Assembly (NCBI GenBank): GCA_003251635.1 | Contig: QKEW01000012.1 | Span: 53,333 to 117,332 of the forward strand | Source: a bacterium | Lineage (GTDB): Bacteria; Patescibacteriota; Minisyncoccia; Moranbacterales; GWC2-37-73 | DNA length: 64,000 nt | Direction of reading: 5' to 3' | In this document: piece after piece, positions 1 through 64,000 of the stretch | Position numbering within the stretch: the first letter of the stretch is position 1 | How the letters are laid out: each line of letters starts with the position of its first letter | Notes under the pieces: generated by a model | The model's input: only the letters and a program-made list of their open reading frames with translations | Told to the model about the DNA's origin: nothing | The model's database searches: none | Position numbers and translations under genes: made by a program

Positions 1-856
1 GACGTTTGGAGAGTTTAGTTTTGTCTGGGTTTAACAACAACGGCAAATGAGCAAAAGTTGGCTCCTCCCAACCAAAAGTTCGATAGAGCAAAATGTGTTT
101 GGGCGTGCTGGGCAGCCACTCTTCCCCACGAATCACGTGGGAAATTTTCATCAAATGATCATCCACCACGCTGGCCAAGTGGTAAGTTGGAAAGCCATCT
201 GATTTGATCAAGACCTGATCATCAATCGTGTTGGTGGAAAAAGAAACTTTGCCGCGAATCATGTCCTCAAAAACGATTGTTTCGTCATTTGGCACTTTCA
301 AACGAATCGTGTGCGCACAGCCTTTTTTCAGATTTTCATTGATTTGATCTTGAGAAACATTTTTCAAACAATAGCGGTCGTATTTGTGCGCTCTTTTTTG
401 GGCAATTTGCTCTTCGCGCATTTGTTCCAGACGCTCCGGCTCGCAAAAGCAATAATAGGCTTTACCTTCTTGGACTAACTGCTCGGCATATTTTTGATAA
501 ATTTCCAATCTTTCCGATTGGATATAAGGGCCACTATCCCCAACCTCAATGATGCCAGGATAACTTTCGGAAGTGACAACGGTAGTTTTGTTATCTTTAA
601 TTTCAGCCGTTTGAAAAGCTCCCTCTTGCCAATCCAGATTAGCCCAACGTAATGATTCAATCAATTTTTCCACAGAACCTTCGACATATCGCTTTTGATC
701 AGTGTCTTCAATTCGAAGAATCATCGTGCCTTGATTTTGCTTGGCGAAAAGGAAATCGTAAAGGGCGCTCCGTAGATTGCCCACGTGCAAATAACCGGTT
801 GGTGACGGTGCAAAACGAACTCTAATTTCTTTTTTTTCTTCAATTTTTTTTGTCAT
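1..856 (-). CDS. gltX: glutamyl-tRNA synthetase (GluRS), N-terminal part; 3' end of gene lies beyond window start
   Basis: Reverse-strand translation from ATG at 856 gives [40 protein letters not shown], the class I HIGH motif context ([13 protein letters not shown]) typical of GluRS. The ORF runs off the window without a stop, so it is absent from the ORF track. Confidence 0.85.
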
Positions 857-1583
857 ACGTTCTGATTTTATCGAAAATTACTTTCCAGGGAAAAACAATT
901 ACGGATCGAAAAATTCTTTGTCCCCTTTTTACTTTTTGGCTTTTGGAAGTTTTTTGGGTTTGCAGCCAGCGCCAAATCCATTCCAGTCCAAATTTTTGCA
1001 TCCATTTGGGAGCTCTTTGAGTTTTTCTAGTCAGAAAATCAAAAGCCCCTCCCACTCCCATGGCTAGTCTGATTGTATCATTTTTTTGGCAATTTAGGAA
1101 CTTTTCTTGCCAAGGCGCGCCGAAATTACAAAAAACAATCAGGCTTTGAATATCCAACTTTTGAGAAACGTTTTTTCGGTCCAAATCTTTCCCGGTTACT
1201 TTCAAATTTGGATATTTTTGAATCAGACTTTTTTTAATCTGCTCAAGACTGCTTAGACCGTCTTTATTATTTGCCAGAAAAATTTCCAATTGTTTTTTTT
1301 TGGCAATTTCCAAAATTTTTTGCAACAGGTCTGCTCCAGTAAAACGTTTTGGCGCCCTCTGAAAACTTAACCAACTAGCAAATTTTAGGCCAATTCCATC
1401 AACCACGCTTAAGGCGCTTTGATTTAAAATATCTCGAAACTCCGAATCATCTTGGGCTAATAAGATAAATTCCGGGTTGATCGTCGCAATTTGATGAAAT
1501 TTATTTTCTGCCAAAAAAAACTCCACTTTTTGCAGAATTTCTTTTCGATTAAATTTATCAATCTTAACTCCTAAAATTTTCAT
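840..1583 (-). CDS. WecB/TagA/CpsF-family glycosyltransferase (GT26, N-acetylmannosaminyl-type transferase)
   Basis: 247 aa with the GLEWIWRWL motif and overall TagA/WecG-like layout. Its 3' end overlaps the gltX start by about 17 nt. Confidence 0.75.
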
Positions 1584-1695
1584 AGGTTACAAGGTCTTAG
1601 GTTTTTAGGTTGTTAGTGATAAAATATCTAGACTCCAAGTGTCTGCAATAGCAAAGTGGTTAAAGTGCTCAAATTGAAAACCTATAAGCTATGAG

Positions 1696-2247
1696 CTAAC
1701 AACCTGCTAAGGGGCAGATTTCAATTGGGTGGTATTCTTCCCCGCCCTCCTGATCGGCTTTCTCAACTACCCAAACATTTTCCACTCCCAAAGAAATCTG
1801 ACACTTTTCTTGAATATCGGGTCGAGGATCCAATTGCTGCCATTTGTCTCGACGGAGCTTACCTAAAATTATTTGGGGAGAAAAACTTTTCTTGGAACTT
1901 TGAAAAATATCCAAAGCCTTTTCAATTGTTTCGTGAAGCTGCAACAATTGTTCACTGGATTTTCCAATTAGTCTGACGTATTGCGGTTTTTCCAGATTTG
2001 GTCCAATTTCAATTTGTTCAAATTCCAAATCAAAAATATCCAAACCCTTCAGGCTTTCGGATATTTTTTGGCAGATTTCCGGCAGTACACTTTCATCCAA
2101 ATAGCCCAAAGAAAAAAGCGCCACGTGCAAATTTTCGCTGCGTTGCCATTTGACCGGTAGATCCGACCACTTTTGAATTTTCCCAGCCAATCTTTTTTTG
2201 ACCAGCGGTGGAACTTCGATTTCCACGAAGATTTTTCGTTTACTCAT
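1696..2247 (-). CDS. 2H phosphoesterase superfamily protein (LigT/ThpR-like), catalytic motifs degenerate
   Basis: 183 aa with LigT-like length and spacing. The first H-x-T/S motif reads LHVALFSLG (Thr replaced by Ala). The second position reads PQIILGKL (His replaced by Gln). It may be catalytically inactive. Confidence 0.5.
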   Translation of the reverse strand: MSKRKIFVEIEVPPLVKKRLAGKIQKWSDLPVKWQRSENLHVALFSLGYLDESVLPEICQKISESLKGLDIFDLEFEQIEIGPNLEKPQYVRLIGKSSEQLLQLHETIEKALDIFQSSKKSFSPQIILGKLRRDKWQQLDPRPDIQEKCQISLGVENVWVVEKADQEGGEEYHPIEICPLAGC

Positions 2248-2340
2248 AAATTCATCCTAGCACACCAAAGGCTTTTTTCAAGGGCTTGCAGCCAACAAAA
2301 AACCGGGGGCGTCGAATTTTCAAACGCTCCCCGGCTATTA

Positions 2341-2496
2341 TTATTCACTTTTGATCTCTCCATAGCTAGCTCCGCTAGCAAAGAGAATGCCTCCTCCAAA
2401 AAAAGCGAGGATGGGAATTTTCCAGGCAACTGCCGCTGCGAGAGCAGCAAAGCCAACAGTTGTTCCGATGATACAGAACAAAGACTTCTTCTTCAT
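2341..2496 (-). CDS. small hydrophobic membrane protein (51 aa)
   Basis: The internal ATG at 2496 is preceded by AAGGAGG at ideal spacing. The product MKKKSLFCIIGTTVGFAALAAAVAWKIPILAFFGGGILF has one or two TM helices. Confidence 0.4.
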   Translation of the reverse strand: MKKKSLFCIIGTTVGFAALAAAVAWKIPILAFFGGGILFASGASYGEIKSE

Positions 2497-2622
2497 AATT
2501 TCCTCCTTGAGTTTTTGGATAAAAAACCAATTGTCAACAATTGCCTGACTTGCCATTTAAGCATATTTATGACTTTTTGTCAAGGGGCTGATTTTTGCCA
2601 AAATTTTTGCTAAAATTGAAAA

Positions 2623-4638
2623 ATGCAAAAAGAAAAAGGCTTCATTATCGATGTTATCCCCCTAGCCCGCCTGCCCCTCGGTCGGCAGCAGTTTTTTTCC
2701 TATCTTTCTGAGAAGGAAATCCCGACCGGCTCATTGGTCAGTGTGCCACTTTTTCGTCGTTCAATCTCGGGCATCGTCCTGCAAAGTCGCCAAGATTTTG
2801 AAAGGCTGGGTAATTTTCGACTCAAAAAAGTTTTGGCCGTCGAGCGTGAAAATTTCCTAACTTCAAACCAACTTCAACTGGCCGAGTTCATTTCGGACTA
2901 TTATTTTTCGTCTTTAGGAGTCACTCTTCGTCACTTCATGCCTAAGATTGTGCAGGAGCGTTCCAAAAAATCTCTAGCTGATTCTGCTCAAACATCCAAC
3001 AACAAAAAAGTAACTCTGACAGCAGCTCAAGATAAAATTGTCCAAAAAATTCTGACCAGTAAAAATCCAAGAAAGTTTTTACTGCAAGGTCCGGCCGCCG
3101 CTGGCAAAACCGAGATTTTCCTGGAAGCTATTTGGCGAATCCAAAAGCAAAATTCTCAAGCTCAATTTTTGATTCTATTGCCAGAACTTAATCTGGCCGC
3201 CCAAGCTCTGGAAAGATATGGCCAACGATTTAATCTAGATGAAATTGTGATTTTGAACAGTCAAATCTCCAAGGGACACTTTTTTACCAATTGGGAAAAA
3301 ATTCGCACCGGAGAGGCTAAGATAATTTTGGGCACTCGAGCTGCCTTATTTGCTCCGTTTAAAAACCTAGCTTTAGTGATTCTTGATGAGGAGCAGGACA
3401 TTTCTTTCAAACAATGGGACTTGAGTCCTCGTTATGACGGCCGAACCGTAGCCCAAAAATTGGCCGACATTTTTAAAGCTAAATTAATTTTAGCCAGTGC
3501 CACTCCCCGCATCGAAGATTATTGGCAAACCCAAGAAGACAAGTTGCAATTACTAAAGCTTCCCTCTTTTAGTCAGCTGAATCCCCAAGTAGAGATTATT
3601 GATATGCGAAAAGAAAAATGGACCGACTTTAAGGGCAAGAAAAAGCCCAATTTTTCTTTTTTAAGTTTGAGACTGCAGCAAGAAATTACTTGGGCTTTAA
3701 AAAATAAACTGCAAACAATCTTGTTTATCAATCGCCAAGGCATGAGTCGTTTTTCAGTTTGCGCCCAGTGTAAAGCGGTCCTCCGTTGTCCCAAGTGTGA
3801 GCGAGCCTTGATTTATGACAAGGCTGGACATTATCGCTGTCTGCATTGTTCCTATCAAAGCGACCTTTTTGCTACCTGCCCCAGTTGCCAATCCAATGAG
3901 TTTAAAAATGTCGGGCTAGGCACTCACCGGGTTGAAAAAGAAGTAGCCAAATTTTTCCCCCAGGCTCAGATTGAAATTTTGGACTCCTCCGTTACTAAAA
4001 AAAGTGGCGCATTGGAAAAAATATATCAAAATTTTGCTAACAAAAAAATTGACATTCTGATTGGAACCCAGATGCTGACCAAGAACTGGGATTTTCCCAA
4101 TGTCGGCCTGGTTTCAATTATTGATACTGATTCCCTTTTTGATTTCCCGGATTTTCTGACTGACGAACAAGCTTTTGCTCACATCGTTCAATTGATCGGG
4201 CGAACAGGACGCCCTGGCGCTAAATTTGCCGGTCGCGCTCTCATTCAAACCTATGTTCCAGACAAAGACACCTTGAAACTTGCCGCGGAAAAAAACTGGG
4301 AAAAATTCTACCAAAAAACTCTCAATCAAAGACAGGATTTGAATTACCCGCCTTTTTCCAAAATGGTAAAGCTGGTTTGTCAGCACACGGAAATTGAAAA
4401 AGTCAAGAAAGAAAGCCGCAAAATTTTTGAACAACTTTCGGCTGCTAGTGAGATTTCTGCACCAGTAAAAATTATCGGCCCAATCGAACCGCTAATTGCC
4501 AATGTTCGCGGTCGCCATCGACAACAAATCATTTTGAAATTTCCAGTCAACCAGGAAATTCCACTTCAAATCGAAAGTGTTTTACAGAAACTTTCCTCCG
4601 ACTGGATCATTGATGTCGACCCGATTGGAATTGTTTAA
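2623..4638 (+). CDS. priA: primosomal protein N' (PriA helicase)
   Basis: Walker A LLQGPAAAGKTEIF, DEEQ box (VILDEEQD), and a Cys-rich zinc-binding region CAQCKAVLRCPKCERALIYDKAGHYRCLHCSYQSDLFATCPSCQS that is characteristic of PriA. Confidence 0.9.
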   Translation: MQKEKGFIIDVIPLARLPLGRQQFFSYLSEKEIPTGSLVSVPLFRRSISGIVLQSRQDFERLGNFRLKKVLAVERENFLTSNQLQLAEFISDYYFSSLGVTLRHFMPKIVQERSKKSLADSAQTSNNKKVTLTAAQDKIVQKILTSKNPRKFLLQGPAAAGKTEIFLEAIWRIQKQNSQAQFLILLPELNLAAQALERYGQRFNLDEIVILNSQISKGHFFTNWEKIRTGEAKIILGTRAALFAPFKNLALVILDEEQDISFKQWDLSPRYDGRTVAQKLADIFKAKLILASATPRIEDYWQTQEDKLQLLKLPSFSQLNPQVEIIDMRKEKWTDFKGKKKPNFSFLSLRLQQEITWALKNKLQTILFINRQGMSRFSVCAQCKAVLRCPKCERALIYDKAGHYRCLHCSYQSDLFATCPSCQSNEFKNVGLGTHRVEKEVAKFFPQAQIEILDSSVTKKSGALEKIYQNFANKKIDILIGTQMLTKNWDFPNVGLVSIIDTDSLFDFPDFLTDEQAFAHIVQLIGRTGRPGAKFAGRALIQTYVPDKDTLKLAAEKNWEKFYQKTLNQRQDLNYPPFSKMVKLVCQHTEIEKVKKESRKIFEQLSAASEISAPVKIIGPIEPLIANVRGRHRQQIILKFPVNQEIPLQIESVLQKLSSDWIIDVDPIGIV

Positions 4639-4651
4639 AAATATTTTTTAA

Positions 4652-4885
4652 TTATTCCTCACTTACAAATTCAAACCTTGGTACAAGTTTGCCTTCAACC
4701 TCAACTTTTTCCAAAAACATCTCCAGAGGACGAATCCAGATCGATCCTTTGCCATAGGTTCGACACTCATAGAGAGCTTCTTAGACCACAAATTTTTCCA
4801 AAGTCTCACTGTGACTGGCTACATGCAAAACCTTGACGGTTCCACCCTTAAAATGGCGATAAACTCCTTTTTTTAATTCGTCCAT
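4652..4885 (-). pseudogene. DUF1653-family small protein interrupted by an in-frame TAA
   Basis: Minus-strand translation gives MDELKKGVYRHFKGGTVKVLHVASHSETLEKFVV*EALYECRTYGKGSIWIRPLEMFLEKVEVEGKLVPRFEFVSEE. The DUF1653 signature (YRHYKGG...HSET...VVY...WVRPLEMF) continues on both sides of the stop at 4781-4783. TAA replaces what would be a Tyr codon (TAT/TAC). Confidence 0.5.
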
Positions 4886-4963
4886 ATTGTTTATTGGAAA
4901 ATTATTGTTTTAATATCCGTTTTATTATATCATATTAAGGAACGAGGCTTTAAACAAACCACT

Positions 4964-5434
4964 ATGATTTTAGATATCCGAAAAAATCCCGATCCGATTT
5001 TGCGTCAAAAAACTCGTAAAATCAAAGATCCTCAAACCAAAGAAATTCAAGACTTGGTAGCTTCAATGTTGGAAACCATGTATAGCGCTGACGGGCTTGG
5101 CTTGGCCGCACCCCAAATCGGTCAAGATTTACGACTTTGCATTATCGACGAAGGAGGTCAGGTTTATGTTCTGATAAATCCACAAATAACCGCCAAATCA
5201 AAAGATGAAATTGTTATGGAAGAGGGCTGTCTAAGTTTTCCCGGACAATTCTATGAAATTTCCCGACCGGAAAAAGTCCAGGTTCGCTATCTGGATCAGC
5301 ATGGAGTGCCTCGAAAAATTAAAACCGGCGGACTTCTGGCGCGCGCGCTGCAACATGAAATCGATCATCTTGAAGGTAAACTTTTAATTGACTATGTTAA
5401 GAAAAACAAAAGAAAAAATATCAAAGAAAAATAA
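4964..5434 (+). CDS. def: peptide deformylase
   Basis: The three canonical PDF motifs are present: GLGLAAPQIG, EGCLSFPG and QHEIDHLEG. Confidence 0.92.
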   Translation: MILDIRKNPDPILRQKTRKIKDPQTKEIQDLVASMLETMYSADGLGLAAPQIGQDLRLCIIDEGGQVYVLINPQITAKSKDEIVMEEGCLSFPGQFYEISRPEKVQVRYLDQHGVPRKIKTGGLLARALQHEIDHLEGKLLIDYVKKNKRKNIKEK

Positions 5435-5435
5435 T

Positions 5436-6404
5436 ATGTCAGCTCAAGAAAAATCGAAATTTAAAGTTGTTTTCATGGGAACTTCTGACTTTGCTGCGGA
5501 TATTCTTAAGGCCTTAGTAAAAGCTAACTATAATCTGGTTACTATTTATACTCGGGCAGATAGCAAAATTGGTCGTAAACAAGAAATCAATGAAACACCC
5601 ATAAAGCAGATTGCTCAAGAAAAAAACCTTTTGGTTTTGCAGCCCGAAAAGTTCACTCCGGAAGTCATAGCTGAATTGGAAAACATTAAACCTGATTTGA
5701 TAGTAGTAGCAGCTTACGGCAAGATTTTACCCAAGAGAGTTTTGGAAATTCCGAAATTTGGCTGCCTAAATGTGCACCCTTCCCTTTTACCAAAATTTCG
5801 CGGACCTTCTCCGGTTCAAAACACTTTGCTTTTCGGAGCCAAGCAAACAGGCACCACCATCATGCTGATGGATGCAGGAATGGATAGTGGTGATATTTTA
5901 GCTCAAGAAAAAATAGATATTAAGCCCAAAGAACTTTTCCCTCAATTACTCAAAAGACTAGCTCTTTTGAGCGCTGAGCTTTTAGAAAAAACTATTCCGC
6001 TTTGGCTTGAAAAGAAAATAGAGACTGAAAAACAAAACCCTCAAGAAGCCACCCTTTGTCAACTGATTGAGCGTGGGGATGGAAAAATAAACTGGAATCA
6101 GGAAGCCTATGAGATTTTTAATCAATACCGCGCCTTGTATCCTTGGCCAGGAGTTTTTACTTTTTGGGAAAGCAAAGAAAATCTGATTTTACGTTTAAAA
6201 TTAACTGATATTGATTGGAAAAAAGACAATTCTTCATTTGAAAATGAAATTGGAAAAGTTTTCCAAAAAAATGATTCGATCGGAGTGCAAACTCTTCAGG
6301 GAGTCATTTTGCTCAACGAAGTGCAACTTGAAGGTAAGAAATCCATGAAGATCAAAGATTTTCTCAATGGCTATCCTGATTTCCTAAATAGTTTCCTAAA
6401 ATAA
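5436..6404 (+). CDS. fmt: methionyl-tRNA formyltransferase
   Basis: The formyltransferase core VVAAYGKILPKRVLEIPKFGCLNVHPSLLPKFRGPSPVQ is present and the position after def is the usual one. The start was chosen at ATG 5436, immediately after the def stop, not at the upstream ATG at 5388 that overlaps def. Confidence 0.88.
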   Translation: MSAQEKSKFKVVFMGTSDFAADILKALVKANYNLVTIYTRADSKIGRKQEINETPIKQIAQEKNLLVLQPEKFTPEVIAELENIKPDLIVVAAYGKILPKRVLEIPKFGCLNVHPSLLPKFRGPSPVQNTLLFGAKQTGTTIMLMDAGMDSGDILAQEKIDIKPKELFPQLLKRLALLSAELLEKTIPLWLEKKIETEKQNPQEATLCQLIERGDGKINWNQEAYEIFNQYRALYPWPGVFTFWESKENLILRLKLTDIDWKKDNSSFENEIGKVFQKNDSIGVQTLQGVILLNEVQLEGKKSMKIKDFLNGYPDFLNSFLK

Positions 6405-6410
6405 TTTAAA

Positions 6411-7217
6411 ATGAACAAAAATACCAAAGAAGTATACGTTTTATTTTTTGGATTATTCTTGATAATTTTGGTAGTTGTTTTCTTTTGGTTTCGTTTTCAG
6501 AAAAAAAATTCTGACAACAATGAATCGCTGCCAACTCAAACGATTTCTTTAGCCTATGAAAATATAACTGCCAAAGATCTTTTTCAAAAGAAGAAAGAAA
6601 AAGAAAGTTTCAAAATTATCGATACGCGAAGCTATGAAAACTATTCCACCAGTCATATATTAGATTCCGTTCAGGTTTTACCGGAAGAGATTGAAAATTC
6701 CCTGGAAAGCTTCAAGACTCAAATTGTTTTTATAAATGACCAAACCAGTGAGGAGTTTTTGGATACAATTGCTCAAGCTTTCATCAAAAGAGGGGCTGAA
6801 AAAGTTTATTACCTGATCGGCGGCGTCCAAGATTGGACAAATGCAAGCCAGGAGACCCCAATAACCTACGGCGATCCGGACAGTTTTTCTGATCGAGCCA
6901 AAGTTTCTTTTGTTTCTCAAGAAAATTTCAAAAAAACCCTCCAGGAGTCGCCTGATAAAATTTTCATCCTGGATGTTCGGACCGCGACAGAATTTAGTCA
7001 GGGACATATTCCCGGAGCCACCAACATACCTTTAGTGGAAATTGAAAAAAGACGTCAAGAAATACCTTTTGGTAAATTAACTATAGTTTATTCCAAGGGT
7101 GAAATCGAAGCCTTTCAGGCTGCTGTAAGACTTTTTGATTCGCGTCTTTTGAAAGCCCCCGTCCTAACCAACGGTTTTGTAGCTTGGCAAGACAATGGTG
7201 GTGAAATTGAAAAATAA
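6411..7217 (+). CDS. membrane-anchored tandem rhodanese-like domain protein, apparently lacking catalytic Cys
   Basis: N-terminal TM helix, then two rhodanese-like repeats (KIIDTRSYENY...; ILDVRTATEFSQGHIPGATNIPL). The active-site loop positions read FINDQTSEE and IVYSKGEIEA with no Cys. Confidence 0.65.
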   Translation: MNKNTKEVYVLFFGLFLIILVVVFFWFRFQKKNSDNNESLPTQTISLAYENITAKDLFQKKKEKESFKIIDTRSYENYSTSHILDSVQVLPEEIENSLESFKTQIVFINDQTSEEFLDTIAQAFIKRGAEKVYYLIGGVQDWTNASQETPITYGDPDSFSDRAKVSFVSQENFKKTLQESPDKIFILDVRTATEFSQGHIPGATNIPLVEIEKRRQEIPFGKLTIVYSKGEIEAFQAAVRLFDSRLLKAPVLTNGFVAWQDNGGEIEK

Positions 7218-7231
7218 TCAAAAATAAAATA

Positions 7232-8500
7232 TTATTTTTGAATTTTATTTTTTAGTATATCCAAAGCTCGATCCAATTGCGGATCTTTTTTGTTTTTATA
7301 GTCATCTAAGGTTAAGTCTACATCTTCATCCGGCTCAATCCCCTTTCCATTGATTTGATTGCCATGAGGAGTTAACCAATGAGCCACTGTTATTTTTACG
7401 GCCATATTATCACCCAAATCAATCAATTGTTGCACCGAACCTTTGCCAAAAGATTTTTTACCTACTAAAGTCAGATTATCTCGATTTTCCTTGAGAGCCC
7501 CAGCCACAATTTCCGAAGCGCTGGCGCTTCCTTCATTGATCAAAACAACCGTTTCAATTTGACTGGCCACATCCAATCCGCTGGCGTAAGTCTCATTTCT
7601 TTTTCCCTGCGCATCTTCCTCGATTACCACCGTCTTACCTTTTGGCAGCATTCTTTCTGCCACGCTTATCGCTCCATCCAGGTAGCCACCTGGGTTGTTT
7701 CTCAGATCCAAAACAATTCCTTTCACGTTCTCTTTGTAAACTTCTTTTAAAGCAGCATTGAATTCCTTGACGGTATCTTCGCCAAAAAGACTAAGGCTTA
7801 TATACAAAATGTCGCCATCTTTCTTTTCGAATTCTACGCTTTTTATATTTATAACATCTCTCCTGATGGAAATGTCGAGTGTCCCTTCTTCGCCCTCGCG
7901 ATAGATGGTCAAAACCACTTCGCTGCCTTTCGGACCGCGTATCAAATCAATGGCGCTATCAATAGTCATGTCCTGGGTTGATTTTCCGTCAATCGCAAGA
8001 ACCTTGTCTCCGGCTCTAAGTCCGGCTATTTCGGCTGGTGCTCCTTTTAGTGGAGCGATTATGGTCAAGATTTCATCTTTCATACCAATTTCAGCTCCAA
8101 TTCCCTCAAAACTGCCTTCGATTTCTTCGTTAAATTCTTGAGTTTCTTTGGGATCAAAAAAAGTTGTATAGGGATCACCAGTAGCTTTCAACATGCCATC
8201 GATTGATCCATAGAGCAGATTCTTAGCATCTAAAGAATCAGCGTCCACGTATTTTTCTTTTAGCAAATCCCAAACCTCCCAAAAAAGCGAAAAGTCTATT
8301 TCCTGTTCTTTTTGAGTATTTTCAATCTGGGCATCTTTCAAGGGAACAACTTGTTCGGAGTTGTTTTTTATGGCATTAACGTGGCCAAACTCAAAGCCGA
8401 TCCAAAAAATTATAACCAGCATCAAAAAGGATCTCCAATTTTTTCGAAGTCTGTTGGGTTTTTTTTCAGTTGTTTTTACGGATTGATTTTCTCCAGACAT
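7232..8500 (-). CDS. ctpA: carboxy-terminal processing peptidase (S41, CtpA-like) with PDZ domain
   Basis: PDZ segment GIGAEIGMKDEILTIIAPLKGAPAEIAGLRAGDKVLAIDGKS. S41 catalytic region VVLINEGSASASEIVAGALKENRDNLTLVGKKSFGKGSVQ. N-terminal TM anchor. Confidence 0.85.
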   Translation of the reverse strand: MSGENQSVKTTEKKPNRLRKNWRSFLMLVIIFWIGFEFGHVNAIKNNSEQVVPLKDAQIENTQKEQEIDFSLFWEVWDLLKEKYVDADSLDAKNLLYGSIDGMLKATGDPYTTFFDPKETQEFNEEIEGSFEGIGAEIGMKDEILTIIAPLKGAPAEIAGLRAGDKVLAIDGKSTQDMTIDSAIDLIRGPKGSEVVLTIYREGEEGTLDISIRRDVINIKSVEFEKKDGDILYISLSLFGEDTVKEFNAALKEVYKENVKGIVLDLRNNPGGYLDGAISVAERMLPKGKTVVIEEDAQGKRNETYASGLDVASQIETVVLINEGSASASEIVAGALKENRDNLTLVGKKSFGKGSVQQLIDLGDNMAVKITVAHWLTPHGNQINGKGIEPDEDVDLTLDDYKNKKDPQLDRALDILKNKIQK

Positions 8501-8532
8501 ATTGTCAGTTATTTTTCAAAAAGTCGTGGCTA

Positions 8533-9723
8533 TTAATTTGAATTGGAAGTTCCCGAATTTGTTTGACTGCTTCCAAAGATATTTTTGGCCAAATCCTGAA
8601 TGCGACTGTAGTTATCGCCGATTGGCAAAACAATGCTTCCGGCTCCCGGATAGCGATCAGCTGATGGATAGTAAAGCAAACCTTCCTCATTCGTCTCCAA
8701 AACTTTATTGATTATCTGAGGATTGCTCATGCCTTGATAAAGTTCGAAGATCCTTTTCATTTCCCAAAGTTGCATATCGGTCTGGGCATTATTTCCCAAG
8801 CTGTCTATTACAGCGTTAACCTTGTCAAAATTGGTTAAAGTTCCCAGCTTGAAAGCCTTCTCTTTGATTTTTTGAATAATCAATTGTTGACGCTTGGCTC
8901 TCTCGAAATCACTTGAAGTTTTTCGAGCTCTCACGTAGCACAAAGCTTTGGCTCCATCCAGAGTCTGAGTTCCGGCTGGCAAATAAAATTCACCGCCACA
9001 TTCTTCATGAGCGTTGTAGCAAAGAGGATATTGAGCTACAATCTTACCTTTCTCATTTTTCTTATATTCATAGTTACCACTAGGAACTGTGAATACTCCT
9101 CCATTGGTACCATCGCAAACTTTTTCTTCATGAAACTGCAAAGGCTCCGAAAAAGGTTCACTCAATGTCACGTCAACTCCGCCCAGCGCATCTACCAAAT
9201 CAGAGAAACCTTGAAAATCAATAACTCCGGCATAGTGAATCTCCAACCCCGTAATTTCACCAATAACTTTTTTCATTTCTTCAATTCCCTTACCCTTTCC
9301 TTCCTTTTCACCATAAACATAGACGGCATTTAATTTGCTTTTGGCTCCTAAAGCTGGGTTGTCCACATAGAGGTCGCGCGGAATTGAAAGCATGGAGACT
9401 TTATTTTCTTTCGGTTTGACGCTGGCTACAATTATTGTATCCGCCAAAACATCCCCGCCAGCCCCTCGCATTCCCAAAAGCAAGATATTGATTCGGTCTT
9501 CTTGCTCACCTTTTACCTCATCATTAACGCCTGGCAAAACCCCAACGATATTAGAAAAGAAACTTCCATTAGTAGAAACCTTATTAAAAACACTTCCAGC
9601 CTTCCACAGCAAAAGACCCCCAACCAAAAAAACCACGCCTAAAAAAATCAGAAAGATTTTTAACCATTTTCTTTTTTTAGATTTGACCTCGATATTTGTT
9701 CGCGAAAACCTGTTTGTGTTCAT
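8533..9723 (-). CDS. LytR-CpsA-Psr (LCP) family cell-envelope glycopolymer transferase
   Basis: N-terminal TM helix, then the LCP core INILLLGMRGAGGDVLADTIIVASVKPKENKVSMLSIPRDLYV. Confidence 0.8.
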   Translation of the reverse strand: MNTNRFSRTNIEVKSKKRKWLKIFLIFLGVVFLVGGLLLWKAGSVFNKVSTNGSFFSNIVGVLPGVNDEVKGEQEDRINILLLGMRGAGGDVLADTIIVASVKPKENKVSMLSIPRDLYVDNPALGAKSKLNAVYVYGEKEGKGKGIEEMKKVIGEITGLEIHYAGVIDFQGFSDLVDALGGVDVTLSEPFSEPLQFHEEKVCDGTNGGVFTVPSGNYEYKKNEKGKIVAQYPLCYNAHEECGGEFYLPAGTQTLDGAKALCYVRARKTSSDFERAKRQQLIIQKIKEKAFKLGTLTNFDKVNAVIDSLGNNAQTDMQLWEMKRIFELYQGMSNPQIINKVLETNEEGLLYYPSADRYPGAGSIVLPIGDNYSRIQDLAKNIFGSSQTNSGTSNSN

Positions 9724-9740
9724 ATATTTATAATATTTCG

Positions 9741-10883
9741 TTAAACTAAACTCTCAAAAACTTTCCGGACTTTTTTTGCGGCATTTTCCCATAAAAAAAC
9801 CTTGGCTCTTTGCACGGCCAGGTCAGTCAAGTTATTGCGCAAGTTATCATTAATGCATATATCATATAATGCTTTGGCAAATTTATCAATATCTCCCGGA
9901 TTAACTAAAAGAGCACTGTTTTGGGCCACTTCTTGCAAGCTCGGGATGTTGCTAGCCAAAACCGGAGTTTTTACAGCAAAAGCCTCTAGCAGTGGAATTC
10001 CAAATCCTTCATAAAGCGACGGAAAAACAAAAACTTGCGCCAGTTTATAGATAGCCGCCTTATCCTCCTCATCTGCGAATCCAGGAAATACTACGCAATC
10101 TTCCAGGCCATGTTTTCTGATTGTCTCGTCAATTTTTTGATCAAAATTATGAGCCTGACGATTGCCGACCAAAACCACCTTGAAATTTGGCAACTTGTCT
10201 CTTGTTAGTGCAAAGCTTTCCAGCAAAAGGGGGATATTTTTGCGTGGCTGCAAGGTGCCCAGATAGAGCATGAATTTTTCTGGCAAATGATATTTTTTTT
10301 GAACTTGTTCCAACTTTTCCGGTGAAATATCTTGCTTTTTATAATCCTCACTTAGGGCATTTTGAAAATAATCCAATTTGCTTAATGGAAGACTATAGTA
10401 TTTTTCCAGCTCATCCCGAGTAAATTTTGAAACCCCCAAAATTTTATCCGCTCGCTTCAAACTCAAGGGCAATAAGAAACGCAAAAAAAAGAGGTCGGAT
10501 TTTTTGATAAATTGCGGAAAAAAATTCCAAGAAATATCATGAATGATCGTAACTATTTTTATCTTCTTGGGTACAAAAAACGGTGTAATATATTGAGTCA
10601 AATAGACATCTACCGGGGTGCTTTTTAACTGACGCGCCAGGTCCCAAAAATTCCAAGAAAAACGATTCAATGTCTTGATTGAAATTATTTGAAAATTTTT
10701 CCGCTCGATAATTCCCAAGTTTTTAGCAATTTCGGCAATTTTCAACTCATCAACAACATCCGTAAACAAAAAATAGCTATTTTGTTCATCAATTTTGGCT
10801 AAATGTTGAACCAGATTAAAAAACACCACCTCATCGCCAGTTCGTTTTTTGCCAATCAAACGAATATCAATTCCGATTTTCAT
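9741..10883 (-). CDS. glycosyltransferase family 4 (GT-B, RfaB-like)
   Basis: C-terminal GT4 signature EGFGIPLLEAFAVKTPVLASNIPSLQEV (E-x7-E region). Confidence 0.8.
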   Translation of the reverse strand: MKIGIDIRLIGKKRTGDEVVFFNLVQHLAKIDEQNSYFLFTDVVDELKIAEIAKNLGIIERKNFQIISIKTLNRFSWNFWDLARQLKSTPVDVYLTQYITPFFVPKKIKIVTIIHDISWNFFPQFIKKSDLFFLRFLLPLSLKRADKILGVSKFTRDELEKYYSLPLSKLDYFQNALSEDYKKQDISPEKLEQVQKKYHLPEKFMLYLGTLQPRKNIPLLLESFALTRDKLPNFKVVLVGNRQAHNFDQKIDETIRKHGLEDCVVFPGFADEEDKAAIYKLAQVFVFPSLYEGFGIPLLEAFAVKTPVLASNIPSLQEVAQNSALLVNPGDIDKFAKALYDICINDNLRNNLTDLAVQRAKVFLWENAAKKVRKVFESLV

Positions 10884-10887
10884 GCAA

Positions 10888-12537
10888 TTATTTTCTCTTA
10901 TTTTTTATAAAACAAATTTCGCTTGTCAGTGAAACTGCTACCGCCAAATACACCCACAAAAATCCTAAAAATATCCCGGCATTAAACAAATTAGAAAACG
11001 TTATAGCAGTCCAAGCTAAAAGTAGGCCAATCGGCCAAGTTTTTTCCTCGGATTCAGTTAAATAGAACAACTTGATCGATTTTGCCAAGATCCCAAACCA
11101 AACAATCAGCCAAGCCAAAAATCCCAACAAGCCGGCTCCCAGCCAAATTTCCAGAAAAATATTGCTTGAATTTAGCTGGGTTCCCCGCTCATCCTCTCCC
11201 AATATTTTTCCGATATTTCCCCAGCCAATTCCTCCCAGCCAATGCTGGCCAATTTGTTGCCAGGATTTTTGATAAATTTCAGAGCGCACACTGACATTCG
11301 GATCGGGTCGTAAAATTGTGGTCACCCAATTACCTTGGGATTTTTCCATTTCAATTTCTTCCAAATTAATATGATGGCAACCCAGAACAGACAATTCTTC
11401 GACACTTTGGATTTTCTCCGGCAAGGCAGCGCGATCTTTGCCCAGTTTTACTTGGCAAGAAATTGTTATTTCCTGATCACCCGACGAAATACTTTGGGCT
11501 CGATTTAAAAACTCGAAATTACTTAAACTGAAAATCTTTATCAAGAAAAAAGCCGCGACTATGGAAACTATAATCCTGGATCCGATTTGACCAGACAATT
11601 TCCAATCCCATTGATTGTATCGCCAAGAACCCTTAGTCAAGGTCAACTTGCCCAAAAGGATAATCGAAAAAGCTCCAGCCAACCAAGCACTTCGAGTTAC
11701 GCTCAAAAATAAAACGACCCAAGACAAAGAAAAAATTACATAGACAAAAAAAAGATTAAGACCAGCAAACTCATGCCCAGTTTTTTCCTTTTTGTTTTTC
11801 TTTTTTATTTCCCATTTATAAATAAGCGCCAAAACGATTGCTTGAAAAAATGCCACGAACATACCCAGCCAATCAGCCTCCGCAAAAGTTCCATTGGGTC
11901 TGCCAGGCATAACCTCGAAAGAATCAAGCCCTCGCATAAAAAGCCAATTTTGCCAGATTGACCAAAACAGAACCAGCAAGCTCGACAAAAAGAAAAAAGG
12001 CAAGACTTTTTGCAGATCTTTTTTGTTTTGCAAAAACAGACGAGTCAAGAAATAAAGTACGCCCAAAGAAAGGGCCACCAAAGATTGCTTGAGAGCCAAA
12101 CCTTTTTCATTTGCGCCCAAAGCACTCACGAAACCGGCCAGAACAAAAAGAATAATCAAAATATCAAAAAAATTGATTCGAAATAAATTCAGTTCATTTT
12201 TGCGCCAAGTAAGTCTCAATCCCATGGCCAAAATCACCAACCCGGCTATCCACTGATAGGGTCGCAAAGAAATACCCAACAATCCAGGAGAAATGTTAAC
12301 ATTTTCCAAAACAACCGCTGCCAAAAAAAATGCAAAAGACCAAGCAGGTCGATAGAGAGCAAAAAGCAAAGCCAGGAAAGTTAGAACGCCAAAATCCGAC
12401 CAGTTGTTTAGAGGTAAAATATTTATATTAGAAAACCAAATCGCAAAAACCAGAAGCACCAAGACCGCACCCAGCAAATAAAGTCGGATATTTTTCCTCT
12501 GGTCACTATTGACAAATTGTCTAAAATATGCTATCAT
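10888..12537 (-). CDS. polytopic membrane protein, O-antigen ligase/Wzy polymerase-like
   Basis: At least 10 predicted TM helices with a large loop, sitting between GT4 genes. The start was moved to the internal ATG at 12537 (MIAYFRQFV) to avoid a 59-nt overlap with the upstream GT4. Confidence 0.5.
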   Translation of the reverse strand: MIAYFRQFVNSDQRKNIRLYLLGAVLVLLVFAIWFSNINILPLNNWSDFGVLTFLALLFALYRPAWSFAFFLAAVVLENVNISPGLLGISLRPYQWIAGLVILAMGLRLTWRKNELNLFRINFFDILIILFVLAGFVSALGANEKGLALKQSLVALSLGVLYFLTRLFLQNKKDLQKVLPFFFLSSLLVLFWSIWQNWLFMRGLDSFEVMPGRPNGTFAEADWLGMFVAFFQAIVLALIYKWEIKKKNKKEKTGHEFAGLNLFFVYVIFSLSWVVLFLSVTRSAWLAGAFSIILLGKLTLTKGSWRYNQWDWKLSGQIGSRIIVSIVAAFFLIKIFSLSNFEFLNRAQSISSGDQEITISCQVKLGKDRAALPEKIQSVEELSVLGCHHINLEEIEMEKSQGNWVTTILRPDPNVSVRSEIYQKSWQQIGQHWLGGIGWGNIGKILGEDERGTQLNSSNIFLEIWLGAGLLGFLAWLIVWFGILAKSIKLFYLTESEEKTWPIGLLLAWTAITFSNLFNAGIFLGFLWVYLAVAVSLTSEICFIKNKRK

Positions 12538-12550
12538 AATAAAAGAGTGG

Positions 12551-13786
12551 CTAATTTCTTTTCGATCTTTTCTTCCCTTTTTTAAGGGATTTTTCTTTTT
12601 CCCTGACAATATTTAAAAATCTATCCACAAAACTGTCCCAGGAAAATTTTTGACTTCGACCCAAACCTCTTTCTTGAAGCGCCTTTCGTAAACTATCATT
12701 AAGTAGGATATTACGCATTGTCAGGGCAATATCTTCCACATCATCAGGATTGGCATAAAGCACGGCATCATTTCCAACTTCCGGTAAAGAGGATTTTTTT
12801 GAGGTGAGAGTTGGAATTCCTTGCGACAAAGCTTCCAAAACTGGCAAACCGAAACCTTCATAAAAGGAGGGATACACAAACATGCTTGCATTGTGATAAA
12901 GTGCCGGCAAATCTTCTTGAGGCACAAATCCCAACAATTTGACCTCTTTTTTTAATTTCAATGATTTTGCTAAAACCTCCACATCTGTCACTAACGGCGC
13001 TAGCTGCGGCAGAAGCTTCCCACTAACTACTAAGCTGGGGACTTCTTTGAGTTTAACCGAGCGATTTTGATTGTAGTCAACCAACATCTTGTAGGCTCTC
13101 ATAGTGCCTTCCGCATTTTTTCTAACCTCCAAACCGCCGCCGGTATAAATATAGCCCTTTTTTAGACCGTATTTCTTCAAAACTCGCTGACTTTCAGCTT
13201 TGGAAACTTTTTGTCGAAAAATTTCATCCACGTCAATATAATTGGTAGCAATTTTCTCGGCGGCAATTTTCAAATGAGCAATCAAATCCTTTTCGCTTCT
13301 TTTGGAAACCGTCCAAATTTTATCAGCCCCACCAATCCCCTTTTCCGTCAACTTCCAGTAAAGTTTTTTGCGCCAATTGCTAAGATATTGTGGGAATAGT
13401 TTTGGAATAAGATCGTGGACCAGCATCAAATGTTTTGTGTTGTCATTTTGACAAATTATCGTCGGGCTCTGATAAAGACTAAAGAAAAAATCACAGCCAT
13501 CGCGACGAATTTTTCCAGGCAGACAAAATTTTTCCCACCAAATTTTGCGAATCAGATCATCTCGCTTCCAAGCTGGCAGAAAAATTCTTTTTTTAAAATT
13601 TCTGGGCAATCTACCGCCTAGCAGTTTATTTGGAAAATCTTCCTCTAAATACAAAAAATACTGCGTTTTGGAAACGCCTTTGGAAGCCCTCTCTTTTTCA
13701 ATTAATTTCTTGAGAAAATTGACACTTACCTGCCCAATTCCAGTGCCTGGTTTTCGCAAAAAAGAAGCATTTATTCCAACTTTCAT
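12551..13786 (-). CDS. glycosyltransferase family 4
   Basis: EGFGLPVLEALSQGIPTLTSKKSSLPEVGNDAVLYANP signature. Confidence 0.8.
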   Translation of the reverse strand: MKVGINASFLRKPGTGIGQVSVNFLKKLIEKERASKGVSKTQYFLYLEEDFPNKLLGGRLPRNFKKRIFLPAWKRDDLIRKIWWEKFCLPGKIRRDGCDFFFSLYQSPTIICQNDNTKHLMLVHDLIPKLFPQYLSNWRKKLYWKLTEKGIGGADKIWTVSKRSEKDLIAHLKIAAEKIATNYIDVDEIFRQKVSKAESQRVLKKYGLKKGYIYTGGGLEVRKNAEGTMRAYKMLVDYNQNRSVKLKEVPSLVVSGKLLPQLAPLVTDVEVLAKSLKLKKEVKLLGFVPQEDLPALYHNASMFVYPSFYEGFGLPVLEALSQGIPTLTSKKSSLPEVGNDAVLYANPDDVEDIALTMRNILLNDSLRKALQERGLGRSQKFSWDSFVDRFLNIVREKEKSLKKGKKRSKRN

Positions 13787-13994
13787 ATGAATTCATTATA
13801 ACAGATTTTCAAAAAAAGAGAATAAACTTAGCAGGCACTAAATTTTGGCTTATTTTACTATTATTAAAGTTTTTATTGGAAAATATATTCATCAATTCAA
13901 ATCTCAAAGAAAGGCTTTTTTAACTTGTGTCTTAATTGAAAATGTTTTATTATTTAACAAGTATAAATAATGTAATGATTTTGAAGGAAACTCT

Positions 13995-15275
13995 ATGAAA
14001 ACAGAAAAAGGAAGGGTTTGCATAATTGGTTTGGGCTATGTCGGCCTCCCATTGGCAGTTCAATGCGCCCTAAAAGGATATCAGGTTTTTGGTTTGGAAA
14101 ATGATGCCAAAAAAATTCAAAAAATCAATGCCGGGAAAAGTCCGATTAATGAGGATTTCTTAAACGAAAATTTACCAAAAGTTGCAATAAAGGCCACGTC
14201 AGATCCTTCAATTATCCAAAAATGCGACATTTCCATTGTCTGTGTGCCAACTCCGATTGATGAAAATTATTTTCCAGATTTGACTCCGGTCAAAAATGCG
14301 GTCAAAGCGGTAGTGGAAAATTTGAAAAAAGACCAATTGGTAGTTATTGAATCCACCATCAATCCGGGTGTTTGCGAAGAAGTGGTTGAACCGATCTTTG
14401 CCGAAGCTGGTTATAAAATTGGCCAGGACTACGAAATGGCCCATTGTCCGGAAAGAATAAATCCCGGAGATCCTAAATGGAATGTGACCAACATTCCTCG
14501 CGTAATAGGCTCATTCACCAAAAAGGGTCTTGGCGAGGCGGCCAAGTTCTATGAGGATATTATTGATGCCCCGATCATGAAGATGAAATCGATTCGGGAA
14601 GCCGAAGCGGTTAAAATTGTTGAAAATTCTTTCCGTGATATCAATATCGCTTTCGTTAATGAATTGGCCAAATCTTTTGATAAACTTGATATTGACTTAA
14701 ACGATGTTATCAAAGGCTGTGCCACTAAACCGTTTGCTTTTATGCCACACTTCCCTTCCTGCGGTGTTGGTGGCCATTGTATTCCAGTTGATCCGTATTA
14801 CTTGATTGAACGAGCCAAAGCCAGTGGTTTTGATCATGAATTTTTGAAAATTGCCCGCAAAGTTAACAATTCCATGCCAGAATATACGGTTGAATTGATG
14901 CAAGATGCTCTCAATAAATTAAAAATCGCCCTAAATGGCACAACGGTTGGTGTGCTGGGAATTTCCTACAAAGCCAATGTGGCTGATTTGCGCGAATCAC
15001 CGTCACTAAAAATCATCAAGCACCTAAAAAGACATGGCGCCAATGTCATCACTTTTGATCCCTACGTTTTGGAAAGCTCCAGTGAAAAAACTTTGGAAAA
15101 ATTTTTGCAAAAAGCCGATGCTATAATTTTGGCCACTAATCATCGAGAATTTGAACGGCTCGATCCTCAAATTTTTGAAAAATATAAAGTTAAGGCGATT
15201 GTTGATGGCAAAAATTGTCTTGATCCTGTCGCCATTCGAAAATTAAAAATTGTCTACAAAGGAATCGGCCGCTGA
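13995..15275 (+). CDS. UDP-glucose/GDP-mannose dehydrogenase family nucleotide-sugar 6-dehydrogenase
   Basis: N-terminal Rossmann VCIIGLGYVGLPLAV, catalytic Cys context CGVGGHCIPVDPYYL, and a C-terminal UDP-binding domain. Confidence 0.85.
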   Translation: MKTEKGRVCIIGLGYVGLPLAVQCALKGYQVFGLENDAKKIQKINAGKSPINEDFLNENLPKVAIKATSDPSIIQKCDISIVCVPTPIDENYFPDLTPVKNAVKAVVENLKKDQLVVIESTINPGVCEEVVEPIFAEAGYKIGQDYEMAHCPERINPGDPKWNVTNIPRVIGSFTKKGLGEAAKFYEDIIDAPIMKMKSIREAEAVKIVENSFRDINIAFVNELAKSFDKLDIDLNDVIKGCATKPFAFMPHFPSCGVGGHCIPVDPYYLIERAKASGFDHEFLKIARKVNNSMPEYTVELMQDALNKLKIALNGTTVGVLGISYKANVADLRESPSLKIIKHLKRHGANVITFDPYVLESSSEKTLEKFLQKADAIILATNHREFERLDPQIFEKYKVKAIVDGKNCLDPVAIRKLKIVYKGIGR

Positions 15276-15294
15276 GAAAAATTAAACTAAATTT

Positions 15295-15531
15295 ATGTTT
15301 CATTTGATAAAATATACATTGATTTTGATTGGACTGTTAACGGTTGCCTATTTTCTCTTGCCTAGATTCGGCTACAAAATTAATATGAATTATTTTACCG
15401 AAAGCAAGCAGGAATGTCAGCAACGTCTCAATGATTGTGGTCAAGAGTTGGTCAGACAGGGTACTGAAAATGCCCAATGCAGTCTTGATTGTGTTGATCC
15501 TAAATTGATTATTAAAAAGTCAGAAAATTAA
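15295..15531 (+). CDS. small membrane-anchored Cys-containing hypothetical protein
   Basis: 78 aa with one N-terminal TM helix and a C-terminal tail containing 4 Cys. It is tightly packed inside the GT operon. Confidence 0.3.
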   Translation: MFHLIKYTLILIGLLTVAYFLLPRFGYKINMNYFTESKQECQQRLNDCGQELVRQGTENAQCSLDCVDPKLIIKKSEN

Positions 15532-15551
15532 ATAAATTAGAGTAAATAATT

Positions 15552-16508
15552 ATGAAACTAATCGTTAATCTCCCTGCTTTTAATGAAGCGGAAAAGATAG
15601 CTCAAACCATTCAAAAAATTCCTCGAAAAATCGAAGGGATTGATGAAATTTTTGTTCAAGTTATCGATGATGGATCCAAAGACGGTACCGCCAAGATAGC
15701 CAAAGAAGCCGGAGCTGACTATGTTTTTTCGCACCAAGTTAATCGAGGAATCGGCATCACCTTCCGCACTGCCGTAGAAAAATCTCTGGAAAATGAAGCT
15801 GACATCATGGTCAACATTGATGCTGATGGTCAATTTGATCCAAATGATATCGCAAAAATCATCAAGCCGATCTTAAACGGCGAGGCAGATATGGTCAGTG
15901 CTGACCGCTTTGGGGATCACAAAGCTCAAAACATGCCGGCTGCCAAATATTATCTCAATCGTATTGCCGCTTGGATCATTGGAAAATTCATGAATTTCAA
16001 CATAAAGGATCTAACTTGCGGTTTTCGGGCCTACAACCGCGAAACTCTTTTGCGTCTGAATTTACCAGGACAATTCACCTACACCCAAGAAGTTATAATT
16101 GATGCCCTGGGTAAAAATCTTAAAGTCATGTGGATTCCGGTAATCGTTACCTATTTTGCCGAAAGAAAATCCCGAGTGGTAAAAAGCATCTATAAATATG
16201 TCAACAACAGCGCTCGCATTATTCTCAAAGCCGTGCGCGACGTCAGACCGATGAAATTTTTCGGAATCCCGGCTTTAATTTTAATTACCATCTCTGTTGG
16301 AACCTTCATTTACTTTGCGTCGCTCTACTTCCAAGATTTCAAAATAACCCCCTATCGAAATTATTTGCTCTTAGCTATCACTTTTCTCTTGATCGGTTTG
16401 CAATTTTTAGTGTTCGCTTTAATGGCTGATATGATCAAATCCAATCGCAAACTAACCGAAAGCCAGATGTATCTTATGAAAAAGGAAAAATACCAGAAAA
16501 AAAATTAG
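15552..16508 (+). CDS. GT2 polyprenyl-phosphate glycosyltransferase (Ppm1/GtrB/ArnC-like) with C-terminal TM helices
   Basis: VIDDGSKDGTAKIAKEAGADYVF ... DADGQFDPNDI (DxD context), plus two C-terminal TM helices as in GtrB/DPM1-type enzymes. Confidence 0.8.
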   Translation: MKLIVNLPAFNEAEKIAQTIQKIPRKIEGIDEIFVQVIDDGSKDGTAKIAKEAGADYVFSHQVNRGIGITFRTAVEKSLENEADIMVNIDADGQFDPNDIAKIIKPILNGEADMVSADRFGDHKAQNMPAAKYYLNRIAAWIIGKFMNFNIKDLTCGFRAYNRETLLRLNLPGQFTYTQEVIIDALGKNLKVMWIPVIVTYFAERKSRVVKSIYKYVNNSARIILKAVRDVRPMKFFGIPALILITISVGTFIYFASLYFQDFKITPYRNYLLLAITFLLIGLQFLVFALMADMIKSNRKLTESQMYLMKKEKYQKKN

Positions 16509-16520
16509 TCATATTGTTAT

Positions 16521-17594
16521 ATGAAAATTCTTTTTATATCTCATACTTATCCGCCCATCAGAGGCGGGGTTGAAACTCAAAATTTTGAAATTTTCTCCTG
16601 GCTGTCAAAAACCGAAGATGTAAAACTTATTGCCAACAAAAAAAGATGGCTGATCCCGTTTTTTTTCGGTTACGCAGCTATTCGAGTACTTTTTGAAGCC
16701 AGAAAATATGACGTTGTTTTGCTTGGAAGTTGTATCTTGGCTCCAATAGGCTGGCTAATAAAAAAAACCGGTCGAACTCCGGTTATTTCAATAGCTCATG
16801 GATTAGATTTAAACTGGAACAATCCCCTTTACCAATTTTTTTGGCCAAAATTTTTCGTTCCGGTTCTAGACAAATTGATTGCAGTTGGTAATGAAACCAT
16901 TGCGGTTGGCACAGCTAGAAATATACCTGAAGAAAAATTTGTTTTCATTCCAAATGGAATCGAAATAGAAAAGTTTTTCAAGCCACACTCCACAGTTGAA
17001 CTTGAGGAAATAATCAATGAAAAACTAAATGGACGAAAAGTTATCCTATCAACCGGAAGATTAGCTAAACATAAAGGCCTCGATTGGTTTTGCGAAAAAA
17101 TTCTGCCGTCACTTCCGGATGATATTATTTTCTTGATTGCCGGTGATGGAGAGAAAAGATCTGATATTGAAAAAATAATCAAAGAAAAAAAATTACAAAG
17201 CAAGGCGAAAATGTTGGGACGTGTGAATGATCAGGAATTAGAAGTTTTATACAACACGGCTGACATCTACGTTAAACCTAACATTAAAGTTGAAGGAACA
17301 ATGGAAGGCTTTGGCATAGTTGTGATTGAAGCAGCCTCCTGTAAACTTCCGGTGGTAGCAACAGACTTGGAAGGATTAAAAGACGCCATCAAAGACAATC
17401 AAAACGGATTTTTGATTGAACCAGGCGATGCCCAAGGCTTTGTCGACAAAATTAAGCAACTTTTGGATGACGAACGATTCAGAAAAGAGTTTGGTGAAAA
17501 AGCCCGTCAGTTCATTTTGGAAAACTACCAGTGGAAAAATATTTCACAAAAATATATCGAAGAGATTTCTAAGGTTTTGCAAAAAAATAAATAA
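16521..17594 (+). CDS. glycosyltransferase family 4
   Basis: EGFGIVVIEAASCKLPVVATDLEGLKDAIKDNQNGFLIEPGD. Confidence 0.8.
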   Translation: MKILFISHTYPPIRGGVETQNFEIFSWLSKTEDVKLIANKKRWLIPFFFGYAAIRVLFEARKYDVVLLGSCILAPIGWLIKKTGRTPVISIAHGLDLNWNNPLYQFFWPKFFVPVLDKLIAVGNETIAVGTARNIPEEKFVFIPNGIEIEKFFKPHSTVELEEIINEKLNGRKVILSTGRLAKHKGLDWFCEKILPSLPDDIIFLIAGDGEKRSDIEKIIKEKKLQSKAKMLGRVNDQELEVLYNTADIYVKPNIKVEGTMEGFGIVVIEAASCKLPVVATDLEGLKDAIKDNQNGFLIEPGDAQGFVDKIKQLLDDERFRKEFGEKARQFILENYQWKNISQKYIEEISKVLQKNK

Positions 17595-17609
17595 TCAAAA
17601 ATATTCACA

Positions 17610-19586
17610 ATGTTCGCTTTTATTTTCAATCAAATTTTATTTTATTTTGGTGTAGTCTTGTTGCTTTTTTTGCCAGGCTATTTTTTGCTTAGAGTCATCT
17701 TTAAGCAAAAAAGTCCTTTTTCAAGTGAAGAAAAGTTTTTGCTTTCTTTGGCTTTGAGTGTCGGAATAGTTGATTTTTTTATGCTGATTTTAGGTAAAAT
17801 CGGCCTACCCTTGAGCCGCGGCTTTTTATTTGGCACGGTTTTTCTTTTCATTGTCCTTCTGATTTACCTGCCTTCTTTATTTGATAAGATAAAATTTTTA
17901 CGCCAAATCAAAAAAAGATTGGCTATTAAAAAAGCTGGGATAACTTTTGAAAAATTACCCAGACTTTCTCAAAAACAAAAACTTCTGATTATCCTGACTC
18001 TATTTTTGACTGTTTTTATAAAAACGATTTATCTGGAAAAAACGGTTTTTCCGACTTCAACTGACATGGGCCATCACATGTATTGGGCAAAACTGATTAC
18101 TACCAGTGAGCAGTTACCCGTTTATGTTGAATCCGATATCATTCAAACATCCGGTGGCTATGCCATTAGCCAACCCGAACCAATCGCTGATTTTATTATT
18201 GGCGAACATTTAATTTTTGCCGCTTTGGGTTCCCTGACTAAAGCGGATTTTGTTTCGGCCTTCCCTTCCTTGGTTTTATTGCTTTTTAATATAGCCACCG
18301 CTTTAGCAATTTTTGTTTTGGCTCGTCAAATTTTTCAAAAACATCCACAAGGATCAAACATTGCGATCTTGGCCTTGTTTCTGGCTGGTCCCCTTTTCGC
18401 CTTAGCTTCTCCTCAAGCTAAATTTGTCAGTGGCGGTGTCATTGGCAACACCTTGGGAAACTTTTTTATTCCCATCATCCTGTTGCTTTTGTTGAAAGCT
18501 CTTGAACAAAGAAAATCCGTCTTTCTTAGCTTGGCCTTATTTTTGAGCCTAACCTTGGTTTATACTCATCACCTCAGCACCTTTGTTTTTCTTTTTTCTT
18601 TGATTTCTACTTTTTTGATCTTTTTTCTTTTTAATCTCAAGAAAATCCCAGCCTATCTGAAAAATTGGCTACGACTTATAGCTAGTCCCTGGATTTGGCT
18701 GGTTATCGTTTTTGGAATTTGGATGGTATTTGAAATTTATATTCCCAGCTATCTCAATTCTTCAGCGGTAGGAACAGCTGTCGGCACACCATCTAAATCA
18801 ACTCGAACCGGATTAAGCTTTCAGCAATTAGCCTCAGCTACCGGTCAAATTCGTCTAATTTTGGCGCTCTTAGGAATGATCTTGATTGTCTGGCAAAAAA
18901 GATTGCGCAACTATGGTGAAACACTGTTGTTTGCTTGGGCTTTCGTTATTTTCATCATGTCCCTTTTCCCAGGATGGCTTTTTGTGGATATTCCTTCGAG
19001 TCGAATTGGCAATTATCTAATTTTTCCACTAATAATCCTTGCGGCTTTTGCCTTGGTAGAATTTTTCAACTTTTTCAAAACTCAAAATTCGTCCAGATTC
19101 ACCTTTTTGAAACCTTTCTATGTTATATTGATTTTCTTCATTCTTAGCGCCCTGATTGCTCAAAATGGAATGTCAGACAATGCTACTTCACTTTCTGATG
19201 GTGGAAATTCTCAAGCTGCCCTTCAAACTTTTCAAGCCTCAGCTTATTTATCCAAATTTACCAATTCCAAAGACGTGGTTTTGAAAGACCATAACTATCT
19301 GACTGCTGATTCTTGGATTAAACTCTATTTCATGAACGGCTACAACTTCCCCTTTTCTCGCAGTTATTTCAAGCGCTATGAGGATGCCGTCAATGAGCGG
19401 GAGCAGTGCACCTTGCAAATGATCTCAACGCCCAATTCTCCCGAGGCGCAAAAATGCTTTGAAGGAACTGGCGTAAATTTCTTAATGATCAATCCGCTCT
19501 ATGACAGCGCCCAATTCAAAAAAAATCGAGAATTTTGGCAAATTTATTCTTCGGATGAAATCGGAATTTTCTATAAAACTGACTAA
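17610..19586 (+). CDS. large polytopic membrane protein (658 aa), possible GT-C-fold glycosyltransferase/polymerase
   Basis: At least 12 TM helices and a 150-aa C-terminal extracytoplasmic domain, with no recognisable named motif. Its position after the Ppm1-like GT2 and a GT4 prompts the GT-C guess. Confidence 0.45.
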   Translation: MFAFIFNQILFYFGVVLLLFLPGYFLLRVIFKQKSPFSSEEKFLLSLALSVGIVDFFMLILGKIGLPLSRGFLFGTVFLFIVLLIYLPSLFDKIKFLRQIKKRLAIKKAGITFEKLPRLSQKQKLLIILTLFLTVFIKTIYLEKTVFPTSTDMGHHMYWAKLITTSEQLPVYVESDIIQTSGGYAISQPEPIADFIIGEHLIFAALGSLTKADFVSAFPSLVLLLFNIATALAIFVLARQIFQKHPQGSNIAILALFLAGPLFALASPQAKFVSGGVIGNTLGNFFIPIILLLLLKALEQRKSVFLSLALFLSLTLVYTHHLSTFVFLFSLISTFLIFFLFNLKKIPAYLKNWLRLIASPWIWLVIVFGIWMVFEIYIPSYLNSSAVGTAVGTPSKSTRTGLSFQQLASATGQIRLILALLGMILIVWQKRLRNYGETLLFAWAFVIFIMSLFPGWLFVDIPSSRIGNYLIFPLIILAAFALVEFFNFFKTQNSSRFTFLKPFYVILIFFILSALIAQNGMSDNATSLSDGGNSQAALQTFQASAYLSKFTNSKDVVLKDHNYLTADSWIKLYFMNGYNFPFSRSYFKRYEDAVNEREQCTLQMISTPNSPEAQKCFEGTGVNFLMINPLYDSAQFKKNREFWQIYSSDEIGIFYKTD

Positions 19587-19597
19587 ATTTTAAGACC

Positions 19598-19990
19598 ATG
19601 CTAAACAAAATAAACAAAAAAATTATCCGTCAAAACATTTTGGTTTTTATCCTAAGTTTTTTTATCTTGATAAGCTTTTTCTATTTGGCCCTATTGGAAA
19701 AAAAGCAACAGGATTTGGATTGGCAGAAAAATTGGTGGTCGCTCTATTTCAACAGTCCCAAAGGCAACGGGCTGGATTTCACCATTGAAAATCACAGTGA
19801 AAGTGAGAATTTTCATTGGGAAGTCTATTTGGAAAAATCAAAAAGCTATGAAGGCAATTCCACCATCCCCAAGGGTGATAAAAAATCAATCCTAGTAAAT
19901 TCCCTGGGCTTAAATGACAAAAAAGTTGTCATCAAAGTAACCAGCAATGACAAAAATAAAGAAATTTACAAAATAATCAGCACAAAATAA
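19598..19990 (+). CDS. small membrane-anchored hypothetical protein
   Basis: 130 aa with an N-terminal TM helix and a Lys/Asn-rich soluble tail. Confidence 0.35.
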   Translation: MLNKINKKIIRQNILVFILSFFILISFFYLALLEKKQQDLDWQKNWWSLYFNSPKGNGLDFTIENHSESENFHWEVYLEKSKSYEGNSTIPKGDKKSILVNSLGLNDKKVVIKVTSNDKNKEIYKIISTK

Positions 19991-19992
19991 TC

Positions 19993-21105
19993 ATGAAAAA
20001 AGTCTTATTAGTTACTCGTCCAATCGCCCCACCCTGGGATGAAGCTTCCAAAAACTTTGCCTATTTTCTAGCCAAGAACAATCGAGATTTTGAATTTAAT
20101 CTGCTTACTCCCGGCCAAATTGATTCGCTAGAAAAACACATTCAACAAATACCCATTTACACTTCCAACAGCCTGAATCTTAATTGGAAACAGCGCCTGA
20201 AGCTTTTTAAACTTCGCAGCAAATTGAAGGATTTCGATTTGGTTCACTTCATGCTTACCCCAAGCCGCCTGAATTCTTGGGCATTTAAAACTTTTTTGAC
20301 CAATTCAAAGATTAAAACCGTCCAAACCGTGGCCACTTTGCGCCAAGATCTTTTCTCCGACGAGCAACTCAAAAAAATAATGTTTGCCGATCTAGTCATC
20401 ACCTATTCCGATTGGGCCAAAAACAAGCTGGAACAGGTCGGGGTCAAGAACGTCAGACGCATATATCCCGGTATTGATCTTGAGCTTAATCGACCGACCG
20501 AAAAAGACCCGGAAACCCTGAAATTTTTCAATCTTTCTTCTCAAGATTTTGTCATTACCTACCCAGGTGAATATGTGCGCTTGGGAGCTACTGATTTTCT
20601 AGTTAAGAGCCTTCCGCTAATTTTTCAAAAAATACCTACGGCTAAATTTGTTTTTGCCTGTCGAATTAAAAATGAAAAAGATGCTCAAAAAAAAGCAGAG
20701 GTACAAAAAAGTTTGCAACAAAAAAATATCTTGGATCGAGTGGTTTTCACTGACACTTTTGCCCAAATGCCTAAACTTTATAATCTTTCTGACATAGTTG
20801 TTTTCCCAGTGCAAAATATGCACGGTAAATTTGACGTACCATTGGCCGCCATTGAAGCCATGGCCTGCGCCAAACCGTTGGTTATTTCCAACTTGCCGAT
20901 TCTGCAAGAATTCGCAAAGCCTGATAATTCTGTTATAATAAACCCGACTGATCAAGCCGAATTTATCAAAGTTTTGCAAGAATTGAAAAATGATCCGCTC
21001 AAATGCGAATCTCTGGGGAAAGCCGCCAGAAAATATGCCCAAGAAAATTTTGATATTCTCAATGTCAGCCAAAAATATTCGGAGATTTATAACTCGCTAA
21101 TTTGA
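19993..21105 (+). CDS. glycosyltransferase family 4/GT1-like
   Basis: FDVPLAAIEAMACAKPLVISNLPILQEFA. Confidence 0.75.
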   Translation: MKKVLLVTRPIAPPWDEASKNFAYFLAKNNRDFEFNLLTPGQIDSLEKHIQQIPIYTSNSLNLNWKQRLKLFKLRSKLKDFDLVHFMLTPSRLNSWAFKTFLTNSKIKTVQTVATLRQDLFSDEQLKKIMFADLVITYSDWAKNKLEQVGVKNVRRIYPGIDLELNRPTEKDPETLKFFNLSSQDFVITYPGEYVRLGATDFLVKSLPLIFQKIPTAKFVFACRIKNEKDAQKKAEVQKSLQQKNILDRVVFTDTFAQMPKLYNLSDIVVFPVQNMHGKFDVPLAAIEAMACAKPLVISNLPILQEFAKPDNSVIINPTDQAEFIKVLQELKNDPLKCESLGKAARKYAQENFDILNVSQKYSEIYNSLI

Positions 21106-21111
21106 TTTTCC

Positions 21112-22608
21112 ATGAAATATAAAGTTAAGGATATTAACGCCCACAAAAAAGAATTTCAACTTCCTGACATGAAAGTGCCAGTAATTTTTCATACCGGCCA
21201 AGAATTATTACCCAATGATCACACTTTTGAACAACTAGAAAACTTGGCCAAAGATGATCGACTCTTTCATCACATCGCCGCCATGAGCGATGTTCATCCA
21301 AAAAAAGGTCGCAAAAATCCGACCGGAACCGCTATTGCCAGTCAAAATATTTTGATGCCTCAAATAAACGACACTGCCCCTAACTGTGGAATGCGCTTTT
21401 TGAAAACCGATTTAAATGAAGAAAATTTGAGCGAGGAACAGATAAGCGATATTTTCCGACAACTTGTTGAAGCCGTGCCAACCAAAAAATATTTCGGCAC
21501 GACAATTTCCCATCAAATGGCTTTGGATGTGGCCCGCTTTGGCAGTAAACCCCTTTTAGATCATTTCCAAATCAGGACCAAAAATGAATTGGAAAATACC
21601 TATGCCAACGGCAATCTTTTTCGCGATCAAAAAATTTCACAAAAGGATATTCTCGATTGCGTTCCTTCACTCTTTTTTCATATTGGCAAATATCGCTTGG
21701 GAATCTTGGGAGCAGCTGGCAATCATTTTTTGGATCTGATGAAAATCACCGAAATCAAAGATGAAAAACTGGCGGAAAAATTAGGTGTCAAAAAGGGTCA
21801 ATATATTTTTCTGCTTCATACCGGCTCTGGTCTTTTGGGACAATATGCTTCCTACATGTACACACCCAAAAAGAAAGAGCATCTCAGTCAGCAAATTATT
21901 CTAAAATTAGGTACTACCCTTTTTTCTAGTCAGAAAAAACGAATTTATGAAAGAGTCAGCCAGAAATTGAAAGAATACAAAAATCGCGACGAATTTTTAG
22001 GTTACGATGAAAACAACTTGGAAGGTCAAATGTTTCTGGTCGCCCATAAAACCGCAGCTAATTTTGGTTTTGCTAACCGCACTATTTTGACTGATCAAAT
22101 TGATCGCACACTGGAAAAAGTTCTGGGACGCCAAGTCGAATTGGATTTGCTCTATGACAACACCCACATTTCCATTGAAAAAGAAAATCATTTTGGCCAA
22201 GACGTTTGGATTCATCGTAACGGCGCCGTTCGTGCCAATGGTCCAAGTCGCATGAAAGATCATTCTCTTTTCAGCCAAACTGGCGAGCCGGTTTTCATCC
22301 CTTCCTCCATGAGCACCCCGGCCTATTTGGGGGTTGGCACTGATAACAACGAATCGACTTTCTTTTCCGCCGGACATGGAACTGGCCGCCGAGCCGAGGC
22401 ACAAAAAGACAGAGCTGCCGACAAAAAAGAACTTTTTGAAAAAATGGAAAAAAGCCAAGTCAAACTTTTCAATGCTAAGTCCAAAGGTGTCATCAATCAG
22501 GACAGCGCCTATTATAAAGATGTAGAAGAAGTAATTTCCGGCATGCAAGACAATCAAATCATAAAGTTAGCAGCTAAAATGCAACCAGTGGCTGTTTTGA
22601 TGTATTAA
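21112..22608 (+). CDS. rtcB: RNA-splicing ligase RtcB (3'-phosphate/5'-hydroxyl RNA ligase)
   Basis: Metal-binding GAAGNHF motif (LGAAGNHFLDLMKI), IHRNGAVRA (HRKGA-type) motif, and C-terminal SAGHGTGRR (HGAGR-type) motif. Length 498 aa. Confidence 0.85.
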   Translation: MKYKVKDINAHKKEFQLPDMKVPVIFHTGQELLPNDHTFEQLENLAKDDRLFHHIAAMSDVHPKKGRKNPTGTAIASQNILMPQINDTAPNCGMRFLKTDLNEENLSEEQISDIFRQLVEAVPTKKYFGTTISHQMALDVARFGSKPLLDHFQIRTKNELENTYANGNLFRDQKISQKDILDCVPSLFFHIGKYRLGILGAAGNHFLDLMKITEIKDEKLAEKLGVKKGQYIFLLHTGSGLLGQYASYMYTPKKKEHLSQQIILKLGTTLFSSQKKRIYERVSQKLKEYKNRDEFLGYDENNLEGQMFLVAHKTAANFGFANRTILTDQIDRTLEKVLGRQVELDLLYDNTHISIEKENHFGQDVWIHRNGAVRANGPSRMKDHSLFSQTGEPVFIPSSMSTPAYLGVGTDNNESTFFSAGHGTGRRAEAQKDRAADKKELFEKMEKSQVKLFNAKSKGVINQDSAYYKDVEEVISGMQDNQIIKLAAKMQPVAVLMY

Positions 22609-22612
22609 ACTT

Positions 22613-23287
22613 ATGAAAATTATTTCCATTTCCGGGTTGGATGGCAGTGGCAAATCCACCCAGATCGAAAAACTCAAAAAACATTTTCTCAGAAAGAACC
22701 AAAAGGTTTTTTATCTTCACGCTATCGAATTTTCTCTGGCCAATAAATTCAAGAATTTTCGACAAAAATATTGTCCGCTTTGTCGGATTTTCAAACGTTG
22801 CAAAATTTCGACCGAAAATTCCCAAAGCGTCACTCGGGCCAATTGGCTGCAAATCCAGCTGCGCAAAATCCAACTCTTGATTGATATTTTGCGGTTTCGC
22901 AGCTTTATGCGCCAAAATAAAAATCATTTTGATGTTATTCTTTCCGATCGTTATTTTTTTGATTCAATAATCAACATTCAATACCTCTCGCTCTCTGGTC
23001 ATTCTGAGCAAAGCGAAAGACCTGATCCGGATTTGATGAAAAAAAATAGCCTGGGTTTTTTACTCAAAATGGCTGCCAAAATTATTCCCCAACCAAATCA
23101 GACTTTTTTCCTGGACGCCGAACCAGCTCTAATCATGCAAAGAAAAAGAGTGCCAGATCAAGGCTTGAAATACCTCCAAGCTAAACGTGAACTTTTTGAA
23201 GAGAAAATCACCGATTGGCAAATGCAGCGAATTGATGGCAATCGAAATGAAGAAGAAGTTTTTGGAGAAATTACAGAAAGTCTTTAA
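22613..23287 (+). CDS. thymidylate kinase-family P-loop kinase (Tmk-like, divergent)
   Basis: GLDGSGKSTQ P-loop of dTMP-kinase type, LSDRYFFDSI (DRY motif), and a C-terminal ...RIDGNRNEEEV resembling the Tmk C-terminus. The typical LID arginine cluster is lacking. It starts 4 nt after the rtcB stop. Confidence 0.55.
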   Translation: MKIISISGLDGSGKSTQIEKLKKHFLRKNQKVFYLHAIEFSLANKFKNFRQKYCPLCRIFKRCKISTENSQSVTRANWLQIQLRKIQLLIDILRFRSFMRQNKNHFDVILSDRYFFDSIINIQYLSLSGHSEQSERPDPDLMKKNSLGFLLKMAAKIIPQPNQTFFLDAEPALIMQRKRVPDQGLKYLQAKRELFEEKITDWQMQRIDGNRNEEEVFGEITESL

Positions 23288-23308
23288 TCTTTTTTAGCAA
23301 TTCAAAAA

Positions 23309-23347
23309 CCGCCCGAACGACACTGCGTCCCGGGCGGTTTTTATTTT
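23309..23347. terminator. bidirectional rho-independent terminator
   Basis: CCGCCCG-N15-CGGGCGG stem followed by TTTTTATTTT on plus and a T-run on minus. It sits between the + operon ending with the Tmk-like gene and the minus-strand small ORF. Confidence 0.7.
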
Positions 23348-23351
23348 ATAT

Positions 23352-23669
23352 CTAATTTCCTTCTGTTTTAGAAAGTTCCCCCCAAAAAAGAATAGAGGAT
23401 GTCAGCGCTCCATGCAAAAGCAAGGAAGCAAACAAATATGCTTTCATTAAAGACGTGTCATGGTCCAACTCAACTAACAAAGCCTGTAAATTCACCGATA
23501 AATTAAATCCTAACAAAAAGAAACAAGACCCAATTGCTAGAATGAAAATAGCTTCCATTCCCTTGGTTTTTCTCACAGCAACACTAAGGGAACAAAAAAA
23601 GGCTAACGATATCATAATCACCGGAAAAGACCCCAAAAGAATAATCATTTTGATCCTACCTTTCATCAA
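23352..23669 (-). CDS. small polytopic membrane protein, hypothetical
   Basis: 105 aa, three predicted TM helices. Confidence 0.3.
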   Translation of the reverse strand: MMKGRIKMIILLGSFPVIMISLAFFCSLSVAVRKTKGMEAIFILAIGSCFFLLGFNLSVNLQALLVELDHDTSLMKAYLFASLLLHGALTSSILFWGELSKTEGN

Positions 23670-23808
23670 AAAGAGTTTAAAAAAAGTTTATATGAATCTA
23701 ATCTTTCCCTTATCCCTTATTTAAATAAACGATAAATTTTCAAATCAACTATTTGATGCTAAAATATAGTATATTAGCAACGTTTATTCATAGCATAAAA
23801 TCAATCAC

Positions 23809-25275
23809 ATGTCAAGCAATTTCCTTTTAAAGAGCGCTTTCTGGCTCACGGTTTCTGAAATTATCTATAACCTTTCCGGCTACATCATCCACTCCGCGGT
23901 AGGGCGAATTTTGGGCCCAGCCGACTACGGTCGCTATGGCTTGGTGGTAACTTTGACCACCATGGTCATCATCTTGATCGGCAACGGCATTCCGACCGCC
24001 ATGAGCAAATATTTGAGTGAAATTTTCCACAGCCATCCCGAAAAAGTCCAGCCCATCAAAAAACAGGCTCTGAAACTGCAGATCCTGATTATTAGCGCAA
24101 TCACCCTGCTTTTCTTTCTGGCCGCTCCCTTGATCGCCCGAATTTTGGGAGATCTGAGCCTAACCAATTTGTTTCGCCTTTCCACTTTGATTATTCCAGC
24201 TTTTGCCAGCGCCTCTTTTTATTTTTATTACTACACCGGCATCCATCATTTCAACTTGCAATCAATCCTCAAAACATTGCGCTCTCTTTTTCGAGTCATT
24301 GCCATCATCACCTTGGCCTTTTTTTTCCACGTTGAAGGTTCAGTAGCTGGCTATATTGTTGCTCCCCTAGCCGTTTTCTTGATAGCTTACCTTATTGATA
24401 AATTTAAAATTTCTTCAAAATTTCCCAAAAACAGCACTGAATCATTTGACTGGAAAAAGTTGGCCAACTACGCCTGGCCGGTCACTCTATTCATGCTTTT
24501 CTATGAACTGTTCATCTCCATCGACCTCTATCTGGTCCAAGGAATTTTGCGCAACGAGCATCTGACGGGAATCTATAACGGCGCCTTGACCGTGGCCCGT
24601 ATTCCCTATTTTCTTTTCTATGCTTTGACAATTATTTTGCTTCCAACTATTTCCAAGTCAACTTCTCAAAATAATCATCAGGAAACTTTTTCAATTATTT
24701 CCAGTTCTCTGCGCCTGATGTTGATCATGCTTTTTCCGGCCGTGCTGCTGCTATCTTTTTATTCTTCTCAGGTTTTGACTTTGTTTTATGGCGCAACTTT
24801 TTCCGAAGGGGCCGCAGCCATGTCAATTCTTTCCGTTGGAGTCGGCTTTTTAACTATTTTTTATGTTCTGAGCTTCGTTATGAACGGAGCTGGCAAGGTT
24901 AAGATTCCCATGTGGATTTCCCTGGGCGGGCTAATTTTTAACACTGCCCTAAACTACATTTTGATTCAAAAATATGCTCTGCTTGGTAGCGCCAGCGCTA
25001 CTGCCCTAGCCTCATTTTTGATTATGATTTTAATGCTAAGCTGCATTCGTCAGAATTTTGCCGTTTCAATCAAGCTAGCCTCTCTTTTCAAGATAATCGC
25101 GGCTTCCATAACCACATTAGCCGCCCTATTTTTGCTGCCAAATTCCCAGTTGTTATTCATTCTGTCCTCAATTGTGGCTCTGGGTATTTATTTTGCAATT
25201 CTCTACACTTCCAAAGAAATATCTTCTCAGGATTTGCAGCTAGTAAAAAGCTTATTGCAAAGAAAAAAGAAATAA
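23809..25275 (+). CDS. Wzx-type polysaccharide/oligosaccharide flippase (MOP superfamily)
   Basis: 488 aa and 12 to 14 TM helices. The N-terminal region LTVSEIIYNLSGYIIHSAVGRILGPADYGRYGLVVTL is typical of RfbX/Wzx flippases. Confidence 0.8.
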   Translation: MSSNFLLKSAFWLTVSEIIYNLSGYIIHSAVGRILGPADYGRYGLVVTLTTMVIILIGNGIPTAMSKYLSEIFHSHPEKVQPIKKQALKLQILIISAITLLFFLAAPLIARILGDLSLTNLFRLSTLIIPAFASASFYFYYYTGIHHFNLQSILKTLRSLFRVIAIITLAFFFHVEGSVAGYIVAPLAVFLIAYLIDKFKISSKFPKNSTESFDWKKLANYAWPVTLFMLFYELFISIDLYLVQGILRNEHLTGIYNGALTVARIPYFLFYALTIILLPTISKSTSQNNHQETFSIISSSLRLMLIMLFPAVLLLSFYSSQVLTLFYGATFSEGAAAMSILSVGVGFLTIFYVLSFVMNGAGKVKIPMWISLGGLIFNTALNYILIQKYALLGSASATALASFLIMILMLSCIRQNFAVSIKLASLFKIIAASITTLAALFLLPNSQLLFILSSIVALGIYFAILYTSKEISSQDLQLVKSLLQRKKK

Positions 25276-25294
25276 CTCTTGTTCGAAAAATAGT

Positions 25295-27073
25295 TTATTC
25301 CTCCAACAAATCATCTTGGCTTTCGTCGTCTTGTTCAAAACACTCTCCTTTGCGAAAGATTTCGTTCCAAGTATAACGCTTTTGAACATTTGAACTCTCA
25401 CCACAATCAGCTTTAGCCGGTTCAATGACTTGTTTTTGAGCTGTGATTGAATCAGGTTTGGGTTTGAGCTGGAAAACAGTCAAGGTTCCGAATTCTTTTT
25501 TACCAACCGTTTCGTAGTTTACCAAATATTTTGCCAACCGATCCTCCCAATTAGCTGCCGTACGATAAATCAGAAAATGATTACCTTCAGCATAAACAGT
25601 ATTAACAGCCAACATATCTTGGGGAATTTTTCGATCGTTTAAAATATAAATGAACGATCGAGCGTAATAGGATTCACTTTGCAGATAAATCGGGTAACCA
25701 TTTTGGCGATAAAAATCCTCTAAATAATCGACAATCACATTTTGCTGCTGATAAGTTACCCTGGCCCTTTCTTTCAAAATCCGATCCGGTTGAATTTCAA
25801 CATCTTGTGTCAAAGCACTACCCAATTGCCAGAATCGCTCCTGAATCGCCGACAAATTCAAGCCGACTAAAACTACTACCAAAACCCAAAAAATAACTCG
25901 GCGAGAATAAAATTTTTCCAAAAATTCAAAAATCAGTCCCAACCAAACAAAAGCCAGTGGAGCCGTCACCAGAAAAAATCGTGGCGCAATATCATAGGAT
26001 AGCGGCGTCATCACCCCAAAAGAAACGATCAGCCAAATCAAGCTCAAAATCAAAAAATCCTTTTTATGTCCTGCTTCTTTATTCCTAAAAAATTCAAAAA
26101 TCAACAAGATTATTCCTCCGGCATAAAAAACTCCCGCTACCAAACCCGGAATCAAATTTTTTCGACAATCATAATCACACTTAATATCCAAGGGGGCTAA
26201 AATTTTGGATCGAGTCTCAATTTTGGGAAGTTCAGCCTGCTCTCGTCCGGAAATTATCAAGAAATGACCGAGAGCATGTTCCGTGAAATTACGCGTAGCT
26301 TTTTCCAAAAGATTATGATCACTTTCATCTGATTTATTGGTTACCGCTGCCAAAAATTCCTGGATGTTCTCCCCTCCCGTTTTGACATCATTGATAATCA
26401 TGGGCGTATAAATCAAAACGATAATGCCCAGGGCTATCAACCAAGCCTGAATTTTAAACTTCGGTCTTTTGATTAGCAAGAAAATTCCCACAATTGTCGG
26501 CAAAATCAAAAAAACCAAAAAATGCAATTGGGTGCCGATAGCTACTGAAAAAGCCAAGGCATAGAGCCATCTTTGTTTGTGACCTTCCTGGTGATCAACT
26601 ATTTTGAGCAAGGAATAGGCGCTGAGTAACATGAAAAATGGAATCAGATTCGGATTCCAAGCAAAGCGCGAATACATTACCAAGAAAATTGAAGTTGAAA
26701 AGATTGCCAGCAGACCAGCCGAGATTCGGGTATTAAAATAACGTCTGGCAAATAAATAAAAAAGTGGCATGGTCAAAATCGACAAAATCAAGACTCCCGC
26801 TGCCATAGCCGGTGGCGTGGCCCCAAAAACTTTAGCTGTTAGATATTGCATATAATAGAAAGCTGGGCCCAAACGCAAGAAAGAACCGGCTGCCCGCGGA
26901 CCCTGAAGCGGCAGATAGCCAATTCCATCCTCAGCTGCCTTGAGGGCAATTTTAGCGTCACGTGCTTGATCCAATTCAAAGTGCAACCAGTCTCCAAAAT
27001 GAAAAGAGCGCAAAAAAACTCCAACTGCCATTATCAAAATCAACGTCCAAATAACTTTTTTTCGATTTTTCAT
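25295..27073 (-). CDS. GT-C fold glycosyltransferase of the ArnT/PMT (GT39/GT83-like) family
   Basis: 592 aa. The first extracytoplasmic loop carries HFELDQARDAKIALKAAEDG (acidic D-E/D-Q motif region). It has multi-TM N-terminal and soluble C-terminal domains. Confidence 0.65.
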   Translation of the reverse strand: MKNRKKVIWTLILIMAVGVFLRSFHFGDWLHFELDQARDAKIALKAAEDGIGYLPLQGPRAAGSFLRLGPAFYYMQYLTAKVFGATPPAMAAGVLILSILTMPLFYLFARRYFNTRISAGLLAIFSTSIFLVMYSRFAWNPNLIPFFMLLSAYSLLKIVDHQEGHKQRWLYALAFSVAIGTQLHFLVFLILPTIVGIFLLIKRPKFKIQAWLIALGIIVLIYTPMIINDVKTGGENIQEFLAAVTNKSDESDHNLLEKATRNFTEHALGHFLIISGREQAELPKIETRSKILAPLDIKCDYDCRKNLIPGLVAGVFYAGGIILLIFEFFRNKEAGHKKDFLILSLIWLIVSFGVMTPLSYDIAPRFFLVTAPLAFVWLGLIFEFLEKFYSRRVIFWVLVVVLVGLNLSAIQERFWQLGSALTQDVEIQPDRILKERARVTYQQQNVIVDYLEDFYRQNGYPIYLQSESYYARSFIYILNDRKIPQDMLAVNTVYAEGNHFLIYRTAANWEDRLAKYLVNYETVGKKEFGTLTVFQLKPKPDSITAQKQVIEPAKADCGESSNVQKRYTWNEIFRKGECFEQDDESQDDLLEE

Positions 27074-27173
27074 TTTATTGTTAATCCCTTTATTTTTCCA
27101 ATAAAAAGATGTACTATTAATATGATTAATTAACCTTATTTTAATACATTTTCAACCTCTAATCAAACCTTTT

Positions 27174-29525
27174 ATGTTTAAAAAAATTCTTTCCAAAACC
27201 CAGACTGTCTTGAACCAAAAGGCCATTTTTAATCTCAAAAATACCCGAACGATTTTGCTTTTCAATTCTCTGTTTTTCGTCTTAATCGCCAAATTTGTCA
27301 GCGATCCACAAATTCTGAAAATAATCCCGCTTTTTTACTTCATATACGCTTTGGAGTTTTTAATTTTGATTATTAATTTGTTTTTCAACTCGGCCACAAA
27401 ATATTCCCTGACTGAAAAATTGGGAAAATTTCTGAAAACCTTTTTGCCGGCCGAGATTATTTTGATTTTTGGATTATTATCCGCCCCGATCAATTTTAAC
27501 GTTCTTTTTCATTTGGCTGGCGGGTTATATTTGATCCTAACTGGAATTTGGCTGATTCGAATTCGTCATTTTCATTGGACAGAAAAAGAAAAATCTTCTC
27601 AAAGTCCAGCTAGCTTGGCCAAATCTTATCTTCGCTCTCAAGGCAAAGTTATCTTGACGTTGCTTTTACTTGTCATGGCGATCAACTTTCTCTTCGGCAT
27701 CGATCATCTGGCCAAATTTGCCGCCGTGGATGAACCGCTTTGGACTTTCGAAAGAGTTCCCCAATTTTTCCGCAACATCCTCGATGGCGATTGGGACAAA
27801 ACCAACATCAGCGATAAACCTGGCATAACCGTGGCCTTGATCTCCGGTTGGGGAATTTTCTGGGAAAATCCCAGGGTTTACAAAAAATATTACAAGGACG
27901 GAGAAGTGGATTCTAACCCCTATGACATAGCTGATTTGAATCTGGCCATGCGCCTCCCAATTTTTCTTTTCGCGATTTTTTCCCTGCCGATTTTTTATTT
28001 TTTTCTAGAACGCTTATTGGGCAAAACCGCGGCTATTTACAGCACCATTTTGATCGGACTTTCTCCAATTTTATTGGGAATTTCCCGGATCATTAACCCG
28101 GATTCCCTGCTGTGGATTTTTGCTCCTCTCTCTTTAATTGCTTTTCTGACCTACTACCGAAAAAGAATCCCGTTTTTTCTCTATGCCAGCGGTTTTTTTC
28201 TTGGTTTGGCCCTGCTGACCAAATACGTTGCCAATATCCTACTCATCTTTTTTCTGGGTTGGATTTTCTTGGAATATATTTTTAATTCCAAAAAATATCA
28301 AAACATTTCATTATCTCAATACTTAAAACAATCCCTAACTGATTATTTGGTTTTAATTTTTGTCGCTTTGGCCACTTTCTATTTGCCTTTCCCAGCAGCC
28401 TGGGTTGAACCGAAATTGATATTGAACGACACTATTTTTTCCCAGGCTTTTCAAAAAACTTGGCCGGTTTTCTTAGCATTTTTCTTGTTTTTGTTGATTG
28501 ATACTTTAGTTTTAAAAAGCAAGATTTTAAAAACAATTTTAGATTTTCTAAAAAAATATCAAAAAATTATTTTCGCCGGAACAATTCTATTTTTTCTCCT
28601 ATGCCTGATTTTGACTTTTATTAATGTCTATCTCGGCATGAGCTGGTTTGATTTTGTGGAGATCATCAGCTCACCCAAAACCTCCTATTCGGCCGCCGGT
28701 TATCGCGATCTTTTTTTGGCTAATTTCTTTCCATTTGTTTTCACTTTGACACCGATTACCATCTTGGCTTTGATTATTTGGTTATTTTTACAGTTTAGAA
28801 TTTTTCACAAAAAAACGATCAATCCAAAAATCTCCCTGACTTTCGCTTTGATTGTTTTTATCTTGCTTTATTATCTGGCCACCACCGTTAACCAAGTAGC
28901 CGCCACTAACCGCTATCAAATAATACTCTTTCCTTTGGCTATGATTTTGGCCGGATTAGCCTTGGGCACCGCCCATCTTTATTTGAAAAATAAGTTTACC
29001 AAAATCAATCCGAATATTTATTATTTTTCAATCATCTTGATTTCAACGATTTCCTTGTGGTCGACAAAACCGCTCTTCATGAGTTATGATTCGATTCTTT
29101 TGCCTAATCAATATTATACCAATTTGAAGGATATGGGTGATGGCAGCTACGAAGCTGCGGAATTCATCAACTCCCTGCCCAACGCCGATCAACTGCACGT
29201 CTGGACTGACAAGCGCGGGGTTTGCTCATTTTTGAAAGCTAAATGCTTTTCCGGTTTTGATTATGATATTTTCTGGCAAGAAGGTATTGATTTAGCCGTG
29301 ATCTCAGCTGGTCGGCAATCCCGAACCACCAAACTCATCCACACTTATTTGAATTCAACTAAAAAAGCCATCGTTCGATTTGATTGGCTCTATGACAAAA
29401 GCGACCAGGATGTAATTTTCGACTTACCAATCAATCAACGCCCAGCCAATTTCATAAAAGTCATCAAAATAAACGACTTGGAAGATTACCGCAATATTCC
29501 AGATCCAGCTAAGATAAAACCTTAA
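27174..29525 (+). CDS. large GT-C fold (PMT/ArnT-like) membrane glycosyltransferase, 783 aa
   Basis: FAAVDEPLWTFERVPQFF (DE motif in first loop) followed by many TM helices. It is divergent from its neighbour at 25295-27073. Confidence 0.5.
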   Translation: MFKKILSKTQTVLNQKAIFNLKNTRTILLFNSLFFVLIAKFVSDPQILKIIPLFYFIYALEFLILIINLFFNSATKYSLTEKLGKFLKTFLPAEIILIFGLLSAPINFNVLFHLAGGLYLILTGIWLIRIRHFHWTEKEKSSQSPASLAKSYLRSQGKVILTLLLLVMAINFLFGIDHLAKFAAVDEPLWTFERVPQFFRNILDGDWDKTNISDKPGITVALISGWGIFWENPRVYKKYYKDGEVDSNPYDIADLNLAMRLPIFLFAIFSLPIFYFFLERLLGKTAAIYSTILIGLSPILLGISRIINPDSLLWIFAPLSLIAFLTYYRKRIPFFLYASGFFLGLALLTKYVANILLIFFLGWIFLEYIFNSKKYQNISLSQYLKQSLTDYLVLIFVALATFYLPFPAAWVEPKLILNDTIFSQAFQKTWPVFLAFFLFLLIDTLVLKSKILKTILDFLKKYQKIIFAGTILFFLLCLILTFINVYLGMSWFDFVEIISSPKTSYSAAGYRDLFLANFFPFVFTLTPITILALIIWLFLQFRIFHKKTINPKISLTFALIVFILLYYLATTVNQVAATNRYQIILFPLAMILAGLALGTAHLYLKNKFTKINPNIYYFSIILISTISLWSTKPLFMSYDSILLPNQYYTNLKDMGDGSYEAAEFINSLPNADQLHVWTDKRGVCSFLKAKCFSGFDYDIFWQEGIDLAVISAGRQSRTTKLIHTYLNSTKKAIVRFDWLYDKSDQDVIFDLPINQRPANFIKVIKINDLEDYRNIPDPAKIKP

Positions 29526-29535
29526 ACTTTTAGAA

Positions 29536-30462
29536 TTATTTCTTTCGATTTTGTAAATAGAAAGGCAGCGCTAAGCAACTAATTAGCATTTGTAAAATCC
29601 GACTAACAAAAGCTACCAACACGGCCACGCCCAGTGGTATCCCAAAAAAACCAAAAAAAGTCGCGTAGGCCCATTCTTTTATGCCGATATTATTGATGCT
29701 GATTGGAATGGAAGAAACTATACTACAAAGAAAAATTACCGAGAGGTAATTTAGCACATCAATTTTTATTCCCAAAGCTAAAAACAAAACGTAATTAGCC
29801 AAGGCCAAGCCAACCAAGGAAAATAAAAAAGACATCAAAATTGATTTGGCTAAAATTTTAGTCTCTGAATATCTTCGCAAAATCGAGCTGAAATTTACCA
29901 CTTTTTGAGGTAAAAAATTAAAAAAACGACGCCAAATATCCAAATTAAAACTAAACTGCAAAATTACCAAAAAAACCAAACTAATCCAACCCCCCAGCAG
30001 CAGAAAAAACAAGATAGGACTGTTCTTGATAATGGCCAGATTCCAGGTAGCGAAAACTAAGAATAAAATCAGAGCGCCAATCAAGCCACTTAGCCGATCC
30101 ATCACAACTCCGGCCGCCGCTTCTTTCATTTTCCCGTTCTTCTTTCCCAACTGATAAATTTTAAAACCGTCTCCCCCAATAAATCCAGGCAGAAAATTAT
30201 TAATAAAAGTTCCCGTCCAATATAGCTTCAAAAAGTAAAAAAACTTGCCGCTAACTTCAAGGTAGGAGCTCAAAACTCGCCACTTCCAAGCCGAAATAAA
30301 CACGCCAACAGCAAATAACAATAAATAGAGGAAAATCCAAAAAAGATTGGCTTCGTGCAGATCCAGCCAAGTTTGATGCCAATCAACTCGCCAGATCAGA
30401 TAGCCGATCAAACCCAAACTGACAATTAATTTTAAGAAAAACTTAGTGATTTTTTTGCTCAT
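29536..30462 (-). CDS. flippase-like domain protein (lysylphosphatidylglycerol synthase TM region / UPF0104 family)
   Basis: 308 aa polytopic; the N-terminus KLIVSLGLIGYLIWRVDWHQTWLDLHEANLFWIFLYLLLF is typical of this family. It overlaps the upstream GT4 stop by 20 nt. Confidence 0.55.
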   Translation of the reverse strand: MSKKITKFFLKLIVSLGLIGYLIWRVDWHQTWLDLHEANLFWIFLYLLLFAVGVFISAWKWRVLSSYLEVSGKFFYFLKLYWTGTFINNFLPGFIGGDGFKIYQLGKKNGKMKEAAAGVVMDRLSGLIGALILFLVFATWNLAIIKNSPILFFLLLGGWISLVFLVILQFSFNLDIWRRFFNFLPQKVVNFSSILRRYSETKILAKSILMSFLFSLVGLALANYVLFLALGIKIDVLNYLSVIFLCSIVSSIPISINNIGIKEWAYATFFGFFGIPLGVAVLVAFVSRILQMLISCLALPFYLQNRKK

Positions 30463-31612
30463 GAATTTTTTGATAAAGCTGGAAATATTGCTCAGCCACT
30501 TTTTGCCAACTCAATTGTTCAGCCTTGATTCGACTGTTTCTGCCCATCTCTTTTTGCAAATTTGGGTCCAAAATTAATTTCTCTATTTTAATTGCCAAAT
30601 CATCCGGATCATTTTTCTTTACCAAAAAACCATTGCAACCATCTTCAACCAATTCATCCGCCCCGCCGGTTCGAGTGGAAACTATCGGCAAGCCCGAAGC
30701 TAAAGCCTCCAACATGGCGTTGCTCATGCCCTCATTAAGTGAAGGCAAAACAAAAACCTTGGATCGTTGATAGAAAGACAGAATTTTTTCATGCGCCACT
30801 TTTCCAACAAACCTGATTGGTCCTTCCATTTTTTTCTCCCGTACCAATTCTTCAAGTTCAGTCTTTTGATTGCCCTCACCAATAATATCCATCTTGATTT
30901 GAGGATATTTCGGCAATAATTTCTCCAAAGCCAAAATCAAATATTTAATTCCTTTGCGATGAGTGATACGGGTGCCTCCTAGGGTCAGATGAAAATCCAA
31001 ATCTTCCCTATCAGAAACCGGGAAAAATTTTTCCGTATCAATCCCATTATAAATCACTTCGATCTGTTGATTGGAGTCGGTTTTCAATGCCAATTCTTTG
31101 AGTCCCTGACTATTGGAAACGACTGCCTTTGCCTGATTCCAAATCTTTTTTACCAATGATTCGGTTAACTTATAGATAAAACCGAAGCGATCGCTATAAC
31201 CCGGCACATCAGAGCCCCGCAAAGAAATGACGTAAGGTATTTGATATTTTCTAAACAATCTCCAGGAAATCGCCCCACAGGGAATCGTAAAAAAAGAGTG
31301 CGACAAATCATAGTGATTTTTTCGGCAAAGATTTTGAGCAAATTTCCAAGCCTTCCAAGTGTAGAGCAGCAAATCCTTCTGAGATTGATAGTGCAGATTT
31401 TTTGCATTTTTGCCGATTGGCAATTTATGGATTCTGACGTTGGTCGAAATTTCTTCCAAATGATAGTCACCGTCAATTGAAGAGGTTACCAAGTCAACTT
31501 CCAGATTCGGCATTTTGGCGTATTCTTGCAAAATATAGGCGGTTGCATTGGCCGCCCCGCCACCCAAAGGTGGATATTCGTAATTAAAAAATAAGACTCG
31601 AACTTTTTTCAT
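30443..31612 (-). CDS. glycosyltransferase family 4
   Basis: NEGMSNAMLEALASGLPIVSTRTGGADELVEDGCNGFLV. Confidence 0.8.
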   Translation of the reverse strand: MKKVRVLFFNYEYPPLGGGAANATAYILQEYAKMPNLEVDLVTSSIDGDYHLEEISTNVRIHKLPIGKNAKNLHYQSQKDLLLYTWKAWKFAQNLCRKNHYDLSHSFFTIPCGAISWRLFRKYQIPYVISLRGSDVPGYSDRFGFIYKLTESLVKKIWNQAKAVVSNSQGLKELALKTDSNQQIEVIYNGIDTEKFFPVSDREDLDFHLTLGGTRITHRKGIKYLILALEKLLPKYPQIKMDIIGEGNQKTELEELVREKKMEGPIRFVGKVAHEKILSFYQRSKVFVLPSLNEGMSNAMLEALASGLPIVSTRTGGADELVEDGCNGFLVKKNDPDDLAIKIEKLILDPNLQKEMGRNSRIKAEQLSWQKVAEQYFQLYQKIHEQKNH

Positions 31613-31621
31613 AAAGTTTTT

Positions 31622-32230
31622 TTATTTTCCACAATTCTTTTTTTGTGCGATTTTTTTGCCGATCGCTTTGTCAAAAATTCTTTCCACCACCAAAAATGCC
31701 AAGAAGATTACCAATAAAGACAAGGTGAACTTATTGAATTTGTGAGCAATTGATAAGGCCGCCTGACCGAAAAAGTAGCCCAGCGTCAAAAAAATTATCA
31801 CCCACAAAAAAGAAGCTCGCAATTGCACTCGAAGAAAATCCCAAAAATTAATTTTCAAAAATCCCAAAACTAAAATAGTCGAGTGGTTGAAACCATACAA
31901 AAATTTGGAAATAAAAATCAAACGGAACGGATTGCACTCAATTGAAGGAAACATTCGCTTAACTCTTCTTTCGGCAAACTTGATTAATCTTTGACGCGGA
32001 TATTTTTCTTTCAAAAAACGACCGGTCCAGTACCATAAAACATCCCCCGCTAAAACCCCCAGCATAGATACCCAAAAAACATCCACGAAATCAAAAGCTC
32101 TGAGTCGGGAAAGCACACCGGCTGCCAGCATGAAAAGTTCTCCTTCAAAAATCAAGGCCACAAACAAAACCAGATATCCAATATACCGATGATTCTCTAC
32201 CAAAAAAATAAAACTTGTGACATTATCCAT
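31622..32230 (-). CDS. DedA/SNARE-associated (VTT domain) membrane protein
   Basis: LVLFVALIFEGELFMLAAGVLS ... VSMLGVLAGDVLWYWTGRF, characteristic of the DedA family. Confidence 0.75.
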   Translation of the reverse strand: MDNVTSFIFLVENHRYIGYLVLFVALIFEGELFMLAAGVLSRLRAFDFVDVFWVSMLGVLAGDVLWYWTGRFLKEKYPRQRLIKFAERRVKRMFPSIECNPFRLIFISKFLYGFNHSTILVLGFLKINFWDFLRVQLRASFLWVIIFLTLGYFFGQAALSIAHKFNKFTLSLLVIFLAFLVVERIFDKAIGKKIAQKKNCGK

Positions 32231-32238
32231 AAAACACG

Positions 32239-33951
32239 TTATTCCTTTCTTAGATCCACTAGGACTAGCTGGATTTTTTGATTACCGTTCCAATTATCTT
32301 TTTGCAAATTAAAGGCCGCATCTATTATATCGCCTTTTTGCAAATGTGAAAATTCCCCCGCCTTATAGAAAAAGATGGCCTCCAAAATCTTTGGGTCATC
32401 GGAATTTCCACTCAAAAAAAGTTTGAGGTGGTTTTCCTTACTACCCATTTTTCGAACTTCCATTATTTCCATTTGGCGACTTGCCAAAATTGGCTCAGGA
32501 TTTCCTTCCCCAAATGGACGAAGCTGTTCAATTTCAGCCGCCAATTCAAAATTTAGATCACCCGAGCTAACCTCAACATCGATTCCTAACTCCGGATCAG
32601 TTTCCTGGCCATCTAAAATCTTTTCGATTTCCGAATCCATTTTTTGATAAAACTTTTCCAAATTTTCATTTTTTATTGAAATTCCAGCTGCCTGAGCGTG
32701 ACCGCCAAATTTCAAAAGCAATTCGCTGCATTTTTCAATAACTTCAATGATATTGACTGCTGGGATCGAACGAAAGGACCCAACACTTTCAGTTTCTCCT
32801 TTTTGCAAAACAGCTGCCGGCTTATTGAATTTATCGCTAATTTTGCCAGCCACCAGACCAACGATTCCAATGGGAAAATCTTCTTGGCAGGCAAAAATAA
32901 ATTTCTTGGAAGCAAATTTATCCGCTGCCATAGCTTTAACTTTCTCCGTCACTGCTTCTGTCATTTTCTGGCGATTAGCATTATTCTCCTCTAGCTCCAA
33001 AGCCAGTACTCGCGCCGCTGCAATATCCTTTTCAACCAACAAATTATAGGCTAGATTGGCGTGATTGATCCGACCAGCCGCATTGATACGCGGAGCAATT
33101 TTGAATCCCACATCGCGACTTGTTGGCAGATTGTTTTCATCAATATTAAGCCGAGCCACCGCAAAAATCTGTTGCAAGCCAATCCGCTTGGTCTTAGATA
33201 AAACCAAAAGGCCAAACTTGGCAAAAAGACGGTTTTCATCCAACAAAGGAACGCAATCTGCAATAGTTCCGATCGCCACCAAATCTAAAAACCACTTAGT
33301 CTGATCCAACTCCTCTGGCAACAACTTTTCAAACAAAGCTTGCGCCAACTTGAAAGCCACTCCAACCCCAGCCAAATCGCTAAAAGGATAACCACAGTCC
33401 TTTACCTTTGGATTGATAATCGCCAAAGCCGTTGGCAGTTTTTCCGGTACATGATGATGATCAGTTATGATCACATCCAAACCTAGTTGCCGTGCCAACT
33501 CAACTTCCTTTACTCCTGTAATTCCACAATCAACCGTGATGATCAATTTTATTTCCTTTTGAGCTAATTCTTGAATAGCTTTTGAGTTCATTCCATAGCC
33601 TTCACTTTTTTTATCCGGAATATACACCAAAACCTCCAGGCCGACTTTTTCCAGGGTTTCTTTCAAAATAACTGAAGCCGTGATTCCATCGGCGTCATAG
33701 TCTCCAAAAACCGCCACCTTTTCGTGCTTCTCTAGAGCTTGGGTAATTCGTCCCACCGCTTTTTGCATGTCCTGAAAAAGCCAAGGACTGTGAGAGTTTT
33801 TTTGATAATCCAATTTGAGAAAATTTTCAATTTCTCCCAAATTTTTCAAACCACGCTTACTCAAAATTTTCAACAAGACCTCAGACCATTTTTTTTGGCT
33901 GATTCCAATATTATCAAAAGAAATTTTATCTGAATTAATTTTCCACTTCAT
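32239..33951 (-). CDS. recJ: single-stranded-DNA-specific exonuclease RecJ
   Basis: DHH motifs VAVFGDYDADGITASVIL and IITDHHH, plus DHHA1 and a C-terminal OB-like region. 570 aa. Confidence 0.88.
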   Translation of the reverse strand: MKWKINSDKISFDNIGISQKKWSEVLLKILSKRGLKNLGEIENFLKLDYQKNSHSPWLFQDMQKAVGRITQALEKHEKVAVFGDYDADGITASVILKETLEKVGLEVLVYIPDKKSEGYGMNSKAIQELAQKEIKLIITVDCGITGVKEVELARQLGLDVIITDHHHVPEKLPTALAIINPKVKDCGYPFSDLAGVGVAFKLAQALFEKLLPEELDQTKWFLDLVAIGTIADCVPLLDENRLFAKFGLLVLSKTKRIGLQQIFAVARLNIDENNLPTSRDVGFKIAPRINAAGRINHANLAYNLLVEKDIAAARVLALELEENNANRQKMTEAVTEKVKAMAADKFASKKFIFACQEDFPIGIVGLVAGKISDKFNKPAAVLQKGETESVGSFRSIPAVNIIEVIEKCSELLLKFGGHAQAAGISIKNENLEKFYQKMDSEIEKILDGQETDPELGIDVEVSSGDLNFELAAEIEQLRPFGEGNPEPILASRQMEIMEVRKMGSKENHLKLFLSGNSDDPKILEAIFFYKAGEFSHLQKGDIIDAAFNLQKDNWNGNQKIQLVLVDLRKE

Positions 33952-33991
33952 TTAGCCATCATTTTCAACAATTATCGCCCAAAGCCCGACA

Positions 33992-36064
33992 CTAAAAAAT
34001 AATTTTCACATCAACTGCCACCGCGGCTTGTCCATCATTATAGACAAATAAGGGATTAATATCCAGCTCTGCAATTTGCGGCAAATCCTGGGCCATATTC
34101 ATCAAGCCTTGAATTATCAGAGCAAGCTCTTTGACATCAAACTCTTTTTGCCCACGAGTTTGCCGGAATAAGAAACTGGTTTTTCCTTTTTTGAGTTTTT
34201 CTTCAATTTCAACCAAATTCAGCGGGGCTACAAAAAAATCTACCATCTTGAAAACTTCCGTATAAATCCCACCCAAACCAGCCACCACTATCGGACCAAA
34301 AATTGGATCACGGTTAATTCCCAAAATCAATTCCATACCCCTTGAAAGCATTGACTGGACCAATACTTTCTCGCCATTAAATCTGGTTTGAAAATCAGCC
34401 AGGGCCGCTTTCAATTCATCTGCATTTTTTATATTTAAAACCAAAGCTTTCTGATCGGTTTTGTGCAAGACTTGGTCGCTGTCAATCTTAGCCACCACCG
34501 GATATTCAATCTCTTGGGGAATTTGATCTGTTCCACTCAAATGAAAAGACTGGACCGTCTTAATCCCATAAAGCTCCATGACCTTAGCGGCTTCCAAAAA
34601 ATCCAAAGCTTTGCGTCCGCTTTTTTGAGCTTTTTCCAAAATTTCCCCAGCCATTTTCTGGTTTTCAGTTTGACTTTCCGCTAGCGACTCTCCATTTTCA
34701 ATTGTCAGATTTTTTCGTTGCTGCCAAACATAGAATCTGTTTAAAATTTCCACAGCTTTTTCCGGAAAATCAAAAACTAAAATTCCATTTTTTTGCATTT
34801 TAGCTCGAGCCTCTTCAACCAACTGGCCACCGACAAAAGCCGCTGCCACGTTTTTGCTTGACCGTTTTTTAAAATCAATCAACAAATCCGCAACGGCCCC
34901 TACCGGGGTTTTTTCTTGTGGAGTCAAAATCGCGATGATAGCTCCCAGCTCCTCTTTTTCCAAATTCTCCAAAGCCCAAGCGTAACGCTTCTCATCAGCA
35001 TCCCCCAAGATATCAATCGGGTTATTGACCGAGCCTTCGGCTGGCAATTCTTTTTGAAGTTGAAACTTGAACTCATCAGAAAAATCTGCCAACTGAATCG
35101 TTTTACCCTTGAAAGCATCGGTAGCCAAAACTCCACCTCCACCAGCATTGGTAATTACCGCTACTTTCTCATTAGAAAACTCCCTGGCCGCTGAAAATAT
35201 CTTCAACGTTTGCAAGAAATCTTCCAAAGTCTCGGTTCGCACCACTCCGACTTTTTCAAAAACTGCCTCTACAATCTCATCACTGCCAGCCAACGCACCA
35301 GTATGTGAAGAAATGGCCTGTTGAGCCTTGGCAGTTTTGCCAGCTTTCAAAATCACAATCGGTTTTTGACGCGCCACTCTTTCAGCCGTTTCAATAAATT
35401 GCGCTCCATTTTTTATTCCCTCCAAATACATGCCGATAACTTTGGTTTTTTGGTCTTTTTCCAGTTGCTCCAAGATTTCAGTTTCACTTAGCTGCATTTT
35501 ATTGCCCAAAGAAACCAACAAGGAAAAACTTAAATTTTCTTTTTTGGCCACATCCAAGATAGCCACCAGCAAAGCTCCGGATTGCGAACCAAGAGCAATC
35601 GAACCATCTTCCGGCATCCCAACCGCGAAAGAAGCGTTCAATTTCAAACTGGGATTGAGAAATCCCAAACAGTTTGGCCCCAAAATGTTCAAACCTTTCT
35701 CGCGAGCCAAATCAGCCAATTCTTTTTCCAATTGAGCCCCCTCTTTGCCAGTTTCAGCAAAACCGGCTGAGATTATCACAAAATTCTTGACTTTGGCGGA
35801 ATTTTTAACCACATCCAAGACAAATTTGGCCGGCACTACCACCACAGCCAAATCAACCTGACTTTCGATTTCATCCAGATTCTGATAACATTTTTGCTTA
35901 AAAAGCTCAGTATAGGAAGGATTAACTAAAAAAATCTCTCCGGCAAAGCCAAGTTTCAAAACATTTTCTGCAATGGCTGTGCCAATTTTGCCTGGCTTTT
36001 CACTGGCTCCTACCACTGCTACCGACTTGGGCTCAAAAAAAGAAGAAAAGTTTGCTTTTTCCAT
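33992..36064 (-). CDS. acyl-CoA (acetyl-CoA) synthetase, ADP/NDP-forming, fused alpha-beta (ACD family)
   Basis: N-terminal CoA-binding KSVAVVGASEKPGKIGTAIAENV, succinyl-CoA-synthetase-like flavodoxin and ATP-grasp regions. 690 aa. Confidence 0.8.
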   Translation of the reverse strand: MEKANFSSFFEPKSVAVVGASEKPGKIGTAIAENVLKLGFAGEIFLVNPSYTELFKQKCYQNLDEIESQVDLAVVVVPAKFVLDVVKNSAKVKNFVIISAGFAETGKEGAQLEKELADLAREKGLNILGPNCLGFLNPSLKLNASFAVGMPEDGSIALGSQSGALLVAILDVAKKENLSFSLLVSLGNKMQLSETEILEQLEKDQKTKVIGMYLEGIKNGAQFIETAERVARQKPIVILKAGKTAKAQQAISSHTGALAGSDEIVEAVFEKVGVVRTETLEDFLQTLKIFSAAREFSNEKVAVITNAGGGGVLATDAFKGKTIQLADFSDEFKFQLQKELPAEGSVNNPIDILGDADEKRYAWALENLEKEELGAIIAILTPQEKTPVGAVADLLIDFKKRSSKNVAAAFVGGQLVEEARAKMQKNGILVFDFPEKAVEILNRFYVWQQRKNLTIENGESLAESQTENQKMAGEILEKAQKSGRKALDFLEAAKVMELYGIKTVQSFHLSGTDQIPQEIEYPVVAKIDSDQVLHKTDQKALVLNIKNADELKAALADFQTRFNGEKVLVQSMLSRGMELILGINRDPIFGPIVVAGLGGIYTEVFKMVDFFVAPLNLVEIEEKLKKGKTSFLFRQTRGQKEFDVKELALIIQGLMNMAQDLPQIAELDINPLFVYNDGQAAVAVDVKIIF

Positions 36065-36173
36065 AGATTCTTAGTGTAATTTATCCATTTATCTTTCAAT
36101 TATACACCAATTCCCAAGCGACCGAAACACCCATGACAAAATTTAATACGTATTATAATCCTTACCAAATTTT

Positions 36174-36884
36174 TTATTTCAGATCCAAATAATGTTTTCT
36201 CTTTTTCTCCTCAAATTTTTCAATAGCATAGCGCAGCATTGTACGGGACATTTTCAGGGCATGCTGATCCAAAAAATCACATTCAACTTTTTCGCTGCAG
36301 CGCTTGCCAACTTCGCGCAGCATCCAACCAACCGCCTTGTGAATCAAATCCTGCTCATCGCCCAAAAGCTTTTTGGCAATCTTCAAGGTCCATTCGCATT
36401 CACCGTTTTTAGTGAAATGAAAGGTGGCCAAAATGGCAATTCGTCTTTCCCATAAAATTTTCGACTCGGCCAGTTCCAGCAAAATTTTTCGATCTCGATT
36501 TTTCAAATAGGCTCCCGCAATTTTGTCAGCCGTCAAATCAACCAAATCCCAATTGTTGATAAATTTGGTATTTTGCCAATAAATTTCAAAAATATCTTTT
36601 TGGGTTTTCTCGTCACCTCTTTCAAATTGATCCACCAAAACCAGCAAGGCCCAGAGACGCTCTTCGTGAAAAGCGGAGTGCAGCAAAGTCAAAATATCTT
36701 CGCGAGAAGCCTCTCGATATTTTTTGACCAAACGACGAATTTCCGGCACCACGATTCCCAAAAACTGATCGCCTTCACCATACTGCCCCTGACCAGTCTT
36801 GAAAAACCGCCGCAAAATTTGGGCTTTTTCAATACTAGCCACTTGTCTCAAATCTTTTTTAATTTTGGAAATTTCACTTTTCAT
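36174..36884 (-). CDS. DNA alkylation repair protein (AlkC/AlkD-like HEAT-repeat glycosylase family)
   Basis: 236 aa all-alpha protein. The N-terminus LRQVASIEKAQILRRFFKTGQGQYGEGDQFLGIVVPEIRRLVKKY matches the AlkD family hallmark. Confidence 0.7.
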   Translation of the reverse strand: MKSEISKIKKDLRQVASIEKAQILRRFFKTGQGQYGEGDQFLGIVVPEIRRLVKKYREASREDILTLLHSAFHEERLWALLVLVDQFERGDEKTQKDIFEIYWQNTKFINNWDLVDLTADKIAGAYLKNRDRKILLELAESKILWERRIAILATFHFTKNGECEWTLKIAKKLLGDEQDLIHKAVGWMLREVGKRCSEKVECDFLDQHALKMSRTMLRYAIEKFEEKKRKHYLDLK

Positions 36885-36929
36885 TTATTTTTCCGCTTAA
36901 CATCAAACAATTTTTCATTTACGTAAACA

Positions 36930-36949
36930 TTACTTACATATGTAAGTAA
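36930..36949. promoter_or_regulatory. perfect 20-nt palindrome TTACTTACATATGTAAGTAA upstream of the AlkD-like gene
   Basis: Seen directly, 46 nt upstream of the alkD-like start (36884, minus strand). Candidate operator. Confidence 0.3.
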
Positions 36950-36973
36950 ATCTATCACACTTTAGTGTTACTA

Positions 36974-37003
36974 AAAAATAAAAAACGGCCGACAATCGAC
37001 CGC
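36974..37003 (-). terminator. rho-independent terminator downstream of dnaJ
   Basis: On the minus strand, GCGGTCGATTGTCGGCCG hairpin followed by TTTTTTATTTTTT. Confidence 0.55.
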
Positions 37004-37013
37004 TTTTAGTCTT

Positions 37014-38099
37014 TTAATCTAACTCTCGAAGTTGCTCGACCAGTTTTTTCTGCTGGCGAGAAAGTTTTCTGGGAACGTCCACCACGATTTTAACCAGATG
37101 GTCACCTCGCGAAGATCCCTGCAAAACTGGCACGCCTTTGCCTTTGATTCGGAAAGTTTCACCTGACTGAGTTCCCGACGGCACTTTCATGGTAACTTGA
37201 CCTTCGATTGTTTTGATTGGAATTTTGTCACCCAAAACTGCTTGAGCAAAAGAAACGTGTTGGGAAGAAAGGATATCATTGTTTTTTCGCTGAAATTCCC
37301 GATGCGGTCGCACATGCACATTCACATAGAGATTGCCATTGGGAGCACCTTTCTCTCCGGCCTCTCCGGCACCGCGAATTGAAATTGTTTGACCCGAATC
37401 GATTCCGGCTGGAATTTTGATATTTATTTTTTTCTCCTGTTTAATGCGACCGTCTCCTCCGCACTTGTGACATTTTTTGGAATAGGTCTTGCCTGATCCC
37501 TGACAGGTTGGACAAGTTGAAACCTGCGCAAATGATCCAAACATACTGCGCACCGTTTGTTGAACTTTGCCAGACCCCTTGCAGGTCAAACAGGTTTCTT
37601 CTTTGGCACCCGGTTCTCCTCCTGTTCCATGACAAACATCACATTCGGTTTTCAAATACAAATTTATATCCCGATCTGCACCATTGACCATTTCTTCAAA
37701 AGAAATCTCCACATCCACCTGCACATCGTTGCCTGGTTGTTTTTGACTGCGCGAGCGACCACCCCCAAAAATATCAGAGAAAATATCTCCAAAACCTTCG
37801 CCGAAATCTCCGGAAAAACCACCTTGAAAACCGGAAAAATCAAATCCGCCTTGAGAAGAAAAACCGCCAAAGCCACCCTGTCCGCCACTGCCAAAAGTTT
37901 GACCAAACTGATCATATTGAGCTCGTTTGGTTTTGTCAGAAAGAGTCTGATAGGCTTCGTTAATTTCTTTGAATTTTTTTTCATCCCCGCCAGCTTTGTC
38001 GGGATGATATTTGTGGGCCAGTTTTCGATAAGCTTTTTTGATCTCATCATCTGAAGCTCCCTTGGAAATGCCTAAAGTATCGTAAAAATCTTTTGCCAT
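37014..38099 (-). CDS. dnaJ: chaperone DnaJ (Hsp40)
   Basis: J-domain with [12 protein letters not shown], a Gly/Phe-rich linker, and four CxxCxGxG zinc-finger repeats. Confidence 0.92.
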
Positions 38100-38164
38100 A
38101 ATCTTTCAGAAAAATTAATTGCTATTTTTTCCTTGCCCAACCATTCTACAACCAAAATCAAAAC

Positions 38165-38191
38165 TTAGCAATCCCCTCGGACGAGTGCTAA
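38165..38191. promoter_or_regulatory. CIRCE-like HrcA operator (one mismatch) upstream of dnaJ
   Basis: TTAGCAaTC-N9-GAGTGCTAA, versus the consensus TTAGCACTC-N9-GAGTGCTAA. Confidence 0.6.
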
Positions 38192-38206
38192 TTAATAACT
38201 TTTTAT

Positions 38207-39181
38207 TTAAACGATTATTTCCGCCAAACGATCTTCCAATTTTACCCGCACAATGGCTGTTTTTTTCAAAATCCAAAAAACCATTGAAGCCAGATATAGC
38301 CAAAAAAAACGCAAAAATGGACCGAGCGAAAGCAGAGTCAAAAGCAAAATTAAGGCCAAGACAAATGAAAGCAGCTGGGGAGAATTTTCTTGTCCCCTCA
38401 CAACCGAAAATTTGCTCATCCTGGAATTTATTAAGGCCACAAAAACATCGTTTACCTTCTCGTCTCCCGCAATTTTGAAACCAGCCGTCTGAGAAAGTTG
38501 TTTCTTCCAATCATCAACAACGATCTGTCGCAATTCGCTCTCACTGACCGAAGCGCTGCTTGAAAGAATATCATTCATCTTATTGTCAGATTGCTTGGCG
38601 GAAATGACCTCATAGAGTTCGGCCAAAAAATCGTCCATGGAAATCTGATCACTCTTCATTTTGGAAAAATCGGGAGAGACCTTGGATAAACTCCAATCAA
38701 TAATTCCATTTGTAAGTTTATTAGAATCAAGTGACAAGTTTATTTCAGGTAAATTTCTGACCGTAAAATAATATTGACTGGTTACAATCAAAGAAAGAGC
38801 GACAATTATGTAAAAAATGCTTCGCTGAGAATTGCGGCGAAAACTTATTTTCAAACTGGAATCAAAATCTCCACAAGCAATTACCCAGCCCTTGAAAAGA
38901 AGCAGGACTCCAACCAAAACAAACAACAAATGGCCGGCCTTAAAAACAAAAATTAGACTCAAGGCCGTCACTCCAAAACAAACGGCCAGAATCATCAATC
39001 TTTGGCGCTCCAGAGCAAAAAACAAAACCAGACAAACAGCCAAAATGGAAAATATCAAAAAGGGCCACCAAAAATTACTAGCCGATTCTACCATTATTGC
39101 CCGATCGATTGACCACCAAGACAATAAAGCGCTTACCAAAATCACAACCATCAGGATTTTATTCAAATTCTTTTTTAACAT
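38207..39181 (-). CDS. hypothetical membrane protein (4 N-terminal + 2 C-terminal TM helices around a soluble domain)
   Basis: 324 aa with no recognisable family. It lies between dnaK and dnaJ on the same strand. Confidence 0.4.
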   Translation of the reverse strand: MLKKNLNKILMVVILVSALLSWWSIDRAIMVESASNFWWPFLIFSILAVCLVLFFALERQRLMILAVCFGVTALSLIFVFKAGHLLFVLVGVLLLFKGWVIACGDFDSSLKISFRRNSQRSIFYIIVALSLIVTSQYYFTVRNLPEINLSLDSNKLTNGIIDWSLSKVSPDFSKMKSDQISMDDFLAELYEVISAKQSDNKMNDILSSSASVSESELRQIVVDDWKKQLSQTAGFKIAGDEKVNDVFVALINSRMSKFSVVRGQENSPQLLSFVLALILLLTLLSLGPFLRFFWLYLASMVFWILKKTAIVRVKLEDRLAEIIV

Positions 39182-39300
39182 TATTTTTGTTTTAGTTTTT
39201 TGTTATTCATATGTTTTCATTTTAACATAAAACCTGAAAAATTTCCTTGGAAATTGAAAAAGGCGAAGTCCGTTTGGACTTCGCCTTTTCGCGAAACAAT

Positions 39301-40176
39301 TCAATCGCCCGAGTCTTCACCACCCAAAACCAGTGGCTCAGACTCATCTTCATCAAAATCATATTCTTCCAAATCTTCTTCCTCGGGAAATAAAGCGAGA
39401 AACTGCTGAATTTCCACAGGGATTTCCGGGATGATAAACATCGGGAGGTAAGAGCAATAAGCCAACATTCCATCTATTGATTTTTTCACGGCCAAGGCTT
39501 GGTGATGAGTTCTGTTCGGATTATATATCTTATAAAGCTCAAAAACTTTTTCACATCCCAAGAAAAAAGCCAATAAACTTAATGTCTCATCATTAATGCT
39601 GAGTTTTTTAACCGGGTCAACACTTTCCGCACCATAAGGATCCTCGTCCAGAGGCACAACCCAGAGATAGCCGTTAGTGATTTTTTTATTCTTACAAGCT
39701 CGATAAATATCGCGCTTGTATTCGCTAACTGCATTGAATAATAAAGTTTGATATCCGGCCAAAATGTCCATATTGGCCGGATTAAAAACCCAAATATTTT
39801 CCAAATGGGTTCGCAAACCATTTTTGAGAAAATCCAAAAAGTCAGCTAGATAAAACTCCACTCTTCCGACATTTTCAGCGTTAACATCATCGCCGAAGTA
39901 AAAAGTTATATCGTTATAATCAGTATCAACAATCATCAGCTGCGCTAAATCGTCATCTAATGAAAAATTAAAATTAAGCTTGGAATTCCATTTATTACTA
40001 TTGCAAATTGCCACGCTCATGCCCGTCAATAGCCAACCCGGGATTTTTAAGTGTTTAATAACAACCAATGCTCTGTTACTTTCCCTGGCGTTAAAAATTT
40101 TTTTCAAGCCTTGATATCCAAGACACCACTTACCACCACCTGTTACCAAAGTCAAAAATAAGTTTTTCATCTTCAA
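39301..40176 (-). CDS. hypothetical protein with poly-acidic C-terminal tail
   Basis: 291 aa with no recognisable family. The C-terminus is EEEDLEEYDFDEDESEPLVLGGEDSGD. Same strand as dnaK, immediately downstream of it. Confidence 0.4.
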   Translation of the reverse strand: MKMKNLFLTLVTGGGKWCLGYQGLKKIFNARESNRALVVIKHLKIPGWLLTGMSVAICNSNKWNSKLNFNFSLDDDLAQLMIVDTDYNDITFYFGDDVNAENVGRVEFYLADFLDFLKNGLRTHLENIWVFNPANMDILAGYQTLLFNAVSEYKRDIYRACKNKKITNGYLWVVPLDEDPYGAESVDPVKKLSINDETLSLLAFFLGCEKVFELYKIYNPNRTHHQALAVKKSIDGMLAYCSYLPMFIIPEIPVEIQQFLALFPEEEDLEEYDFDEDESEPLVLGGEDSGD

Positions 40177-40351
40177 ATACCCTTTCTCCAGAAATTTTAG
40201 CCCCTCGCCTAAAAACCTAATTGTTAAGCTACTTTTTTTAAACTTCCCAAAACTTTAGCACAAAGTCTGAGAAAAATCAAGCTTGGGACACCAAAAAACG
40301 AGGGATTGCTCCCTCGTTTCTGGTCAGAAAATATTCAACTAAAAGTTCAAC

Positions 40352-42271
40352 TTATTTTTTCTCCTGATCGTCTTTTTTATCCTCTTCAACCTCGGCGTCT
40401 TTCGGTTTTTCTTCGCTGCCTTCGGTTTTCTTTTCTCCTTCAGCCCCAGCCGCCGGGCCTTGAGCTTCTTCACTGGCTTTATAGAGCTTTTCGCCAATCT
40501 TTTGCGCGACTGCACTCAAGCCTTCAGTCTTAGCCTTGATTTCTTCCAAGCTGTCGCCGTTTTTGACCTTGTTCAATTCTTCAATAGCTTCTTCAACCGG
40601 CTTTTTCTCTTCGGCGGTAATTTTATCCCCAGCATCCTTCAAAGCTTTTTCAGTGGTATAAACCAAAGTGTCCGCCATATTGCGCGCCTCGATCAATTCT
40701 TTCTTGCGCTTATCCTCTTCGGCATGCATTTCAGCTTCTTTGGTCATTCTTTCAATTTCCTCTTTGCTCACTCCAGAGGAAGCTTCAATCTTGATTGACT
40801 GTTCCTTGCCAGTCGCCTTATCTTTAGCAGTTACGTGCAAGATTCCGTTGGCATCAATATCAAAAGTCACTTCCACTTGCGGCACTCCGCGCGGAGCCGG
40901 TGGAATTCCATCCAACATAAACCTTCCCAAGGTTTTATTGTCAGTCGCCATCTCGCGTTCACCTTGAAGCACGTGAATTTCCACACTCGGTTGATTGTCA
41001 GCGGCGGTTGAGAAAATTTGCGATTTAGCGGTTGGCACAGTCGTGTTGCGGTCAATCAAAGGTGTACGAACCCCGCCCATAGTTTCGATTCCCAAAGTCA
41101 ATGGAGTCACATCCAAAAGCAACACATCCTTAACCGAACCTTCCAAAACTCCGCCTTGAATGGCTGCGCCCAAAGCCACGACTTCATCCGGATTAACTGT
41201 GATGTTTGGTTTTTTGCCAAAGAATTTTTCAACTGTTTGCAAAACCAAAGGCATTCTGGTCATTCCTCCCACCATCACTACTTCGTTGATTTTCTTAGCA
41301 TCCAATTTAGCATCCGCCAAAGCCTTCTTAACCGGTTCCAAAGTTTTTTCTACCAATTCACTCACCAATTCTTCCAATTTAGAGCGAGTCATTTTCATCA
41401 CTAAATGTTTCGGACCGCTGGCATCGGAAGTAATGAAGGGTTGGTTGATTTCCGTTTCCATGGAAGTTGAAAGTTCAATCTTAGCCTTTTCAGCTGCTTC
41501 TTTAATTCGTTGCAGCGCCAAAGGATCTTTGGATAAATCAATTCCCTCCTGTTTTTTGAATTCCTCCAAAATCCAACTGATGATTTTTTGATCAAAGTCG
41601 TCTCCACCCAAGTGCGTATCGCCATTGGTTGACTTCACTTCCACCGTATCATCGCCAACTTCCAAAATGGAAATATCAAAAGTTCCTCCTCCCAAATCAT
41701 AGACGGCAATTTTCTCATCTTTCTTCTTGTCAAAACCATAAGCCAAGGCGGCTGCTGTCGGCTCATTGATGATGCGACGCACTTTGAGTCCAGCAATTTC
41801 CCCAGCTTCTTTGGTAGCCTTTCGCTGTGAGTCATCAAAATAAGCTGGCACGGTGATCACGGCTTCTTCAATTTTTTCCCCCAATTTCTCTTCGGCATCC
41901 GCTTTAAGTTTTTGCAAAACCATGGCGGAAATTTCTCGTGGAGTATAGTCTTTGTCTCCCATGGTTACTTTCACTCCGCTTTCTGCTTTGACAATTTTGT
42001 AGGGTAAAATATCCAAATCCCTCTGTACTTCCGGATCCTCGAAACTTCTTCCAATCAAGCGCTTGATTGAATAAAGGGTGTTACCTGGATTGGTCACAGC
42101 TTGACGCTTGGCCAAAAGACCCACCAAACGCTCGTTGGTTTTGGAAATTGCCACCATTGAAGGTGTGGTACGATTTCCTTCTTTATTTTCGATAATTTCC
42201 GGTTTACCACCTGAGATCACCGCCATAGCACTGTTGGTTGTGCCCAAATCGATTCCTAAAATTTTTGCCAT
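40352..42271 (-). CDS. dnaK: chaperone DnaK (Hsp70)
   Basis: [18 protein letters not shown]..., DLGGGTFD, and the full Hsp70 architecture. The start was chosen at the [13 protein letters not shown] (42271), not the upstream ATG of the ORF track. Confidence 0.95.
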
Positions 42272-42447
42272 ATTATTTGCGAGAATTTTCATTTCATTTT
42301 GCCACAAAATGACATTCTCAAAATTAATTGTTTTTTATCTAAAAATTTATTATACTTAGATTAGTTATTTAGCTCTATCCGCTCTCTCAGCGCACGAACT
42401 GCCCGTGTGCTTTTCCGCCCCGTTGCCCACAAGGTGACGGGGAATTT

Positions 42448-43020
42448 TTATCCCACTATCACTTTTACCGGACGGATCACTTTCTCTCCAATCCGATACC
42501 CCTTTTGAATAATTTTTTTAATTTTATTTTCTAACTTATGAGCCTTATCCTCGTCATCATTTTTCTTGTCACTGCTTTCTTCCAAAGCTTCATGTAAATT
42601 CGGATCGAATTCATCTCCAATCCTAGCCTCAATTTCATTCACTCCGTTTTGCACCAAAACATCTTCCAATTGTTTTTGAATATACATAATTCCTTGCACC
42701 CAACCTCCACCCTGCTGATCCTCGGGCACATGCGCAGTCGCCGCATGAAAATTATCAATAACCGGAATAATTTGCAAAATCACGTTTTGAGCCGCATAGC
42801 GAATCAAGTCTTTTTGATTATCACTCTGGATTTTTTTGTAATTTTCAAAATCCGCCTGACATCTTTTCCAACCCTCCAAATATTCCTTGCTCTTCTTTTC
42901 CAATTCAGAAATCTCCTGACCCTGTTCAACCACAATTTCCTCTTCCACGTCTTTGAGATCTTTTGCCTCCTCTTTGGAATCTGTTTTTTTAAAAGGTTTC
43001 TTTTTCATATTTATTATCAA
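42448..43020 (-). CDS. grpE: nucleotide exchange factor GrpE
   Basis: RCQADFENYKK motif (RxxADFENYRKR-type) and a long N-terminal acidic coiled coil. Confidence 0.85.
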   Translation of the reverse strand: MIINMKKKPFKKTDSKEEAKDLKDVEEEIVVEQGQEISELEKKSKEYLEGWKRCQADFENYKKIQSDNQKDLIRYAAQNVILQIIPVIDNFHAATAHVPEDQQGGGWVQGIMYIQKQLEDVLVQNGVNEIEARIGDEFDPNLHEALEESSDKKNDDEDKAHKLENKIKKIIQKGYRIGEKVIRPVKVIVG

Positions 43021-43028
43021 TTTAGTAC

Positions 43029-43769
43029 TTAAATAATATTTACAAAAATTATCATTACCATCGCTCCACCCAACATTTTGCGGACATATTCGATGATTGA
43101 TTTATTTTTGGCGTATTTCATCCTTTTCGGACCAATCAAAGCCAAAATCCCTTTTTCTCCATCTTTAGTTTGATAGGGCGAAACAATCATGGAACAATTG
43201 GAAATTTCTCCAATCGGATTTTCCTGACCAATATAAATTTTGGTTTCATTTTCTCCCAACTCTCCGATCAATTTATCAAATTTTTCATCAATATAATCCA
43301 GAGCTTCCACCAAACGACAAACTTCATCAATTTCTCGAAACTCCGGTTGCTCCATCAATTCCTTCATACCAAAATCAAAAAATTCATCTCGGCCTGAACC
43401 GCTAATGGCCAAATTACCGGATAGATGCGAAATCAATTTAGCCATGGTTCGAGTCAAGCGGGTGTTTTGAGCTTTGAGTTTCAGAAATTCTTTTTGCAGT
43501 TTTTGTTGTTCAACTCGCGACAGTTCTTTGTCGCCCATAATCTCCTCGACAAAATAACGATAACCCTTATCAGTTGGAATGCGTCCAGCGCTGATGTGTG
43601 GCTGGTAAAGAAAACCTTCTTCTTCCAACTCAGACATATCGGCTCGGATAGTGGCACTGCTAACGCCAAAATCATAATTCTCGACCAAAAAAGCTGAACC
43701 AACCGGTACTGCATTTTTGGTGTATTCCTCAATCACCGCCGCTAAAATTTTTTCTTGTCGAGTATTCAT
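43029..43769 (-). CDS. hrcA: heat-inducible transcription repressor HrcA (short form, 246 aa)
   Basis: N-terminal winged helix ILAAVIEEYTKNAVPVGSAFLVENYDFGVSSATIRADMSELEEEGFLYQPHISAGRIPTDKGYRYFV. A perfect CIRCE sits immediately upstream. Confidence 0.8.
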   Translation of the reverse strand: MNTRQEKILAAVIEEYTKNAVPVGSAFLVENYDFGVSSATIRADMSELEEEGFLYQPHISAGRIPTDKGYRYFVEEIMGDKELSRVEQQKLQKEFLKLKAQNTRLTRTMAKLISHLSGNLAISGSGRDEFFDFGMKELMEQPEFREIDEVCRLVEALDYIDEKFDKLIGELGENETKIYIGQENPIGEISNCSMIVSPYQTKDGEKGILALIGPKRMKYAKNKSIIEYVRKMLGGAMVMIIFVNII

Positions 43770-43801
43770 AAATTTAGTTCAATTTCATTATAATTCATCC
43801 A

Positions 43802-43828
43802 TTAGCACTCGTCAAGTGCGAGTGCTAA
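43802..43828. promoter_or_regulatory. CIRCE operator (perfect) upstream of hrcA-grpE-dnaK
   Basis: TTAGCACTC-GTCAAGTGC-GAGTGCTAA, 33 nt upstream of the hrcA start codon. Confidence 0.88.
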
Positions 43829-43844
43829 TTGGGAAAACAAGGCA

Positions 43845-43884
43845 TGAAAAAACCGCCCTAGATTAAACTTCGATCTAGGGCGGC
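43845..43884 (-). terminator. rho-independent terminator ending the small-ORF cassette
   Basis: CCGCCCTAGAT-N9-ATCTAGGGCGG hairpin, followed on the minus strand by TTTTTT. Confidence 0.6.
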
Positions 43885-43909
43885 TTATAAAATATACAAT
43901 ACCCCTTAT

Positions 43910-44074
43910 CTATACAACTATGGTTTCATGTTCCAGAAAATGACAATTTGTGCATCCGTCACAATCTTCCGGATGCTTTTCCAAAACTTCCATTGCTAAC
44001 GACAGAGGCATTTCTGCCTCTAGTTGTTGACAATGTACCGTTTTCTCAACAACCCCGCCATCAACTACACACAT
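43910..44074 (-). CDS. small Cys/His-rich protein (54 aa), function unknown
   Basis: AAGGAG 8 nt upstream of ATG. Product MCVVDGGVVEKTVHCQQLEAEMPLSLAMEVLEKHPEDCDGCTNCHFLEHETIVV. It falls below the ORF-track size cutoff. Confidence 0.45.
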   Translation of the reverse strand: MCVVDGGVVEKTVHCQQLEAEMPLSLAMEVLEKHPEDCDGCTNCHFLEHETIVV

Positions 44075-44088
44075 CAGCACATCTCCTT

Positions 44089-44219
44089 TTATGTGAGACG
44101 CAAGTAGCCCCGGCAGTTAACACAATGCTTTGTGGTTCCGGTGCATTCCGTATTGCCAGAACCACCTACGCACGGGACAAGATTAGTGACCGCCTTCTTA
44201 AATTCTTTCCTTTTTGCCA
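44089..44219 (-). CDS. small Cys-rich protein (43 aa), function unknown
   Basis: GGAG 8 nt upstream of ATG. Product MAKRKEFKKAVTNLVPCVGGSGNTECTGTTKHCVNCRGYLRLT (C-x9-C ... C-x2-C). Its stop overlaps the RBS of the next small ORF. Confidence 0.45.
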
Positions 44220-44287
44220 TGTTCTTTTCTCCAATCTCTTGAGAGTTTAGAAAAATCGCCACAATATAAATGGCGGGCGAAAATATC

Positions 44288-44521
44288 TCAAAAAAAGTTT
44301 CTCACTTTCCTGTGGGAACAATTATTGCAACCATTGAGCTGAATTACTTTGTCATTTTTTGCAAGCGAGATCCACTTATCATATCTTCGCTTGCAAGTTG
44401 CATCGTTATATTTGACTTTTTCATCCAAATAACATTTTTTCTTTATTTGATTAGCTCCATGGGGTTTCTTGTTTTTTTTGAAATAGCTTGACATACCTGA
44501 TGCATCATCACCTCCACACAC
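44288..44521 (-). CDS. small Lys-rich, Cys-containing protein (68-77 aa), start uncertain
   Basis: ...MSSYFKKNKKPHGANQIKKKCYLDEKVKYNDATCKRRYDKWISLAKNDKVIQLNGCNNCSHRKVRNFF (C-x12-C ... C-x2-C, zinc-ribbon-like spacing). The ORF-track start is GTG at 44521; an ATG at 44494 is also possible. Confidence 0.3.
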   Translation of the reverse strand: MCGGDDASGMSSYFKKNKKPHGANQIKKKCYLDEKVKYNDATCKRRYDKWISLAKNDKVIQLNGCNNCSHRKVRNFF

Positions 44522-44635
44522 AAAAAAGGTTAAAAAGATTTATCAGAAAAACAAATAATGCCTTCCATATTCTAAATTTTTAAAGATCCAACCACTATCT
44601 TTAAAAAATAACTTTCAACTAAAATTTTTTCTTTT

Positions 44636-44881
44636 TTACTTTTTTGGTACCGGATCATAACCACCCTCATTCCAAGGATGACAGCGTAACACTCGCTTAC
44701 TGCCCAATCTTAAACCTTTCCAAACCCCAAACCGTTCCACTGCTTCAAAAGTGTATTGTGAACAGGTTGGATGAAAACGACAAACTCGCGTCGGCCAAAT
44801 TTTTGATAGCCAACCCGAGTCCAGAGAAAGGGTTTTTTGATAGAGCTTGATCAACAACAAAACAATCTTTCGTAACTTCAT
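44636..44881 (-). CDS. yidD: membrane protein insertion efficiency factor YidD
   Basis: [46 protein letters not shown] matches the YidD signature. Confidence 0.8.
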
Positions 44882-44979
44882 ATTATCTTAAAGATTAAAC
44901 CTTTTTTCTCACTTTGTCAACCAGGCTTTTCGTTGTATAATAAAGAGGATCCCAAACACAAAAACCTTAATACAATCTC

Positions 44980-45888
44980 ATGAAAAGAATCCAGTTTGAA
45001 AACCTGACCTGGCTCAACTTTGAAAATCCCTCGGCCGACAACATCGTCTATCTGCAAGAAAATTTCAAAATTCATCCATTGGCCATCGATGAATTCATTA
45101 CCCCAACCATTCGACCGCGGGCCACTCAATACAAAAATTGTCTTTTTTTGACTGTGCACATCCCACTTTTTGATACCAAAACCCGAACCACCTACCCGGG
45201 AGAATTGGATATCGTGCTGACCAAAGATCATCTAATCACGGGACACAAAGAAAAAATTCACCAATTGACTGATTTTTTCAGGGATCTAGCTGAGAGTCCC
45301 AAGCTGCAAAAAAAGCACATGGCCAAAAGTCCGGCTCATCTTTTGCATCAAATTCTTTCAATTTTGCTTGATAGTTGTTTTCCCCGTCTTGATCATATCC
45401 ATGAAAATCTTTTGGAAATTGAAACTCAGGTTTTCAATGGCCAAGAAAAAGAAATGGTTTTTGAAATTTCAGTGGTTAAAAGAGATATCCTCAATTTTCG
45501 TCGCACCCTCAAACCTCAGCGTTCAGTTTTGGAATCTCTGACTCAAAAAGACATGCCTTTTGTTCCGGAAGACATCAAGCCTTATTTTTTCGATCTGATC
45601 GGTACCAACATTCGTCTTTGGAATTCATTGGAATCCAACAAGGAAACCATTGAATCTTTGGAAGAGACCAACAATTCACTGCTTTCCAACAAGCTGAACT
45701 TGACCATGAAAGTTTTGACCATTTTTTCAGCCATCATGCTTCCCATGACTGTTTATTCCAACGTCCTGGCCATGAGCGCCGACATTCCGTTTGGTAAAAA
45801 TCCCTACGGTTTTTGGATCCACATGGTTATCATGGGCATCATCTCCCTCTTCACAATTTCAGTTTTCAAAGCTAGGAAGTGGTTTTAG
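44980..45888 (+). CDS. CorA-family divalent cation channel with non-canonical selectivity motif (AMS instead of GMN)
   Basis: Cytoplasmic alpha/beta domain plus two C-terminal TM helices. YSNVLAMSADIPFGKNPYGFW sits where the YGMNF...MPEL signature is expected (nt 45769-45777 encode AMS). Confidence 0.7.
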   Translation: MKRIQFENLTWLNFENPSADNIVYLQENFKIHPLAIDEFITPTIRPRATQYKNCLFLTVHIPLFDTKTRTTYPGELDIVLTKDHLITGHKEKIHQLTDFFRDLAESPKLQKKHMAKSPAHLLHQILSILLDSCFPRLDHIHENLLEIETQVFNGQEKEMVFEISVVKRDILNFRRTLKPQRSVLESLTQKDMPFVPEDIKPYFFDLIGTNIRLWNSLESNKETIESLEETNNSLLSNKLNLTMKVLTIFSAIMLPMTVYSNVLAMSADIPFGKNPYGFWIHMVIMGIISLFTISVFKARKWF

Positions 45889-46182
45889 GCATTTTTTTAT
45901 TTAAATAAAAAGAGACGATGCGCAGAATCATCCACGCACCGCCTGAAATTTCATTTATTTCCAGGCTCTTCCTCATCTACAAAAGATACCCGAATTCATC
46001 TTTCACCCTCGCCATTTTTTGCTTTTAAATAATCAACGATTTTCATAAAAATCCTCCTTAATTCCTTGATGTTGATTATTAACATATCTATTATCTATTC
46101 CGTATTTTTGCCACAACCATTGTGACTTTGTATCATACACCATTTTTCCGAATTTGTCAATAGCTTGACGGAAAAATGGCTT

Positions 46183-46222
46183 AAAAAAAAGAACGTTTTG
46201 GTCATTGCCAACGTTCCTTTTT
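46183..46222. terminator. hairpin plus T-run (bidirectional terminator candidate)
   Basis: GAACGTT-N12-AACGTTC followed by TTTTT; an A-run precedes it, so it also works for the opposite strand. Confidence 0.45.
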
Positions 46223-46611
46223 CAATAAATTTTAATTTTTTTGTCTTTAAAAATTTTTGACTCTGACATTTTATGCAAAGCCATGCGCGCATCCGGAAAA
46301 GAGTGGAAAACCCCCAGTCGAATTATACCGTTTTTAGATTTCAAACAGGCAAAATAATGCCTTTTCACTATTCCCAATTGCATCTTATCCAACATTCCAT
46401 CCAAGCACCAAACAACAAAGATTTTTTCCGATCCAGAGAAGCAACTAACGATCCGAACTGGAAATATTTCAGCCTCGCCCCTGACGTCTCTCAAAAAATT
46501 TTCAATATCCATCAAAACCTCTCCTCTTATATCTTTTCTATTTAGAATTTGATATTTCCAAGTAATTCGCCCACCTCTCCTGATTTTGTAAAATTTCAGC
46601 CTCTGCCCCAT
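46222..46611 (-). CDS. hypothetical protein (97-129 aa)
   Basis: No recognisable motif; possibly starts at the internal MDIENFLRDV. It is divergent from cysS. Confidence 0.3.
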   Translation of the reverse strand: MGQRLKFYKIRRGGRITWKYQILNRKDIRGEVLMDIENFLRDVRGEAEIFPVRIVSCFSGSEKIFVVWCLDGMLDKMQLGIVKRHYFACLKSKNGIIRLGVFHSFPDARMALHKMSESKIFKDKKIKIY

Positions 46612-46683
46612 TTTTAGCTGAGCATTTTCAAGCCACTGATTCTATGCTAGCATAAAGTTGGAATATCCGAAATAAACGTCCCT

Positions 46684-48111
46684 ATGCTAAAGTTATATAA
46701 CACTCTTACCAAACAAAAAGAAGTTTTCGAACCGCTCAATCCCGGCAAAGTTTCCATGTATGTTTGCGGACCGACAGTCTACGATTTTGTTCACATTGGC
46801 AACATTCGATCCTATCTTTTTTCCGACACTCTCCGGCGCTATCTGGCCTATCTCGGCTTTGAAGTCAAAATGATCAAAAACATCACCGACGTTGGGCACC
46901 TAACCGAAGATTCCCAGGGTCAAGGTGACAGCGGCGAAGATAAAATTACCCGCAAAGCTCAAGCCGAAAAAAAGACGCCAGAAGAAATCGCCCGTTTTTT
47001 TGAAAAAGATTTTCATCAAGTCGAAGAAAAAATGAACATTCTGCCAGCCCAATACTTTCCTCGCGCCACCGCCCACATTGACCAGATGATTAAAATTGTC
47101 GAAAAACTTTTGGAAAAAGGTCATGCCTATAAAAAAAATGGCAATGTTTTTTTTGACGTAACCAGCTTTCCCGATTATGGACAACTTTCCGGCAACACTT
47201 TGGAAAATCTCAAGGTCGGCGCCCGCGTCGAAGAACACCCGGACAAGAAAAATCCTTGGGATTTCGCCCTCTGGATCAAAGCTCCCAAAGAACATATTTT
47301 GAAATGGTCATCACCTTGGTCGATCGGCTATCCCGGTTGGCACATTGAATGCTCGGCCATGAGTACTGAATATCTGGGCAGCACCATCGACATTCACACT
47401 GGCGGCGAAGATAACATTTTTCCTCATCACGAAGCTGAGATCGCCCAAACCCAGTGTTACAGCGGTCAAAAATTCGTCCACTATTGGCTCCACGCCCGTC
47501 ACCTTTTGATGAACGGCGAAAAGATGAGCAAATCCAAGGGTAATCTTTTTACCTTACCAGATATTATCAAAAAAGGATTCTCTCCAATGGATCTTCGCAT
47601 GCTTTTTCTCTCTTCGCACTATCGCTCACCTTTGGATTTTTCCTGGGAAGCTTTGGAACAAGCCAAAAAGAATTTGCAAAAAATCAATGATTTCGTTTTG
47701 GAATTGGAAATCGTGGCCAAACAAAAAAAATCCGGCCAGGATCCGAATTTGGAAAATTTCGGCACTGAAATTGAAAAAGCTCTGAATGATGATCTCAATA
47801 CTCCGTTGGCCCTGAGTTTCCTTTATTCACTAATCAGTGAAACCCACAAACTTTTATCCAATAATTCTCTCTCGTCTCAAAGTGCTCAAGAAATTTTGAG
47901 TTTTTGGCAAAAAATAAATTTGGTTTTTGGTTTTATTTTGCAAGGCCAAGCTCAAATCCCCAAAGAAATTCAACAAATCGCAGAGGATAGACAAAAAGCT
48001 CGCCAACAAAAAGATTTTCAAAAATCTGATCAGCTCCGCGATCTCTTGGAGCAAAAAGGTTTCCTAATTGAAGATTCCGGCGAAGGCTACAAAATCCGCA
48101 GCAAAAAATAA
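46684..48111 (+). CDS. cysS: cysteinyl-tRNA synthetase
   Basis: CGPTVYDFVHIGN (HIGH), zinc-binding Cys, KMSKSKGN (KMSKS), and the DALR-type anticodon-binding C-terminus. Confidence 0.92.
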   Translation: MLKLYNTLTKQKEVFEPLNPGKVSMYVCGPTVYDFVHIGNIRSYLFSDTLRRYLAYLGFEVKMIKNITDVGHLTEDSQGQGDSGEDKITRKAQAEKKTPEEIARFFEKDFHQVEEKMNILPAQYFPRATAHIDQMIKIVEKLLEKGHAYKKNGNVFFDVTSFPDYGQLSGNTLENLKVGARVEEHPDKKNPWDFALWIKAPKEHILKWSSPWSIGYPGWHIECSAMSTEYLGSTIDIHTGGEDNIFPHHEAEIAQTQCYSGQKFVHYWLHARHLLMNGEKMSKSKGNLFTLPDIIKKGFSPMDLRMLFLSSHYRSPLDFSWEALEQAKKNLQKINDFVLELEIVAKQKKSGQDPNLENFGTEIEKALNDDLNTPLALSFLYSLISETHKLLSNNSLSSQSAQEILSFWQKINLVFGFILQGQAQIPKEIQQIAEDRQKARQQKDFQKSDQLRDLLEQKGFLIEDSGEGYKIRSKK

Positions 48112-48121
48112 TTTTTATTTT

Positions 48122-48179
48122 CGTACGTACGCTTGTCCGTACGGTCGTACTGACTAACGTACGTACGTTTTTTATTTTT
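48122..48179 (+). terminator. rho-independent terminator built from two copies of the self-complementary decamer CGTACGTACG
   Basis: CGTACGTACG ... CGTACGTACG followed by TTTTTTATTTTT, directly after the cysS stop. Confidence 0.6.
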
Positions 48180-48238
48180 CAGATATAGCAAACCCCCCGT
48201 CCGACTTTCCGAACGAGGGATTTATAGTATAAATGGCA

Positions 48239-48268
48239 AAGGGTCTTTGATTTTAATCAAAGACCCTT
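48239..48268. repeat. perfect 12- to 14-bp inverted repeat hairpin AAGGGTCTTTGATT/AATCAAAGACCCTT
   Basis: Seen directly. It lies downstream (on minus) of the small ORF 48302-48424 and is probably a second terminator. Confidence 0.4.
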
Positions 48269-48301
48269 CATTTTATGCTTGTCGTTTTCTTATTTTATTT
48301 T

Positions 48302-48424
48302 TTTATTTTTTTGTGGAATATTAGACCGGTTGGAACAAAAATATCCAACACTAAAAGAAAAATTCCCAAATAGCAAAAACCCTTGACTACCATCCAGCCC
48401 AATGCAACCCAGTCAGTCATGTTC
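48302..48424 (-). CDS. small hydrophobic peptide (41 aa)
   Basis: AAGGAG 9 nt upstream of ATG. Product MTDWVALGWMVVKGFCYLGIFLLVLDIFVPTGLIFHKKIKK. It lies immediately downstream of the DsbA-like gene. Confidence 0.3.
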
Positions 48425-48450
48425 CAATCTCCTTCTTTTTCCCTTATCGT

Positions 48451-49515
48451 TTATTTATTTAATTGCTCGTCAATCAGAGCCTTGAAGTCCTCATAGGTAG
48501 TCAAACCACCCACAAATTCATCTCCCACAAAAGCTGCAGGGGTTCCGCTGATTCCAAAGTCTTGGGCCGCTTGAACACTAGCATCAATCTTGTCTTGATA
48601 TTTAGCTGAATCCAAACATTCATTAAATTGCGTTGCGTTTAAACCAAGTTGACGGGCATAGGCTTTAAAAATTTGAGTGTCCTTGCTTGCGCCCCAGTCA
48701 TCCTGCGAAGAGAAAAGCTTATTGGCATAGTCCAAGAATTTTCCTTGTTCGTTAGCACATTCGCTAGCTAGAGCAGCGCTATTGGCTTGCAAATGAAAAC
48801 TCAAAGGCATCTGCTTGTACACGAAATAAACCTTATCGCCGTATTCCTTTAAAATTGGTTCGATCACGGTTGTGTGCATTTTGCTGCAGTAAGGACATTG
48901 AAAATCAGAATATTGAATGATGGTTACTTTATCATCTGATTGCTCACCTATTTTAATGTCATCTTCATTGATTTGAGGAGCTTCTATGTATTTGCAAGAA
49001 GCAATTCCAATCGCTTCAGAACTTAGCAAATATTGATCATCTTTCTTTTTGAAAACACTTTGAGCCTGAGGAAAAATTACTGATTCTTCAACTTCTTTAG
49101 AGAAAACAAAGAATGGAACTGATTTTATTTCATACTTTTCCGCTAGCATTTTGCCTTCTTCAGAATTGATATCTATCTTGTTTACCGCTACGGTTGGCAA
49201 ATCAGTTTTCAAAGCCAAGATAGCCTGAGAAACATCACAACTCTCAGAAGAATCGTCAGTTAAAACTTCTACGTTAATCATCGGCTCATCATAGGCCACC
49301 CAAGTTTTATCGTCCAAAGTAAAAACATCCGCTCCGTTTAGAACTTTTTGAGAAAAACCTTCGCTACGGAACATCTGAGCCACATCCACAAAAAGACTAC
49401 CCACAAAAAGACCACCCAATAAAATTGAAAGTGAAACCAAGTTCTTAACCAAATTTTTATTCTCTTTCTTTGAATGCGATTTTTCCTCCTTTTTTTGTTT
49501 ATCCTGCGTTTCCAT
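48451..49515 (-). CDS. membrane-anchored DsbA-family thiol:disulfide oxidoreductase
   Basis: N-terminal TM helix and a thioredoxin-fold domain with the CPYC active site (FQCPYCSKMH). Confidence 0.7.
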   Translation of the reverse strand: METQDKQKKEEKSHSKKENKNLVKNLVSLSILLGGLFVGSLFVDVAQMFRSEGFSQKVLNGADVFTLDDKTWVAYDEPMINVEVLTDDSSESCDVSQAILALKTDLPTVAVNKIDINSEEGKMLAEKYEIKSVPFFVFSKEVEESVIFPQAQSVFKKKDDQYLLSSEAIGIASCKYIEAPQINEDDIKIGEQSDDKVTIIQYSDFQCPYCSKMHTTVIEPILKEYGDKVYFVYKQMPLSFHLQANSAALASECANEQGKFLDYANKLFSSQDDWGASKDTQIFKAYARQLGLNATQFNECLDSAKYQDKIDASVQAAQDFGISGTPAAFVGDEFVGGLTTYEDFKALIDEQLNK

Positions 49516-49557
49516 ATTTTTTATTATTAATAATTTCTAGTTAGCCTGAACTTTTCT

Positions 49558-49860
49558 TTATTCTTGAGCCTCTTCAACATTCTGCTCAGTTTCAGTTGTC
49601 TCTTGCTCCTCCATAGCCTCTTTTTGAGCCTGTTCTATCATATCAGCTTTCAATTGAGAAACATTATAATCATCAATTGCGGTCTTTACCTTGTAGTCAT
49701 TATAACCAATTGTAATTTTCTTTACAGCCTCACTTTTCAAAGTAATTCCCAACAAGATTCCCAACACAAAAAAAGAAATTAACTCGATTTTCAAGTCCCG
49801 TCTGGCTTTGCGAGCTTCCAAAACTTCGTCCGTCGAATTTTTTATGGCGTCCTTTTCCAT
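49558..49860 (-). CDS. small membrane protein with acidic C-terminus, hypothetical
   Basis: 100 aa, one TM helix. Confidence 0.3.
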   Translation of the reverse strand: MEKDAIKNSTDEVLEARKARRDLKIELISFFVLGILLGITLKSEAVKKITIGYNDYKVKTAIDDYNVSQLKADMIEQAQKEAMEEQETTETEQNVEEAQE

Positions 49861-49962
49861 ATTTATCGTTCTTTATTAATTAACAACGTGTTTAGTTTAA
49901 CACAATTCGAAAACCCCAACAATATTGACGCTTATCGGTTTTTCCAGCATAATATCGGAAAA

Positions 49963-51228
49963 TTATTCTTTCCTCAGCGCTTCCATCGGACTAAGTTGAG
50001 CCGCTTTTCGAGCCGGATAATAACCAAACAAAATCCCAATCATAACCGAAAAACTAACTGCTAAAACAACTGCTTCTTTGGTAACGGAAAAAATCAAATC
50101 GTAGCCCAAGCTTTCCAATAAGCTTGAGATAGCCAAGGAAACCACAAAACCCAAAATGATTCCAATTAAACCGCCCAACAAAGTCACAATCACTGCTTCC
50201 AATAAAAATTGAAACATGATGTCACTTCCCTTGGCACCAACCGCCTTGCGCAGTCCAATTTCAAAAGTTCTTTCAGTAACCGCCACATACATAACATTCA
50301 TAATTCCAACACCTCCCACTAATAAGGAAATCAGCGTTATAGACAAAAGCAAGGCTTGGATAGCTCCAAAAACATTGCCAATAATTTTTCGAGCCTCTTC
50401 AATTGAAGTGACGGAAAAATCATCTTTGTTTGGGTCATCGATATTATGCCTTCGTCGCATCAATTCAGTAATTTCAACTGAAGTAGCTTCTACCAAATCA
50501 GGATTTTTCAGTTTAACCGAAATAAACTTCACGTGGTCAACTCCCAAGATTTTTTTCTCCAGAGTTTGAACTGGAATATAGATTATTTCATCAAAATTAA
50601 AAAAGGAAACAGTACCACGAGGTTCCAGAATTCCAATTACTTTGTAATTTTGTCCTTTGATCTTAAGATTTTTTCCCAAAGCTTCTTCATTGCCAAAAAT
50701 TTTCTCCTCAATATCGCTGCCAATTACCGCCACCTGGGCCAATTCCCGATCATCGTTTTGGGAATAAAAAACCCCTTCTTTAAGTTTAATGTTTTCATCA
50801 ACCTCGGAAGCGGCCGGACCAGCCCCAAAAAGCAAAGCCCGCTTATTTTCACTGCCGTAGCTAACAACTTCCTGACCGATCGTTCCAGCATAATAACTTT
50901 CCACGTTAGAAATTTTTCCGATAGCCTCAGCATCTTTGATTTTCAAAGTCGTAATCTCCACTCCCATTGCTTGAGTGGTAGCGTTTTCAGTCGAAGTTTT
51001 ACTAACCGACGGAACTTTAACTTCAACTTGTATGATATCGGTTCCGAAACTTTCAACTTGCCCCATCACAAAACTTTCCAATCCGCTACCGAATGACATG
51101 ACCAAAATGATCGCCGTAGTCGCTATGATAACGCCGAATAAGGTTAAAAATGTCCGACCCCAATTGGAATTTAAATTTTGGAAGGCCAGCTTCAACGAAA
51201 CTATATTTTTTTGCCAAAGTTTTTTCAT
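49963..51228 (-). CDS. ABC transporter permease, FtsX/MacB-type
   Basis: N-terminal TM helix, large periplasmic domain, C-terminal FtsX 3-TM bundle. Confidence 0.8.
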   Translation of the reverse strand: MKKLWQKNIVSLKLAFQNLNSNWGRTFLTLFGVIIATTAIILVMSFGSGLESFVMGQVESFGTDIIQVEVKVPSVSKTSTENATTQAMGVEITTLKIKDAEAIGKISNVESYYAGTIGQEVVSYGSENKRALLFGAGPAASEVDENIKLKEGVFYSQNDDRELAQVAVIGSDIEEKIFGNEEALGKNLKIKGQNYKVIGILEPRGTVSFFNFDEIIYIPVQTLEKKILGVDHVKFISVKLKNPDLVEATSVEITELMRRRHNIDDPNKDDFSVTSIEEARKIIGNVFGAIQALLLSITLISLLVGGVGIMNVMYVAVTERTFEIGLRKAVGAKGSDIMFQFLLEAVIVTLLGGLIGIILGFVVSLAISSLLESLGYDLIFSVTKEAVVLAVSFSVMIGILFGYYPARKAAQLSPMEALRKE

Positions 51229-51241
51229 GCTAAGTAAATAT

Positions 51242-52483
51242 TTATTCGGATCTCAACGCTTCCATTGGAGAAATCTTAGCAGCTTTGAAAGCTGGATAAA
51301 TTCCGAAAATAATTCCAATTAAAATTGAAACTAGCGTTGCCAAAAAGATGGATAAAGGTGAAATAATAAAATCCCATTCATAGCCCAGTCTGGAAATTAT
51401 AACCGCCGCCAAAAAAGAAATGACGATTCCCAAAATAATTCCCACAATTCCTCCGATCACTGTCACAAAAATCGCCTCGGCTAAAAATTGAACTATGATG
51501 TGATAGTTGTGAGCCCCGACTGCTTTTCTAAGTCCAATCTCCTTAATTCTCTGATTAACTGAAATCAGCATGATATTCATAATCCCAACCCCACCAACTA
51601 TCAAAGAAATTGCCGCGATTGATACTAGAAAAAATTTCAACACATTGGTAACATTGGTCAGAACCGACGTAGCCTGAGCCACGCTTCTTACGGAAAAATC
51701 ATCTTCTTGATCAGTTTTTAAATTGTGCATCTCTCTCAAGGTGGCCTTGATGTCCACCATAGCTCTTTCCAAATTCTGGGTATTATTAATTTTTATTCTG
51801 GCAAAATTCAGATAATCAATTCCCAGCAAAATTTTCTGAGCTGTAAAAAGCGGAATATAAACAGCCTGATCACTATTGGAAAAAGCTACCGATCCTCTCT
51901 TTTTCAAAACTCCAATAACCGTAAAATTAGAATTACCCAGGGTTACAATTTTTCCCAAAGGATTTTGATTGGGAAAAATTTCCTGAGCCCGATCATTACC
52001 CAACACCATGACTCTGGCCAAATTTCTTTCCTCCTCTTGGGTAAAAAATCGACCTTCTTCCAACTCGACATTTTCCACATCAATAAATCCAGCCGTAACT
52101 CCTTGATAGCTAACACTACCCGAAAAACTTTCATACTTTAAAATCCCCACCCCACTCACGTAACCTGCCACCTCCTTTACGTTCGGAACATTTTTAGTTT
52201 TGGCAATGGCTTGCAGATCACGATATTTCAAGGTGGTGGTCACCACGCCCAAAAGCGAAGCTGGTGGACCTTTTTCATCGGCAGCTCCCGGCAAAACTCC
52301 AATCAAATCACTGCCAATTCCGCTAACCTGATCCAAAACCAACCGCTGAGCGCTTTCTCCGATTGACATGACGATTATGACAGCCGCTACTCCAATAATA
52401 ATTCCCAAGATAGTCAAAAAAGAACGCAGTTTGGCTGCCATTAAATTCTTGTAGGAAATTTTAATCGGAGCAATAACTTTCAT
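51242..52483 (-). CDS. ABC transporter permease, FtsX/MacB-type (paralog)
   Basis: Same architecture; paralogous to the gene at 49963-51228. Confidence 0.8.
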   Translation of the reverse strand: MKVIAPIKISYKNLMAAKLRSFLTILGIIIGVAAVIIVMSIGESAQRLVLDQVSGIGSDLIGVLPGAADEKGPPASLLGVVTTTLKYRDLQAIAKTKNVPNVKEVAGYVSGVGILKYESFSGSVSYQGVTAGFIDVENVELEEGRFFTQEEERNLARVMVLGNDRAQEIFPNQNPLGKIVTLGNSNFTVIGVLKKRGSVAFSNSDQAVYIPLFTAQKILLGIDYLNFARIKINNTQNLERAMVDIKATLREMHNLKTDQEDDFSVRSVAQATSVLTNVTNVLKFFLVSIAAISLIVGGVGIMNIMLISVNQRIKEIGLRKAVGAHNYHIIVQFLAEAIFVTVIGGIVGIILGIVISFLAAVIISRLGYEWDFIISPLSIFLATLVSILIGIIFGIYPAFKAAKISPMEALRSE

Positions 52484-52494
52484 GAAGATTCGGA

Positions 52495-53226
52495 TTATTT
52501 GAGTAAGCTTTCTTCACTTTTAGCGATCATGCGATCTTTTACTGCTTCATCTGACACAATCTTCCCGTCTTTCATGAGCAAAATTCGCTTGGCATGTTTG
52601 GCGGTGTAAGTTTCATGAGTAACCAAAATTATGGTTCGTCCTTGATTATTAAGATCCTGCAAAATCCTCATGATTTGAAGTCCGGATTTGGAATCCAAAT
52701 TACCAGTTGGTTCATCGGCGAAAATAATTTCCGGATCATTAACTAAGGCCCGAGCGATTGCCACCCGCTGCTTTTCTCCTCCGGATATTTGATTAGACAA
52801 ATAATCAATTCGGTGTTCCATATCGACAGAACGCAAAGCCTTTTGAATTTTTTGAGAATTATCCGAGATCATCTCGATATGATTTTCGTCATAGAGAAGA
52901 GGCAACTCCACGTTTTCATAAATTGTTGTGCGCGGCAACAGATTAAAAGATTGGAAAATAAATCCGATTTTTTGATTGCGAATCCGGGCCTTTTCATCAT
53001 CGGAAAATTTGTGCACTTCTTGGTTTTCAAAAAAATATTCTCCACTACTGGCATTCTCCAAAAAACCCAAGATTTGCATCAAAGTTGATTTGCCACTGCC
53101 TGACGGACCCATAATCGAAACAAAATCTCCTCGTTCAATAACAAAAGACGCATCTTTCAATGCGTGTGTTTTTATTTCCCCATCTCCATAAATCTTATTC
53201 AAATTGTGAACTTTTATCAGACTCAT
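52495..53226 (-). CDS. ABC transporter ATP-binding protein (MacB/LolD-like)
   Basis: [10 protein letters not shown] (Walker A), [15 protein letters not shown] (signature), [12 protein letters not shown] (Walker B). Confidence 0.9.
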
Positions 53227-53253
53227 CTCTTTAATCTTAACTTATTTTTAAAA

Positions 53254-54585
53254 TCAACTCTGAGTATCGGATGAAAAAGTTATGACCTCTTCGCCACCAC
53301 TAAGACCGGAAATGATTTCCACCATTCCCTCATCACCTTCAAGACCGGTTTCTACCCAGATCCGCTCAACCTCATTTTTAGGTTGCAAAACTTCCACGTA
53401 TTTTCTTTTTCCTTCTAATTTTATAGCCCTAGAAGGAACTTGAACTACGTTGTCTTTTTGAGCGGTCACAATGTCAACATTGACGCTCATACCCGGTTTC
53501 AATTTCGGTGAAACATCTTCTATTTTTAGCTTTACTCGATAGTAAACAACATCCTGAATAATAGTAGCGTCTGTGTCGATCTGCACAACCTCGGCCGAAA
53601 AAACATCCTCCAAATCCAGAGCATCAAAAGTAATTTGAGCTTTGTCACCCAAAGAAACCTTGACGATATCTGACTCAGGAATGTTTGATTCCAAAATAAA
53701 ATCATTAGCGATAACCTTGGTGAAAGATTCCTTGATCACGCCAGTCCCCAGTACTTCTCCCGTCTTGTTGTTGATTTTGGTAATCTTCCCATTGACCGGC
53801 GATTTTAAGGTGGCTTTAGCCAAATTTTCTTGAGCAATTTCATAGGCCGCCTTGGCGGATAAAACCGAAGCGTCATTAACGGTTTGAGTATATTTGGATT
53901 TGAGAGTTTTCAATTTTGCTTCAGCGCTGTTCAAAGCATTTTCTGCACTTGTCTTGGAAAGATCAGCCTGACTTTCAGCAACCTCTTTATTTTTCTGAGC
54001 ACTTTCGTAGGCATTTAAAGCGCTTTGCAAAGACAGATAGGCATATTTAGCTGTTGAACTGCCTTCCCCGCTGTCATCAACTATTTGATCATAATAATCT
54101 TGGGCTGCTTCATAGTAATCTTTAGCATTATCCTTAGCTGTCTCGGCCGCCGCCAAATTCTCTTCGTTAAGATCTTTGGTGTCATCCAAAAAATCTTCAG
54201 CATTTTCAACCGAAACCTCCATTTCTCGAATCGCATCATCATTGCCTCCAGATTTAGCTACCGCCGCATCCCAAGCAGCCTGAGCTTGAGTTAACTGAGA
54301 ATTTAAAATCGGATTATCAATCATAGCAATCGAATCACCGGCCGCCACCGTCTGACCTTCACGAACAAAAATCGTGCCGATGCGTCCACCAATTTCAAAA
54401 TTCAAAGTAATTTCCCGTTCATCCGTCAAATCTCCAGTGGAAGAAACAGTTTGTACCAAAGGGCCAACCTGAGCGGCTTCGGTCGTATAGGTCACGGCTG
54501 ATTTTTTTGGTCGGAAAATAAAAAACAAAATTAAAACCAGAGCAACTATGACTAAAATCCAAATGATCTTTTTCTTTTTTGACAT
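53254..54585 (-). CDS. HlyD/MacA-type periplasmic adaptor (membrane fusion protein)
   Basis: N-terminal TM helix, long coiled-coil, beta-barrel and lipoyl-like regions. It is the first gene of the efflux operon. Confidence 0.75.
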   Translation of the reverse strand: MSKKKKIIWILVIVALVLILFFIFRPKKSAVTYTTEAAQVGPLVQTVSSTGDLTDEREITLNFEIGGRIGTIFVREGQTVAAGDSIAMIDNPILNSQLTQAQAAWDAAVAKSGGNDDAIREMEVSVENAEDFLDDTKDLNEENLAAAETAKDNAKDYYEAAQDYYDQIVDDSGEGSSTAKYAYLSLQSALNAYESAQKNKEVAESQADLSKTSAENALNSAEAKLKTLKSKYTQTVNDASVLSAKAAYEIAQENLAKATLKSPVNGKITKINNKTGEVLGTGVIKESFTKVIANDFILESNIPESDIVKVSLGDKAQITFDALDLEDVFSAEVVQIDTDATIIQDVVYYRVKLKIEDVSPKLKPGMSVNVDIVTAQKDNVVQVPSRAIKLEGKRKYVEVLQPKNEVERIWVETGLEGDEGMVEIISGLSGGEEVITFSSDTQS

Positions 54586-54591
54586 GATTAT

Positions 54592-55023
54592 TTAAAAAAA
54601 TGATTCCTGCTTTTCTCTTTCGTCTAGAACTTTATTAACCAAAGCGTCAGCAATCGTATTTCTTTCACGTGGAACATGCAAAAATTCCACTTTGGCAAAA
54701 TCCAACATCAAGTTCCAGACTTCCAAAAATAATTCCTGAATATGTTTTTCCTTCAAGCGATATTCGTGTTTGAGTTGTTTGACAACCAGTTCACTATCCA
54801 GATGACATTTAACTGAACTTTTCTTGGCCTGATCTTTTCCCAGTTCTTTTTTCACAGTCTGCAAACCAAAAATCAAAGCCGCGTATTCAGCTTCATTGTT
54901 GGTTTTAATTCCAATATACTTGCCGATTTTTTTTCCTAAAGTTTCAATGTAAACGCCAATAGCTGCCTCCCCCGGATTATTGCGAGAACCGCCATCGGTG
55001 TACATCACGATTTCTTTTTCCAT
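54592..55023 (-). CDS. rnhA: ribonuclease HI
   Basis: MYTDGGSRNNPGEAAIGV ... NNEAEYAALIFGLQ ... ADALVN (DEDD catalytic residues context). Confidence 0.85.
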   Translation of the reverse strand: MEKEIVMYTDGGSRNNPGEAAIGVYIETLGKKIGKYIGIKTNNEAEYAALIFGLQTVKKELGKDQAKKSSVKCHLDSELVVKQLKHEYRLKEKHIQELFLEVWNLMLDFAKVEFLHVPRERNTIADALVNKVLDEREKQESFF

Positions 55024-55064
55024 ATTCCGATTTTAACACTTTCAAGCAAAAACTACAAATGACC

Positions 55065-55841
55065 CTAAATCAAACGAGCCACCAAATAACCGACATCCAA
55101 AGGATATTCATAACTAATTAAATTAAACTGATATTTTTCCTGATACAAAATTCCCAGCATCATCAAAAATGACCGAAGCCCACACTCTTGAACCTGTTCT
55201 AGAGCCTCTCTTTCCATTGAAACCAGCGCCTCGATGTCCCGATTGGCCAAATGATGAATTGCCCAATAGTCGAAAAATCTTCCTTTTTTATCATCATCTG
55301 TAGAATTTTGAAAACCTTTTCGGTGAGAGAGTTCGCCACTAGCCAAAATGGCAATTCGCCTTTTGCTTTTGCGAAAAATATTGGACATGATCTCCCCATA
55401 TTCATAGTGTTTTTGAAAACTTAATTTGGAATGGGAAAGATGAATAATTCTGGGGTTTATATTTTTCAAAAGAAAACTTAGCGGCACCAGAGCCCCATAG
55501 TCCAATTCGTTTTCGTGAAGGTGCACGAAATGATCCACCAACTCGCAAGAATATTTTATCTTTCGCACGAAATCCAAATCGTTTTTTAGGCGCATCTTTT
55601 TTCCGGCCTCAAAATTGGCGCTTGGATTTTTCAAAACCGAAGCTGAGTTTATTACAAAATGGTAATCTTCCATCTGGGCGTGCGGAGAAATCAACACAAT
55701 CACCTCCGGCTTGGTTTTTTCCAAATTCAAACGGAGCTGGTCTAAGGCCAGACGTGTCTTTTTTAGTTTTTCCGGTGAATTTTTACCGGATTTTCCCACC
55801 AGATAAAACGAGTGTGGAACAATTGAAGCAAAAACTATCAT
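55065..55841 (-). CDS. class III extradiol dioxygenase/Memo-like (LigB superfamily) protein
   Basis: IVPHSF and LISPHAQ His-containing motifs, and overall resemblance to the AmmeMemoRadiSam system protein B / DODA-type fold. Confidence 0.45.
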   Translation of the reverse strand: MIVFASIVPHSFYLVGKSGKNSPEKLKKTRLALDQLRLNLEKTKPEVIVLISPHAQMEDYHFVINSASVLKNPSANFEAGKKMRLKNDLDFVRKIKYSCELVDHFVHLHENELDYGALVPLSFLLKNINPRIIHLSHSKLSFQKHYEYGEIMSNIFRKSKRRIAILASGELSHRKGFQNSTDDDKKGRFFDYWAIHHLANRDIEALVSMEREALEQVQECGLRSFLMMLGILYQEKYQFNLISYEYPLDVGYLVARLI

Positions 55842-55868
55842 GTTTTTTCAATTGAACTAACCCTCCTT

Positions 55869-55956
55869 GGGCTATAATAATTTATCCTTCGCAAATCTCA
55901 GTTTTTAGCTAAGTGGGACAAAAAAGGCAATCTCGAATCGAAAACAATTATAGCCC
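55869..55956. repeat. 88-nt element bounded by a perfect 10-bp inverted repeat (GGGCTATAAT...ATTATAGCCC) in the leader region
   Basis: Seen directly, between the terminator of the KH-domain gene and the start of the Memo-like gene. Confidence 0.3.
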
Positions 55957-56044
55957 CCGGCAATGAACCGGCGGGAGCTAACTCAATTTTATTAAGATAC
56001 TTTTCAAATTTATTACAAAAGAAAAATTCAAAAATTTCTACCAA

Positions 56045-56072
56045 AAAACCACCCAAAGTAAGGGTGGTTTAT
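56045..56072 (-). terminator. rho-independent terminator downstream of the KH-domain gene
   Basis: CCACCC-AAAGTAA-GGGTGG, followed on the minus strand by TTTTTT. Confidence 0.6.
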
Positions 56073-56106
56073 GGTCATTTCAAATCAGACCAAGCTGATT
56101 GAAAGA

Positions 56107-56439
56107 TTATATATTCAAATCGCCAACCACGTCATCAATGCTTTTTCCTGAAGATTTCTCTTCTTTTCTTGGTCGACTAGAACCTTCTGGTTCGTTGATT
56201 TTCAAATTTACACGTGCATTGTTTCTTGCACCAATCACTCTTAGAATAGTTCTTAGAGCTTTTGCTGTTTGACCTTCTCGGCCAATAACCATTCCCATGT
56301 CGGCTGGATTCACATCCAAGGTGATGAGAACGCCCATTTCATCAATTTTCCTCTCAACTTTAACATCTTCAGGATGATCAACGAGTGCCTTCACAGCATA
56401 CTCCAGAAAATCCTTGTCAGTTGCCCTTTCTTCTGTCAT
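56107..56439 (-). CDS. KH-domain RNA-binding protein (KhpA/UPF0109-like)
   Basis: FLEYAVKALVDHPEDVKVERKIDEMGVLITLDVNPADMGMVIGREGQTAKALRTILRV, with the GxxG loop MVIGREG of a type II KH domain. Confidence 0.65.
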   Translation of the reverse strand: MTEERATDKDFLEYAVKALVDHPEDVKVERKIDEMGVLITLDVNPADMGMVIGREGQTAKALRTILRVIGARNNARVNLKINEPEGSSRPRKEEKSSGKSIDDVVGDLNI

Positions 56440-56547
56440 TTTAATTTTCTTAATGATTATTAGCTAGGAGCCTTTATTTAAGCGATTTATTGAAAAATCA
56501 CCAACTCACACTCCTCATTACAATTATAGTTCAAAATTAAGTTTTTG

Positions 56548-57981
56548 TCAATTTCTCCTTTTTCGAAATAAAGCCCGAATAGTTTTGAGTGAAATCAGAA
56601 TATCCAGCCAAAAAGTCCAATTTTCGATATAATAAACGTCCAGTTTGTACTCATCCTCAAAGTCCAGATCGCTACGGCCGCTAACTTGGGCCATGCCACT
56701 GATGCCCGGCTTGATTGTCAAAAGGCGTCGGTGATATTCATTATATTTTTCCACTTCCCTTTCCTGATGGGGACGCGGCCCTATCAAACTCATTTCTCCC
56801 TTCCAAACATTGAAAAGCTGCGGCAATTCATCCAGGGAATATTTTTCAATAAAAGACCCGATTGCGGTTTTGCGAGGATCATTTTTAATTTTATAGAGAG
56901 GTCCCTTTCTGATGGAAAGCTTTTCAATCAATTCTTTTTCATATTCTAAAGCCTTTTTTCCATCCTCAGTATCCGAAAAAGTACAAAATTCCCATTTTAG
57001 ATAGCGGAATTTATAGACCGAGAATTTCTTACCATTTGAACCGATTCTTTCATTTTTATAAATTATCGGTCCGCCTTTTTTACTTTCCGACAAAGATTCA
57101 ATTTTGATCAAAATGGCAATCAGCAACATTATTGGCGATGAAATGACAATCAAAACTGAAGATCCAATCAGATCATAGGCTCTTTTGATAATCCGACCCC
57201 AACCTTCCAAGGGAGTGTTTTTAATTTCTATGATCGGTTCATCATTGAAAATTCCCATTTCCAATCTGGTGGTCTGCAAAGTGCTTGGAATAAACTTGAA
57301 AGCAATATTGTTTATAGCACAATAATCGATCAATTTTTCCTGTTCGTCATCAGTCAAAGTCGAATCACACAAAATAATCTCATCAATGCCTTCTTCATTT
57401 TTAATCTCTTTAATCCGACGAATACTGCCATTGTTTATGTGACTGACAATCCTATAGCCAAGTGCCGGATTATTCTTTATAGCCTGACTGACTTTGGTTA
57501 TTTTCCCATTATTGCCAATCAGAAGAACTCGATGGACTCCAAGACCTTTTTTGACTAAAAGATTTTTCTGAATTTTTTGCAAAACCCAGCGGCCGAAAGT
57601 CACATAGGCTACTGCCAAAAACCAGCCAGCTAAAATTATAAAACGGGAAGAAAACCATTCCCTCTTCAAAAAGATGGCCACGATAATCGTCATCAACCCA
57701 ATTGAAGTAGCAGAAAAAACCTTGAAAGTTTCCTGCCAGAATTTTCGCGTGGTTTTGATGTTATAGAGGCCCTCCAAAGCATAAATTATTAGAAAAATCG
57801 GCACCACCAACAAAACCACCTTCATATAGGAGTTAAAAGAAAACACGTAGAGTTTAGGCCTCAAAACCAAAAGTTCCGGAATGTTACGAATTGCAAAGGC
57901 ACTGATTGCTGCCAAAAATATCATCAAAGCATCAATTGGCAATTGAATTCCACTGAAGATCAGTTCAGATTTTTTTTTCAT
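56548..57981 (-). CDS. polyprenyl-phosphate glycosyl-1-phosphate transferase (WbaP/bacterial sugar transferase family, initiating PGT)
   Basis: 5 N-terminal TM helices and the C-terminal catalytic domain KRAYDLIGSSVLIVISSPIMLLIA ... DELPQLFNVWKGEMSLIGPRP. Confidence 0.85.
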   Translation of the reverse strand: MKKKSELIFSGIQLPIDALMIFLAAISAFAIRNIPELLVLRPKLYVFSFNSYMKVVLLVVPIFLIIYALEGLYNIKTTRKFWQETFKVFSATSIGLMTIIVAIFLKREWFSSRFIILAGWFLAVAYVTFGRWVLQKIQKNLLVKKGLGVHRVLLIGNNGKITKVSQAIKNNPALGYRIVSHINNGSIRRIKEIKNEEGIDEIILCDSTLTDDEQEKLIDYCAINNIAFKFIPSTLQTTRLEMGIFNDEPIIEIKNTPLEGWGRIIKRAYDLIGSSVLIVISSPIMLLIAILIKIESLSESKKGGPIIYKNERIGSNGKKFSVYKFRYLKWEFCTFSDTEDGKKALEYEKELIEKLSIRKGPLYKIKNDPRKTAIGSFIEKYSLDELPQLFNVWKGEMSLIGPRPHQEREVEKYNEYHRRLLTIKPGISGMAQVSGRSDLDFEDEYKLDVYYIENWTFWLDILISLKTIRALFRKRRN

Positions 57982-58020
57982 ATATTATTTTTATCATCAC
58001 TAATATCTGAAATTCACAAT

Positions 58021-58360
58021 CCATCAAGGCAAGCTATAAGCCGGATTCTGTCAGGGACAATCATTTATCTGGACCTATTGTTGCCAATAAGTTCGAGCGA
58101 CACAGACCGACGACTGGCGCCGGAATACGGTCTTGCATTCAGGCAAGGATTTAGCCGTTTCACCCCCTTGTTACCAAGGGACTTTCCCGCTTAAAAAGCG
58201 GGCTATTGATCTTGCGATCAAACACGTCTCTGCTCGCACCTCTAAGATTACTCTCGACGGGAGTTACCCGCTGCCCGCACCGATTTTTCAACCGATTGAA
58301 TGTCCGGACTTTCCTCTCTTGGTCCGAAAACCAAAGGTGATTGCCGACTTACCTTGATGG
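58021..58360 (-). ncRNA. rnpB: RNase P RNA (bacterial-type, about 340 nt)
   Basis: The minus strand contains GAGGAAAGUCCGGAC (P4 5' strand / CR-I) and ACAGAAUCCGGCUUAUAG (P4 3' strand / CR-IV), plus GGGGGUGAAACGGC. A P1 helix is formed by 5' CCAUCAAGGUAAG and 3' CUUGCCUUGAUGG. Region otherwise devoid of credible ORFs. Confidence 0.8.
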
Positions 58361-58418
58361 ATCGCATCTTCCAGACATGCCGATATTATGACAGGTTTGG
58401 CTTAAAAAATCAAGGTTT

Positions 58419-59651
58419 TTATTCTTCAATTTCCAACTCGTTACTTTGACAGATTTTGGCGTATTCATAGAAACTCCGGCGCGGTGTACGCTTTTGAGTT
58501 TCAAAATCAACCTCCACTAAACCGAAACGCGGTTCAAAACCATAGAGCCATTCAAAATTATCCATCAAGGACCAATGATTGTAACCTCGCACATCTACGC
58601 CCTCTTCAATGGCCTGGTGAATAAATTTCAGATGATCTTTTATAAAATCTATTCTTTCTTGATCATCGATTCCCACATCCGTCGGGACTCCGTTTTCAGT
58701 AATATATATCGGCAGATTGCGCTCTTTGGCAACTTCTTTCAAAACTTTATAGATACCATCTGGATAAGTGATCCAGCCCATCAAATTTTGCTTATTATCT
58801 TCAACTCTAATTCCAAAATAAATTTGATTTTTCGAATCCATTCTGATGTTTTTCCAATCAAATTTGATTCTTCCCAAACGATAATATTGAACCGCCATAA
58901 AATCAAGTTTGTCCTTGATTTTTCCATCAATCAAATCTACTCGAAACCATTTTGAAACTCGATTTATGATTTTAACTACAAAACCAAGATTTTCAGATTC
59001 ATACCAATTGTACAAATAACTCATCCCAACTGGAACATTGGGATATTTCTTTTTTATAATTTCATATGCTTTTTTGTATGATTCGGCCACACCCGCAGCC
59101 GCTCGAAAAAATTTCCAGGGATTCATGAATCCCGGCGGAAAGACTTTACCCAAATAGCCTTGTCCTAACGGCACCATTGGTTCATTAAAGACTTGATACA
59201 TATCCACAAATTCCCCCAATTCATCCACCACTTTTTGAGCATAATTGGCAAACAAATCCGACGCTTTTTGGTGATGAAATCCGTATTTTTTTGTAAACCA
59301 ATCCGGACTAACCCACCACCATAAAGACAATTGGACATGCAAACCTCTTTTTTTCAAATCACCCAAAACTTCTTTGTAATGCTTGAATTCTTTTTGATCA
59401 AATTTGTCTTTTTCCGGTTGCAAACGCGCCCATTCAACTGACAGACGAAAAGTGTTGCAGCCCAATTGTTGCAGCAAATCATGATCGGATTTAAAGCGAT
59501 TGTAATAATCACTGGCCAGGCCGGACTTGGTTTCGATTTTGCCTTCTTGCTCCCAGCGCCACCAATCGGTATTTTTATTATTGCCCTCAACTTGATAGGA
59601 AGAGATGGCCGTTCCCCACAAAAACCCCTCAGGAAATTTTAATTTTTTCAT
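58419..59651 (-). CDS. glycoside hydrolase family 1 beta-glucosidase
   Basis: FPEGFLWGTAISSYQVEGN (N-terminal GH1 signature), catalytic YITENG motif, and FNEP acid/base region. Confidence 0.88.
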   Translation of the reverse strand: MKKLKFPEGFLWGTAISSYQVEGNNKNTDWWRWEQEGKIETKSGLASDYYNRFKSDHDLLQQLGCNTFRLSVEWARLQPEKDKFDQKEFKHYKEVLGDLKKRGLHVQLSLWWWVSPDWFTKKYGFHHQKASDLFANYAQKVVDELGEFVDMYQVFNEPMVPLGQGYLGKVFPPGFMNPWKFFRAAAGVAESYKKAYEIIKKKYPNVPVGMSYLYNWYESENLGFVVKIINRVSKWFRVDLIDGKIKDKLDFMAVQYYRLGRIKFDWKNIRMDSKNQIYFGIRVEDNKQNLMGWITYPDGIYKVLKEVAKERNLPIYITENGVPTDVGIDDQERIDFIKDHLKFIHQAIEEGVDVRGYNHWSLMDNFEWLYGFEPRFGLVEVDFETQKRTPRRSFYEYAKICQSNELEIEE

Positions 59652-60238
59652 AAATTCTCAAAATAATTTTTGATTTTTTCGGCGGTTTTGGGTTGATCGA
59701 TAACCAAAAGATTTTCTTGCAAGAATTTGACCAAAAATTCACTACCCCTCATTTTGCCGGAAAAAATCATGTCCAAAAATTCTTCCCACTCCACCAGATA
59801 CACTTGAATCTTTTCCCCAGCATCCAATTTTTGTTCAGTCACTTTGCGGCAATCTTTGGCCAGAAAAAAATACAAAGTCCAGTCAATTTTGGAAGTCAGT
59901 TGAGCACTGTGCCAAAGTTTTATTTCTCCACATTCAAATCCGGCTTCTTCCAAAAATTCTCTTTGTACCCCTTCGACCGGCGATTCTCCTTCATCTATCA
60001 TACCACCCGGAATACTAAAAAATTTACCTCTTACCGGTTGCTCCTGTTCTAAAACCACAACTTTTCCTTCTTCAGTAAATGCAATCACGCTAGCTGTATC
60101 AAGTTTCTTTACCACTTTTTCAAAAGTTTCCGTGCTGCCATCAAACATTTCTTGCGGCCATTGGTAAACATCAAAAATCTTTCCGGCAAAAACCTTCTTG
60201 GCATTTTCCGGCATTGATTTTTTCTTTTTTTTCTTCAT
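59648..60238 (-). CDS. NUDIX hydrolase
   Basis: Nudix box GGMIDEGESPVEGVQREFLEEAGF. It overlaps the GH1 start by 4 nt (ATGA). Confidence 0.8.
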   Translation of the reverse strand: MKKKKKKSMPENAKKVFAGKIFDVYQWPQEMFDGSTETFEKVVKKLDTASVIAFTEEGKVVVLEQEQPVRGKFFSIPGGMIDEGESPVEGVQREFLEEAGFECGEIKLWHSAQLTSKIDWTLYFFLAKDCRKVTEQKLDAGEKIQVYLVEWEEFLDMIFSGKMRGSEFLVKFLQENLLVIDQPKTAEKIKNYFENL

Positions 60239-60255
60239 AAAATTAAAACTTATTT

Positions 60256-60924
60256 TTATTTTGTAATACTTTTGACTATTTTATCCAAATCATCTATTTC
60301 TTTCTCTTTCACGAAATAATTATCATAAACTATGGAATCCCTAACCGTAACCACCCAAGCTTTTGATATCAGCTTTTTAATTTTTTTATCTCTTCTCTTT
60401 CTTTGTTTTACACATTCAGATAAAAGAAAGCTATTCAATTTTTTATGATCTCCAAATTTTTCAATTAAAATTCCATATAATGTGAGAAATTTATCATTTA
60501 ATGTTTCCCTACGCTTATTTCCATATAAACTAACAAGTCTAATCTTTCTATTTTTCCTTAATTTATTAACATTTTTTTCAAATTTATCCAAATTAAATTC
60601 TGATCTAATGAGTCGTTTTATGGTCAATCTTGTTGTAACTGTTTGTCTACCATTTGGTAATTTTATAGTGTCTTCTTCAAATGGTTCACTCATAACAAAA
60701 TTTCCATACAAATAAGCAAAGCAGTCGTTTATCTTTTTGGCAATTTTTTCAGCTTGTTTTTTGGCTAAAACCTGATCTTCGGCTTTTACTAAAATTCCAA
60801 CTTTATCTATAACTCCTTCACTATTGGAAACAAAGTCCAAATCCGTATCAAACATCCTGACTTTTAAAGAATTCGATTCAAACATTTCATTGGCCTTAAA
60901 ATAAACATCGTAATCTTCCATCAT
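60256..60924 (-). CDS. hypothetical protein (222 aa), Lys/Asn-rich, no recognisable domain
   Basis: ORF with markedly lower GC than the flanking genes. It lies downstream of the TrpR/YerC-like regulator and its palindromic operator. Confidence 0.4.
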   Translation of the reverse strand: MMEDYDVYFKANEMFESNSLKVRMFDTDLDFVSNSEGVIDKVGILVKAEDQVLAKKQAEKIAKKINDCFAYLYGNFVMSEPFEEDTIKLPNGRQTVTTRLTIKRLIRSEFNLDKFEKNVNKLRKNRKIRLVSLYGNKRRETLNDKFLTLYGILIEKFGDHKKLNSFLLSECVKQRKRRDKKIKKLISKAWVVTVRDSIVYDNYFVKEKEIDDLDKIVKSITK

Positions 60925-61028
60925 AATTACTTTACATTAAAGATTCTAAATCAAGTTCAGAATGACAAAATTTAATTTTCTTATTCTTTTTTTCCATAAA
61001 CTTATTTGCAACAAATATTATCCCACTG

Positions 61029-61052
61029 TTACCATATATTAATATATGGTAA
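61029..61052. promoter_or_regulatory. perfect 24-nt palindrome TTACCATATATTAATATATGGTAA (candidate operator)
   Basis: Seen directly, about 105 nt upstream of the 222-aa hypothetical gene and just downstream of the YerC-like gene. Confidence 0.4.
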
Positions 61053-61093
61053 CGAAACCAATTTATTCTTTAATTCAAAAAAGTTCACACAAA

Positions 61094-61561
61094 TCATTTA
61101 CCAAAAATATTTTTTATAAAACGATGGTATGGATATTTATCCAATAAGCTATCATACTCAATCGTATTATTTATTTGGTTACTTTTGTCGCTCTTCCCGA
61201 TCTTTTGTATTTTATTTTGCAACCAATTGTTATATTTGTCATCTCCACCGTGCAACCATTGATAAGTTCTTTGAACTGTGGCGGTACCAACTTTCAATTT
61301 TTTTCGAATTTCTTCATAACTCTTATCTTCCAATAACATTTGAGCTATCTGAATACGCCTTGCCACCATCAAGGCCTCGCTGGGAGTAAACAGTCCTAGA
61401 AAAAAATTAATAATTTCTTGCTTGGTTTTCAAGCTAGAAACAACCTCAAATAAACTATTAATAGCTTGGTATTTTTCTTTAGGTTTAACTGTATGAGGCT
61501 TAACTTTGGCCATTAGCAAAAATAAAATTCTTACACCAAAATTATACCATACTTTTTTCAA
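61094..61561 (-). CDS. TrpR-like DNA-binding protein of the YerC/YecD family
   Basis: FLGLFTPSEALMVARRIQIAQMLLEDKSYEEIRKKLKVGTATVQRTYQWL matches the YerC/YecD HTH core. The start may be the internal ATG at 61513 (MAKVKPH...). Confidence 0.6.
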   Translation of the reverse strand: MKKVWYNFGVRILFLLMAKVKPHTVKPKEKYQAINSLFEVVSSLKTKQEIINFFLGLFTPSEALMVARRIQIAQMLLEDKSYEEIRKKLKVGTATVQRTYQWLHGGDDKYNNWLQNKIQKIGKSDKSNQINNTIEYDSLLDKYPYHRFIKNIFGK

Positions 61562-61573
61562 AATAATTTTCTA

Positions 61574-61597
61574 TTACCATATATTAAAATATGGTAA
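61574..61597. promoter_or_regulatory. second copy of the palindrome (TTACCATATATTAAAATATGGTAA), upstream of the YerC-like gene
   Basis: Seen directly. It has the same 9-nt arms as the copy at 61029-61052, with one substitution in the spacer. Confidence 0.4.
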
Positions 61598-61751
61598 TGA
61601 AAAAGAATTTGTCAACCGACTAATTCAAGCTCGTCTTTATTACTTTCTTTTATGGATGTCTTTAACTATTTTTAATAGCCAGCCAAACAACTAATCCTAA
61701 CAATAGCAAGATAGCAACGCTTAATATTATTAATGTCATGCTAATTTAAAA

Positions 61752-63026
61752 TTACTTCTTAATCTCAATCTTCTCTAAATTCCCCGGCATCCATTTTTGC
61801 AGGACTTTTGGAATCAGCACACTGCCATCAGCTTGTTGGTGATTTTCCAAGACAGTAATTAGGGCCCGTGAAATGGCCACTGCCGTACCATTGAGCAAAT
61901 GGGCAAATTCTTTGGAACCGTCGCTGTTTTGAACCTTGATATTTAGGCGACGCGATTGATAGTCAGTTGTGTTGGAAGTTGAAGTCACCTCGCCCCAGCC
62001 ATTTTTGGAGACCATGTAGGCTTCCAAATCATATTTGCGATAAGCCGGTCCGCCCAAATCGCCAGTGCAAATATCCACCACTCGAAACGGCACTTCCAAA
62101 TCTTGAAAAATTTCTACTTCAATTTCTTTGAGCTGCTCGTGAATTTTTTCTGAATCAGCCGGTTTGGCATAAATAAACATTTCAACCTTGGTAAATTGAT
62201 GAACTCGATAGAGTCCGCTGCTATGCTTGCCATAGGCTCCGGCTTCAGTTCGAAAACAATGTGAAAGCGCCACATATTTTTTCGGCATGTCTTTTTCCAG
62301 CAAAACCTCTCCGCTGTGATAGCCTCCCATGGTGATTTCAGCCGTTCCAACCAATGACAAATCCGTATTTTCAATATTATAGATCTGCGATTCTTCCCCG
62401 CGCGGATTAAAACCAATTCCTTCCAAAACTTTTTGCCGCGCCAAATCCGGGGTAATCACCGGCACGAAACCTTTGGATACCAATTTATCCAAAGCAAAAT
62501 TAATCAAAGCCATTTCCAAAAGCGCGCCTTCGTTTTTCAGAAAATAAAACTTAGAACCAGTCACTTTGGCCGCTCGTTCAAAATCAGCCAAATCCAAATC
62601 CAACATAATTTCCTCATGGGTTTTTGGCTGGAAGTCAAACTCCGGAATTTTTCCATAAACAGCAATCTCTTGATTTTCTTCGTCAGTTTTTCCAATCGGT
62701 GAATCCGGATGAGTCAGATTTGGCACCGTCAACAAAATTTGCTCAAACTTCTCGGAAATTTTTTTCAACTCAGGCTCTTTGGCTTCCAACTCGGCTTTAA
62801 TTTTTTTGCCTTCCTCAATGATCTTCGGTCTTTCTTCGGCAGAAGCTTTCTGAATTTTCTCGTTGAGAGAATTTTTCTGAGCACTAAAACTTTCCACGTC
62901 TTGAATCAATTTTCGCCTTTTTTCATCCAATTCCAAAAGTCGATCCACCTCGCATTTAGCCGCCCGATTCTCACAATTTTTCTTCACCAAATCAGCATTT
63001 TCCCGAATAAATTTGATATCCAACAT
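61752..63026 (-). CDS. serS: seryl-tRNA synthetase
   Basis: N-terminal coiled-coil arm, class II motif 2 FRTEAGAYGKHSSGLYRVHQFTKVEMF and motif 3 GTAVAISRALITVLENHQ. Confidence 0.92.
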   Translation of the reverse strand: MLDIKFIRENADLVKKNCENRAAKCEVDRLLELDEKRRKLIQDVESFSAQKNSLNEKIQKASAEERPKIIEEGKKIKAELEAKEPELKKISEKFEQILLTVPNLTHPDSPIGKTDEENQEIAVYGKIPEFDFQPKTHEEIMLDLDLADFERAAKVTGSKFYFLKNEGALLEMALINFALDKLVSKGFVPVITPDLARQKVLEGIGFNPRGEESQIYNIENTDLSLVGTAEITMGGYHSGEVLLEKDMPKKYVALSHCFRTEAGAYGKHSSGLYRVHQFTKVEMFIYAKPADSEKIHEQLKEIEVEIFQDLEVPFRVVDICTGDLGGPAYRKYDLEAYMVSKNGWGEVTSTSNTTDYQSRRLNIKVQNSDGSKEFAHLLNGTAVAISRALITVLENHQQADGSVLIPKVLQKWMPGNLEKIEIKK

Positions 63027-63183
63027 TTTTTTAGCCTTTATTTCTTATGCTCCCATTTTACCCGTAAAAAAGACCTTTGGCAAACCAACTGGATTGACTT
63101 TTTGACTAGAAATGTCAGAATTATTTTATACCATGGATTTACGTTTTTTTACGAAATTTACCAATAACCACAAGGGGGGCAAC

Positions 63184-63342
63184 ATGGAAACAACAGGGAC
63201 AGATTTCGATTTAGCAATTTACGTTATGGAGGATTTGCCAGGAAATCATGGTCAAACCAATAGGTCTGAAAAAGATTTTCCAACAAGATTTCTTACTCTT
63301 GACCCAATTCGATGGTTAATTGGATTATTTAGTTACTTTTAA
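63184..63342 (+). CDS. small hypothetical protein (52 aa)
   Basis: AAGGGGGG 6 nt upstream of ATG. Product METTGTDFDLAIYVMEDLPGNHGQTNRSEKDFPTRFLTLDPIRWLIGLFSYF, followed by two hairpin terminators. Confidence 0.3.
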   Translation: METTGTDFDLAIYVMEDLPGNHGQTNRSEKDFPTRFLTLDPIRWLIGLFSYF

Positions 63343-63360
63343 TTTTAAACAAAACAAAAT

Positions 63361-63426
63361 AAACCGCCGTTGAACCTAACGTGCGGTTTTGTTTTTCCCA
63401 AACGCCTATTTCAATAGGCTTTTTTC
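63361..63426. terminator. two tandem hairpin-plus-T-run terminators (bidirectional)
   Basis: AACCGC-N15-GCGGTT TTTGTTTTT, then GCCTATT-TCA-AATAGGC TTTTTT. The A/T runs flank both sides. Confidence 0.5.
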
Positions 63427-63549
63427 AAACATGGCTTGCGCTTTTTTGCAACTTTTTTGGCGCCAAAAAAGTTGAGTCAAGAAATAATAAAATTTAAGCC
63501 ACTTCCTTTACTGCAGACATACTGGCAAAAATAATTATTTTCATAACTA

Positions 63550-64000
63550 CTAAAATCTATTTTCTATAAACCGAATTAACTTATCATTTGTAAAATTATA
63601 AATATATGGAACAAATCTCAAGACATCCTTCTTTTCTATATTTTTCAAGTTCTTAATTGTCCATACTTCAAATCCAAAAGATTTGCCTTTTTCGATCTTT
63701 AAATCTTCAATCCTACCTTCATATATATAGACAAACTCTTTTTTAAAGGCATAATTAATCTTACCACTTACTTCATCCCTAGATTTATCACAAACCTTAT
63801 CGATTGATATCAAATTATTTTCACTTATTATTAGCCCCGTCTCCTCTAGAGTTTCCTTAACAGCAGTCTTTTCATAGCTATCTCCAATTTCTACGTGTCC
63901 GCCGACTGTTCCATCTAGAAGATCAGGGAATGTATCTTTGCTTTTGGCACGATGTTGAAAAATTATTTCATTTTTAGGCGTGACAAAATAAACGTGAATT
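63550..64000 (-). CDS. NUDIX hydrolase, N-terminus beyond window end
   Basis: Minus-strand translation from the window edge gives ...FQHRAKSKDTFPDLLDGTVGGHVEIGDSYEKTAVKETLEETGLIISENNLISIDKV... (Nudix box GGHVEIGDSYEKTAVKETLEETG). The 87-aa ORF in the track is its C-terminal portion. Lower GC than surroundings. Confidence 0.7.
   Translation of the reverse strand, partial: IHVYFVTPKNEIIFQHRAKSKDTFPDLLDGTVGGHVEIGDSYEKTAVKETLEETGLIISENNLISIDKVCDKSRDEVSGKINYAFKKEFVYIYEGRIEDLKIEKGKSFGFEVWTIKNLKNIEKKDVLRFVPYIYNFTNDKLIRFIENRF

Follow-up and report, generated by a model that had tools for sequence, protein, structure and literature searches.

We found that three closely packed, co-oriented genes, encoding a GT4 glycosyltransferase, an RtcB-family enzyme and a divergent P-loop kinase of the thymidylate kinase (Tmk) fold, occur together in members of the CPR group Moranbacteria, in Omnitrophota and in another low-GC lineage. 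The triad is translationally packed and always lies among genes for GT2, GT4 and GT-C (PMT_2) glycosyltransferases and flippase-like proteins (MOP/LPG_synthase_TM). This gene context, on which our reading is based throughout, suggests that the three proteins form a conserved functional module in the synthesis of a lipid-linked glycoconjugate of the cell envelope and not an RNA-repair cassette; we put the probability of this at about 40%. If it is true, glycan synthesis may have taken over chemistry from RNA repair.

Organization of the locus

The triad lies in a 64,000-nucleotide stretch of Moranbacterales DNA (assembly GCA_003251635.1, contig QKEW01000012.1, positions 53,333 to 117,332), hereafter the window (Table 1). 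The positions of the three ORFs agree with those given in a sequence-only reading of this DNA. All three are on the + strand, with spacers of 6 nt between GT4 and rtcB (stop ending at 21105, ATG at 21112) and of 4 nt between rtcB and the kinase gene (stop ending at 22608, ATG at 22613). Both kinase motifs that it had picked out, GLDGSGKSTQ (residues 8-17) and DRY (residues 112-114), are present. The strong terminator that it had placed after the kinase gene was recovered as a 12-bp A/U-extended GC stem with a T-run (dG -22.3 kcal/mol, z = -4.78; 0 of 200 shuffles were as stable). The kinase gene had also been taken as the tail of an operon, which holds for the window genome; in most relatives, however, it overlaps, or lies no more than 50 nt from, the next gene, which encodes a MOP-family flippase. 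The kinase-flippase gap is unusually long in the window genome (the median in relatives is 36 nt) and is filled by an antisense ORF.

Table 1. Features of the window around the GT4-rtcB-kinase triad
Feature	Position	Strand	Basis and remarks
2H (LigT-like/ThpR) protein	1696-2247	-	NCBIfam ThpR, 72.5 bits (cut-off 65.7)
UDP-glucose/GDP-mannose dehydrogenase	13995-15275	+	Pfam UDPG_MGDP_dh N-terminal, central and C-terminal domains; opens the co-oriented glycan block
GT2 glycosyltransferase, C-terminal TM helices, ArnC/GtrB-like polyprenyl-phosphate sugar synthase type	15552-16508	+	Pfam Glycos_transf_2
Second GT4 (GT4b)	16521-17594	+	Pfam Glycos_transf_1, 138 bits
658-aa multi-TM protein (DUF1616/DUF6541)	17610-19586	+	Weak Pfam DUF1616 match
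130-aa small TM protein	19598-19990	+	ORF only
GT4 glycosyltransferase	19993-21105	+	Directly upstream of rtcB; Pfam Glycos_transf_1, 63.5 bits, also Glyco_transf_4
RtcB-family enzyme, 498 aa	21112-22608	+	Pfam RtcB (PF01139), 239 bits, full length
Divergent Tmk-fold P-loop kinase, 224 aa	22613-23287	+	PF02223, 37.5 bits, residues 6-33 only
Intrinsic terminator, probably bidirectional	23304-23347	+	A-run, GC stem, T-run; listed by scan
105-aa TM ORF	23352-23669	-	Antisense; no family match
MOP-superfamily flippase (Wzx/SpoVB/MurJ-like)	23809-25275	+	Pfam Polysacc_synt, 95.9 bits; MurJ, 49.7 bits
GT-C glycosyltransferase (PMT_2/ArnT-like)	25295-27073	-	Pfam PMT_2 and PMT
Second GT-C glycosyltransferase (PMT/PMT_2)	27174-29525	+	Pfam
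LPG_synthase_TM (MprF-flippase-like) membrane protein	29536-30462	-	Pfam PF03706, 134 bits

Several of the surrounding glycan genes keep their places elsewhere. The dehydrogenase has a homologue at the equivalent place in L145, the upstream position of the GT2 gene is kept in many loci (Omnitrophota clusters have GT2 genes too), and orthologues of the 658-aa protein, which carry DUF6541, precede the triad at a conserved position in Moranbacteria-type loci. No Pfam or NCBIfam match was found for the 130-aa TM protein, and an ORF of similar size stands in the same position in L003, L004 and L172. GT4b matches its Omnitrophota counterparts (L166, L167) at 212-215 bits, against at most 96 bits to the other GT4s of the window, and is orthologous across phyla. 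The GT-C gene nearest the flippase is conserved in related loci and in the Omnitrophota cluster L166; in the Omnitrophota clusters, and likewise in those of L170 and L173, the gene directly after the kinase gene belongs to the LPG_synthase_TM family. The housekeeping genes priA, def, fmt and recJ are interspersed with the glycan genes, and the window also encodes a DedA/VTT protein. No defence-system match was found in the window.

Recurrence of the gene order within and beyond Moranbacteria

In a gene-neighbourhood survey, 95 of 105 Moranbacteria-type loci had rtcB upstream of the kinase gene, and the pair was also present in Omnitrophota and in another lineage. The adjacency is therefore not confined to the window genome; such confinement is what the sequence-only reading had held to speak against its proposal. 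The GT4-to-RtcB gap is short (median 31 nt in 94 loci, with frequent overlaps), and even loci whose kinase shares just 32-38% identity with that of the window keep the arrangement. The most constant link of the kinase is with the flippase, encoded downstream of it in 103 of 107 loci and overlapping it in about 25. One point against the module is that about 10% of related loci have the kinase and flippase genes without GT4-RtcB, behind IscS-NifU; in some genomes the kinase gene lies between those for NifU and RNase III.

We sampled only three non-CPR lineages, with taxonomy taken from MAG labels and gene content; NCBI labels the L166 kinase as Omnitrophota, and L170 represents another low-GC lineage. 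The triads of L166, L167 and L170 have 1-nt gaps or overlaps and adjoin LPG_synthase_TM, PMT_2, GT2 and B12 radical-SAM genes. Further ArnA/ArnD-like genes in L166 and L167, and a GT9 gene in L170, indicate that these genomes are not CPR. GT4s next to RtcB or to a nucleotidyltransferase score 118-179 bits between the window and L166, L167 and L173, against at most 64 for paralogues, and the RtcB-adjacent GT4 is a distinct subfamily, orthologous between Moranbacteria and Omnitrophota, that travels with RtcB. Identity between phyla is only about 30% for the RtcBs and for the kinases alike, so the linkage is old.

The marine lineage L173 has the order GT4, NTP_transf_5 (PF14907, 47 bits), kinase, LPG_synthase_TM, in which a Pol-beta-type nucleotidyltransferase fills the RtcB slot by non-orthologous displacement. 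A phosphonate cluster has been described in which a 'thymidylate kinase' and PF14907 flank PEP mutase (10.1101/2021.04.07.438883). In further glycan contexts the kinase is found without RtcB. Its gene stands with GT4, GT-C_AftD, PMT_2 and flippase genes in L169 and, together with a flippase gene, adjoins BacA, NTP_transferase and GT4 genes in L168; in the L156 group its companions are an LbH protein and a MOP-like protein. Altogether, it is encoded beside flippase-like, GT4 or GT-C genes in seven of the eight lineages sampled.

These neighbourhoods bear on the simplest alternative, namely that RtcB is an RNA repair or splicing ligase and the kinase a divergent Tmk or other NMP kinase, both held by synteny and co-transcribed with envelope genes in compact genomes, with no mechanistic link between them or to glycan synthesis. 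The interspersed housekeeping genes agree with it and count against the module, and the loci with IscS-NifU or RNase III point the same way, as do the thymidylate or dTMP kinase labels that JGI and NCBI put on family members. The downstream flippase could, moreover, be a lipid II flippase, its best NCBIfam matches being SpoVB (100 bits) and MurJ (53 bits), neither of which reaches its cut-off. In 1.4 Mb of Moranbacteria DNA we saw no canonical tmk, and tmk is reported as 'poorly represented' in Parcubacteria (PMC4508563), which would fit a divergent housekeeping Tmk. Against this, the GT4-RtcB-kinase order, with an orthologous GT4, recurs at about 30% identity in non-CPR bacteria of the LPS type, which chance synteny between phyla is very unlikely to explain; the larger genomes of these bacteria should own a canonical Tmk, which would make the kinase a paralogue; and a nucleotidyltransferase takes the place of RtcB in L173. 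If the whole cluster was transferred long ago, passenger genes could have come with it, which counts against the module. We consider the housekeeping explanation somewhat unlikely.

The kinase is Tmk-like with a remodelled acceptor region

The description of the kinase as a divergent Tmk-like protein proved apt. Its score against TIGR00041 (dTMP kinase) is 36.5 bits, with a cut-off of 83.25; members of the family fall below that NCBI cut-off everywhere, and there were only 284 matches among 1.84 billion representatives. The AF2 model has a pLDDT of 88.5, the top 50 matches in a PDB fold search are all thymidylate kinases, and hhalign aligns the protein with Tmks at 99% probability. It has in common with them a GxDGxGK P-loop whose Asp is typical of Tmk (where it binds the 3'-OH of dTMP), the DR(Y/F) motif and, where the LID begins, a conserved Arg; the residues invariant in the widest alignment are G8, D10, G11, G13, K14, D112, R113, D117 and R177. 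The retention of these hallmarks (P-loop Asp, DR(Y), Arg177), together with the fold matches, speaks for a housekeeping Tmk and against the module.

In contrast to Tmks, the family has 'FHA' with a nearly invariant His36 in place of the 'TREP' segment, a Cys-rich insert (residues ~55-66) that stands opposite a gap in the hhalign alignment, an extra-long helix (78-101) and a short LID. The thymine-stacking Phe/Arg helix of Tmk cannot be aligned; residues ~80-95, in the first part of the long helix, stay unaligned, and the failure of the NMP-site region to align, like the small size of the family, argues against a housekeeping Tmk. The kinases form a small family, found in glycan clusters and well separated from canonical Tmk, in which the NMP-site (acceptor) region has been remodelled. 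The sequence-only reading had also stated that the LID arginines are missing; the canonical long LID is indeed absent, but the short equivalent loop has two conserved arginines, R177, invariant throughout the superfamily, and R179, invariant within the Moranbacteria clade.

The long helix, which replaces the NMP-binding region and bears the conserved residues R84, D91, R94 and F95, would also suit a kinase that phosphorylates polyprenol, polyprenyl-phosphate or a lipid-linked sugar, following a logic like that of LpxK, with RtcB either a passenger or acting on the lipid phosphate. The constancy of the kinase-flippase adjacency is in line with this idea, as are LPG_synthase_TM directly after the kinase in L166, L167 and L173, BacA next to it in L168 and the DedA/VTT protein of the window. 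However, the widest alignment shows variation at all four helix residues, the kinase lacks a TM segment, we know of no lipid kinase with the Tmk fold, and the GT4-RtcB (or nucleotidyltransferase) genes before the kinase would be left unexplained. We regard a carrier-lipid kinase as improbable.

RtcB is probably catalytically intact

The best PDB match of the window RtcB is PhoRtcB (E = 1e-34). Like the enzymes of the RtcBA-RtcR, RtcB-archease and RtcB-PrfH systems, it has a full-length RtcB domain, the metal ligands Cys98, His203, His234 and His329 and the His404 nucleophile; the equivalents of these five residues are invariant in 65 of 65 orthologues, and the enzyme is predicted to be catalytically intact. 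An intact RtcB counts for the module, as do the remodelled kinase and the lack of RNA-repair partner genes nearby and of a defence-system match; that the conserved residues are exactly those an RNA ligase needs counts against it and suits a housekeeping role. The window's clade differs from the RtcB ligase systems in Glu206 (replaced by Asp), Lys480 (Met), Asn330 (Ile) and Ser385 (Ala), in an Asp95 loop two residues longer and in the score of the window enzyme, which is below every NCBIfam RtcB cut-off. Evidence for grouping the cluster RtcBs as one clade is weak. Lys480 and Asn330, both absent here, make the guanine-specific contacts of RtcB (PMC9745838).

The sequence-only reading had tied the rtcB-kinase pair to RNA-end processing. 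The pairing is real, tight and conserved across phyla, as that reading expected, and the substitutions in the window's clade could go with a different, locally supplied nucleotide cofactor; Omnitrophota-type cluster RtcBs, however, retain Glu206 and Lys480 and therefore need no special nucleotide. Nothing links the pair to the processing of RNA ends. The fixed partners are the upstream GT4, the Tmk-like kinase and the downstream flippase-like and GT-C genes, a setting different from that of the known RtcB systems, and a search of the window found no RtcA, archease, RtcR, Pnkp, Hen1 or PrfH gene near the pair. Several lineages have the kinase without RtcB. The fold and profile matches, which are to NMP kinases, with none to Clp1 or PNK, speak against a kinase acting on nucleic-acid 5'-OH ends. 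The 2H protein of the window had been put forward as a further RNA-end candidate and called degenerate and LigT-like: both HxT motifs are degenerate (HVAL and QIIL), yet it passes the NCBIfam ThpR cut-off, and it is encoded 19 kb from the triad, next to TagA/WecG. RtcB needs a 5'-OH end, which a 5'-kinase would remove from its reach. Overall, we regard as very improbable a scheme in which RtcB seals RNA, in co-regulation with envelope genes, while the kinase either acts on nucleic-acid ends or provides the nucleotide that charges RtcB.

A possible route and its counterparts in known systems

In the glycoconjugate module that we favour, the kinase would phosphorylate a sugar, an alditol or a lipid-linked intermediate with ATP at the cytoplasmic face, either adding a first phosphate or extending one already there. 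RtcB would then charge its conserved His with a nucleotide and transfer the NMP to that phosphomonoester, in analogy to RNA(3')pp(5')G; Omnitrophota-type enzymes would use GMP, and the window's clade, which lacks Lys480, possibly a different NTP. RtcB can end its reaction with the 3'-pp-G cap, and an RtcB paralogue from Myxococcus caps 5'-phosphates, so that guanylylation of assorted phosphomonoesters has precedent. The NDP-activated intermediate might serve as donor for the adjacent GT4 or, alternatively, be attacked by a hydroxyl and resolved by RtcB to give a phosphodiester-linked, teichoic-acid-like decoration. The adjacent flippase-like protein would flip the product, and GT-C enzymes would deliver it outside.

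The gene logic resembles that of the sugar-activation modules AmgK/MurU, Fkp and HddA/HddC, in which a kinase and a nucleotidyltransferase, the enzyme that adds NMP to the phosphate, feed a Leloir glycosyltransferase. The likeness extends to L173, with its bona fide nucleotidyltransferase-fold protein in the RtcB slot, and to L168 and the L156 group, with an NTP_transferase or LbH protein near the kinase. The kinase, however, has the Tmk fold and not that of GHMP, ASKHA or APH kinases, and nucleotidyl transfer would proceed via a covalent His-NMP of the RtcB family, to our knowledge unprecedented in sugar activation. Pnkp/Hen1 RNA repair likewise has a P-loop kinase encoded beside a polynucleotide ligase-type enzyme, but the Pnkp kinase is of PNK type and feeds an ATP-dependent 5'-P/3'-OH ligase, whereas RtcB acts on 5'-OH ends, and the window locus encodes no Hen1 or phosphatase domains. 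Although known three-component Arn/Gtr systems of extracytoplasmic glycosylation (GT2 polyprenyl-P-sugar synthase, flippase, GT-C) have neither RtcB nor a Tmk-like kinase, the window and the Omnitrophota clusters share with them GT2, flippase-like and PMT_2/ArnT-like GT-C genes, together with Ugd in the window and ArnA/ArnD-like genes in the Omnitrophota clusters.

Results

We found the three co-oriented genes that the sequence-only reading had placed at 19993-23347, namely a GT4 glycosyltransferase, an RtcB and a P-loop kinase, together with the terminator it had drawn after the kinase gene. A 6-nt spacer separates the GT4 gene from rtcB, and a 4-nt spacer separates rtcB from the kinase gene. 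The triad sits in a large cell-envelope glycopolymer region of the window, which also encodes TagA/WecG, an LCP ligase, a Wzy_C protein, several GT4, Ugd, GT2, a DUF1616/DUF6541 membrane protein, a MOP-family flippase, two PMT-type GT-C enzymes, an LPG_synthase_TM protein and a DedA protein. The housekeeping genes priA, def and fmt are scattered within this region, and recJ lies just outside it. No gene for RtcA, archease, RtcR, Pnkp or Hen1 was found in the glycopolymer region around the triad, and PADLOC gave no defence-system match for the GT4, the RtcB, the kinase or the 2H protein encoded near TagA/WecG. The window contains no tRNA gene and one RNase P RNA (ORFs called over the latter were rejected as spurious), and nothing within it suggested a local RtcB substrate, either a tRNA or an intron-containing RNA gene. 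The GC content of the window is about 39%; this composition and the best homologues assign it to Moranbacteria, a group of the Patescibacteria/CPR. GC skew is negative across nearly its whole length (1-64000), and the cumulative curve declines steadily, without a switch, to -5.2, indicating that neither a replication origin nor a terminus lies inside it.

Features of the window and of related loci (L numbers) in other genomes and metagenomes
Sequence	Feature	Position	Strand	Remarks
Window	Glycopolymer region	840-32230		
Window	TagA/WecG	840-1583	-	
Window	2H protein	1696-2247	-	
Window	Second GT4	16521-17594	+	
Window	GT4 glycosyltransferase	19993-21105	+	Pfam Glycos_transf_1 and Glyco_transf_4
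Window	RtcB	21112-22608	+	498 aa; PF01139, 239 bits, full length
Window	P-loop kinase	22613-23287	+	224 aa; GLDGSGKSTQ at residues 8-17, DRY at 112-114
Window	Terminator	23304-23347		12-bp hairpin and T-run; dG -22.3 kcal/mol, z = -4.8
Window	TM ORF	23352-23669	-	105 aa; no family match
Window	Flippase	23809-25275	+	MOP superfamily
Window	recJ	32239-33951		
Window	ORFs called over RNase P RNA	57943-58357		Spurious
Window	RNase P RNA, class A	58021-58356	-	Rfam RF00010, 122 bits
L001	23S_rRNA_IVP	5636-5998		PF05635
L002	23S_rRNA_IVP	924-1286		PF05635
L084	Fe-S assembly genes	2353-4009		
L078	Fe-S assembly genes	55-1362		
L009	Fe-S assembly genes	7987-9255		
L009	2H protein and WecG	3207-4534		38% and 49% identity
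L157	Fe-S assembly genes beside kinase alone	7450-7932		
L166	B12-binding radical SAM	2899-4383		
L167	B12-binding radical SAM	2868-4340		
L170	B12-binding radical SAM	2970-4376	-	
L173	B12-binding radical SAM	3150-4628		

The rtcB-kinase adjacency that the sequence-only reading had described for this genome recurs in its relatives. Relatives in 368 species were detected by a genome scan, from which we retained 80 loci, and a metagenome scan added 80 further loci; the window proteins were then placed on the related loci by tblastn. RtcB was encoded upstream of the kinase in 95 of the 105 loci with enough flank (at most 150 nt away in 57), and the flippase downstream of it in 103 of 107 (at most 150 nt away in 72, overlapping the kinase gene in about 25). 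The median gap between GT4 and RtcB was 31 nt, and the block was kept even where the kinase shares only 32-38% identity with that of the window. Insertions between RtcB and kinase reach 6 kb in L017 and L033, and one Moranbacteria genome carries a 23S_rRNA_IVP gene there, the latter showing that the junction tolerates insertions. In ten loci lacking GT4 and RtcB, the kinase and the flippase were still together, behind IscS-NifU or cysS. The persistence of kinase-flippase without GT4-RtcB thus points to two tight pairs that are usually docked together. In genomes whose kinase gene is not preceded by GT4-RtcB, Fe-S assembly genes (IscS/NifS, NifU) were seen just upstream of or beside the kinase-flippase pair in three loci, and likewise for the kinase alone in a fourth. 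Compared with these relatives, the 521-nt gap and the terminator after the kinase are a peculiarity of the window genome. The long spacer holds an antisense ORF for a 105-aa TM protein, with which the kinase side shares the probably bidirectional terminator; relatives have no such gap.

Using a profile of the most distant relatives, we retrieved further kinase members from Omnitrophota, Thorarchaeota, Uhrbacteria and others, and several of their loci again combine GT4, RtcB and kinase.

Gene order at loci of distant kinase relatives
Locus	Description	Gene order
L166	GC 0.42; kinase named Omnitrophota by NCBI	GT2, GT4b (second GT4), B12 radical SAM, GT4, RtcB, kinase, LPG_synthase_TM, PMT_2, GT2, ArnA/ArnD-like, epimerase
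L167	GC 0.53	As L166, with an unassigned 510-aa protein in place of PMT_2
L170	GC 0.30; GT9 LPS gene present	GT4, RtcB, kinase, LPG_synthase_TM, GT2
L173	Marine	GT2, epimerase, B12 radical SAM, GT4, NTP_transf_5, kinase, LPG_synthase_TM
L169		GT4, kinase, GT-C_AftD, PMT_2, flippase, GT2
L168		Kinase and flippase, beside BacA, NTP_transferase and GT4
L156 group	Soil contigs	LbH protein, STAS, weak MOP-like protein, kinase

Coupling in these clusters is tight: RtcB and kinase genes are 1 nt apart in L166 and L167, GT4 and RtcB genes overlap by 1 nt in L167 and are 7 nt apart in L166, and all three genes overlap or lie 1 nt apart in L170. The GT4s of the RtcB-adjacent position are mutual best matches among Moranbacteria, the Omnitrophota-type loci and L173 (118-179 bits mutually versus at most 64 bits to paralogues), and the second GT4 is likewise orthologous across loci (212-215 bits). 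Between phyla the RtcBs and the kinases are only about 30% identical, and the linkage is therefore old. In L173 the RtcB slot is taken by a nucleotidyltransferase (PF14907 NTP_transf_5); a survey of phosphonate clusters independently describes a 'thymidylate kinase' and PF14907 flanking PEP mutase (10.1101/2021.04.07.438883). The kinase-flippase association appears weak in the soil contigs, where the match of the multi-TM protein to the window flippase is marginal (E = 0.004; Pfam 20.7 bits, below cut-off). A B12-binding radical SAM gene is constant in the non-CPR clusters, where it occupies the slot of the Moranbacteria DUF1616/DUF6541 membrane protein, and hints at a C-methylated or rearranged sugar.

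Residues 41-496 of the window RtcB cover positions 1-424 of the 426-position PF01139 profile at 239.1 bits (cut-off 27), and the best PDB match is PhoRtcB (E = 1e-34). In Pho numbering, the metal ligands (Cys98, His203, His234, His329) and the nucleophilic His404 are invariant in all 65 orthologues, including that of the window, and the RtcBs of Omnitrophota and L170 have all of them too. An apparent loss of Asp95, the M2 ligand of the D-x-x-C motif, is probably an alignment artefact: the window sequence NDTAPNCG puts Ala at this position and an invariant Asp two residues upstream, in a loop that is two residues longer in Moranbacteria-type RtcBs (ND[TS][AD]PNCG). The loop reads VNANC in Omnitrophota and ANADC in L170.

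In PhoRtcB, Glu206 contacts guanine N1/N2, Lys480 contacts O6 and Asn330 contacts the gamma-phosphate (PMC9745838). These contacts are changed in the window clade: Asp replaces Glu206 in 59 of 65 proteins, Met, Thr, Ser or Val stands in for Lys480 (the proteins ending in '...LMY'), all 65 have Ile, Val or Leu at Asn330, and Ser385 is Ala. Glu206 and Lys480 are both kept in the Omnitrophota and L170 cluster RtcBs. The best NCBIfam equivalog for RNA ligase RtcB, NF007153, has a cut-off of 407 bits and scored 124.7. Its domain and its catalytic residues make the window protein a member of the RtcB family, from which it departs in the guanine contacts and equivalog score; it looks catalytically alive, with an altered nucleotide pocket. 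Cluster-embedded RtcBs, which may form a clade, score 216-234 bits with one another and 137-209 bits with PhoRtcB, the sole outside RtcB compared. Two further subtypes were noted. A short variant, mostly of 434-474 aa, is encoded upstream of the kinase in six loci (L010, L022, L026, L066, L080 and L083); it has two deletions, one of ~29 residues just past the His404 motif, as well as N202S and G405E, and could be either degenerate or altered in function. The other subtype, with 'NDSDPNCG' and His67 replaced by Cys, alternates with the window subtype among equally distant genomes.

The kinase has a Tmk fold and a GxxGxGK[ST] P-loop with an acidic residue, which in Tmk binds the dTMP 3'-OH. The best 50 PDB folds (Foldseek) for its AF2 model (pLDDT 88.5) are all thymidylate kinases, as are the top 19 PDB profiles (E = 8e-13; hhalign, 99%); next in the profile ranking come a YorR-type protein (2axp), dNK/dCK and adenylate kinase (E of 5e-4 or above). 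The suggestion that PNK or Clp1 might be its closest relatives was not borne out, neither being among the profile matches listed nor among the best 50 fold matches. Scores for thymidylate kinase families were low, and the Pfam and NCBIfam matches came from the P-loop alone: PF02223 matched at 37.5 bits (cut-off 27) via P-loop residues 6-33 only, and TIGR00041 at 36.5 bits (34-60 bits for the relatives) against an equivalog cut-off of 83.25. An exhaustive phmmer search of 1.84 billion representatives returned 284 relatives at E of 1e-3 or below; judged by these searches, this is a small family that stands well apart from mainstream Tmk.

Residues G8, D10, G11, G13, K14, D112, R113, D117 and R177 are conserved superfamily-wide, and H36, R84, D91, R94, R179, Q183, Y187 and K191 are additional invariants of the Moranbacteria clade. 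The Tmk DR(Y/F/H) motif is present, with Y114 nearly invariant. The LID is ~8 residues shorter, the canonical LID Arg (A. aeolicus R145) falling opposite a gap. It nevertheless carries R177 and R179, so the proposed lack of LID arginines, assessed here for a P-loop without the type-I Arg, is right only in part. The thymine and phosphate elements of Tmk (the TREP/FPER segment, and the stacking Phe and Arg of helix 4) were not recognised: 'YFHA' stands where Tmks have 'TREP', and in the hhalign alignment residues ~80-95 are unaligned to Tmk, a Cys-rich loop (~55-66) is opposite a gap, and the template 'LLF' with the stacking Phe72 is opposite a gap in the kinase. The acceptor-site region, with 'YFHA', a CxxC...C loop and a long helix (78-101), is remodelled and does not align to Tmks. 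The kinase is best described, from its sequence and model, as a Tmk fold superfamily member that departs in substrate site and equivalog score, and for these reasons we refrain from classing it as a genuine dTMP kinase. Most Moranbacteria kinases, but not the wider family, have the Cys-rich insert (K-Y-C-x-x-C-...-C, residues ~55-64), which might bind zinc or serve as a redox site. The wider family includes tandem double-kinase proteins of about 400 aa with two Tmk-like domains (P0208, P0223 and P0264); no fusions with RtcB, GT4 or flippase were seen in it.

Discussion

Unrelated ultra-small bacteria, most of them uncultivated, have long kept a translationally coupled GT4-RtcB-kinase unit in their lipid-linked glycan clusters. 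From the observed gene architecture and residue conservation we infer, as the most economical reading and with a probability of roughly 0.4, that the substrate shared by kinase and RtcB is an intermediate of a glycoconjugate pathway that bears a phosphate. The kinase would install a phosphate on the intermediate, and RtcB would put an NMP on that phosphate, by the same reaction that yields RNA(3')pp(5')G. This could produce an NDP-activated donor for the adjacent GT4 or, if a hydroxyl attacks, a phosphodiester linkage; the last steps would be flipping and then GT-C transfer. Tentatively, we propose that an RtcB-family enzyme may have been recruited from nucleic-acid repair into envelope synthesis, nucleotidylating a non-RNA phosphomonoester (sugar, alditol or lipid-linked glycan) together with a Tmk-fold kinase, before hand-over to GT4 or phosphodiester sealing. 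Teichoic-acid-like or phospho-glycan linkages would then be made by way of an RNA ligase, along a route that CPR and Omnitrophota have both conserved.

It seems unlikely that the block simply unites a housekeeping RNA ligase and a Tmk by synteny. Chance synteny is a poor account of a tight coupling that spans phyla, of orthologous GT4s, of a constant glycan-cluster setting and of a nucleotidyltransferase in the RtcB slot, though the explanation stays viable for CPR, whose genomes may lack a second tmk. Canonical tmk was not found by tblastn (E. coli and B. subtilis Tmk queries) in 1.4 Mb of related loci, where the present kinase was the sole hit; the sample, at ~20 kb or ~2% of each genome, is too small to decide. 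Nelson and Stegen found tmk poorly represented among Parcubacteria (PMC4508563). A variant model in which the kinase is a carrier-lipid kinase is improbable. Least probable is the RNA-end processing pair of the sequence-only reading: the RtcB-kinase pairing is indeed real, conserved and unusual, but its context points to glycan synthesis more than to RNA repair.

To our knowledge, RtcB is known solely as a nucleic-acid end-joining enzyme, and Tmk-fold kinases solely as nucleotide or nucleoside kinases. Literature searches on RtcB (with thymidylate kinase, with glycosyltransferases, in Patescibacteria) and on CPR thymidylate kinases returned no earlier account of this pairing. The RtcBA, archease and PrfH systems, as described, have RtcB without a GT4 or Tmk-like kinase, whereas the Arn, Gtr and Wzx/Wzy glycan systems are described without an RtcB-kinase pair. 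The triad and the nucleotidyltransferase stand-in point either to a new class of RtcB substrate or to an obligatory connection, so far unrecognised, of RNA ligation with envelope assembly. Both outcomes would give a function to a conserved 'hypothetical / dTMP kinase' family, and would bear on the 'missing' tmk puzzle in Parcubacteria and on surface building in CPR and Omnitrophota.

The 2H protein, proposed earlier as another RNA-end-processing candidate, does belong to the ThpR/LigT family (TIGR02258, 72.5 bits against an NCBIfam cut-off of 65.7) and is degenerate as described, with HVAL and QIIL in place of the two catalytic H-x-T/S motifs. After RtcB, it is the second member of an 'RNA-end' family to be linked with an envelope glycosyltransferase. 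Its gene lies directly upstream of that for TagA/WecG, and the same 2H-to-WecG pair occurs again in L009.

Follow-up and report, generated by a model that had tools for sequence, protein, structure and literature searches.

The heat-shock region of this Moranbacteria (CPR) genome is an ordinary variant of a known locus, in which the two genes lying between dnaK and dnaJ, here called ORF291 and ORF324, are of different kinds. In the window (the whole 64 kb stretch of DNA that was analysed), the gene order on the minus strand is hrcA-grpE-dnaK-ORF291-ORF324-dnaJ, and this order, together with the Pfam matches, bears out the preliminary description in placing two additional genes between dnaK and dnaJ on the same strand. 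As predicted from the sequence, the whole region is a split heat-shock locus of a Moranbacteria type, made of separate transcription units. We consider it quite likely that there are four of these: hrcA-grpE-dnaK, the cargo gene ORF291, ORF324 as a member of a lineage family, and an autonomous, HrcA-repressed dnaJ. The anatomy of the locus, its conservation and the orphan status of ORF291 are observations, whereas the transcription units, the control by HrcA, the membrane topology and the roles of both proteins are predictions. The preliminary description took ORF291 and ORF324 as a single insertion; we separate them because the ORF324 family is conserved, whereas ORF291 is a one-off orphan. 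The genes and the two CIRCE operators are as follows.

43802..43828, minus strand: perfect CIRCE before hrcA, TTAGCACTC-N9-GAGTGCTAA, overlapping the predicted promoter -35
43029..43769, minus strand: hrcA, 246 aa (Pfam HrcA, 6e-24)
42448..43020, minus strand: grpE (Pfam GrpE, 1e-37)
40352..42307, minus strand: dnaK (Pfam HSP70, 3e-261)
39301..40176, minus strand: ORF291, 291 aa, with an acidic C-terminal tail (the database protein begins at the ATG at 40170 and has 289 aa)
38207..39181, minus strand: ORF324, with 5 TM helices, an acidic helical domain of ~130 aa and a 2-TM hairpin
38165..38191, minus strand: CIRCE variant before dnaJ, TTAGCACTC-N9-GATTGCTAA, with a single mismatch, starting 15 nt past the ORF324 stop
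37014..38099, minus strand: dnaJ (Pfam J domain, zinc-finger domain and C-terminal domain)

The listed TTG start of dnaK is probably over-extended, the conserved start being at about 42271.

The ORF324 family and its place beside dnaJ

ORF324 is a member of an unannotated Moranbacteria/CPR family of polytopic membrane proteins. A word-indexed search returned only ORF324 itself, a null result that reflects a failure of sensitivity, and the family was found by tblastn and HMMs on related loci. The six TM helices originally counted should be corrected to about seven, on the basis of the AlphaFold helices and a K+R analysis of the family: five N-terminal hydrophobic helices and a 35-residue C-terminal hydrophobic hairpin. 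The acidic helical domain is predicted to lie outside the cell, in a topology drawn from the positive-inside rule only (K+R counts over 44 members), which the C-terminal tail fits poorly. When the AlphaFold model (pLDDT 65.6) was compared with the PDB and BFVD using Foldseek, there was no meaningful match (TM-scores <=0.26). Neither ORF324 nor ORF291 had a match above threshold in Pfam, NCBIfam, PADLOC, PHROGs or PDB sequences (for both, the best scores were far under the cut-offs), in agreement with the preliminary description, which recognised no motif in either protein; among the 44 relatives of ORF324, no curated family was matched by more than 2. We considered that ORF324 might be a J-domain, membrane-anchored co-chaperone of the DjlA type and rejected this idea, as no J domain was found in ORF324 or the 44 family members (E up to 1).

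Gene order in relatives, a comparison suggested at the outset, places ORF324 homologues almost always next to dnaJ, and thus in linkage with a chaperone gene; the comparison does not apply to ORF291, which has no homologues. Among 80 loci ascertained through dnaJ, matches to the family HMM were found in 46, all upstream of dnaJ and on the same strand. A metagenome scan with a 13-sequence family alignment as the query yielded six further loci, ascertained through the family itself, and all six continue into CIRCE and dnaJ. Similarly, for the family proteins P0004 and P0008, dnaJ comes next wherever the downstream gene is complete. The upstream neighbours vary, being either dnaK directly (L030, L073 and L074) or 1 to 12 variable genes; one large clade has another arrangement, lepA-trx-yjbQ-yceG, with a gap of 11-16 nt to the family gene. 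On the downstream side, CIRCE starts a median of 19.5 nt past the stop codon of the family gene. L074 has 39 nt between the family gene and dnaJ, a gap that contains neither operator nor hairpin; judging from this layout, the two genes must share a transcript there, and heat may induce the family gene, an arrangement that keeps a proteostasis role for the family in play. In roughly a third of the loci, CIRCE and dnaJ are kept with other genes in the family position (as assessed at the position upstream of dnaJ only).

A conserved neighbourhood is usually read as a sign of functional linkage, and the ORF324 family could accordingly be a functional partner of DnaJ that takes the DnaK/DnaJ system to the membrane as an anchor, as a recruiter or as a dedicated client, with selection preserving the adjacency. 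This would account for the persistence of the adjacency in the dnaJ-ascertained and family-ascertained loci while both outer neighbours change, for the location of the gene between dnaK and dnaJ in the outgroup-like loci L073, L074 and L043, and for the short distance to dnaJ in L074. We nevertheless consider such a partnership unlikely. The family has no J domain or other chaperone-related domain, and the predicted topology puts its large conserved domain on the outer side of the membrane, whereas DnaJ is cytoplasmic. Furthermore, a large clade couples the family gene to the cell-wall gene yceG and to no chaperone gene, the third of loci mentioned above combine CIRCE and dnaJ with other genes, and in most loci, including the window, CIRCE follows the family gene, which argues against its co-regulation with dnaJ. 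In a more specific form of the proposal, which we find distinctly doubtful, the family would be a CPR-specific membrane component of the DnaK/DnaJ system, born in the operon and kept beside dnaJ since; such a component might be a docking site or dedicated client through which the cytoplasmic chaperones are tied to quality control of the envelope or of membrane proteins in these reduced cells.

We think that the adjacency of ORF324 and dnaJ persists mainly through compaction and that a dedicated chaperone function is less likely. In the window, ORF324 would be transcribed from its own extended -10 promoter, and its coding region ends just before the dnaJ operator, at the distance of 15 nt given above. 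The stop codon, operator, promoter and terminator are packed in about 60 nt, and hardly any neutral breakpoint is therefore available. It is from this packing that we infer compaction.

Predicted transcription units and the orphan ORF291

The division of the locus into units is based on the following terminator-like and promoter-like features.

40290..40325, minus strand: intrinsic-terminator-like hairpin after dnaK, with perfect 10-nt arms (40296-40305 and 40310-40319) and a U-run, -24.7 kcal/mol
40252..40280, minus strand: putative promoter-like site of ORF291, TTGATT, a 17-nt spacer and TAAAGT, with TG at the extended -10
39255..39292, minus strand: intrinsic-terminator-like hairpin after ORF291, with perfect 14-nt arms (39258-39271 and 39276-39289) and a U-run, -27.9 kcal/mol
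39219..39227, minus strand: putative extended -10 before ORF324, TGtTAAAAT, with a weak -35
36981..37007, minus strand: predicted terminator after dnaJ, -18.9 kcal/mol

An automated promoter and terminator scan listed neither the ORF291 promoter nor the hairpins after dnaK and ORF291; the promoter-like site scores 8/12, under the 9/12 cut-off of the promoter scan. In a single hrcA-grpE-dnaK-dnaJ operon, no internal terminator or promoter would be expected between dnaK and dnaJ, whereas this interval appears to hold two terminators with a hairpin and U-run and three promoter-like sites. HrcA would repress the hrcA-grpE-dnaK unit at the perfect CIRCE, and the unit would end at the hairpin behind dnaK. 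ORF291 would be monocistronic, with a sigma-70-like promoter to itself and terminators on both flanks. The CIRCE hairpin before dnaJ and its T-run (such a run comes after CIRCE in 44 of 48 loci) probably have a second role, in ending or attenuating ORF324 transcripts. Neither ORF291 nor ORF324 has a CIRCE upstream or appears to share a transcript with a CIRCE-controlled gene, and for neither does the sequence predict HrcA control in the present genome. A half-site, GTGCTAA, at the ORF291 promoter was considered as part of a CIRCE and discarded, since the left arm matches at only 3 of 9 positions by eye.

One option offered in the preliminary description was that ORF291 and ORF324 belong to the HrcA heat-shock regulon, are transcribed together with its genes and serve in proteostasis. 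The six genes do form one cluster on one strand, the ORF324 family is found inside the operon in some relatives, and few intrinsic terminators work at 100% efficiency; transcription that runs on beyond the hairpin behind dnaK could bring both genes under partial HrcA control. We nonetheless hold this option to be very unlikely, given the strong terminators predicted behind dnaK and ORF291 and the separate promoter-like sites before both genes. The second CIRCE sits downstream of the ORF324 stop codon, and thus upstream of neither gene, and in the 80 dnaJ-ascertained loci, the family gene never has a CIRCE in front of it. As for ORF291, a gene without homologues cannot be a conserved component of proteostasis.

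ORF291 is a real, host-like coding gene and an orphan. Its GC content is 0.379 and its GC3 0.383, against 0.391 and 0.387 for the genes of the window. A word-indexed search of 5.8 billion proteins returned only ORF291 itself, an exhaustive phmmer search of 1.84 billion representative proteins found no homologue, and neither did searches of 92 related loci, IMG/VR and phage records. The poly-acidic C-terminal tail was confirmed in the translation, with 15 D/E among the last 29 residues. SSB-type tails are acidic and have a hydrophobic tip of the D-D-D-I-P-F type; the suggested likeness of the ORF291 tail to these does not hold, since it is acidic but ends in ...GGEDSGD, without terminal hydrophobic residues.

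It could be argued that ORF291 is a chance ORF or a decaying, non-functional remnant, as it has no homologue anywhere we searched and its single-sequence AlphaFold model reached a mean pLDDT of only 35 (the model was left out of the fold search). Such an origin appears highly improbable, since only about 0.003 ORFs of 289 codons would be expected by chance in the window, and the reading frame has a codon score that falls in the range seen for the window genes (0.248 vs 0.328 +/- 0.064), with the other five frames negative. The gene is also equipped with the promoter-like site and a strong predicted terminator of its own, and GGAGAAAGGG, 9 nt upstream of the ATG, may serve as a ribosome-binding site.

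Instead, ORF291 is most likely strain-specific accessory cargo in a hypervariable slot downstream of dnaK. In relatives, this slot holds 0 to 12 genes, and its contents include Abi_alpha, an IS200-like transposase, an rve integrase, and MerR, MauJ-like, 23S-IVP-like and DUF3467 proteins. A gene of ~250 aa that recurs after dnaK in relatives was examined as a diverged ORF291 and set aside, the proteins being unrelated both to one another and to ORF291. No gene fragments of the ORF291 cassette or DNA similarity to it were found in relatives, and there are no target-site duplications, inverted or direct repeats, or tRNAs around it. ORF291 is probably neither a partner of the chaperones nor under HrcA control.

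The dnaJ operator and the history of the locus

At up to three mismatches, exactly two CIRCE matches occur in the 64 kb, compared with an expectation of 0.02 from shuffles. The perfect copy before hrcA and the near-consensus copy before dnaJ, both noted in the preliminary description, are thus confirmed, with no third match. The dnaJ copy agrees at 17 of 18 arm positions with the consensus TTAGCACTC-N9-GAGTGCTAA, as quoted in PMC545781. The promoters that the two operators overlap are as follows.

43815-43787, minus strand: predicted hrcA promoter, TTGACG-17-TATAAT, its -35 overlapped by CIRCE
38171-38166, minus strand: predicted -35 of the dnaJ promoter, TTGCTA, formed by the G-to-T deviation in CIRCE
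38143..38148, minus strand: predicted -10 of the dnaJ promoter, TAGAAT, 17 nt from TTGCTA

The dnaJ CIRCE overlaps the -35 of TTGCTA-17-TAGAAT, and its end lies 66 nt upstream of the dnaJ start. It is a near-consensus repeat at the promoter of a chaperone gene, hrcA is present, and the orthologous positions are conserved, as would be expected of a member of the HrcA regulon. We read dnaJ as predicted to be autonomous and HrcA-repressed, with an operator that doubles as the promoter -35. Because of this overlap, HrcA binding would block RNA polymerase, and heat would release HrcA. In Lactococcus lactis, altering one base of a CIRCE arm is enough to derepress groESL by more than 2-fold (PMC4585701), which suggests that the conserved mismatch may also make dnaJ repression leakier.

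Of the 80 loci ascertained through dnaJ, 68 have a CIRCE in front of that gene; with all 93 loci counted, the figure is 81. The right arm GATTGCTAA is present in 72 of the 81 related loci, and in 73 of them, the -10 is located 16-18 nt (nearly always 17) from TTGCTA; the same variant and promoter geometry occur in the closest relative, L001, and also before dnaJ where the locus has neither ORF291 nor ORF324. Given that the variant is so widely shared, the predicted HrcA operator of dnaJ is an old common feature and was not re-evolved in the present genome. Among the 12 loci without a dnaJ CIRCE, dnaK is located no more than about 2 kb upstream of dnaJ in at least 10, and thus the presence of the operator tracks the autonomy of dnaJ.

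In a neighbour-joining, midpoint-rooted DnaJ tree, dnaJ promoters with a CIRCE arise in the crown group, and outgroup-like loci have the ORF324 family between dnaK and dnaJ and no CIRCE (L073, L074 and L043 hold the gene there). ORF324 is ancestral in its position before dnaJ and is not an insertion; it and dnaJ are an old pair, probably once inside an hrcA-grpE-dnaK-X-dnaJ operon. A recent insertion of ORF291 and ORF324 that deprived dnaJ of the hrcA promoter and made a new dnaJ CIRCE necessary, the second option in the preliminary description, would fit the operator of dnaJ, its separation from dnaK by two genes and the proximity of dnaK in most CIRCE-less loci, but is scarcely credible when identical operator and promoter geometry is shared by 72-73 of 81 loci, L001 included, when the operator also occurs in loci without ORF324 or a nearby dnaK and so long predates the present genome, and when ORF324 is itself ancestral. 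What survives of that option is a deep-time version, in which the family gene would have come first and the operator later; this is compatible with CIRCE-less outgroup-like loci and a crown-group CIRCE.

Implications and comparison with known systems

The locus can thus be sorted into an orphan accessory gene, a lineage-wide membrane family before dnaJ, and a compact element of operator, promoter and probable terminator, in which the sole CIRCE deviation at dnaJ is the -35 box itself. There are two leads to pursue: the weaker, one-mismatch operator may give dnaJ another heat-shock set-point than that of hrcA-grpE-dnaK, and the ORF324 family may have a role in membrane proteostasis. Neither of these overturns the current understanding of HrcA/CIRCE regulation.

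The canonical HrcA/CIRCE operon, hrcA-grpE-dnaK-dnaJ, is of the Bacillus subtilis type and is also found in Geobacter and Streptococcus thermophilus (PMC545781, PMC3192767). The present locus shares with it the four genes, their order and common strand, and the perfect operator at the hrcA promoter. It differs in the predicted terminator after dnaK, the two unrelated genes before dnaJ, and the operator and promoter that dnaJ has of its own; in most related genomes, dnaJ is even more than 10 kb away from dnaK. Another parallel is found in the dnaJ of L. lactis, which, in work by van Asseldonk et al. from 1993, was reportedly a stand-alone gene preceded by CIRCE. As in that species, dnaJ here would be transcriptionally separate from hrcA-grpE-dnaK, with its own CIRCE in the promoter region; unlike in L. 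lactis, the operator has a conserved single mismatch that itself makes the -35 hexamer, and it starts about 20 nt past the stop of a conserved membrane-protein gene.

The interval occupied by ORF291 resembles the variable accessory slots that adjoin conserved operons, such as integration hot spots and defence islands, as in relatives it holds genes such as Abi_alpha, the IS200-like transposase and the rve integrase; unlike the contents of such slots, ORF291 has a host-like base composition, no match to a defence or phage family and no flanking repeats. Lineage-restricted, unannotated multi-TM proteins are typical of CPR-enriched families (Meheust et al. 2019, PMC6744442), and ORF324 resembles the CPR/Parcubacteria-enriched membrane families at the level of class. 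What sets ORF324 apart from those families is its near-constant position just upstream of dnaJ.

Gene order and predicted transcription units

The preliminary description placed two genes between dnaK and dnaJ and a second CIRCE, the inverted-repeat operator of the repressor HrcA, before dnaJ, and the gene calls, Pfam matches and CIRCE search bear this out. The minus-strand order is hrcA, grpE, dnaK, ORF291, ORF324, dnaJ, and Pfam matches confirm all four members of the chaperone system. Two details change: ORF291 has 289 rather than 291 aa in its database version (from the ATG at 40170), and the number of hydrophobic helices in ORF324 is about seven, not six.

Features of the chaperone locus
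43802-43828, minus strand: CIRCE before hrcA, perfect
43029-43769, minus strand: hrcA (Pfam), 246 aa
42448-43020, minus strand: grpE (Pfam)
40352-42307, minus strand: dnaK (Pfam)
39301-40176, minus strand: ORF291
38207-39181, minus strand: ORF324
38165-38191, minus strand: CIRCE before dnaJ, single mismatch
37014-38099, minus strand: dnaJ (Pfam)

The HrcA of the window is short, and its Pfam match is restricted to the C-terminal domain (residues 80-221); HrcA proteins of model bacteria have about 340 aa. The listed dnaK ORF begins at a TTG (42307), and the conserved Hsp70 start lies 12 codons further in, at about 42271. The grpE-dnaK spacer (42271-42450) holds a TATAAT-like hexamer and a GC-rich hairpin (42418-42442) that lacks a sense-strand U-run; these could serve in processing or stabilisation, or as an internal promoter of dnaK. 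Elsewhere, the sole Rfam match in the window is a bacterial class A RNase P RNA (58021-58356, minus strand, 122 bits), and ARAGORN found no tRNA genes in the whole 64 kb.

At up to three mismatches, the 64 kb contain exactly two CIRCE sites, with 0.02 expected from shuffled sequence, and each overlaps the -35 element of a promoter (TTGACG-17-TATAAT for hrcA and TTGCTA-17-TAGAAT for dnaJ). Hairpins followed by a U-run lie 3' of dnaK (perfect 10-nt arms, -24.7 kcal/mol) and 3' of ORF291 (perfect 14-nt arms, -27.9 kcal/mol), and an additional terminator lies 3' of dnaJ. The terminator-scanning tool did not list the dnaK and ORF291 hairpins; we suspect that its stem extension took in the U-run, so that both were missed. 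Putative promoters precede ORF291 (TTGATT-17-TAAAGT with a TG extension) and ORF324 (TGtTAAAAT), and from the stop codon of ORF324 to dnaJ the only hairpin found is the CIRCE itself. The transcription units predicted from these signals are hrcA-grpE-dnaK, ORF291 alone, ORF324, and dnaJ, and the dnaJ operator would gate any transcription running on from ORF324 into dnaJ. One of the two readings offered earlier had both genes as heat-shock co-members, but HrcA control is predicted for neither of them in the window.

ORF324, a conserved family upstream of dnaJ

A word-indexed protein search with ORF324 returned only the self-match. We therefore describe its family from 80 assembly loci retrieved with the window DnaJ (best match 75% identical), mostly labelled Candidatus Moranbacteria/Moraniibacteriota or Parcubacteria/Patescibacteria; the window itself belongs to a CPR bacterium of this group. 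Homologues of ORF324 were found by tblastn and an iterated HMM in 46 of these loci (17-39% identity, HMM E-values down to 1e-131), all upstream of dnaJ and on its strand. As this sample was ascertained via dnaJ, further loci were gathered via the ORF324 family itself: a CIRCE and then dnaJ follow the family gene in 6/6 such metagenome loci, and for two family proteins dnaJ comes next wherever the downstream gene is complete. ORF324 is thus a member of a conserved family and not an insertion.

The 5' neighbour of the family gene is inconstant. It is dnaK in three loci (L030, L073, L074), while in others dnaK plus 1 to 12 unrelated genes precede the family gene, and a large clade has lepA-trx-yjbQ-yceG upstream, where yceG and the family gene are just 11-16 nt apart. 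In about a third of the loci, different genes occupy the family position and the CIRCE-dnaJ arrangement is kept. The stable pairing could mean that the family is a true DnaJ partner, which we consider rather improbable; the explanation we favour is compaction together with inherited synteny. Downstream synteny (window 32239-36884, L001, L087) is also partly conserved: recJ lies a few kb past dnaJ in the window, in L001, which is its closest relative, and in the yceG clade. The intervening genes vary, and in the window they encode an ADP-forming acetyl-CoA synthetase and a protein resembling AlkD.

Two observations concern the sampled assemblies. In L002 (7229-8224) the family gene is broken into two ORFs of 246 and 75 aa, whether by a frameshift, by pseudogenisation or by a fault in the assembly. 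Many MAGs titled "uncultured Bdellovibrionales" or "Micavibrio" (L004, L007, L020, L022, L025 and others; L028, L060) bear Moranbacteria-type dnaJ loci and are probably mislabelled taxonomically; their DnaJ is 53-63% identical to that of the window, and most share its CIRCE variant.

No Pfam or NCBIfam model describes the family, any one of them matching at most 2 of 44 members, and the PDB sequences contain no relative. K+R counts over 44 sequences suggest an internal N-terminus, five TM helices, an external acidic domain of about 140 residues and a tight two-helix hairpin. An AlphaFold model of ORF324 from 13 sequences is all-helical (pLDDT 65.6, pTM 0.56), and nothing similar was found in PDB or BFVD (TM-scores 0.26 or less). 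Families enriched in CPR and Parcubacteria typically include hypothetical membrane proteins (PMC6744442).

ORF291 and the slot downstream of dnaK

The two genes do not form one unit as had been supposed; ORF324 belongs to a conserved family, and ORF291 is an orphan. No ORF291 homologue was found by a word search of 5.8 billion proteins, by exhaustive phmmer against 1.84 billion representatives, in 92 related loci searched as ORFs or in six-frame translation with E values as high as 10 admitted, or in IMG/VR and phage records, and there was no match in Pfam, NCBIfam, PADLOC, PHROGs or PDB sequences. It nevertheless resembles a genuine gene: chance would yield about 0.003 ORFs this long, the window genes have codon scores of 0.328 +/- 0.064 (minimum 0.192) and its own in-frame score, 0.248, falls in that range, its remaining five frames score negative, and its GC and GC3 resemble those of the window's genes. 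Neither repeats nor tRNA were found in its flanks. Relatives carry unrelated cargo in this slot, which runs from dnaK to the ORF324-family gene or dnaJ: Abi_alpha (L027), an IS200-like Y1 transposase (L024), an rve integrase (L020), a MerR-family protein (L011), a MauJ-like protein (L010), and 23S-IVP-like and DUF3467 proteins. The slot has the look of a hot spot at which mobile and defence genes have repeatedly integrated in Moranbacteria. On these grounds we take ORF291 to be strain-specific accessory cargo. Its acidic tail, for which mimicry of SSB-like interaction peptides had been raised as a question, ends in ...GGEDSGD, without the hydrophobic tip that SSB-type tails have; a single-sequence structure model was unusable (pLDDT 35).

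The dnaJ operator and the history of the locus

Of 93 loci, 81 have a CIRCE no further than 320 nt upstream of dnaJ, and in 72 of those 81 its right arm is GATTGCTAA, with the same one-base deviation as in the window. The operator is thus shared across the clade rather than being a local repair after an insertion. The preliminary observation stands, and its interpretation finds partial support. The same deviation gives rise to TTGCTA, which is followed after 16-18 nt (nearly always 17) by a -10 TAnnnT in 73/81 loci. A subclade (L069, L071, L072) has instead a perfect CIRCE after a TTGACA -35, with the -10 GATAAT within the CIRCE spacer.

The 12 dnaJ-ascertained loci without a dnaJ CIRCE have dnaK within about 2 kb upstream in at least 10 cases, with or without the family gene between. 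In a neighbour-joining, midpoint-rooted DnaJ tree they mostly form the outgroup cluster, and the crown group has the CIRCE-dnaJ arrangement; dnaJ autonomy and operator presence go together. The simplest history, whose order hangs on an uncertain root, begins with hrcA-grpE-dnaK-X-dnaJ (X being the ORF324 homologue), followed by gain of a dnaJ-specific operator/promoter and then by repeated breakage and insertion at the dnaK|X junction. A few crown-group loci with dnaK near dnaJ and no dnaJ CIRCE (L053, with dnaK ending at 4342 and dnaJ starting at 4390, L016 and L024) suggest secondary re-fusion or operator loss.

What remains of interest is the stable pairing of the ORF324 family with dnaJ and the compact, multifunctional operator. 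The operator begins a median of 19.5 nt past the family-gene stop codon, and a T-run follows the operator in 44 of 48 cases; therefore, the same ~60 nt may combine a terminator or attenuator of the upstream gene, the HrcA operator and the dnaJ promoter. In L. lactis, groESL was derepressed more than two-fold when one base of a CIRCE arm was altered (PMC4585701), and by analogy the conserved mismatch may also give dnaJ a leakier set-point.

Follow-up and report, generated by a model that had tools for sequence, protein, structure and literature searches.

A probable fast-evolving locus of small cysteine-rich ORFs between yidD and hrcA in a Moranbacteria-type genome

The gap between yidD and the CIRCE element in front of hrcA is probably a real and fast-evolving locus, with probable metal-binding mini-proteins, because related genomes hold different Cys-rich mini-genes at the same spot. 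It lies in a 64-kb window, by which we mean the whole stretch of DNA that was analysed, and contains three small ORFs on the minus strand, designated A, B and C. Our preferred reading, to which we give about an even chance, is that B and C, and less surely A, are real orphan small-protein genes and represent the local copy of a Cys-rich cassette that is found across the lineage, fixed in position and hypervariable in sequence. From the sequence we infer that A, B and C are translated, that their products bind metal and that B and C act as a pair.

Read along the minus strand, the order is yidD, ORFs A, B and C (68, 43 and 54 aa), a terminator, CIRCE and hrcA-grpE-dnaK. The features are the following:
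44636-44881, minus strand: yidD, 81 aa (Pfam PF01809, E 2.7e-27), directly upstream of the cassette
44443-44508, minus strand: 21-codon ORF MMHQVCQAISKKTRNPMELIK in a different frame from ORF A, with its ATG at 44508; overlaps the start of ORF A and fits the GGAGG at 44515-44511
44472-44479, minus strand: A8 run, which, framed as in the 21-codon ORF, gives A_AAA_AAA and so matches a canonical -1 slippery heptamer
44494-44288, minus strand: ORF A, 68 aa from ATG or 77 aa from the GTG at 44521; pI 9.9
44263-44291, minus strand: promoter-like site for a B-C bicistron, TTGAGA-17-TATATT (10 of 12 matches), overlapping the ORF A stop and a weak hairpin
44089-44232, minus strand: ORF B with its RBS (GGAG 44232-44229, ATG 44220, TAA 44091-44089); 43 aa, pI 9.6
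44055-44116, minus strand: B/C junction hairpin, whose two arms are the 3' end of ORF B and the 5' end of ORF C, AUG included, and whose loop contains AAGGAG
43910-44088, minus strand: ORF C with its RBS (AAGGAG 44088-44083, ATG 44074, TAG 43912-43910); 54 aa, pI 4.4
43847-43886, minus strand: intrinsic terminator with a 14-bp G+C-rich stem, a 9-nt loop and T6, which closes the cassette
43787-43828, minus strand: hrcA control region outside the cassette, consisting of a perfect CIRCE (43802-43828) with an embedded sigma-70-type promoter, TTGACG-17-TATAAT

The identities of YidD, HrcA, GrpE and DnaK are backed by Pfam; together with the perfect CIRCE they confirm the placement of the cassette between yidD and CIRCE/hrcA proposed by the first-pass annotation. 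The same annotation saw a clean terminator closing the unit, and this is borne out: the 14-bp stem (43886-43873/43863-43850) followed by T6 has a dG of -22.5 and a z of -4.9, and an equivalent terminator stands directly before CIRCE in nearly all relatives. CIRCE occurs at two places only in the window, before hrcA (43802-43828, downstream of the cassette terminator) and before dnaJ (38165-38191); a scan of the window found none at a cassette promoter that would assign the cassette to the HrcA/CIRCE regulon. Transcription of the cassette would start from yidD and/or from its own sigma-70-type promoter and would end at the strong terminator, which would place it outside HrcA/CIRCE control. No terminator was called between yidD and ORF A (44522-44635). 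The hairpin after ORF A (44275-44257) is weak (dG -9, z -1.8) and overlaps the promoter-like site. Consequently, the earlier view of A, B and C as one unit holds in so far as the unit is closed by a terminator and lies apart from CIRCE/hrcA, but yidD-(A) followed by a B-C bicistron is the more fitting description of the arrangement.

ORFs B and C are the stronger candidates. Each has its RBS at exactly 8 nt from the ATG, in agreement with the GGAG and AAGGAG sites first noticed there. The Cys residues of ORF B are spaced C17-x8-C26-x6-C33-x2-C36, with the CxxC in the context CVNCR, and those of ORF C are C2, C15 and C38-x2-C41-x2-C44, a CxxCxxC in the contexts CDGCT/CTNCH. The three Cys-bearing minus-strand ORFs had thus been recognized correctly; their Cys counts are corrected here to four (A), four (B) and five (C). 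ORF C is already a called gene and its codon log-odds, +0.16 per codon, are the best of the six frames. A candidate peptide among the expected B/C products is EFKKAVTNLVPCVGGSGNTECTGTTK. The stop of ORF B was initially said to overlap the RBS of ORF C; it instead abuts it, leaving 14 nt between stop and ATG. The junction hairpin, which begins at Cys codon 36 of ORF B, has a dG of -29.7 in a 101-nt stretch and a z of -1.8, and 10 of 200 shuffles fold equally well. It fits translational coupling of the two ORFs: the basic product B and the acidic product C would be translated as a coupled pair, with ribosomes completing ORF B opening the hairpin that buries the AUG of ORF C.

ORF A is the weakest of the three gene candidates and is doubtful as drawn. 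Its Cys residues (21, 34, 56 and 59) form the pattern C-x12-C-x21-CxxC, with the CxxC in the context CNNCS, and JGI calls it as a 77-aa gene with a GTG start (P0014). It has no usable RBS, as GGAGG (44515-44511) sits 16 nt upstream of its ATG; in an RBS-aware scan this GGAGG lies 5 nt from the second ATG of the 21-codon ORF. The strong RBS thus serves the 21-codon ORF in the other frame, and the gene as first drawn is open to doubt. A -1 shift, or a one-A change in the A8 run, would in principle fuse the 21-codon ORF to ORF A. A plus-strand ORF of 100 aa (43948-44250), already dismissed as implausible, was rejected here as well: it starts with TTG, lacks an RBS and has a codon log-odds of -0.13.

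Chance ORFs could account for these observations. Even with a working cassette elsewhere, the ORFs of the window may be non-functional, as decaying remnants or as chance or proto-gene ORFs of a rapidly evolving spacer; we regard this as unlikely, although it has to be reckoned with. In its favour, all three ORFs are orphans, the codon scores of A (-0.07 per codon) and B look non-coding, the synonymous codon use of A, B and C lies in each case below the 5th percentile of host genes, and ORF B was never called as a gene by any caller in the database. The misplaced RBS of ORF A and the A8 run, which splits two frames, point the same way, and Cys is by nature more frequent in random ORFs than in real proteins. 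However, among 5000 dinucleotide shuffles of the gap just one contained, on a single strand, two RBS-led ORFs with four or more Cys and a length of 40 codons or more (66 contained one such ORF), and on both strands of the window only three ORFs of this kind exist, two of them being B and C. The presence of CxxC in all of A, B and C has a joint chance of about 0.014 given their composition, and the 8-nt RBS spacing is identical in B and C. Unusual synonymous codon use, moreover, marks the whole cassette class, including ORFs of relatives that are under selection, and the architecture in the relatives is strand-specific, as described below.

The order yidD-gap-CIRCE-hrcA is kept in 20 related loci, in which the yidD product adjoining the gap has 55-73% amino acid identity. 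In 16 distinct relatives, the hrcA strand of the gap carries 22 RBS-led ORFs with at least four Cys and no more than 150 aa; the opposite strand of the gap carries none, and only three are found in 100.9 kb of flanking DNA outside it. Of 23 independent products, 19 contain a CxxC, whereas their composition predicts 6.6 +/- 2.1, and none of 5000 shuffles reached the observed number; in 15 of these 19 products the motif lies in the final 40% of the chain. The Cys content of the cassette products is 7.6%, compared with 0.66% in the long genes of the window, and values of 10-15% occur in some products of relatives. Some relatives have a lipoprotein, or nothing, in the same gap.

Two ORFs of the relatives are under purifying selection. 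In the 74-aa ORF common to loci L002 and L004, pN/pS is 0.20 for the frame of the ORF itself, with off-frame values of 0.82 and 1.11 (p 0.0015); in the 96-aa ORF of L005 and L036 it is 0.33 (p 3e-4) and all 10 Cys are kept. The same pairs of loci make it clear that cassette ORFs are replaced singly, module by module. Between L002 and L004 one ORF (92/102 aa) has 42% amino acid identity (E 1e-19), whereas the next has about nine of ten amino acids identical; L005 and L036 share 85% DNA identity as far as the stop codon of the first ORF, after which each locus has a different ORF.

These comparisons allow a class to be defined, the yidD-hrcA gap Cys-rich cassette: ORFs of 40-150 aa between yidD and CIRCE/hrcA, on the same strand, with a strong RBS, at least four Cys including a usually C-terminal CxxC, and a terminator before CIRCE. 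ORFs B and C show all of these features and ORF A all but the RBS. The Cys spacing of ORF B, C-x8-C-x6-CxxC, is that of the selected 74-aa ORF of L002/L004, and the C..C..CxxCxxC pattern of ORF C resembles a 65-aa ORF at L028. Neither BLASTP nor hhalign gave a significant match between A, B or C and the ORFs of relatives, so that the likeness is at the level of pattern and class membership is based on position and pattern only. When all products were anchored on CxxC, no further conserved residue emerged, and no nucleotide conservation was seen across relatives.

Homologues of A, B and C were not detectable even in genomes whose HrcA is 80-85% identical. A word-indexed search of 5.8 billion proteins returned ORF C itself, nothing for ORF B and, for ORF A, its own JGI call; exhaustive phmmer of ORF C against 1.84 billion cluster representatives gave itself and a repeat artefact, P0002. 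Among 15 billion proteins, ORFs A and C are singletons. Pfam at E <=10 had no family for any of the three, and the best NCBIfam value, 0.032, was to an unrelated S5 model (13.7 bits against a cut-off of 252 bits). Pfam, NCBIfam, PHROGs and PADLOC gave nothing significant for A, B, C and up to ten ORFs of relatives; the lone trace in ten products of relatives at Pfam E <=1 was Fer4_4 (E 0.55) in L015. A PDB sequence search gave no match. Single-sequence AF2 models were poor to moderate, with a pLDDT of 48 for ORF C and 68.5 for ORF B, and Foldseek found no match to the ORF B model in the PDB with E <2. We found no paper on Cys-rich small proteins in Patescibacteria, or on hrcA/CIRCE in candidate phyla. 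The first-pass annotation had taken a lack of homologues keeping the Cys positions as an argument against the genes. Such sequence homologues are indeed lacking, but this is misleading, since the corresponding position in relatives is occupied by genes of the same type whose sequences are unrelated.

The replacement of single ORFs with sharp borders recalls integrons and defence islands. The gap might be a slot for mobile or conflict-related small genes, such as basic/acidic pairs of toxin/antitoxin type or anti-phage and anti-host factors, swapped by recombination, a reading to which we assign a low probability. It would suit the extreme turnover between genomes, the foreign-looking codon use across the class and the adjacent basic/acidic pairs in the window (B/C) and at L016, L001 and L013. 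In integron arrays, too, small and often uncharacterised ORFs lie on one strand, and related genomes exchange them module by module. However, Pfam scans of the window ORFs of at least 200 aa revealed no integrase or transposase, and neither flanking repeats nor repeated attC-like or inverted-repeat sites between the ORFs were found. The cassette ORFs, unlike those of integrons, have strong RBSs of their own and a fixed chromosomal site after yidD. The cassette ORFs have no match in PADLOC, PHROGs, GenBank phage or PLSDB, and none in IMG/VR, where the scan took ORFs longer than ORF B. The genomes that share the cassette families F1 and F2/F3 are related to a matching degree, a distribution compatible with vertical descent and rapid divergence. 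Under the preferred reading, Moranbacteria-type genomes would carry, from yidD to the CIRCE/hrcA promoter, one to four small RBS-led Cys-rich ORFs on the same strand. Sequence turnover, to which the exchange of single ORFs contributes, would be so rapid that just position, strand, size and Cys pattern would persist.

Each product may fold around one tetrahedral Cys4 metal site for Zn(II), Fe or Fe-S, with ligands from a C-terminal knuckle (CxxC or CxxCxxC) and from two Cys upstream of it; such a fold would account for the retention of just the Cys scaffold. The products are probably cytoplasmic, because they have no signal peptide and no hydrophobic segment. Ribosomal zinc-ribbon proteins were discounted from the outset (L31, L33, L36 and S14), and rightly so: Pfam and NCBIfam gave no profile match of A, B or C to L31, L32, L33, L36, S14 or S18. 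Metallothioneins (SmtA/BmtA) and single-cluster ferredoxins are, as is proposed for the cassette products, small metal proteins built on a Cys scaffold, in which the Cys persist as the rest of the sequence changes. The CxxCxxC of ferredoxins is found in ORF C and in several ORFs of relatives, but ORF C has no distal Cys-Pro and no Fer4 match, and at 5.9-9.3% Cys the products of A, B and C are poorer in Cys than metallothioneins and do not match Pfam Metallothio_Pro.

The closest parallel in kind is offered by the CPxCG-related zinc-finger mini-proteins, comprising Brz of Halobacterium salinarum and a large archaeal and bacterial class (PMC2253796). These are proteins of <100 aa with two Cys/His pairs (2-3 residues between partners) that lie 7-40 residues apart and include at least one CPxCG, CPxCx or CxxCG motif (PMC2253796). 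Like the cassette products, they are 40-100 aa long, mostly annotated as 'hypothetical', mutually unrelated outside their Cys patterns, often encoded in 'intergenic' space beside a regulated gene, and thought to bind one metal ion by four Cys/His (PMC2253796). Some cassette ORFs of relatives fit the CPxCG motif, for example the 64-aa ORF at L011 (CSIYC...CPVCG). A, B and C fall within the length range of the class, but the motif and a second pair at 7-40 residues are absent; each has two isolated Cys and one CxxC or CxxCxxC, which does not resemble CPxCG. The CPxCG class, moreover, is not described as a position-fixed hypervariable cassette.

Small Cys-rich products may also be precursors of modified or exported peptides (lanthipeptide, ranthipeptide, sactipeptide or disulfide-rich bacteriocin) with the maturase or exporter encoded elsewhere, which we consider improbable. 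Precursors of this kind, including SCIFF/ranthipeptides, are small, Cys-rich and highly strain-variable, as are the cassette products; the C-terminal half of ORF B is rich in Ser, Thr and Cys after a Gly-Gly, and a MacB-type exporter, an HlyD-like partner and a DsbA-like protein are encoded 4.5-10 kb away. However, no NCBIfam or Pfam precursor model matches, the cassette ORFs have no common conserved leader, and many products of relatives, at 90-130 aa and basic, are too long and too basic for RiPP precursors. The adjacent absence of radical SAM, LanM and YcaO proteins, pointed out in the first inspection, extends to the whole 64 kb: Pfam scans of ORFs of at least 200 aa detected no radical SAM, LanM/B/C, YcaO or C39-peptidase transporter. 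Metal binding, then placed together with regulation on a par with a modified peptide, is retained and is the likelier of the two because no maturase is linked; the regulatory role is not retained.

It is highly improbable, in our view, that the selected feature is the RNA itself, either as a structured RNA or as a cis device such as a Cys-sensing attenuator, in which ribosomes pausing at the Cys codons of ORF B would control ORF C. The 377-nt B-C transcript folds with a z of -3.6 to -4.4, compared with a mean of -0.9 (sd 1.6) for coding windows, and the junction hairpin starts at a Cys codon and buries the next AUG. RNA-level constraint could shape the Gly/Thr-rich middle of ORF B, since this is encoded by an inverted repeat. 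A precedent exists in the mycobacterial polycysteine short ORFs, which are leaderless, very short, have tandem Cys codons and control cysteine-metabolism operons by an mRNA duplex that hides the start of the next gene and responds to ribosomes on the short ORF (bioRxiv 10.1101/834739). These, too, are unannotated Cys-rich short ORFs upstream of other genes, and their duplex resembles the B/C junction hairpin. However, 2 of 19 ordinary coding windows reach a z of -3.4 or lower, and junction hairpins, considered as a possible shared attenuator, do not recur consistently in relatives. The cassette ORFs have RBSs and 43-68 codons, and the Cys codons of A, B and C are not in tandem but dispersed as CxxC; gene C, which would be the controlled one, is itself Cys-rich, and the unit is parted by its terminator from hrcA, which has a separate promoter. 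The lack of nucleotide conservation across relatives also argues against an RNA. Rfam, searched at gathering and permissive thresholds in the window and nine relatives, returned just RNase P, far away, so that coding rather than a known ncRNA, as first proposed, is most likely.

A bolder form of the preferred reading, which is fairly improbable as it stands, is that Moranbacteria have in the yidD-hrcA gap a locus dedicated to diversification, in which the scaffold is selected and loops and whole ORF modules are swapped fast for use in conflict with hosts, phages or competitors, the B-C pair being one allele. It would be a bacterial counterpart of the hypervariable Cys-framework peptide families, and its hosts would be ultra-small, host-dependent bacteria.

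Annotation misses many small proteins, above all in uncultivated bacteria of candidate phyla, and here ORF B is uncalled while A and C are singletons. The usual test by homologues fails for all three, whereas comparison of position and Cys pattern recovers a strong strand-specific signal. Should the ORFs prove untranslated, they would serve as a warning that a locus can retain RBS-led ORFs with a Cys pattern for other reasons. If the preferred reading is confirmed, it would yield a set of small candidate metalloproteins from a lineage whose genomes are very reduced, and provide a defined locus for studying the origin, divergence and replacement of orphan mini-proteins built on a Cys scaffold.

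The gap between yidD and hrcA in the window carries three small ORFs (A, B and C), whose products contain four, four and five cysteines, respectively, and share a CxxC close to the C-terminus. Reading along the minus strand, the locus is arranged as follows:

44881-44636, minus strand: yidD (Pfam)
between yidD and ORF A, in minus-strand order: AT-rich spacer, 114 nt
44494-44288, minus strand: ORF A, 68 aa
between ORFs A and B, minus strand: weak hairpin overlapping a promoter-like site
44220-44089, minus strand: ORF B, 43 aa
between ORFs B and C, minus strand: B/C junction, 14 nt
44074-43910, minus strand: ORF C, 54 aa
43886-43847, minus strand: strong terminator
43828-43787, minus strand: perfect CIRCE with an embedded promoter
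3' of CIRCE, minus strand: hrcA-grpE-dnaK

The identities of YidD, HrcA, GrpE and DnaK are borne out by Pfam. ORFs B and C are adjacent and each is preceded by an RBS (GGAG and AAGGAG, both exactly 8 nt from the ATG). The cassette is a separate unit, closed by its terminator and outside CIRCE control, and the first-pass annotation was right to place a terminator-bounded group of small Cys-rich ORFs between hrcA-CIRCE and yidD. Its interpretation, that they encode metal-binding or regulatory proteins or modified peptides, stands in part: the products are not ribosomal zinc ribbons and the 64 kb encodes no maturase, but ORF A is less convincing as a gene than B and C. The missing maturase also makes it unlikely that the ORFs are RiPP precursors, as do the lack of any match to a precursor model and of a common leader.

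The doubt about ORF A arises because the sole strong RBS nearby, GGAGG at 44515-44511, lies 16 nt from the ATG of ORF A and suits a 21-codon ORF in a different frame. In the frame of this RBS-led ORF (region 44472-44508), the A8 run at 44479-44472 forms an A_AAA_AAA slippery heptamer. A -1 slip or a one-A change in this run would join the 21-codon ORF to ORF A; candidate explanations for the run are programmed frameshifting, phase variation, decay of the gene and an error in assembly. It is possible that the ORFs, ORF A above all, are non-functional in this genome. A perfect 11-bp inverted repeat in the yidD-ORF A spacer (44577-44607, TTTTTAAAGAT-N9-ATCTTTAAAAA) may serve as an operator or form an AT-rich hairpin.

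Chance is a poor explanation for B and C. When the 866-bp gap was dinucleotide-shuffled in 5000 trials, an RBS-led ORF with 40 or more codons and four or more Cys appeared on a given strand in 66 shuffles, and two appeared in a single one. Only three qualifying ORFs exist on both strands of the whole 64-kb window, and B and C are two of them. The probability of CxxC in all three of A, B and C, given their composition, is about 0.014.

The comparison drew on 35 loci surrounding close relatives of HrcA (61-85% identity), every one of them in a Moranbacteria/Parcubacteria-type assembly. Both yidD and CIRCE are kept beside hrcA in 20 of them, and the DNA between these landmarks shows no similarity to the window. 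An RBS-aware scan nevertheless found one to four small hrcA-strand ORFs in nearly every gap, each with a strong RBS and 4-11 Cys; a terminator and then CIRCE follow the set. Across the gaps of 16 distinct relatives (13.4 kb), the hrcA strand carries 22 ORFs of this kind and the opposite strand none, against three on both strands of 100.9 kb of flanking DNA. CxxC occurs in 19 of 23 independent products (6.6 expected from composition), in 15 of these 19 within the last 40% of the protein. One Cys layout, C-x(8-17)-C-x(6-21)-CxxC-x(4-9)-end, is recurrent; a second is C...C...CxxCxxC. ORF B shares an identical 8-6-2 Cys spacing with a 74-aa ORF of loci L002 and L004, and ORF C resembles a 65-aa ORF of L028; none of the pairwise links between window ORFs and those of relatives is statistically significant. 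In three loci (L007 3051-3689, L030 2163-2786, L031 284-646) a lipoprotein-like gene of ~210 aa without a Pfam match replaces or adjoins the Cys-rich ORFs (L007 and L030 copies, 37% identity). Two gaps, L001 3025-4000 and L023 2410-3000, have 50% G+C, compared with 30-45% in the others, and no Rfam match; that of L023 has no RBS-led ORF.

Where testable, the relatives' ORFs are real genes. In the 74-aa ORF of L002/L004, pN/pS is 0.20 in frame, whereas the two alternative frames give 0.82 and 1.11 (p 0.0015). For the 96/97-aa ORF of L005/L036 the value is 0.33 (p 3e-4); the two copies differ at 24 residues, yet 10 of 10 Cys are retained. L002 and L004 also share a 92/102-aa pair with 42% identity (E 1e-19), in which most of the Cys align.

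Turnover of the cassette is modular. The DNA of L005 and L036 is 85% identical as far as the first ORF's stop codon; beyond it, their second ORFs differ. Between L002 and L004, one ORF is only 42% identical in amino acids, whereas about nine in ten residues of the next ORF are identical and the terminator and CIRCE are also far more alike. The downstream part of this gap (L002 3619-3937, L004 3559-3875) is much more alike than the preceding ORF, and the sharp border suggests recombination or very unequal constraint. Modular replacement would fit a mobile or conflict cassette, as would the foreign-looking codon use, but the searches turned up neither an integrase nor flanking repeats, and no match to phage or defence systems. 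Synonymous codon scores average -0.05 for cassette ORFs versus +0.16 for host genes, and ORFs under demonstrated selection are included among the host-unlike ones. Consequently, the poor scores of A, B and C are in keeping with their class and are no argument against coding.

To judge from database searches, all three are orphans. ORF C had only itself as a true match in a 5.8-billion-protein index and an exhaustive phmmer search of 1.84 billion representatives; a second match was rejected as a repeat artefact. ORF B, never called by any gene caller, gave zero candidates, and ORF A is represented only by its own JGI call. For none of the three did Pfam, NCBIfam, PHROGs, PADLOC, PDB sequences or the phage, plasmid and IMG/VR collections give a match. 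AF2 single-sequence modelling was poor for ORF C (pLDDT 48) and moderate for ORF B (68.5), and gave no fold match.

An RNA-level element, such as a cysteine-sensing attenuator akin to mycobacterial polycysteine ORFs, can be imagined. The B-C transcript (43886-44262, minus strand) folds far better than its shuffled versions (z -3.6 to -4.4; 19 coding windows have mean z -0.9, sd 1.6, two of them at -3.4 or lower), and an inverted repeat, GGTGGTTCTGG / CCGGAACCAC, encodes the 'GGSG...TGTT' stretch of ORF B. However, the Cys codons are dispersed, nucleotide conservation is absent, the junction hairpins of relatives are inconsistent, and neither the cassette region nor nine related loci match an Rfam family. 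Within ORF C there is also a 7-bp hairpin, perfectly paired and capped by a GAAA loop.

As mini-proteins, the products would be expressed by read-through from yidD and/or from the TTGAGA-17-TATATT site (44291-44263). Translation of ORF C may be coupled to that of ORF B: in a predicted hairpin at 44116-44055, the ORF C start codon is buried and its RBS sits in the loop. Each product would fold around a single Cys4 centre binding Zn or Fe/Fe-S; this would explain most simply why a Cys scaffold is kept in freely drifting sequence, why CxxC is in excess and why signal peptides are missing. ORF B is basic (pI 9.6) and ORF C acidic (pI 4.4); since adjacent pairs in three relatives are alike in this respect, a B-C complex is possible.

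Elsewhere in the window, dnaJ (37014-38099, minus strand) is preceded by a second CIRCE with one mismatch (38165-38191), and two ORFs without a Pfam match, 39301-40176 (291 aa) and 38207-39181 (324 aa), separate dnaK from dnaJ. A minus-strand cluster in 48451-54585 encodes an HlyD-like adaptor, an ABC ATPase and two MacB/FtsX permeases; next come a 100-aa ORF (49558-49860) that matches nothing in Pfam and the gene for a DsbA-like thioredoxin-fold protein (48451-49515). The window's only Rfam match is RNase P RNA, bacterial class A (58021-58356, minus strand, 122 bits, E 6e-37).

The tests run place A, B and C outside the ribosomal zinc-ribbon proteins, the metallothioneins, the ferredoxins and the integron cassettes. 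Their closest known counterparts are the loosely grouped small zinc-finger mini-proteins described in haloarchaea and certain bacteria (PMC2253796), whose published motif definition they fail. Targeted literature searches on Cys-rich small proteins of Patescibacteria and on hrcA/CIRCE in candidate phyla found no such post-yidD cassette. The comparative signal is strong and, within those searches, unreported; the window's ORFs are best filed as putative orphan Cys-scaffold mini-proteins in a position-fixed, hypervariable cassette.
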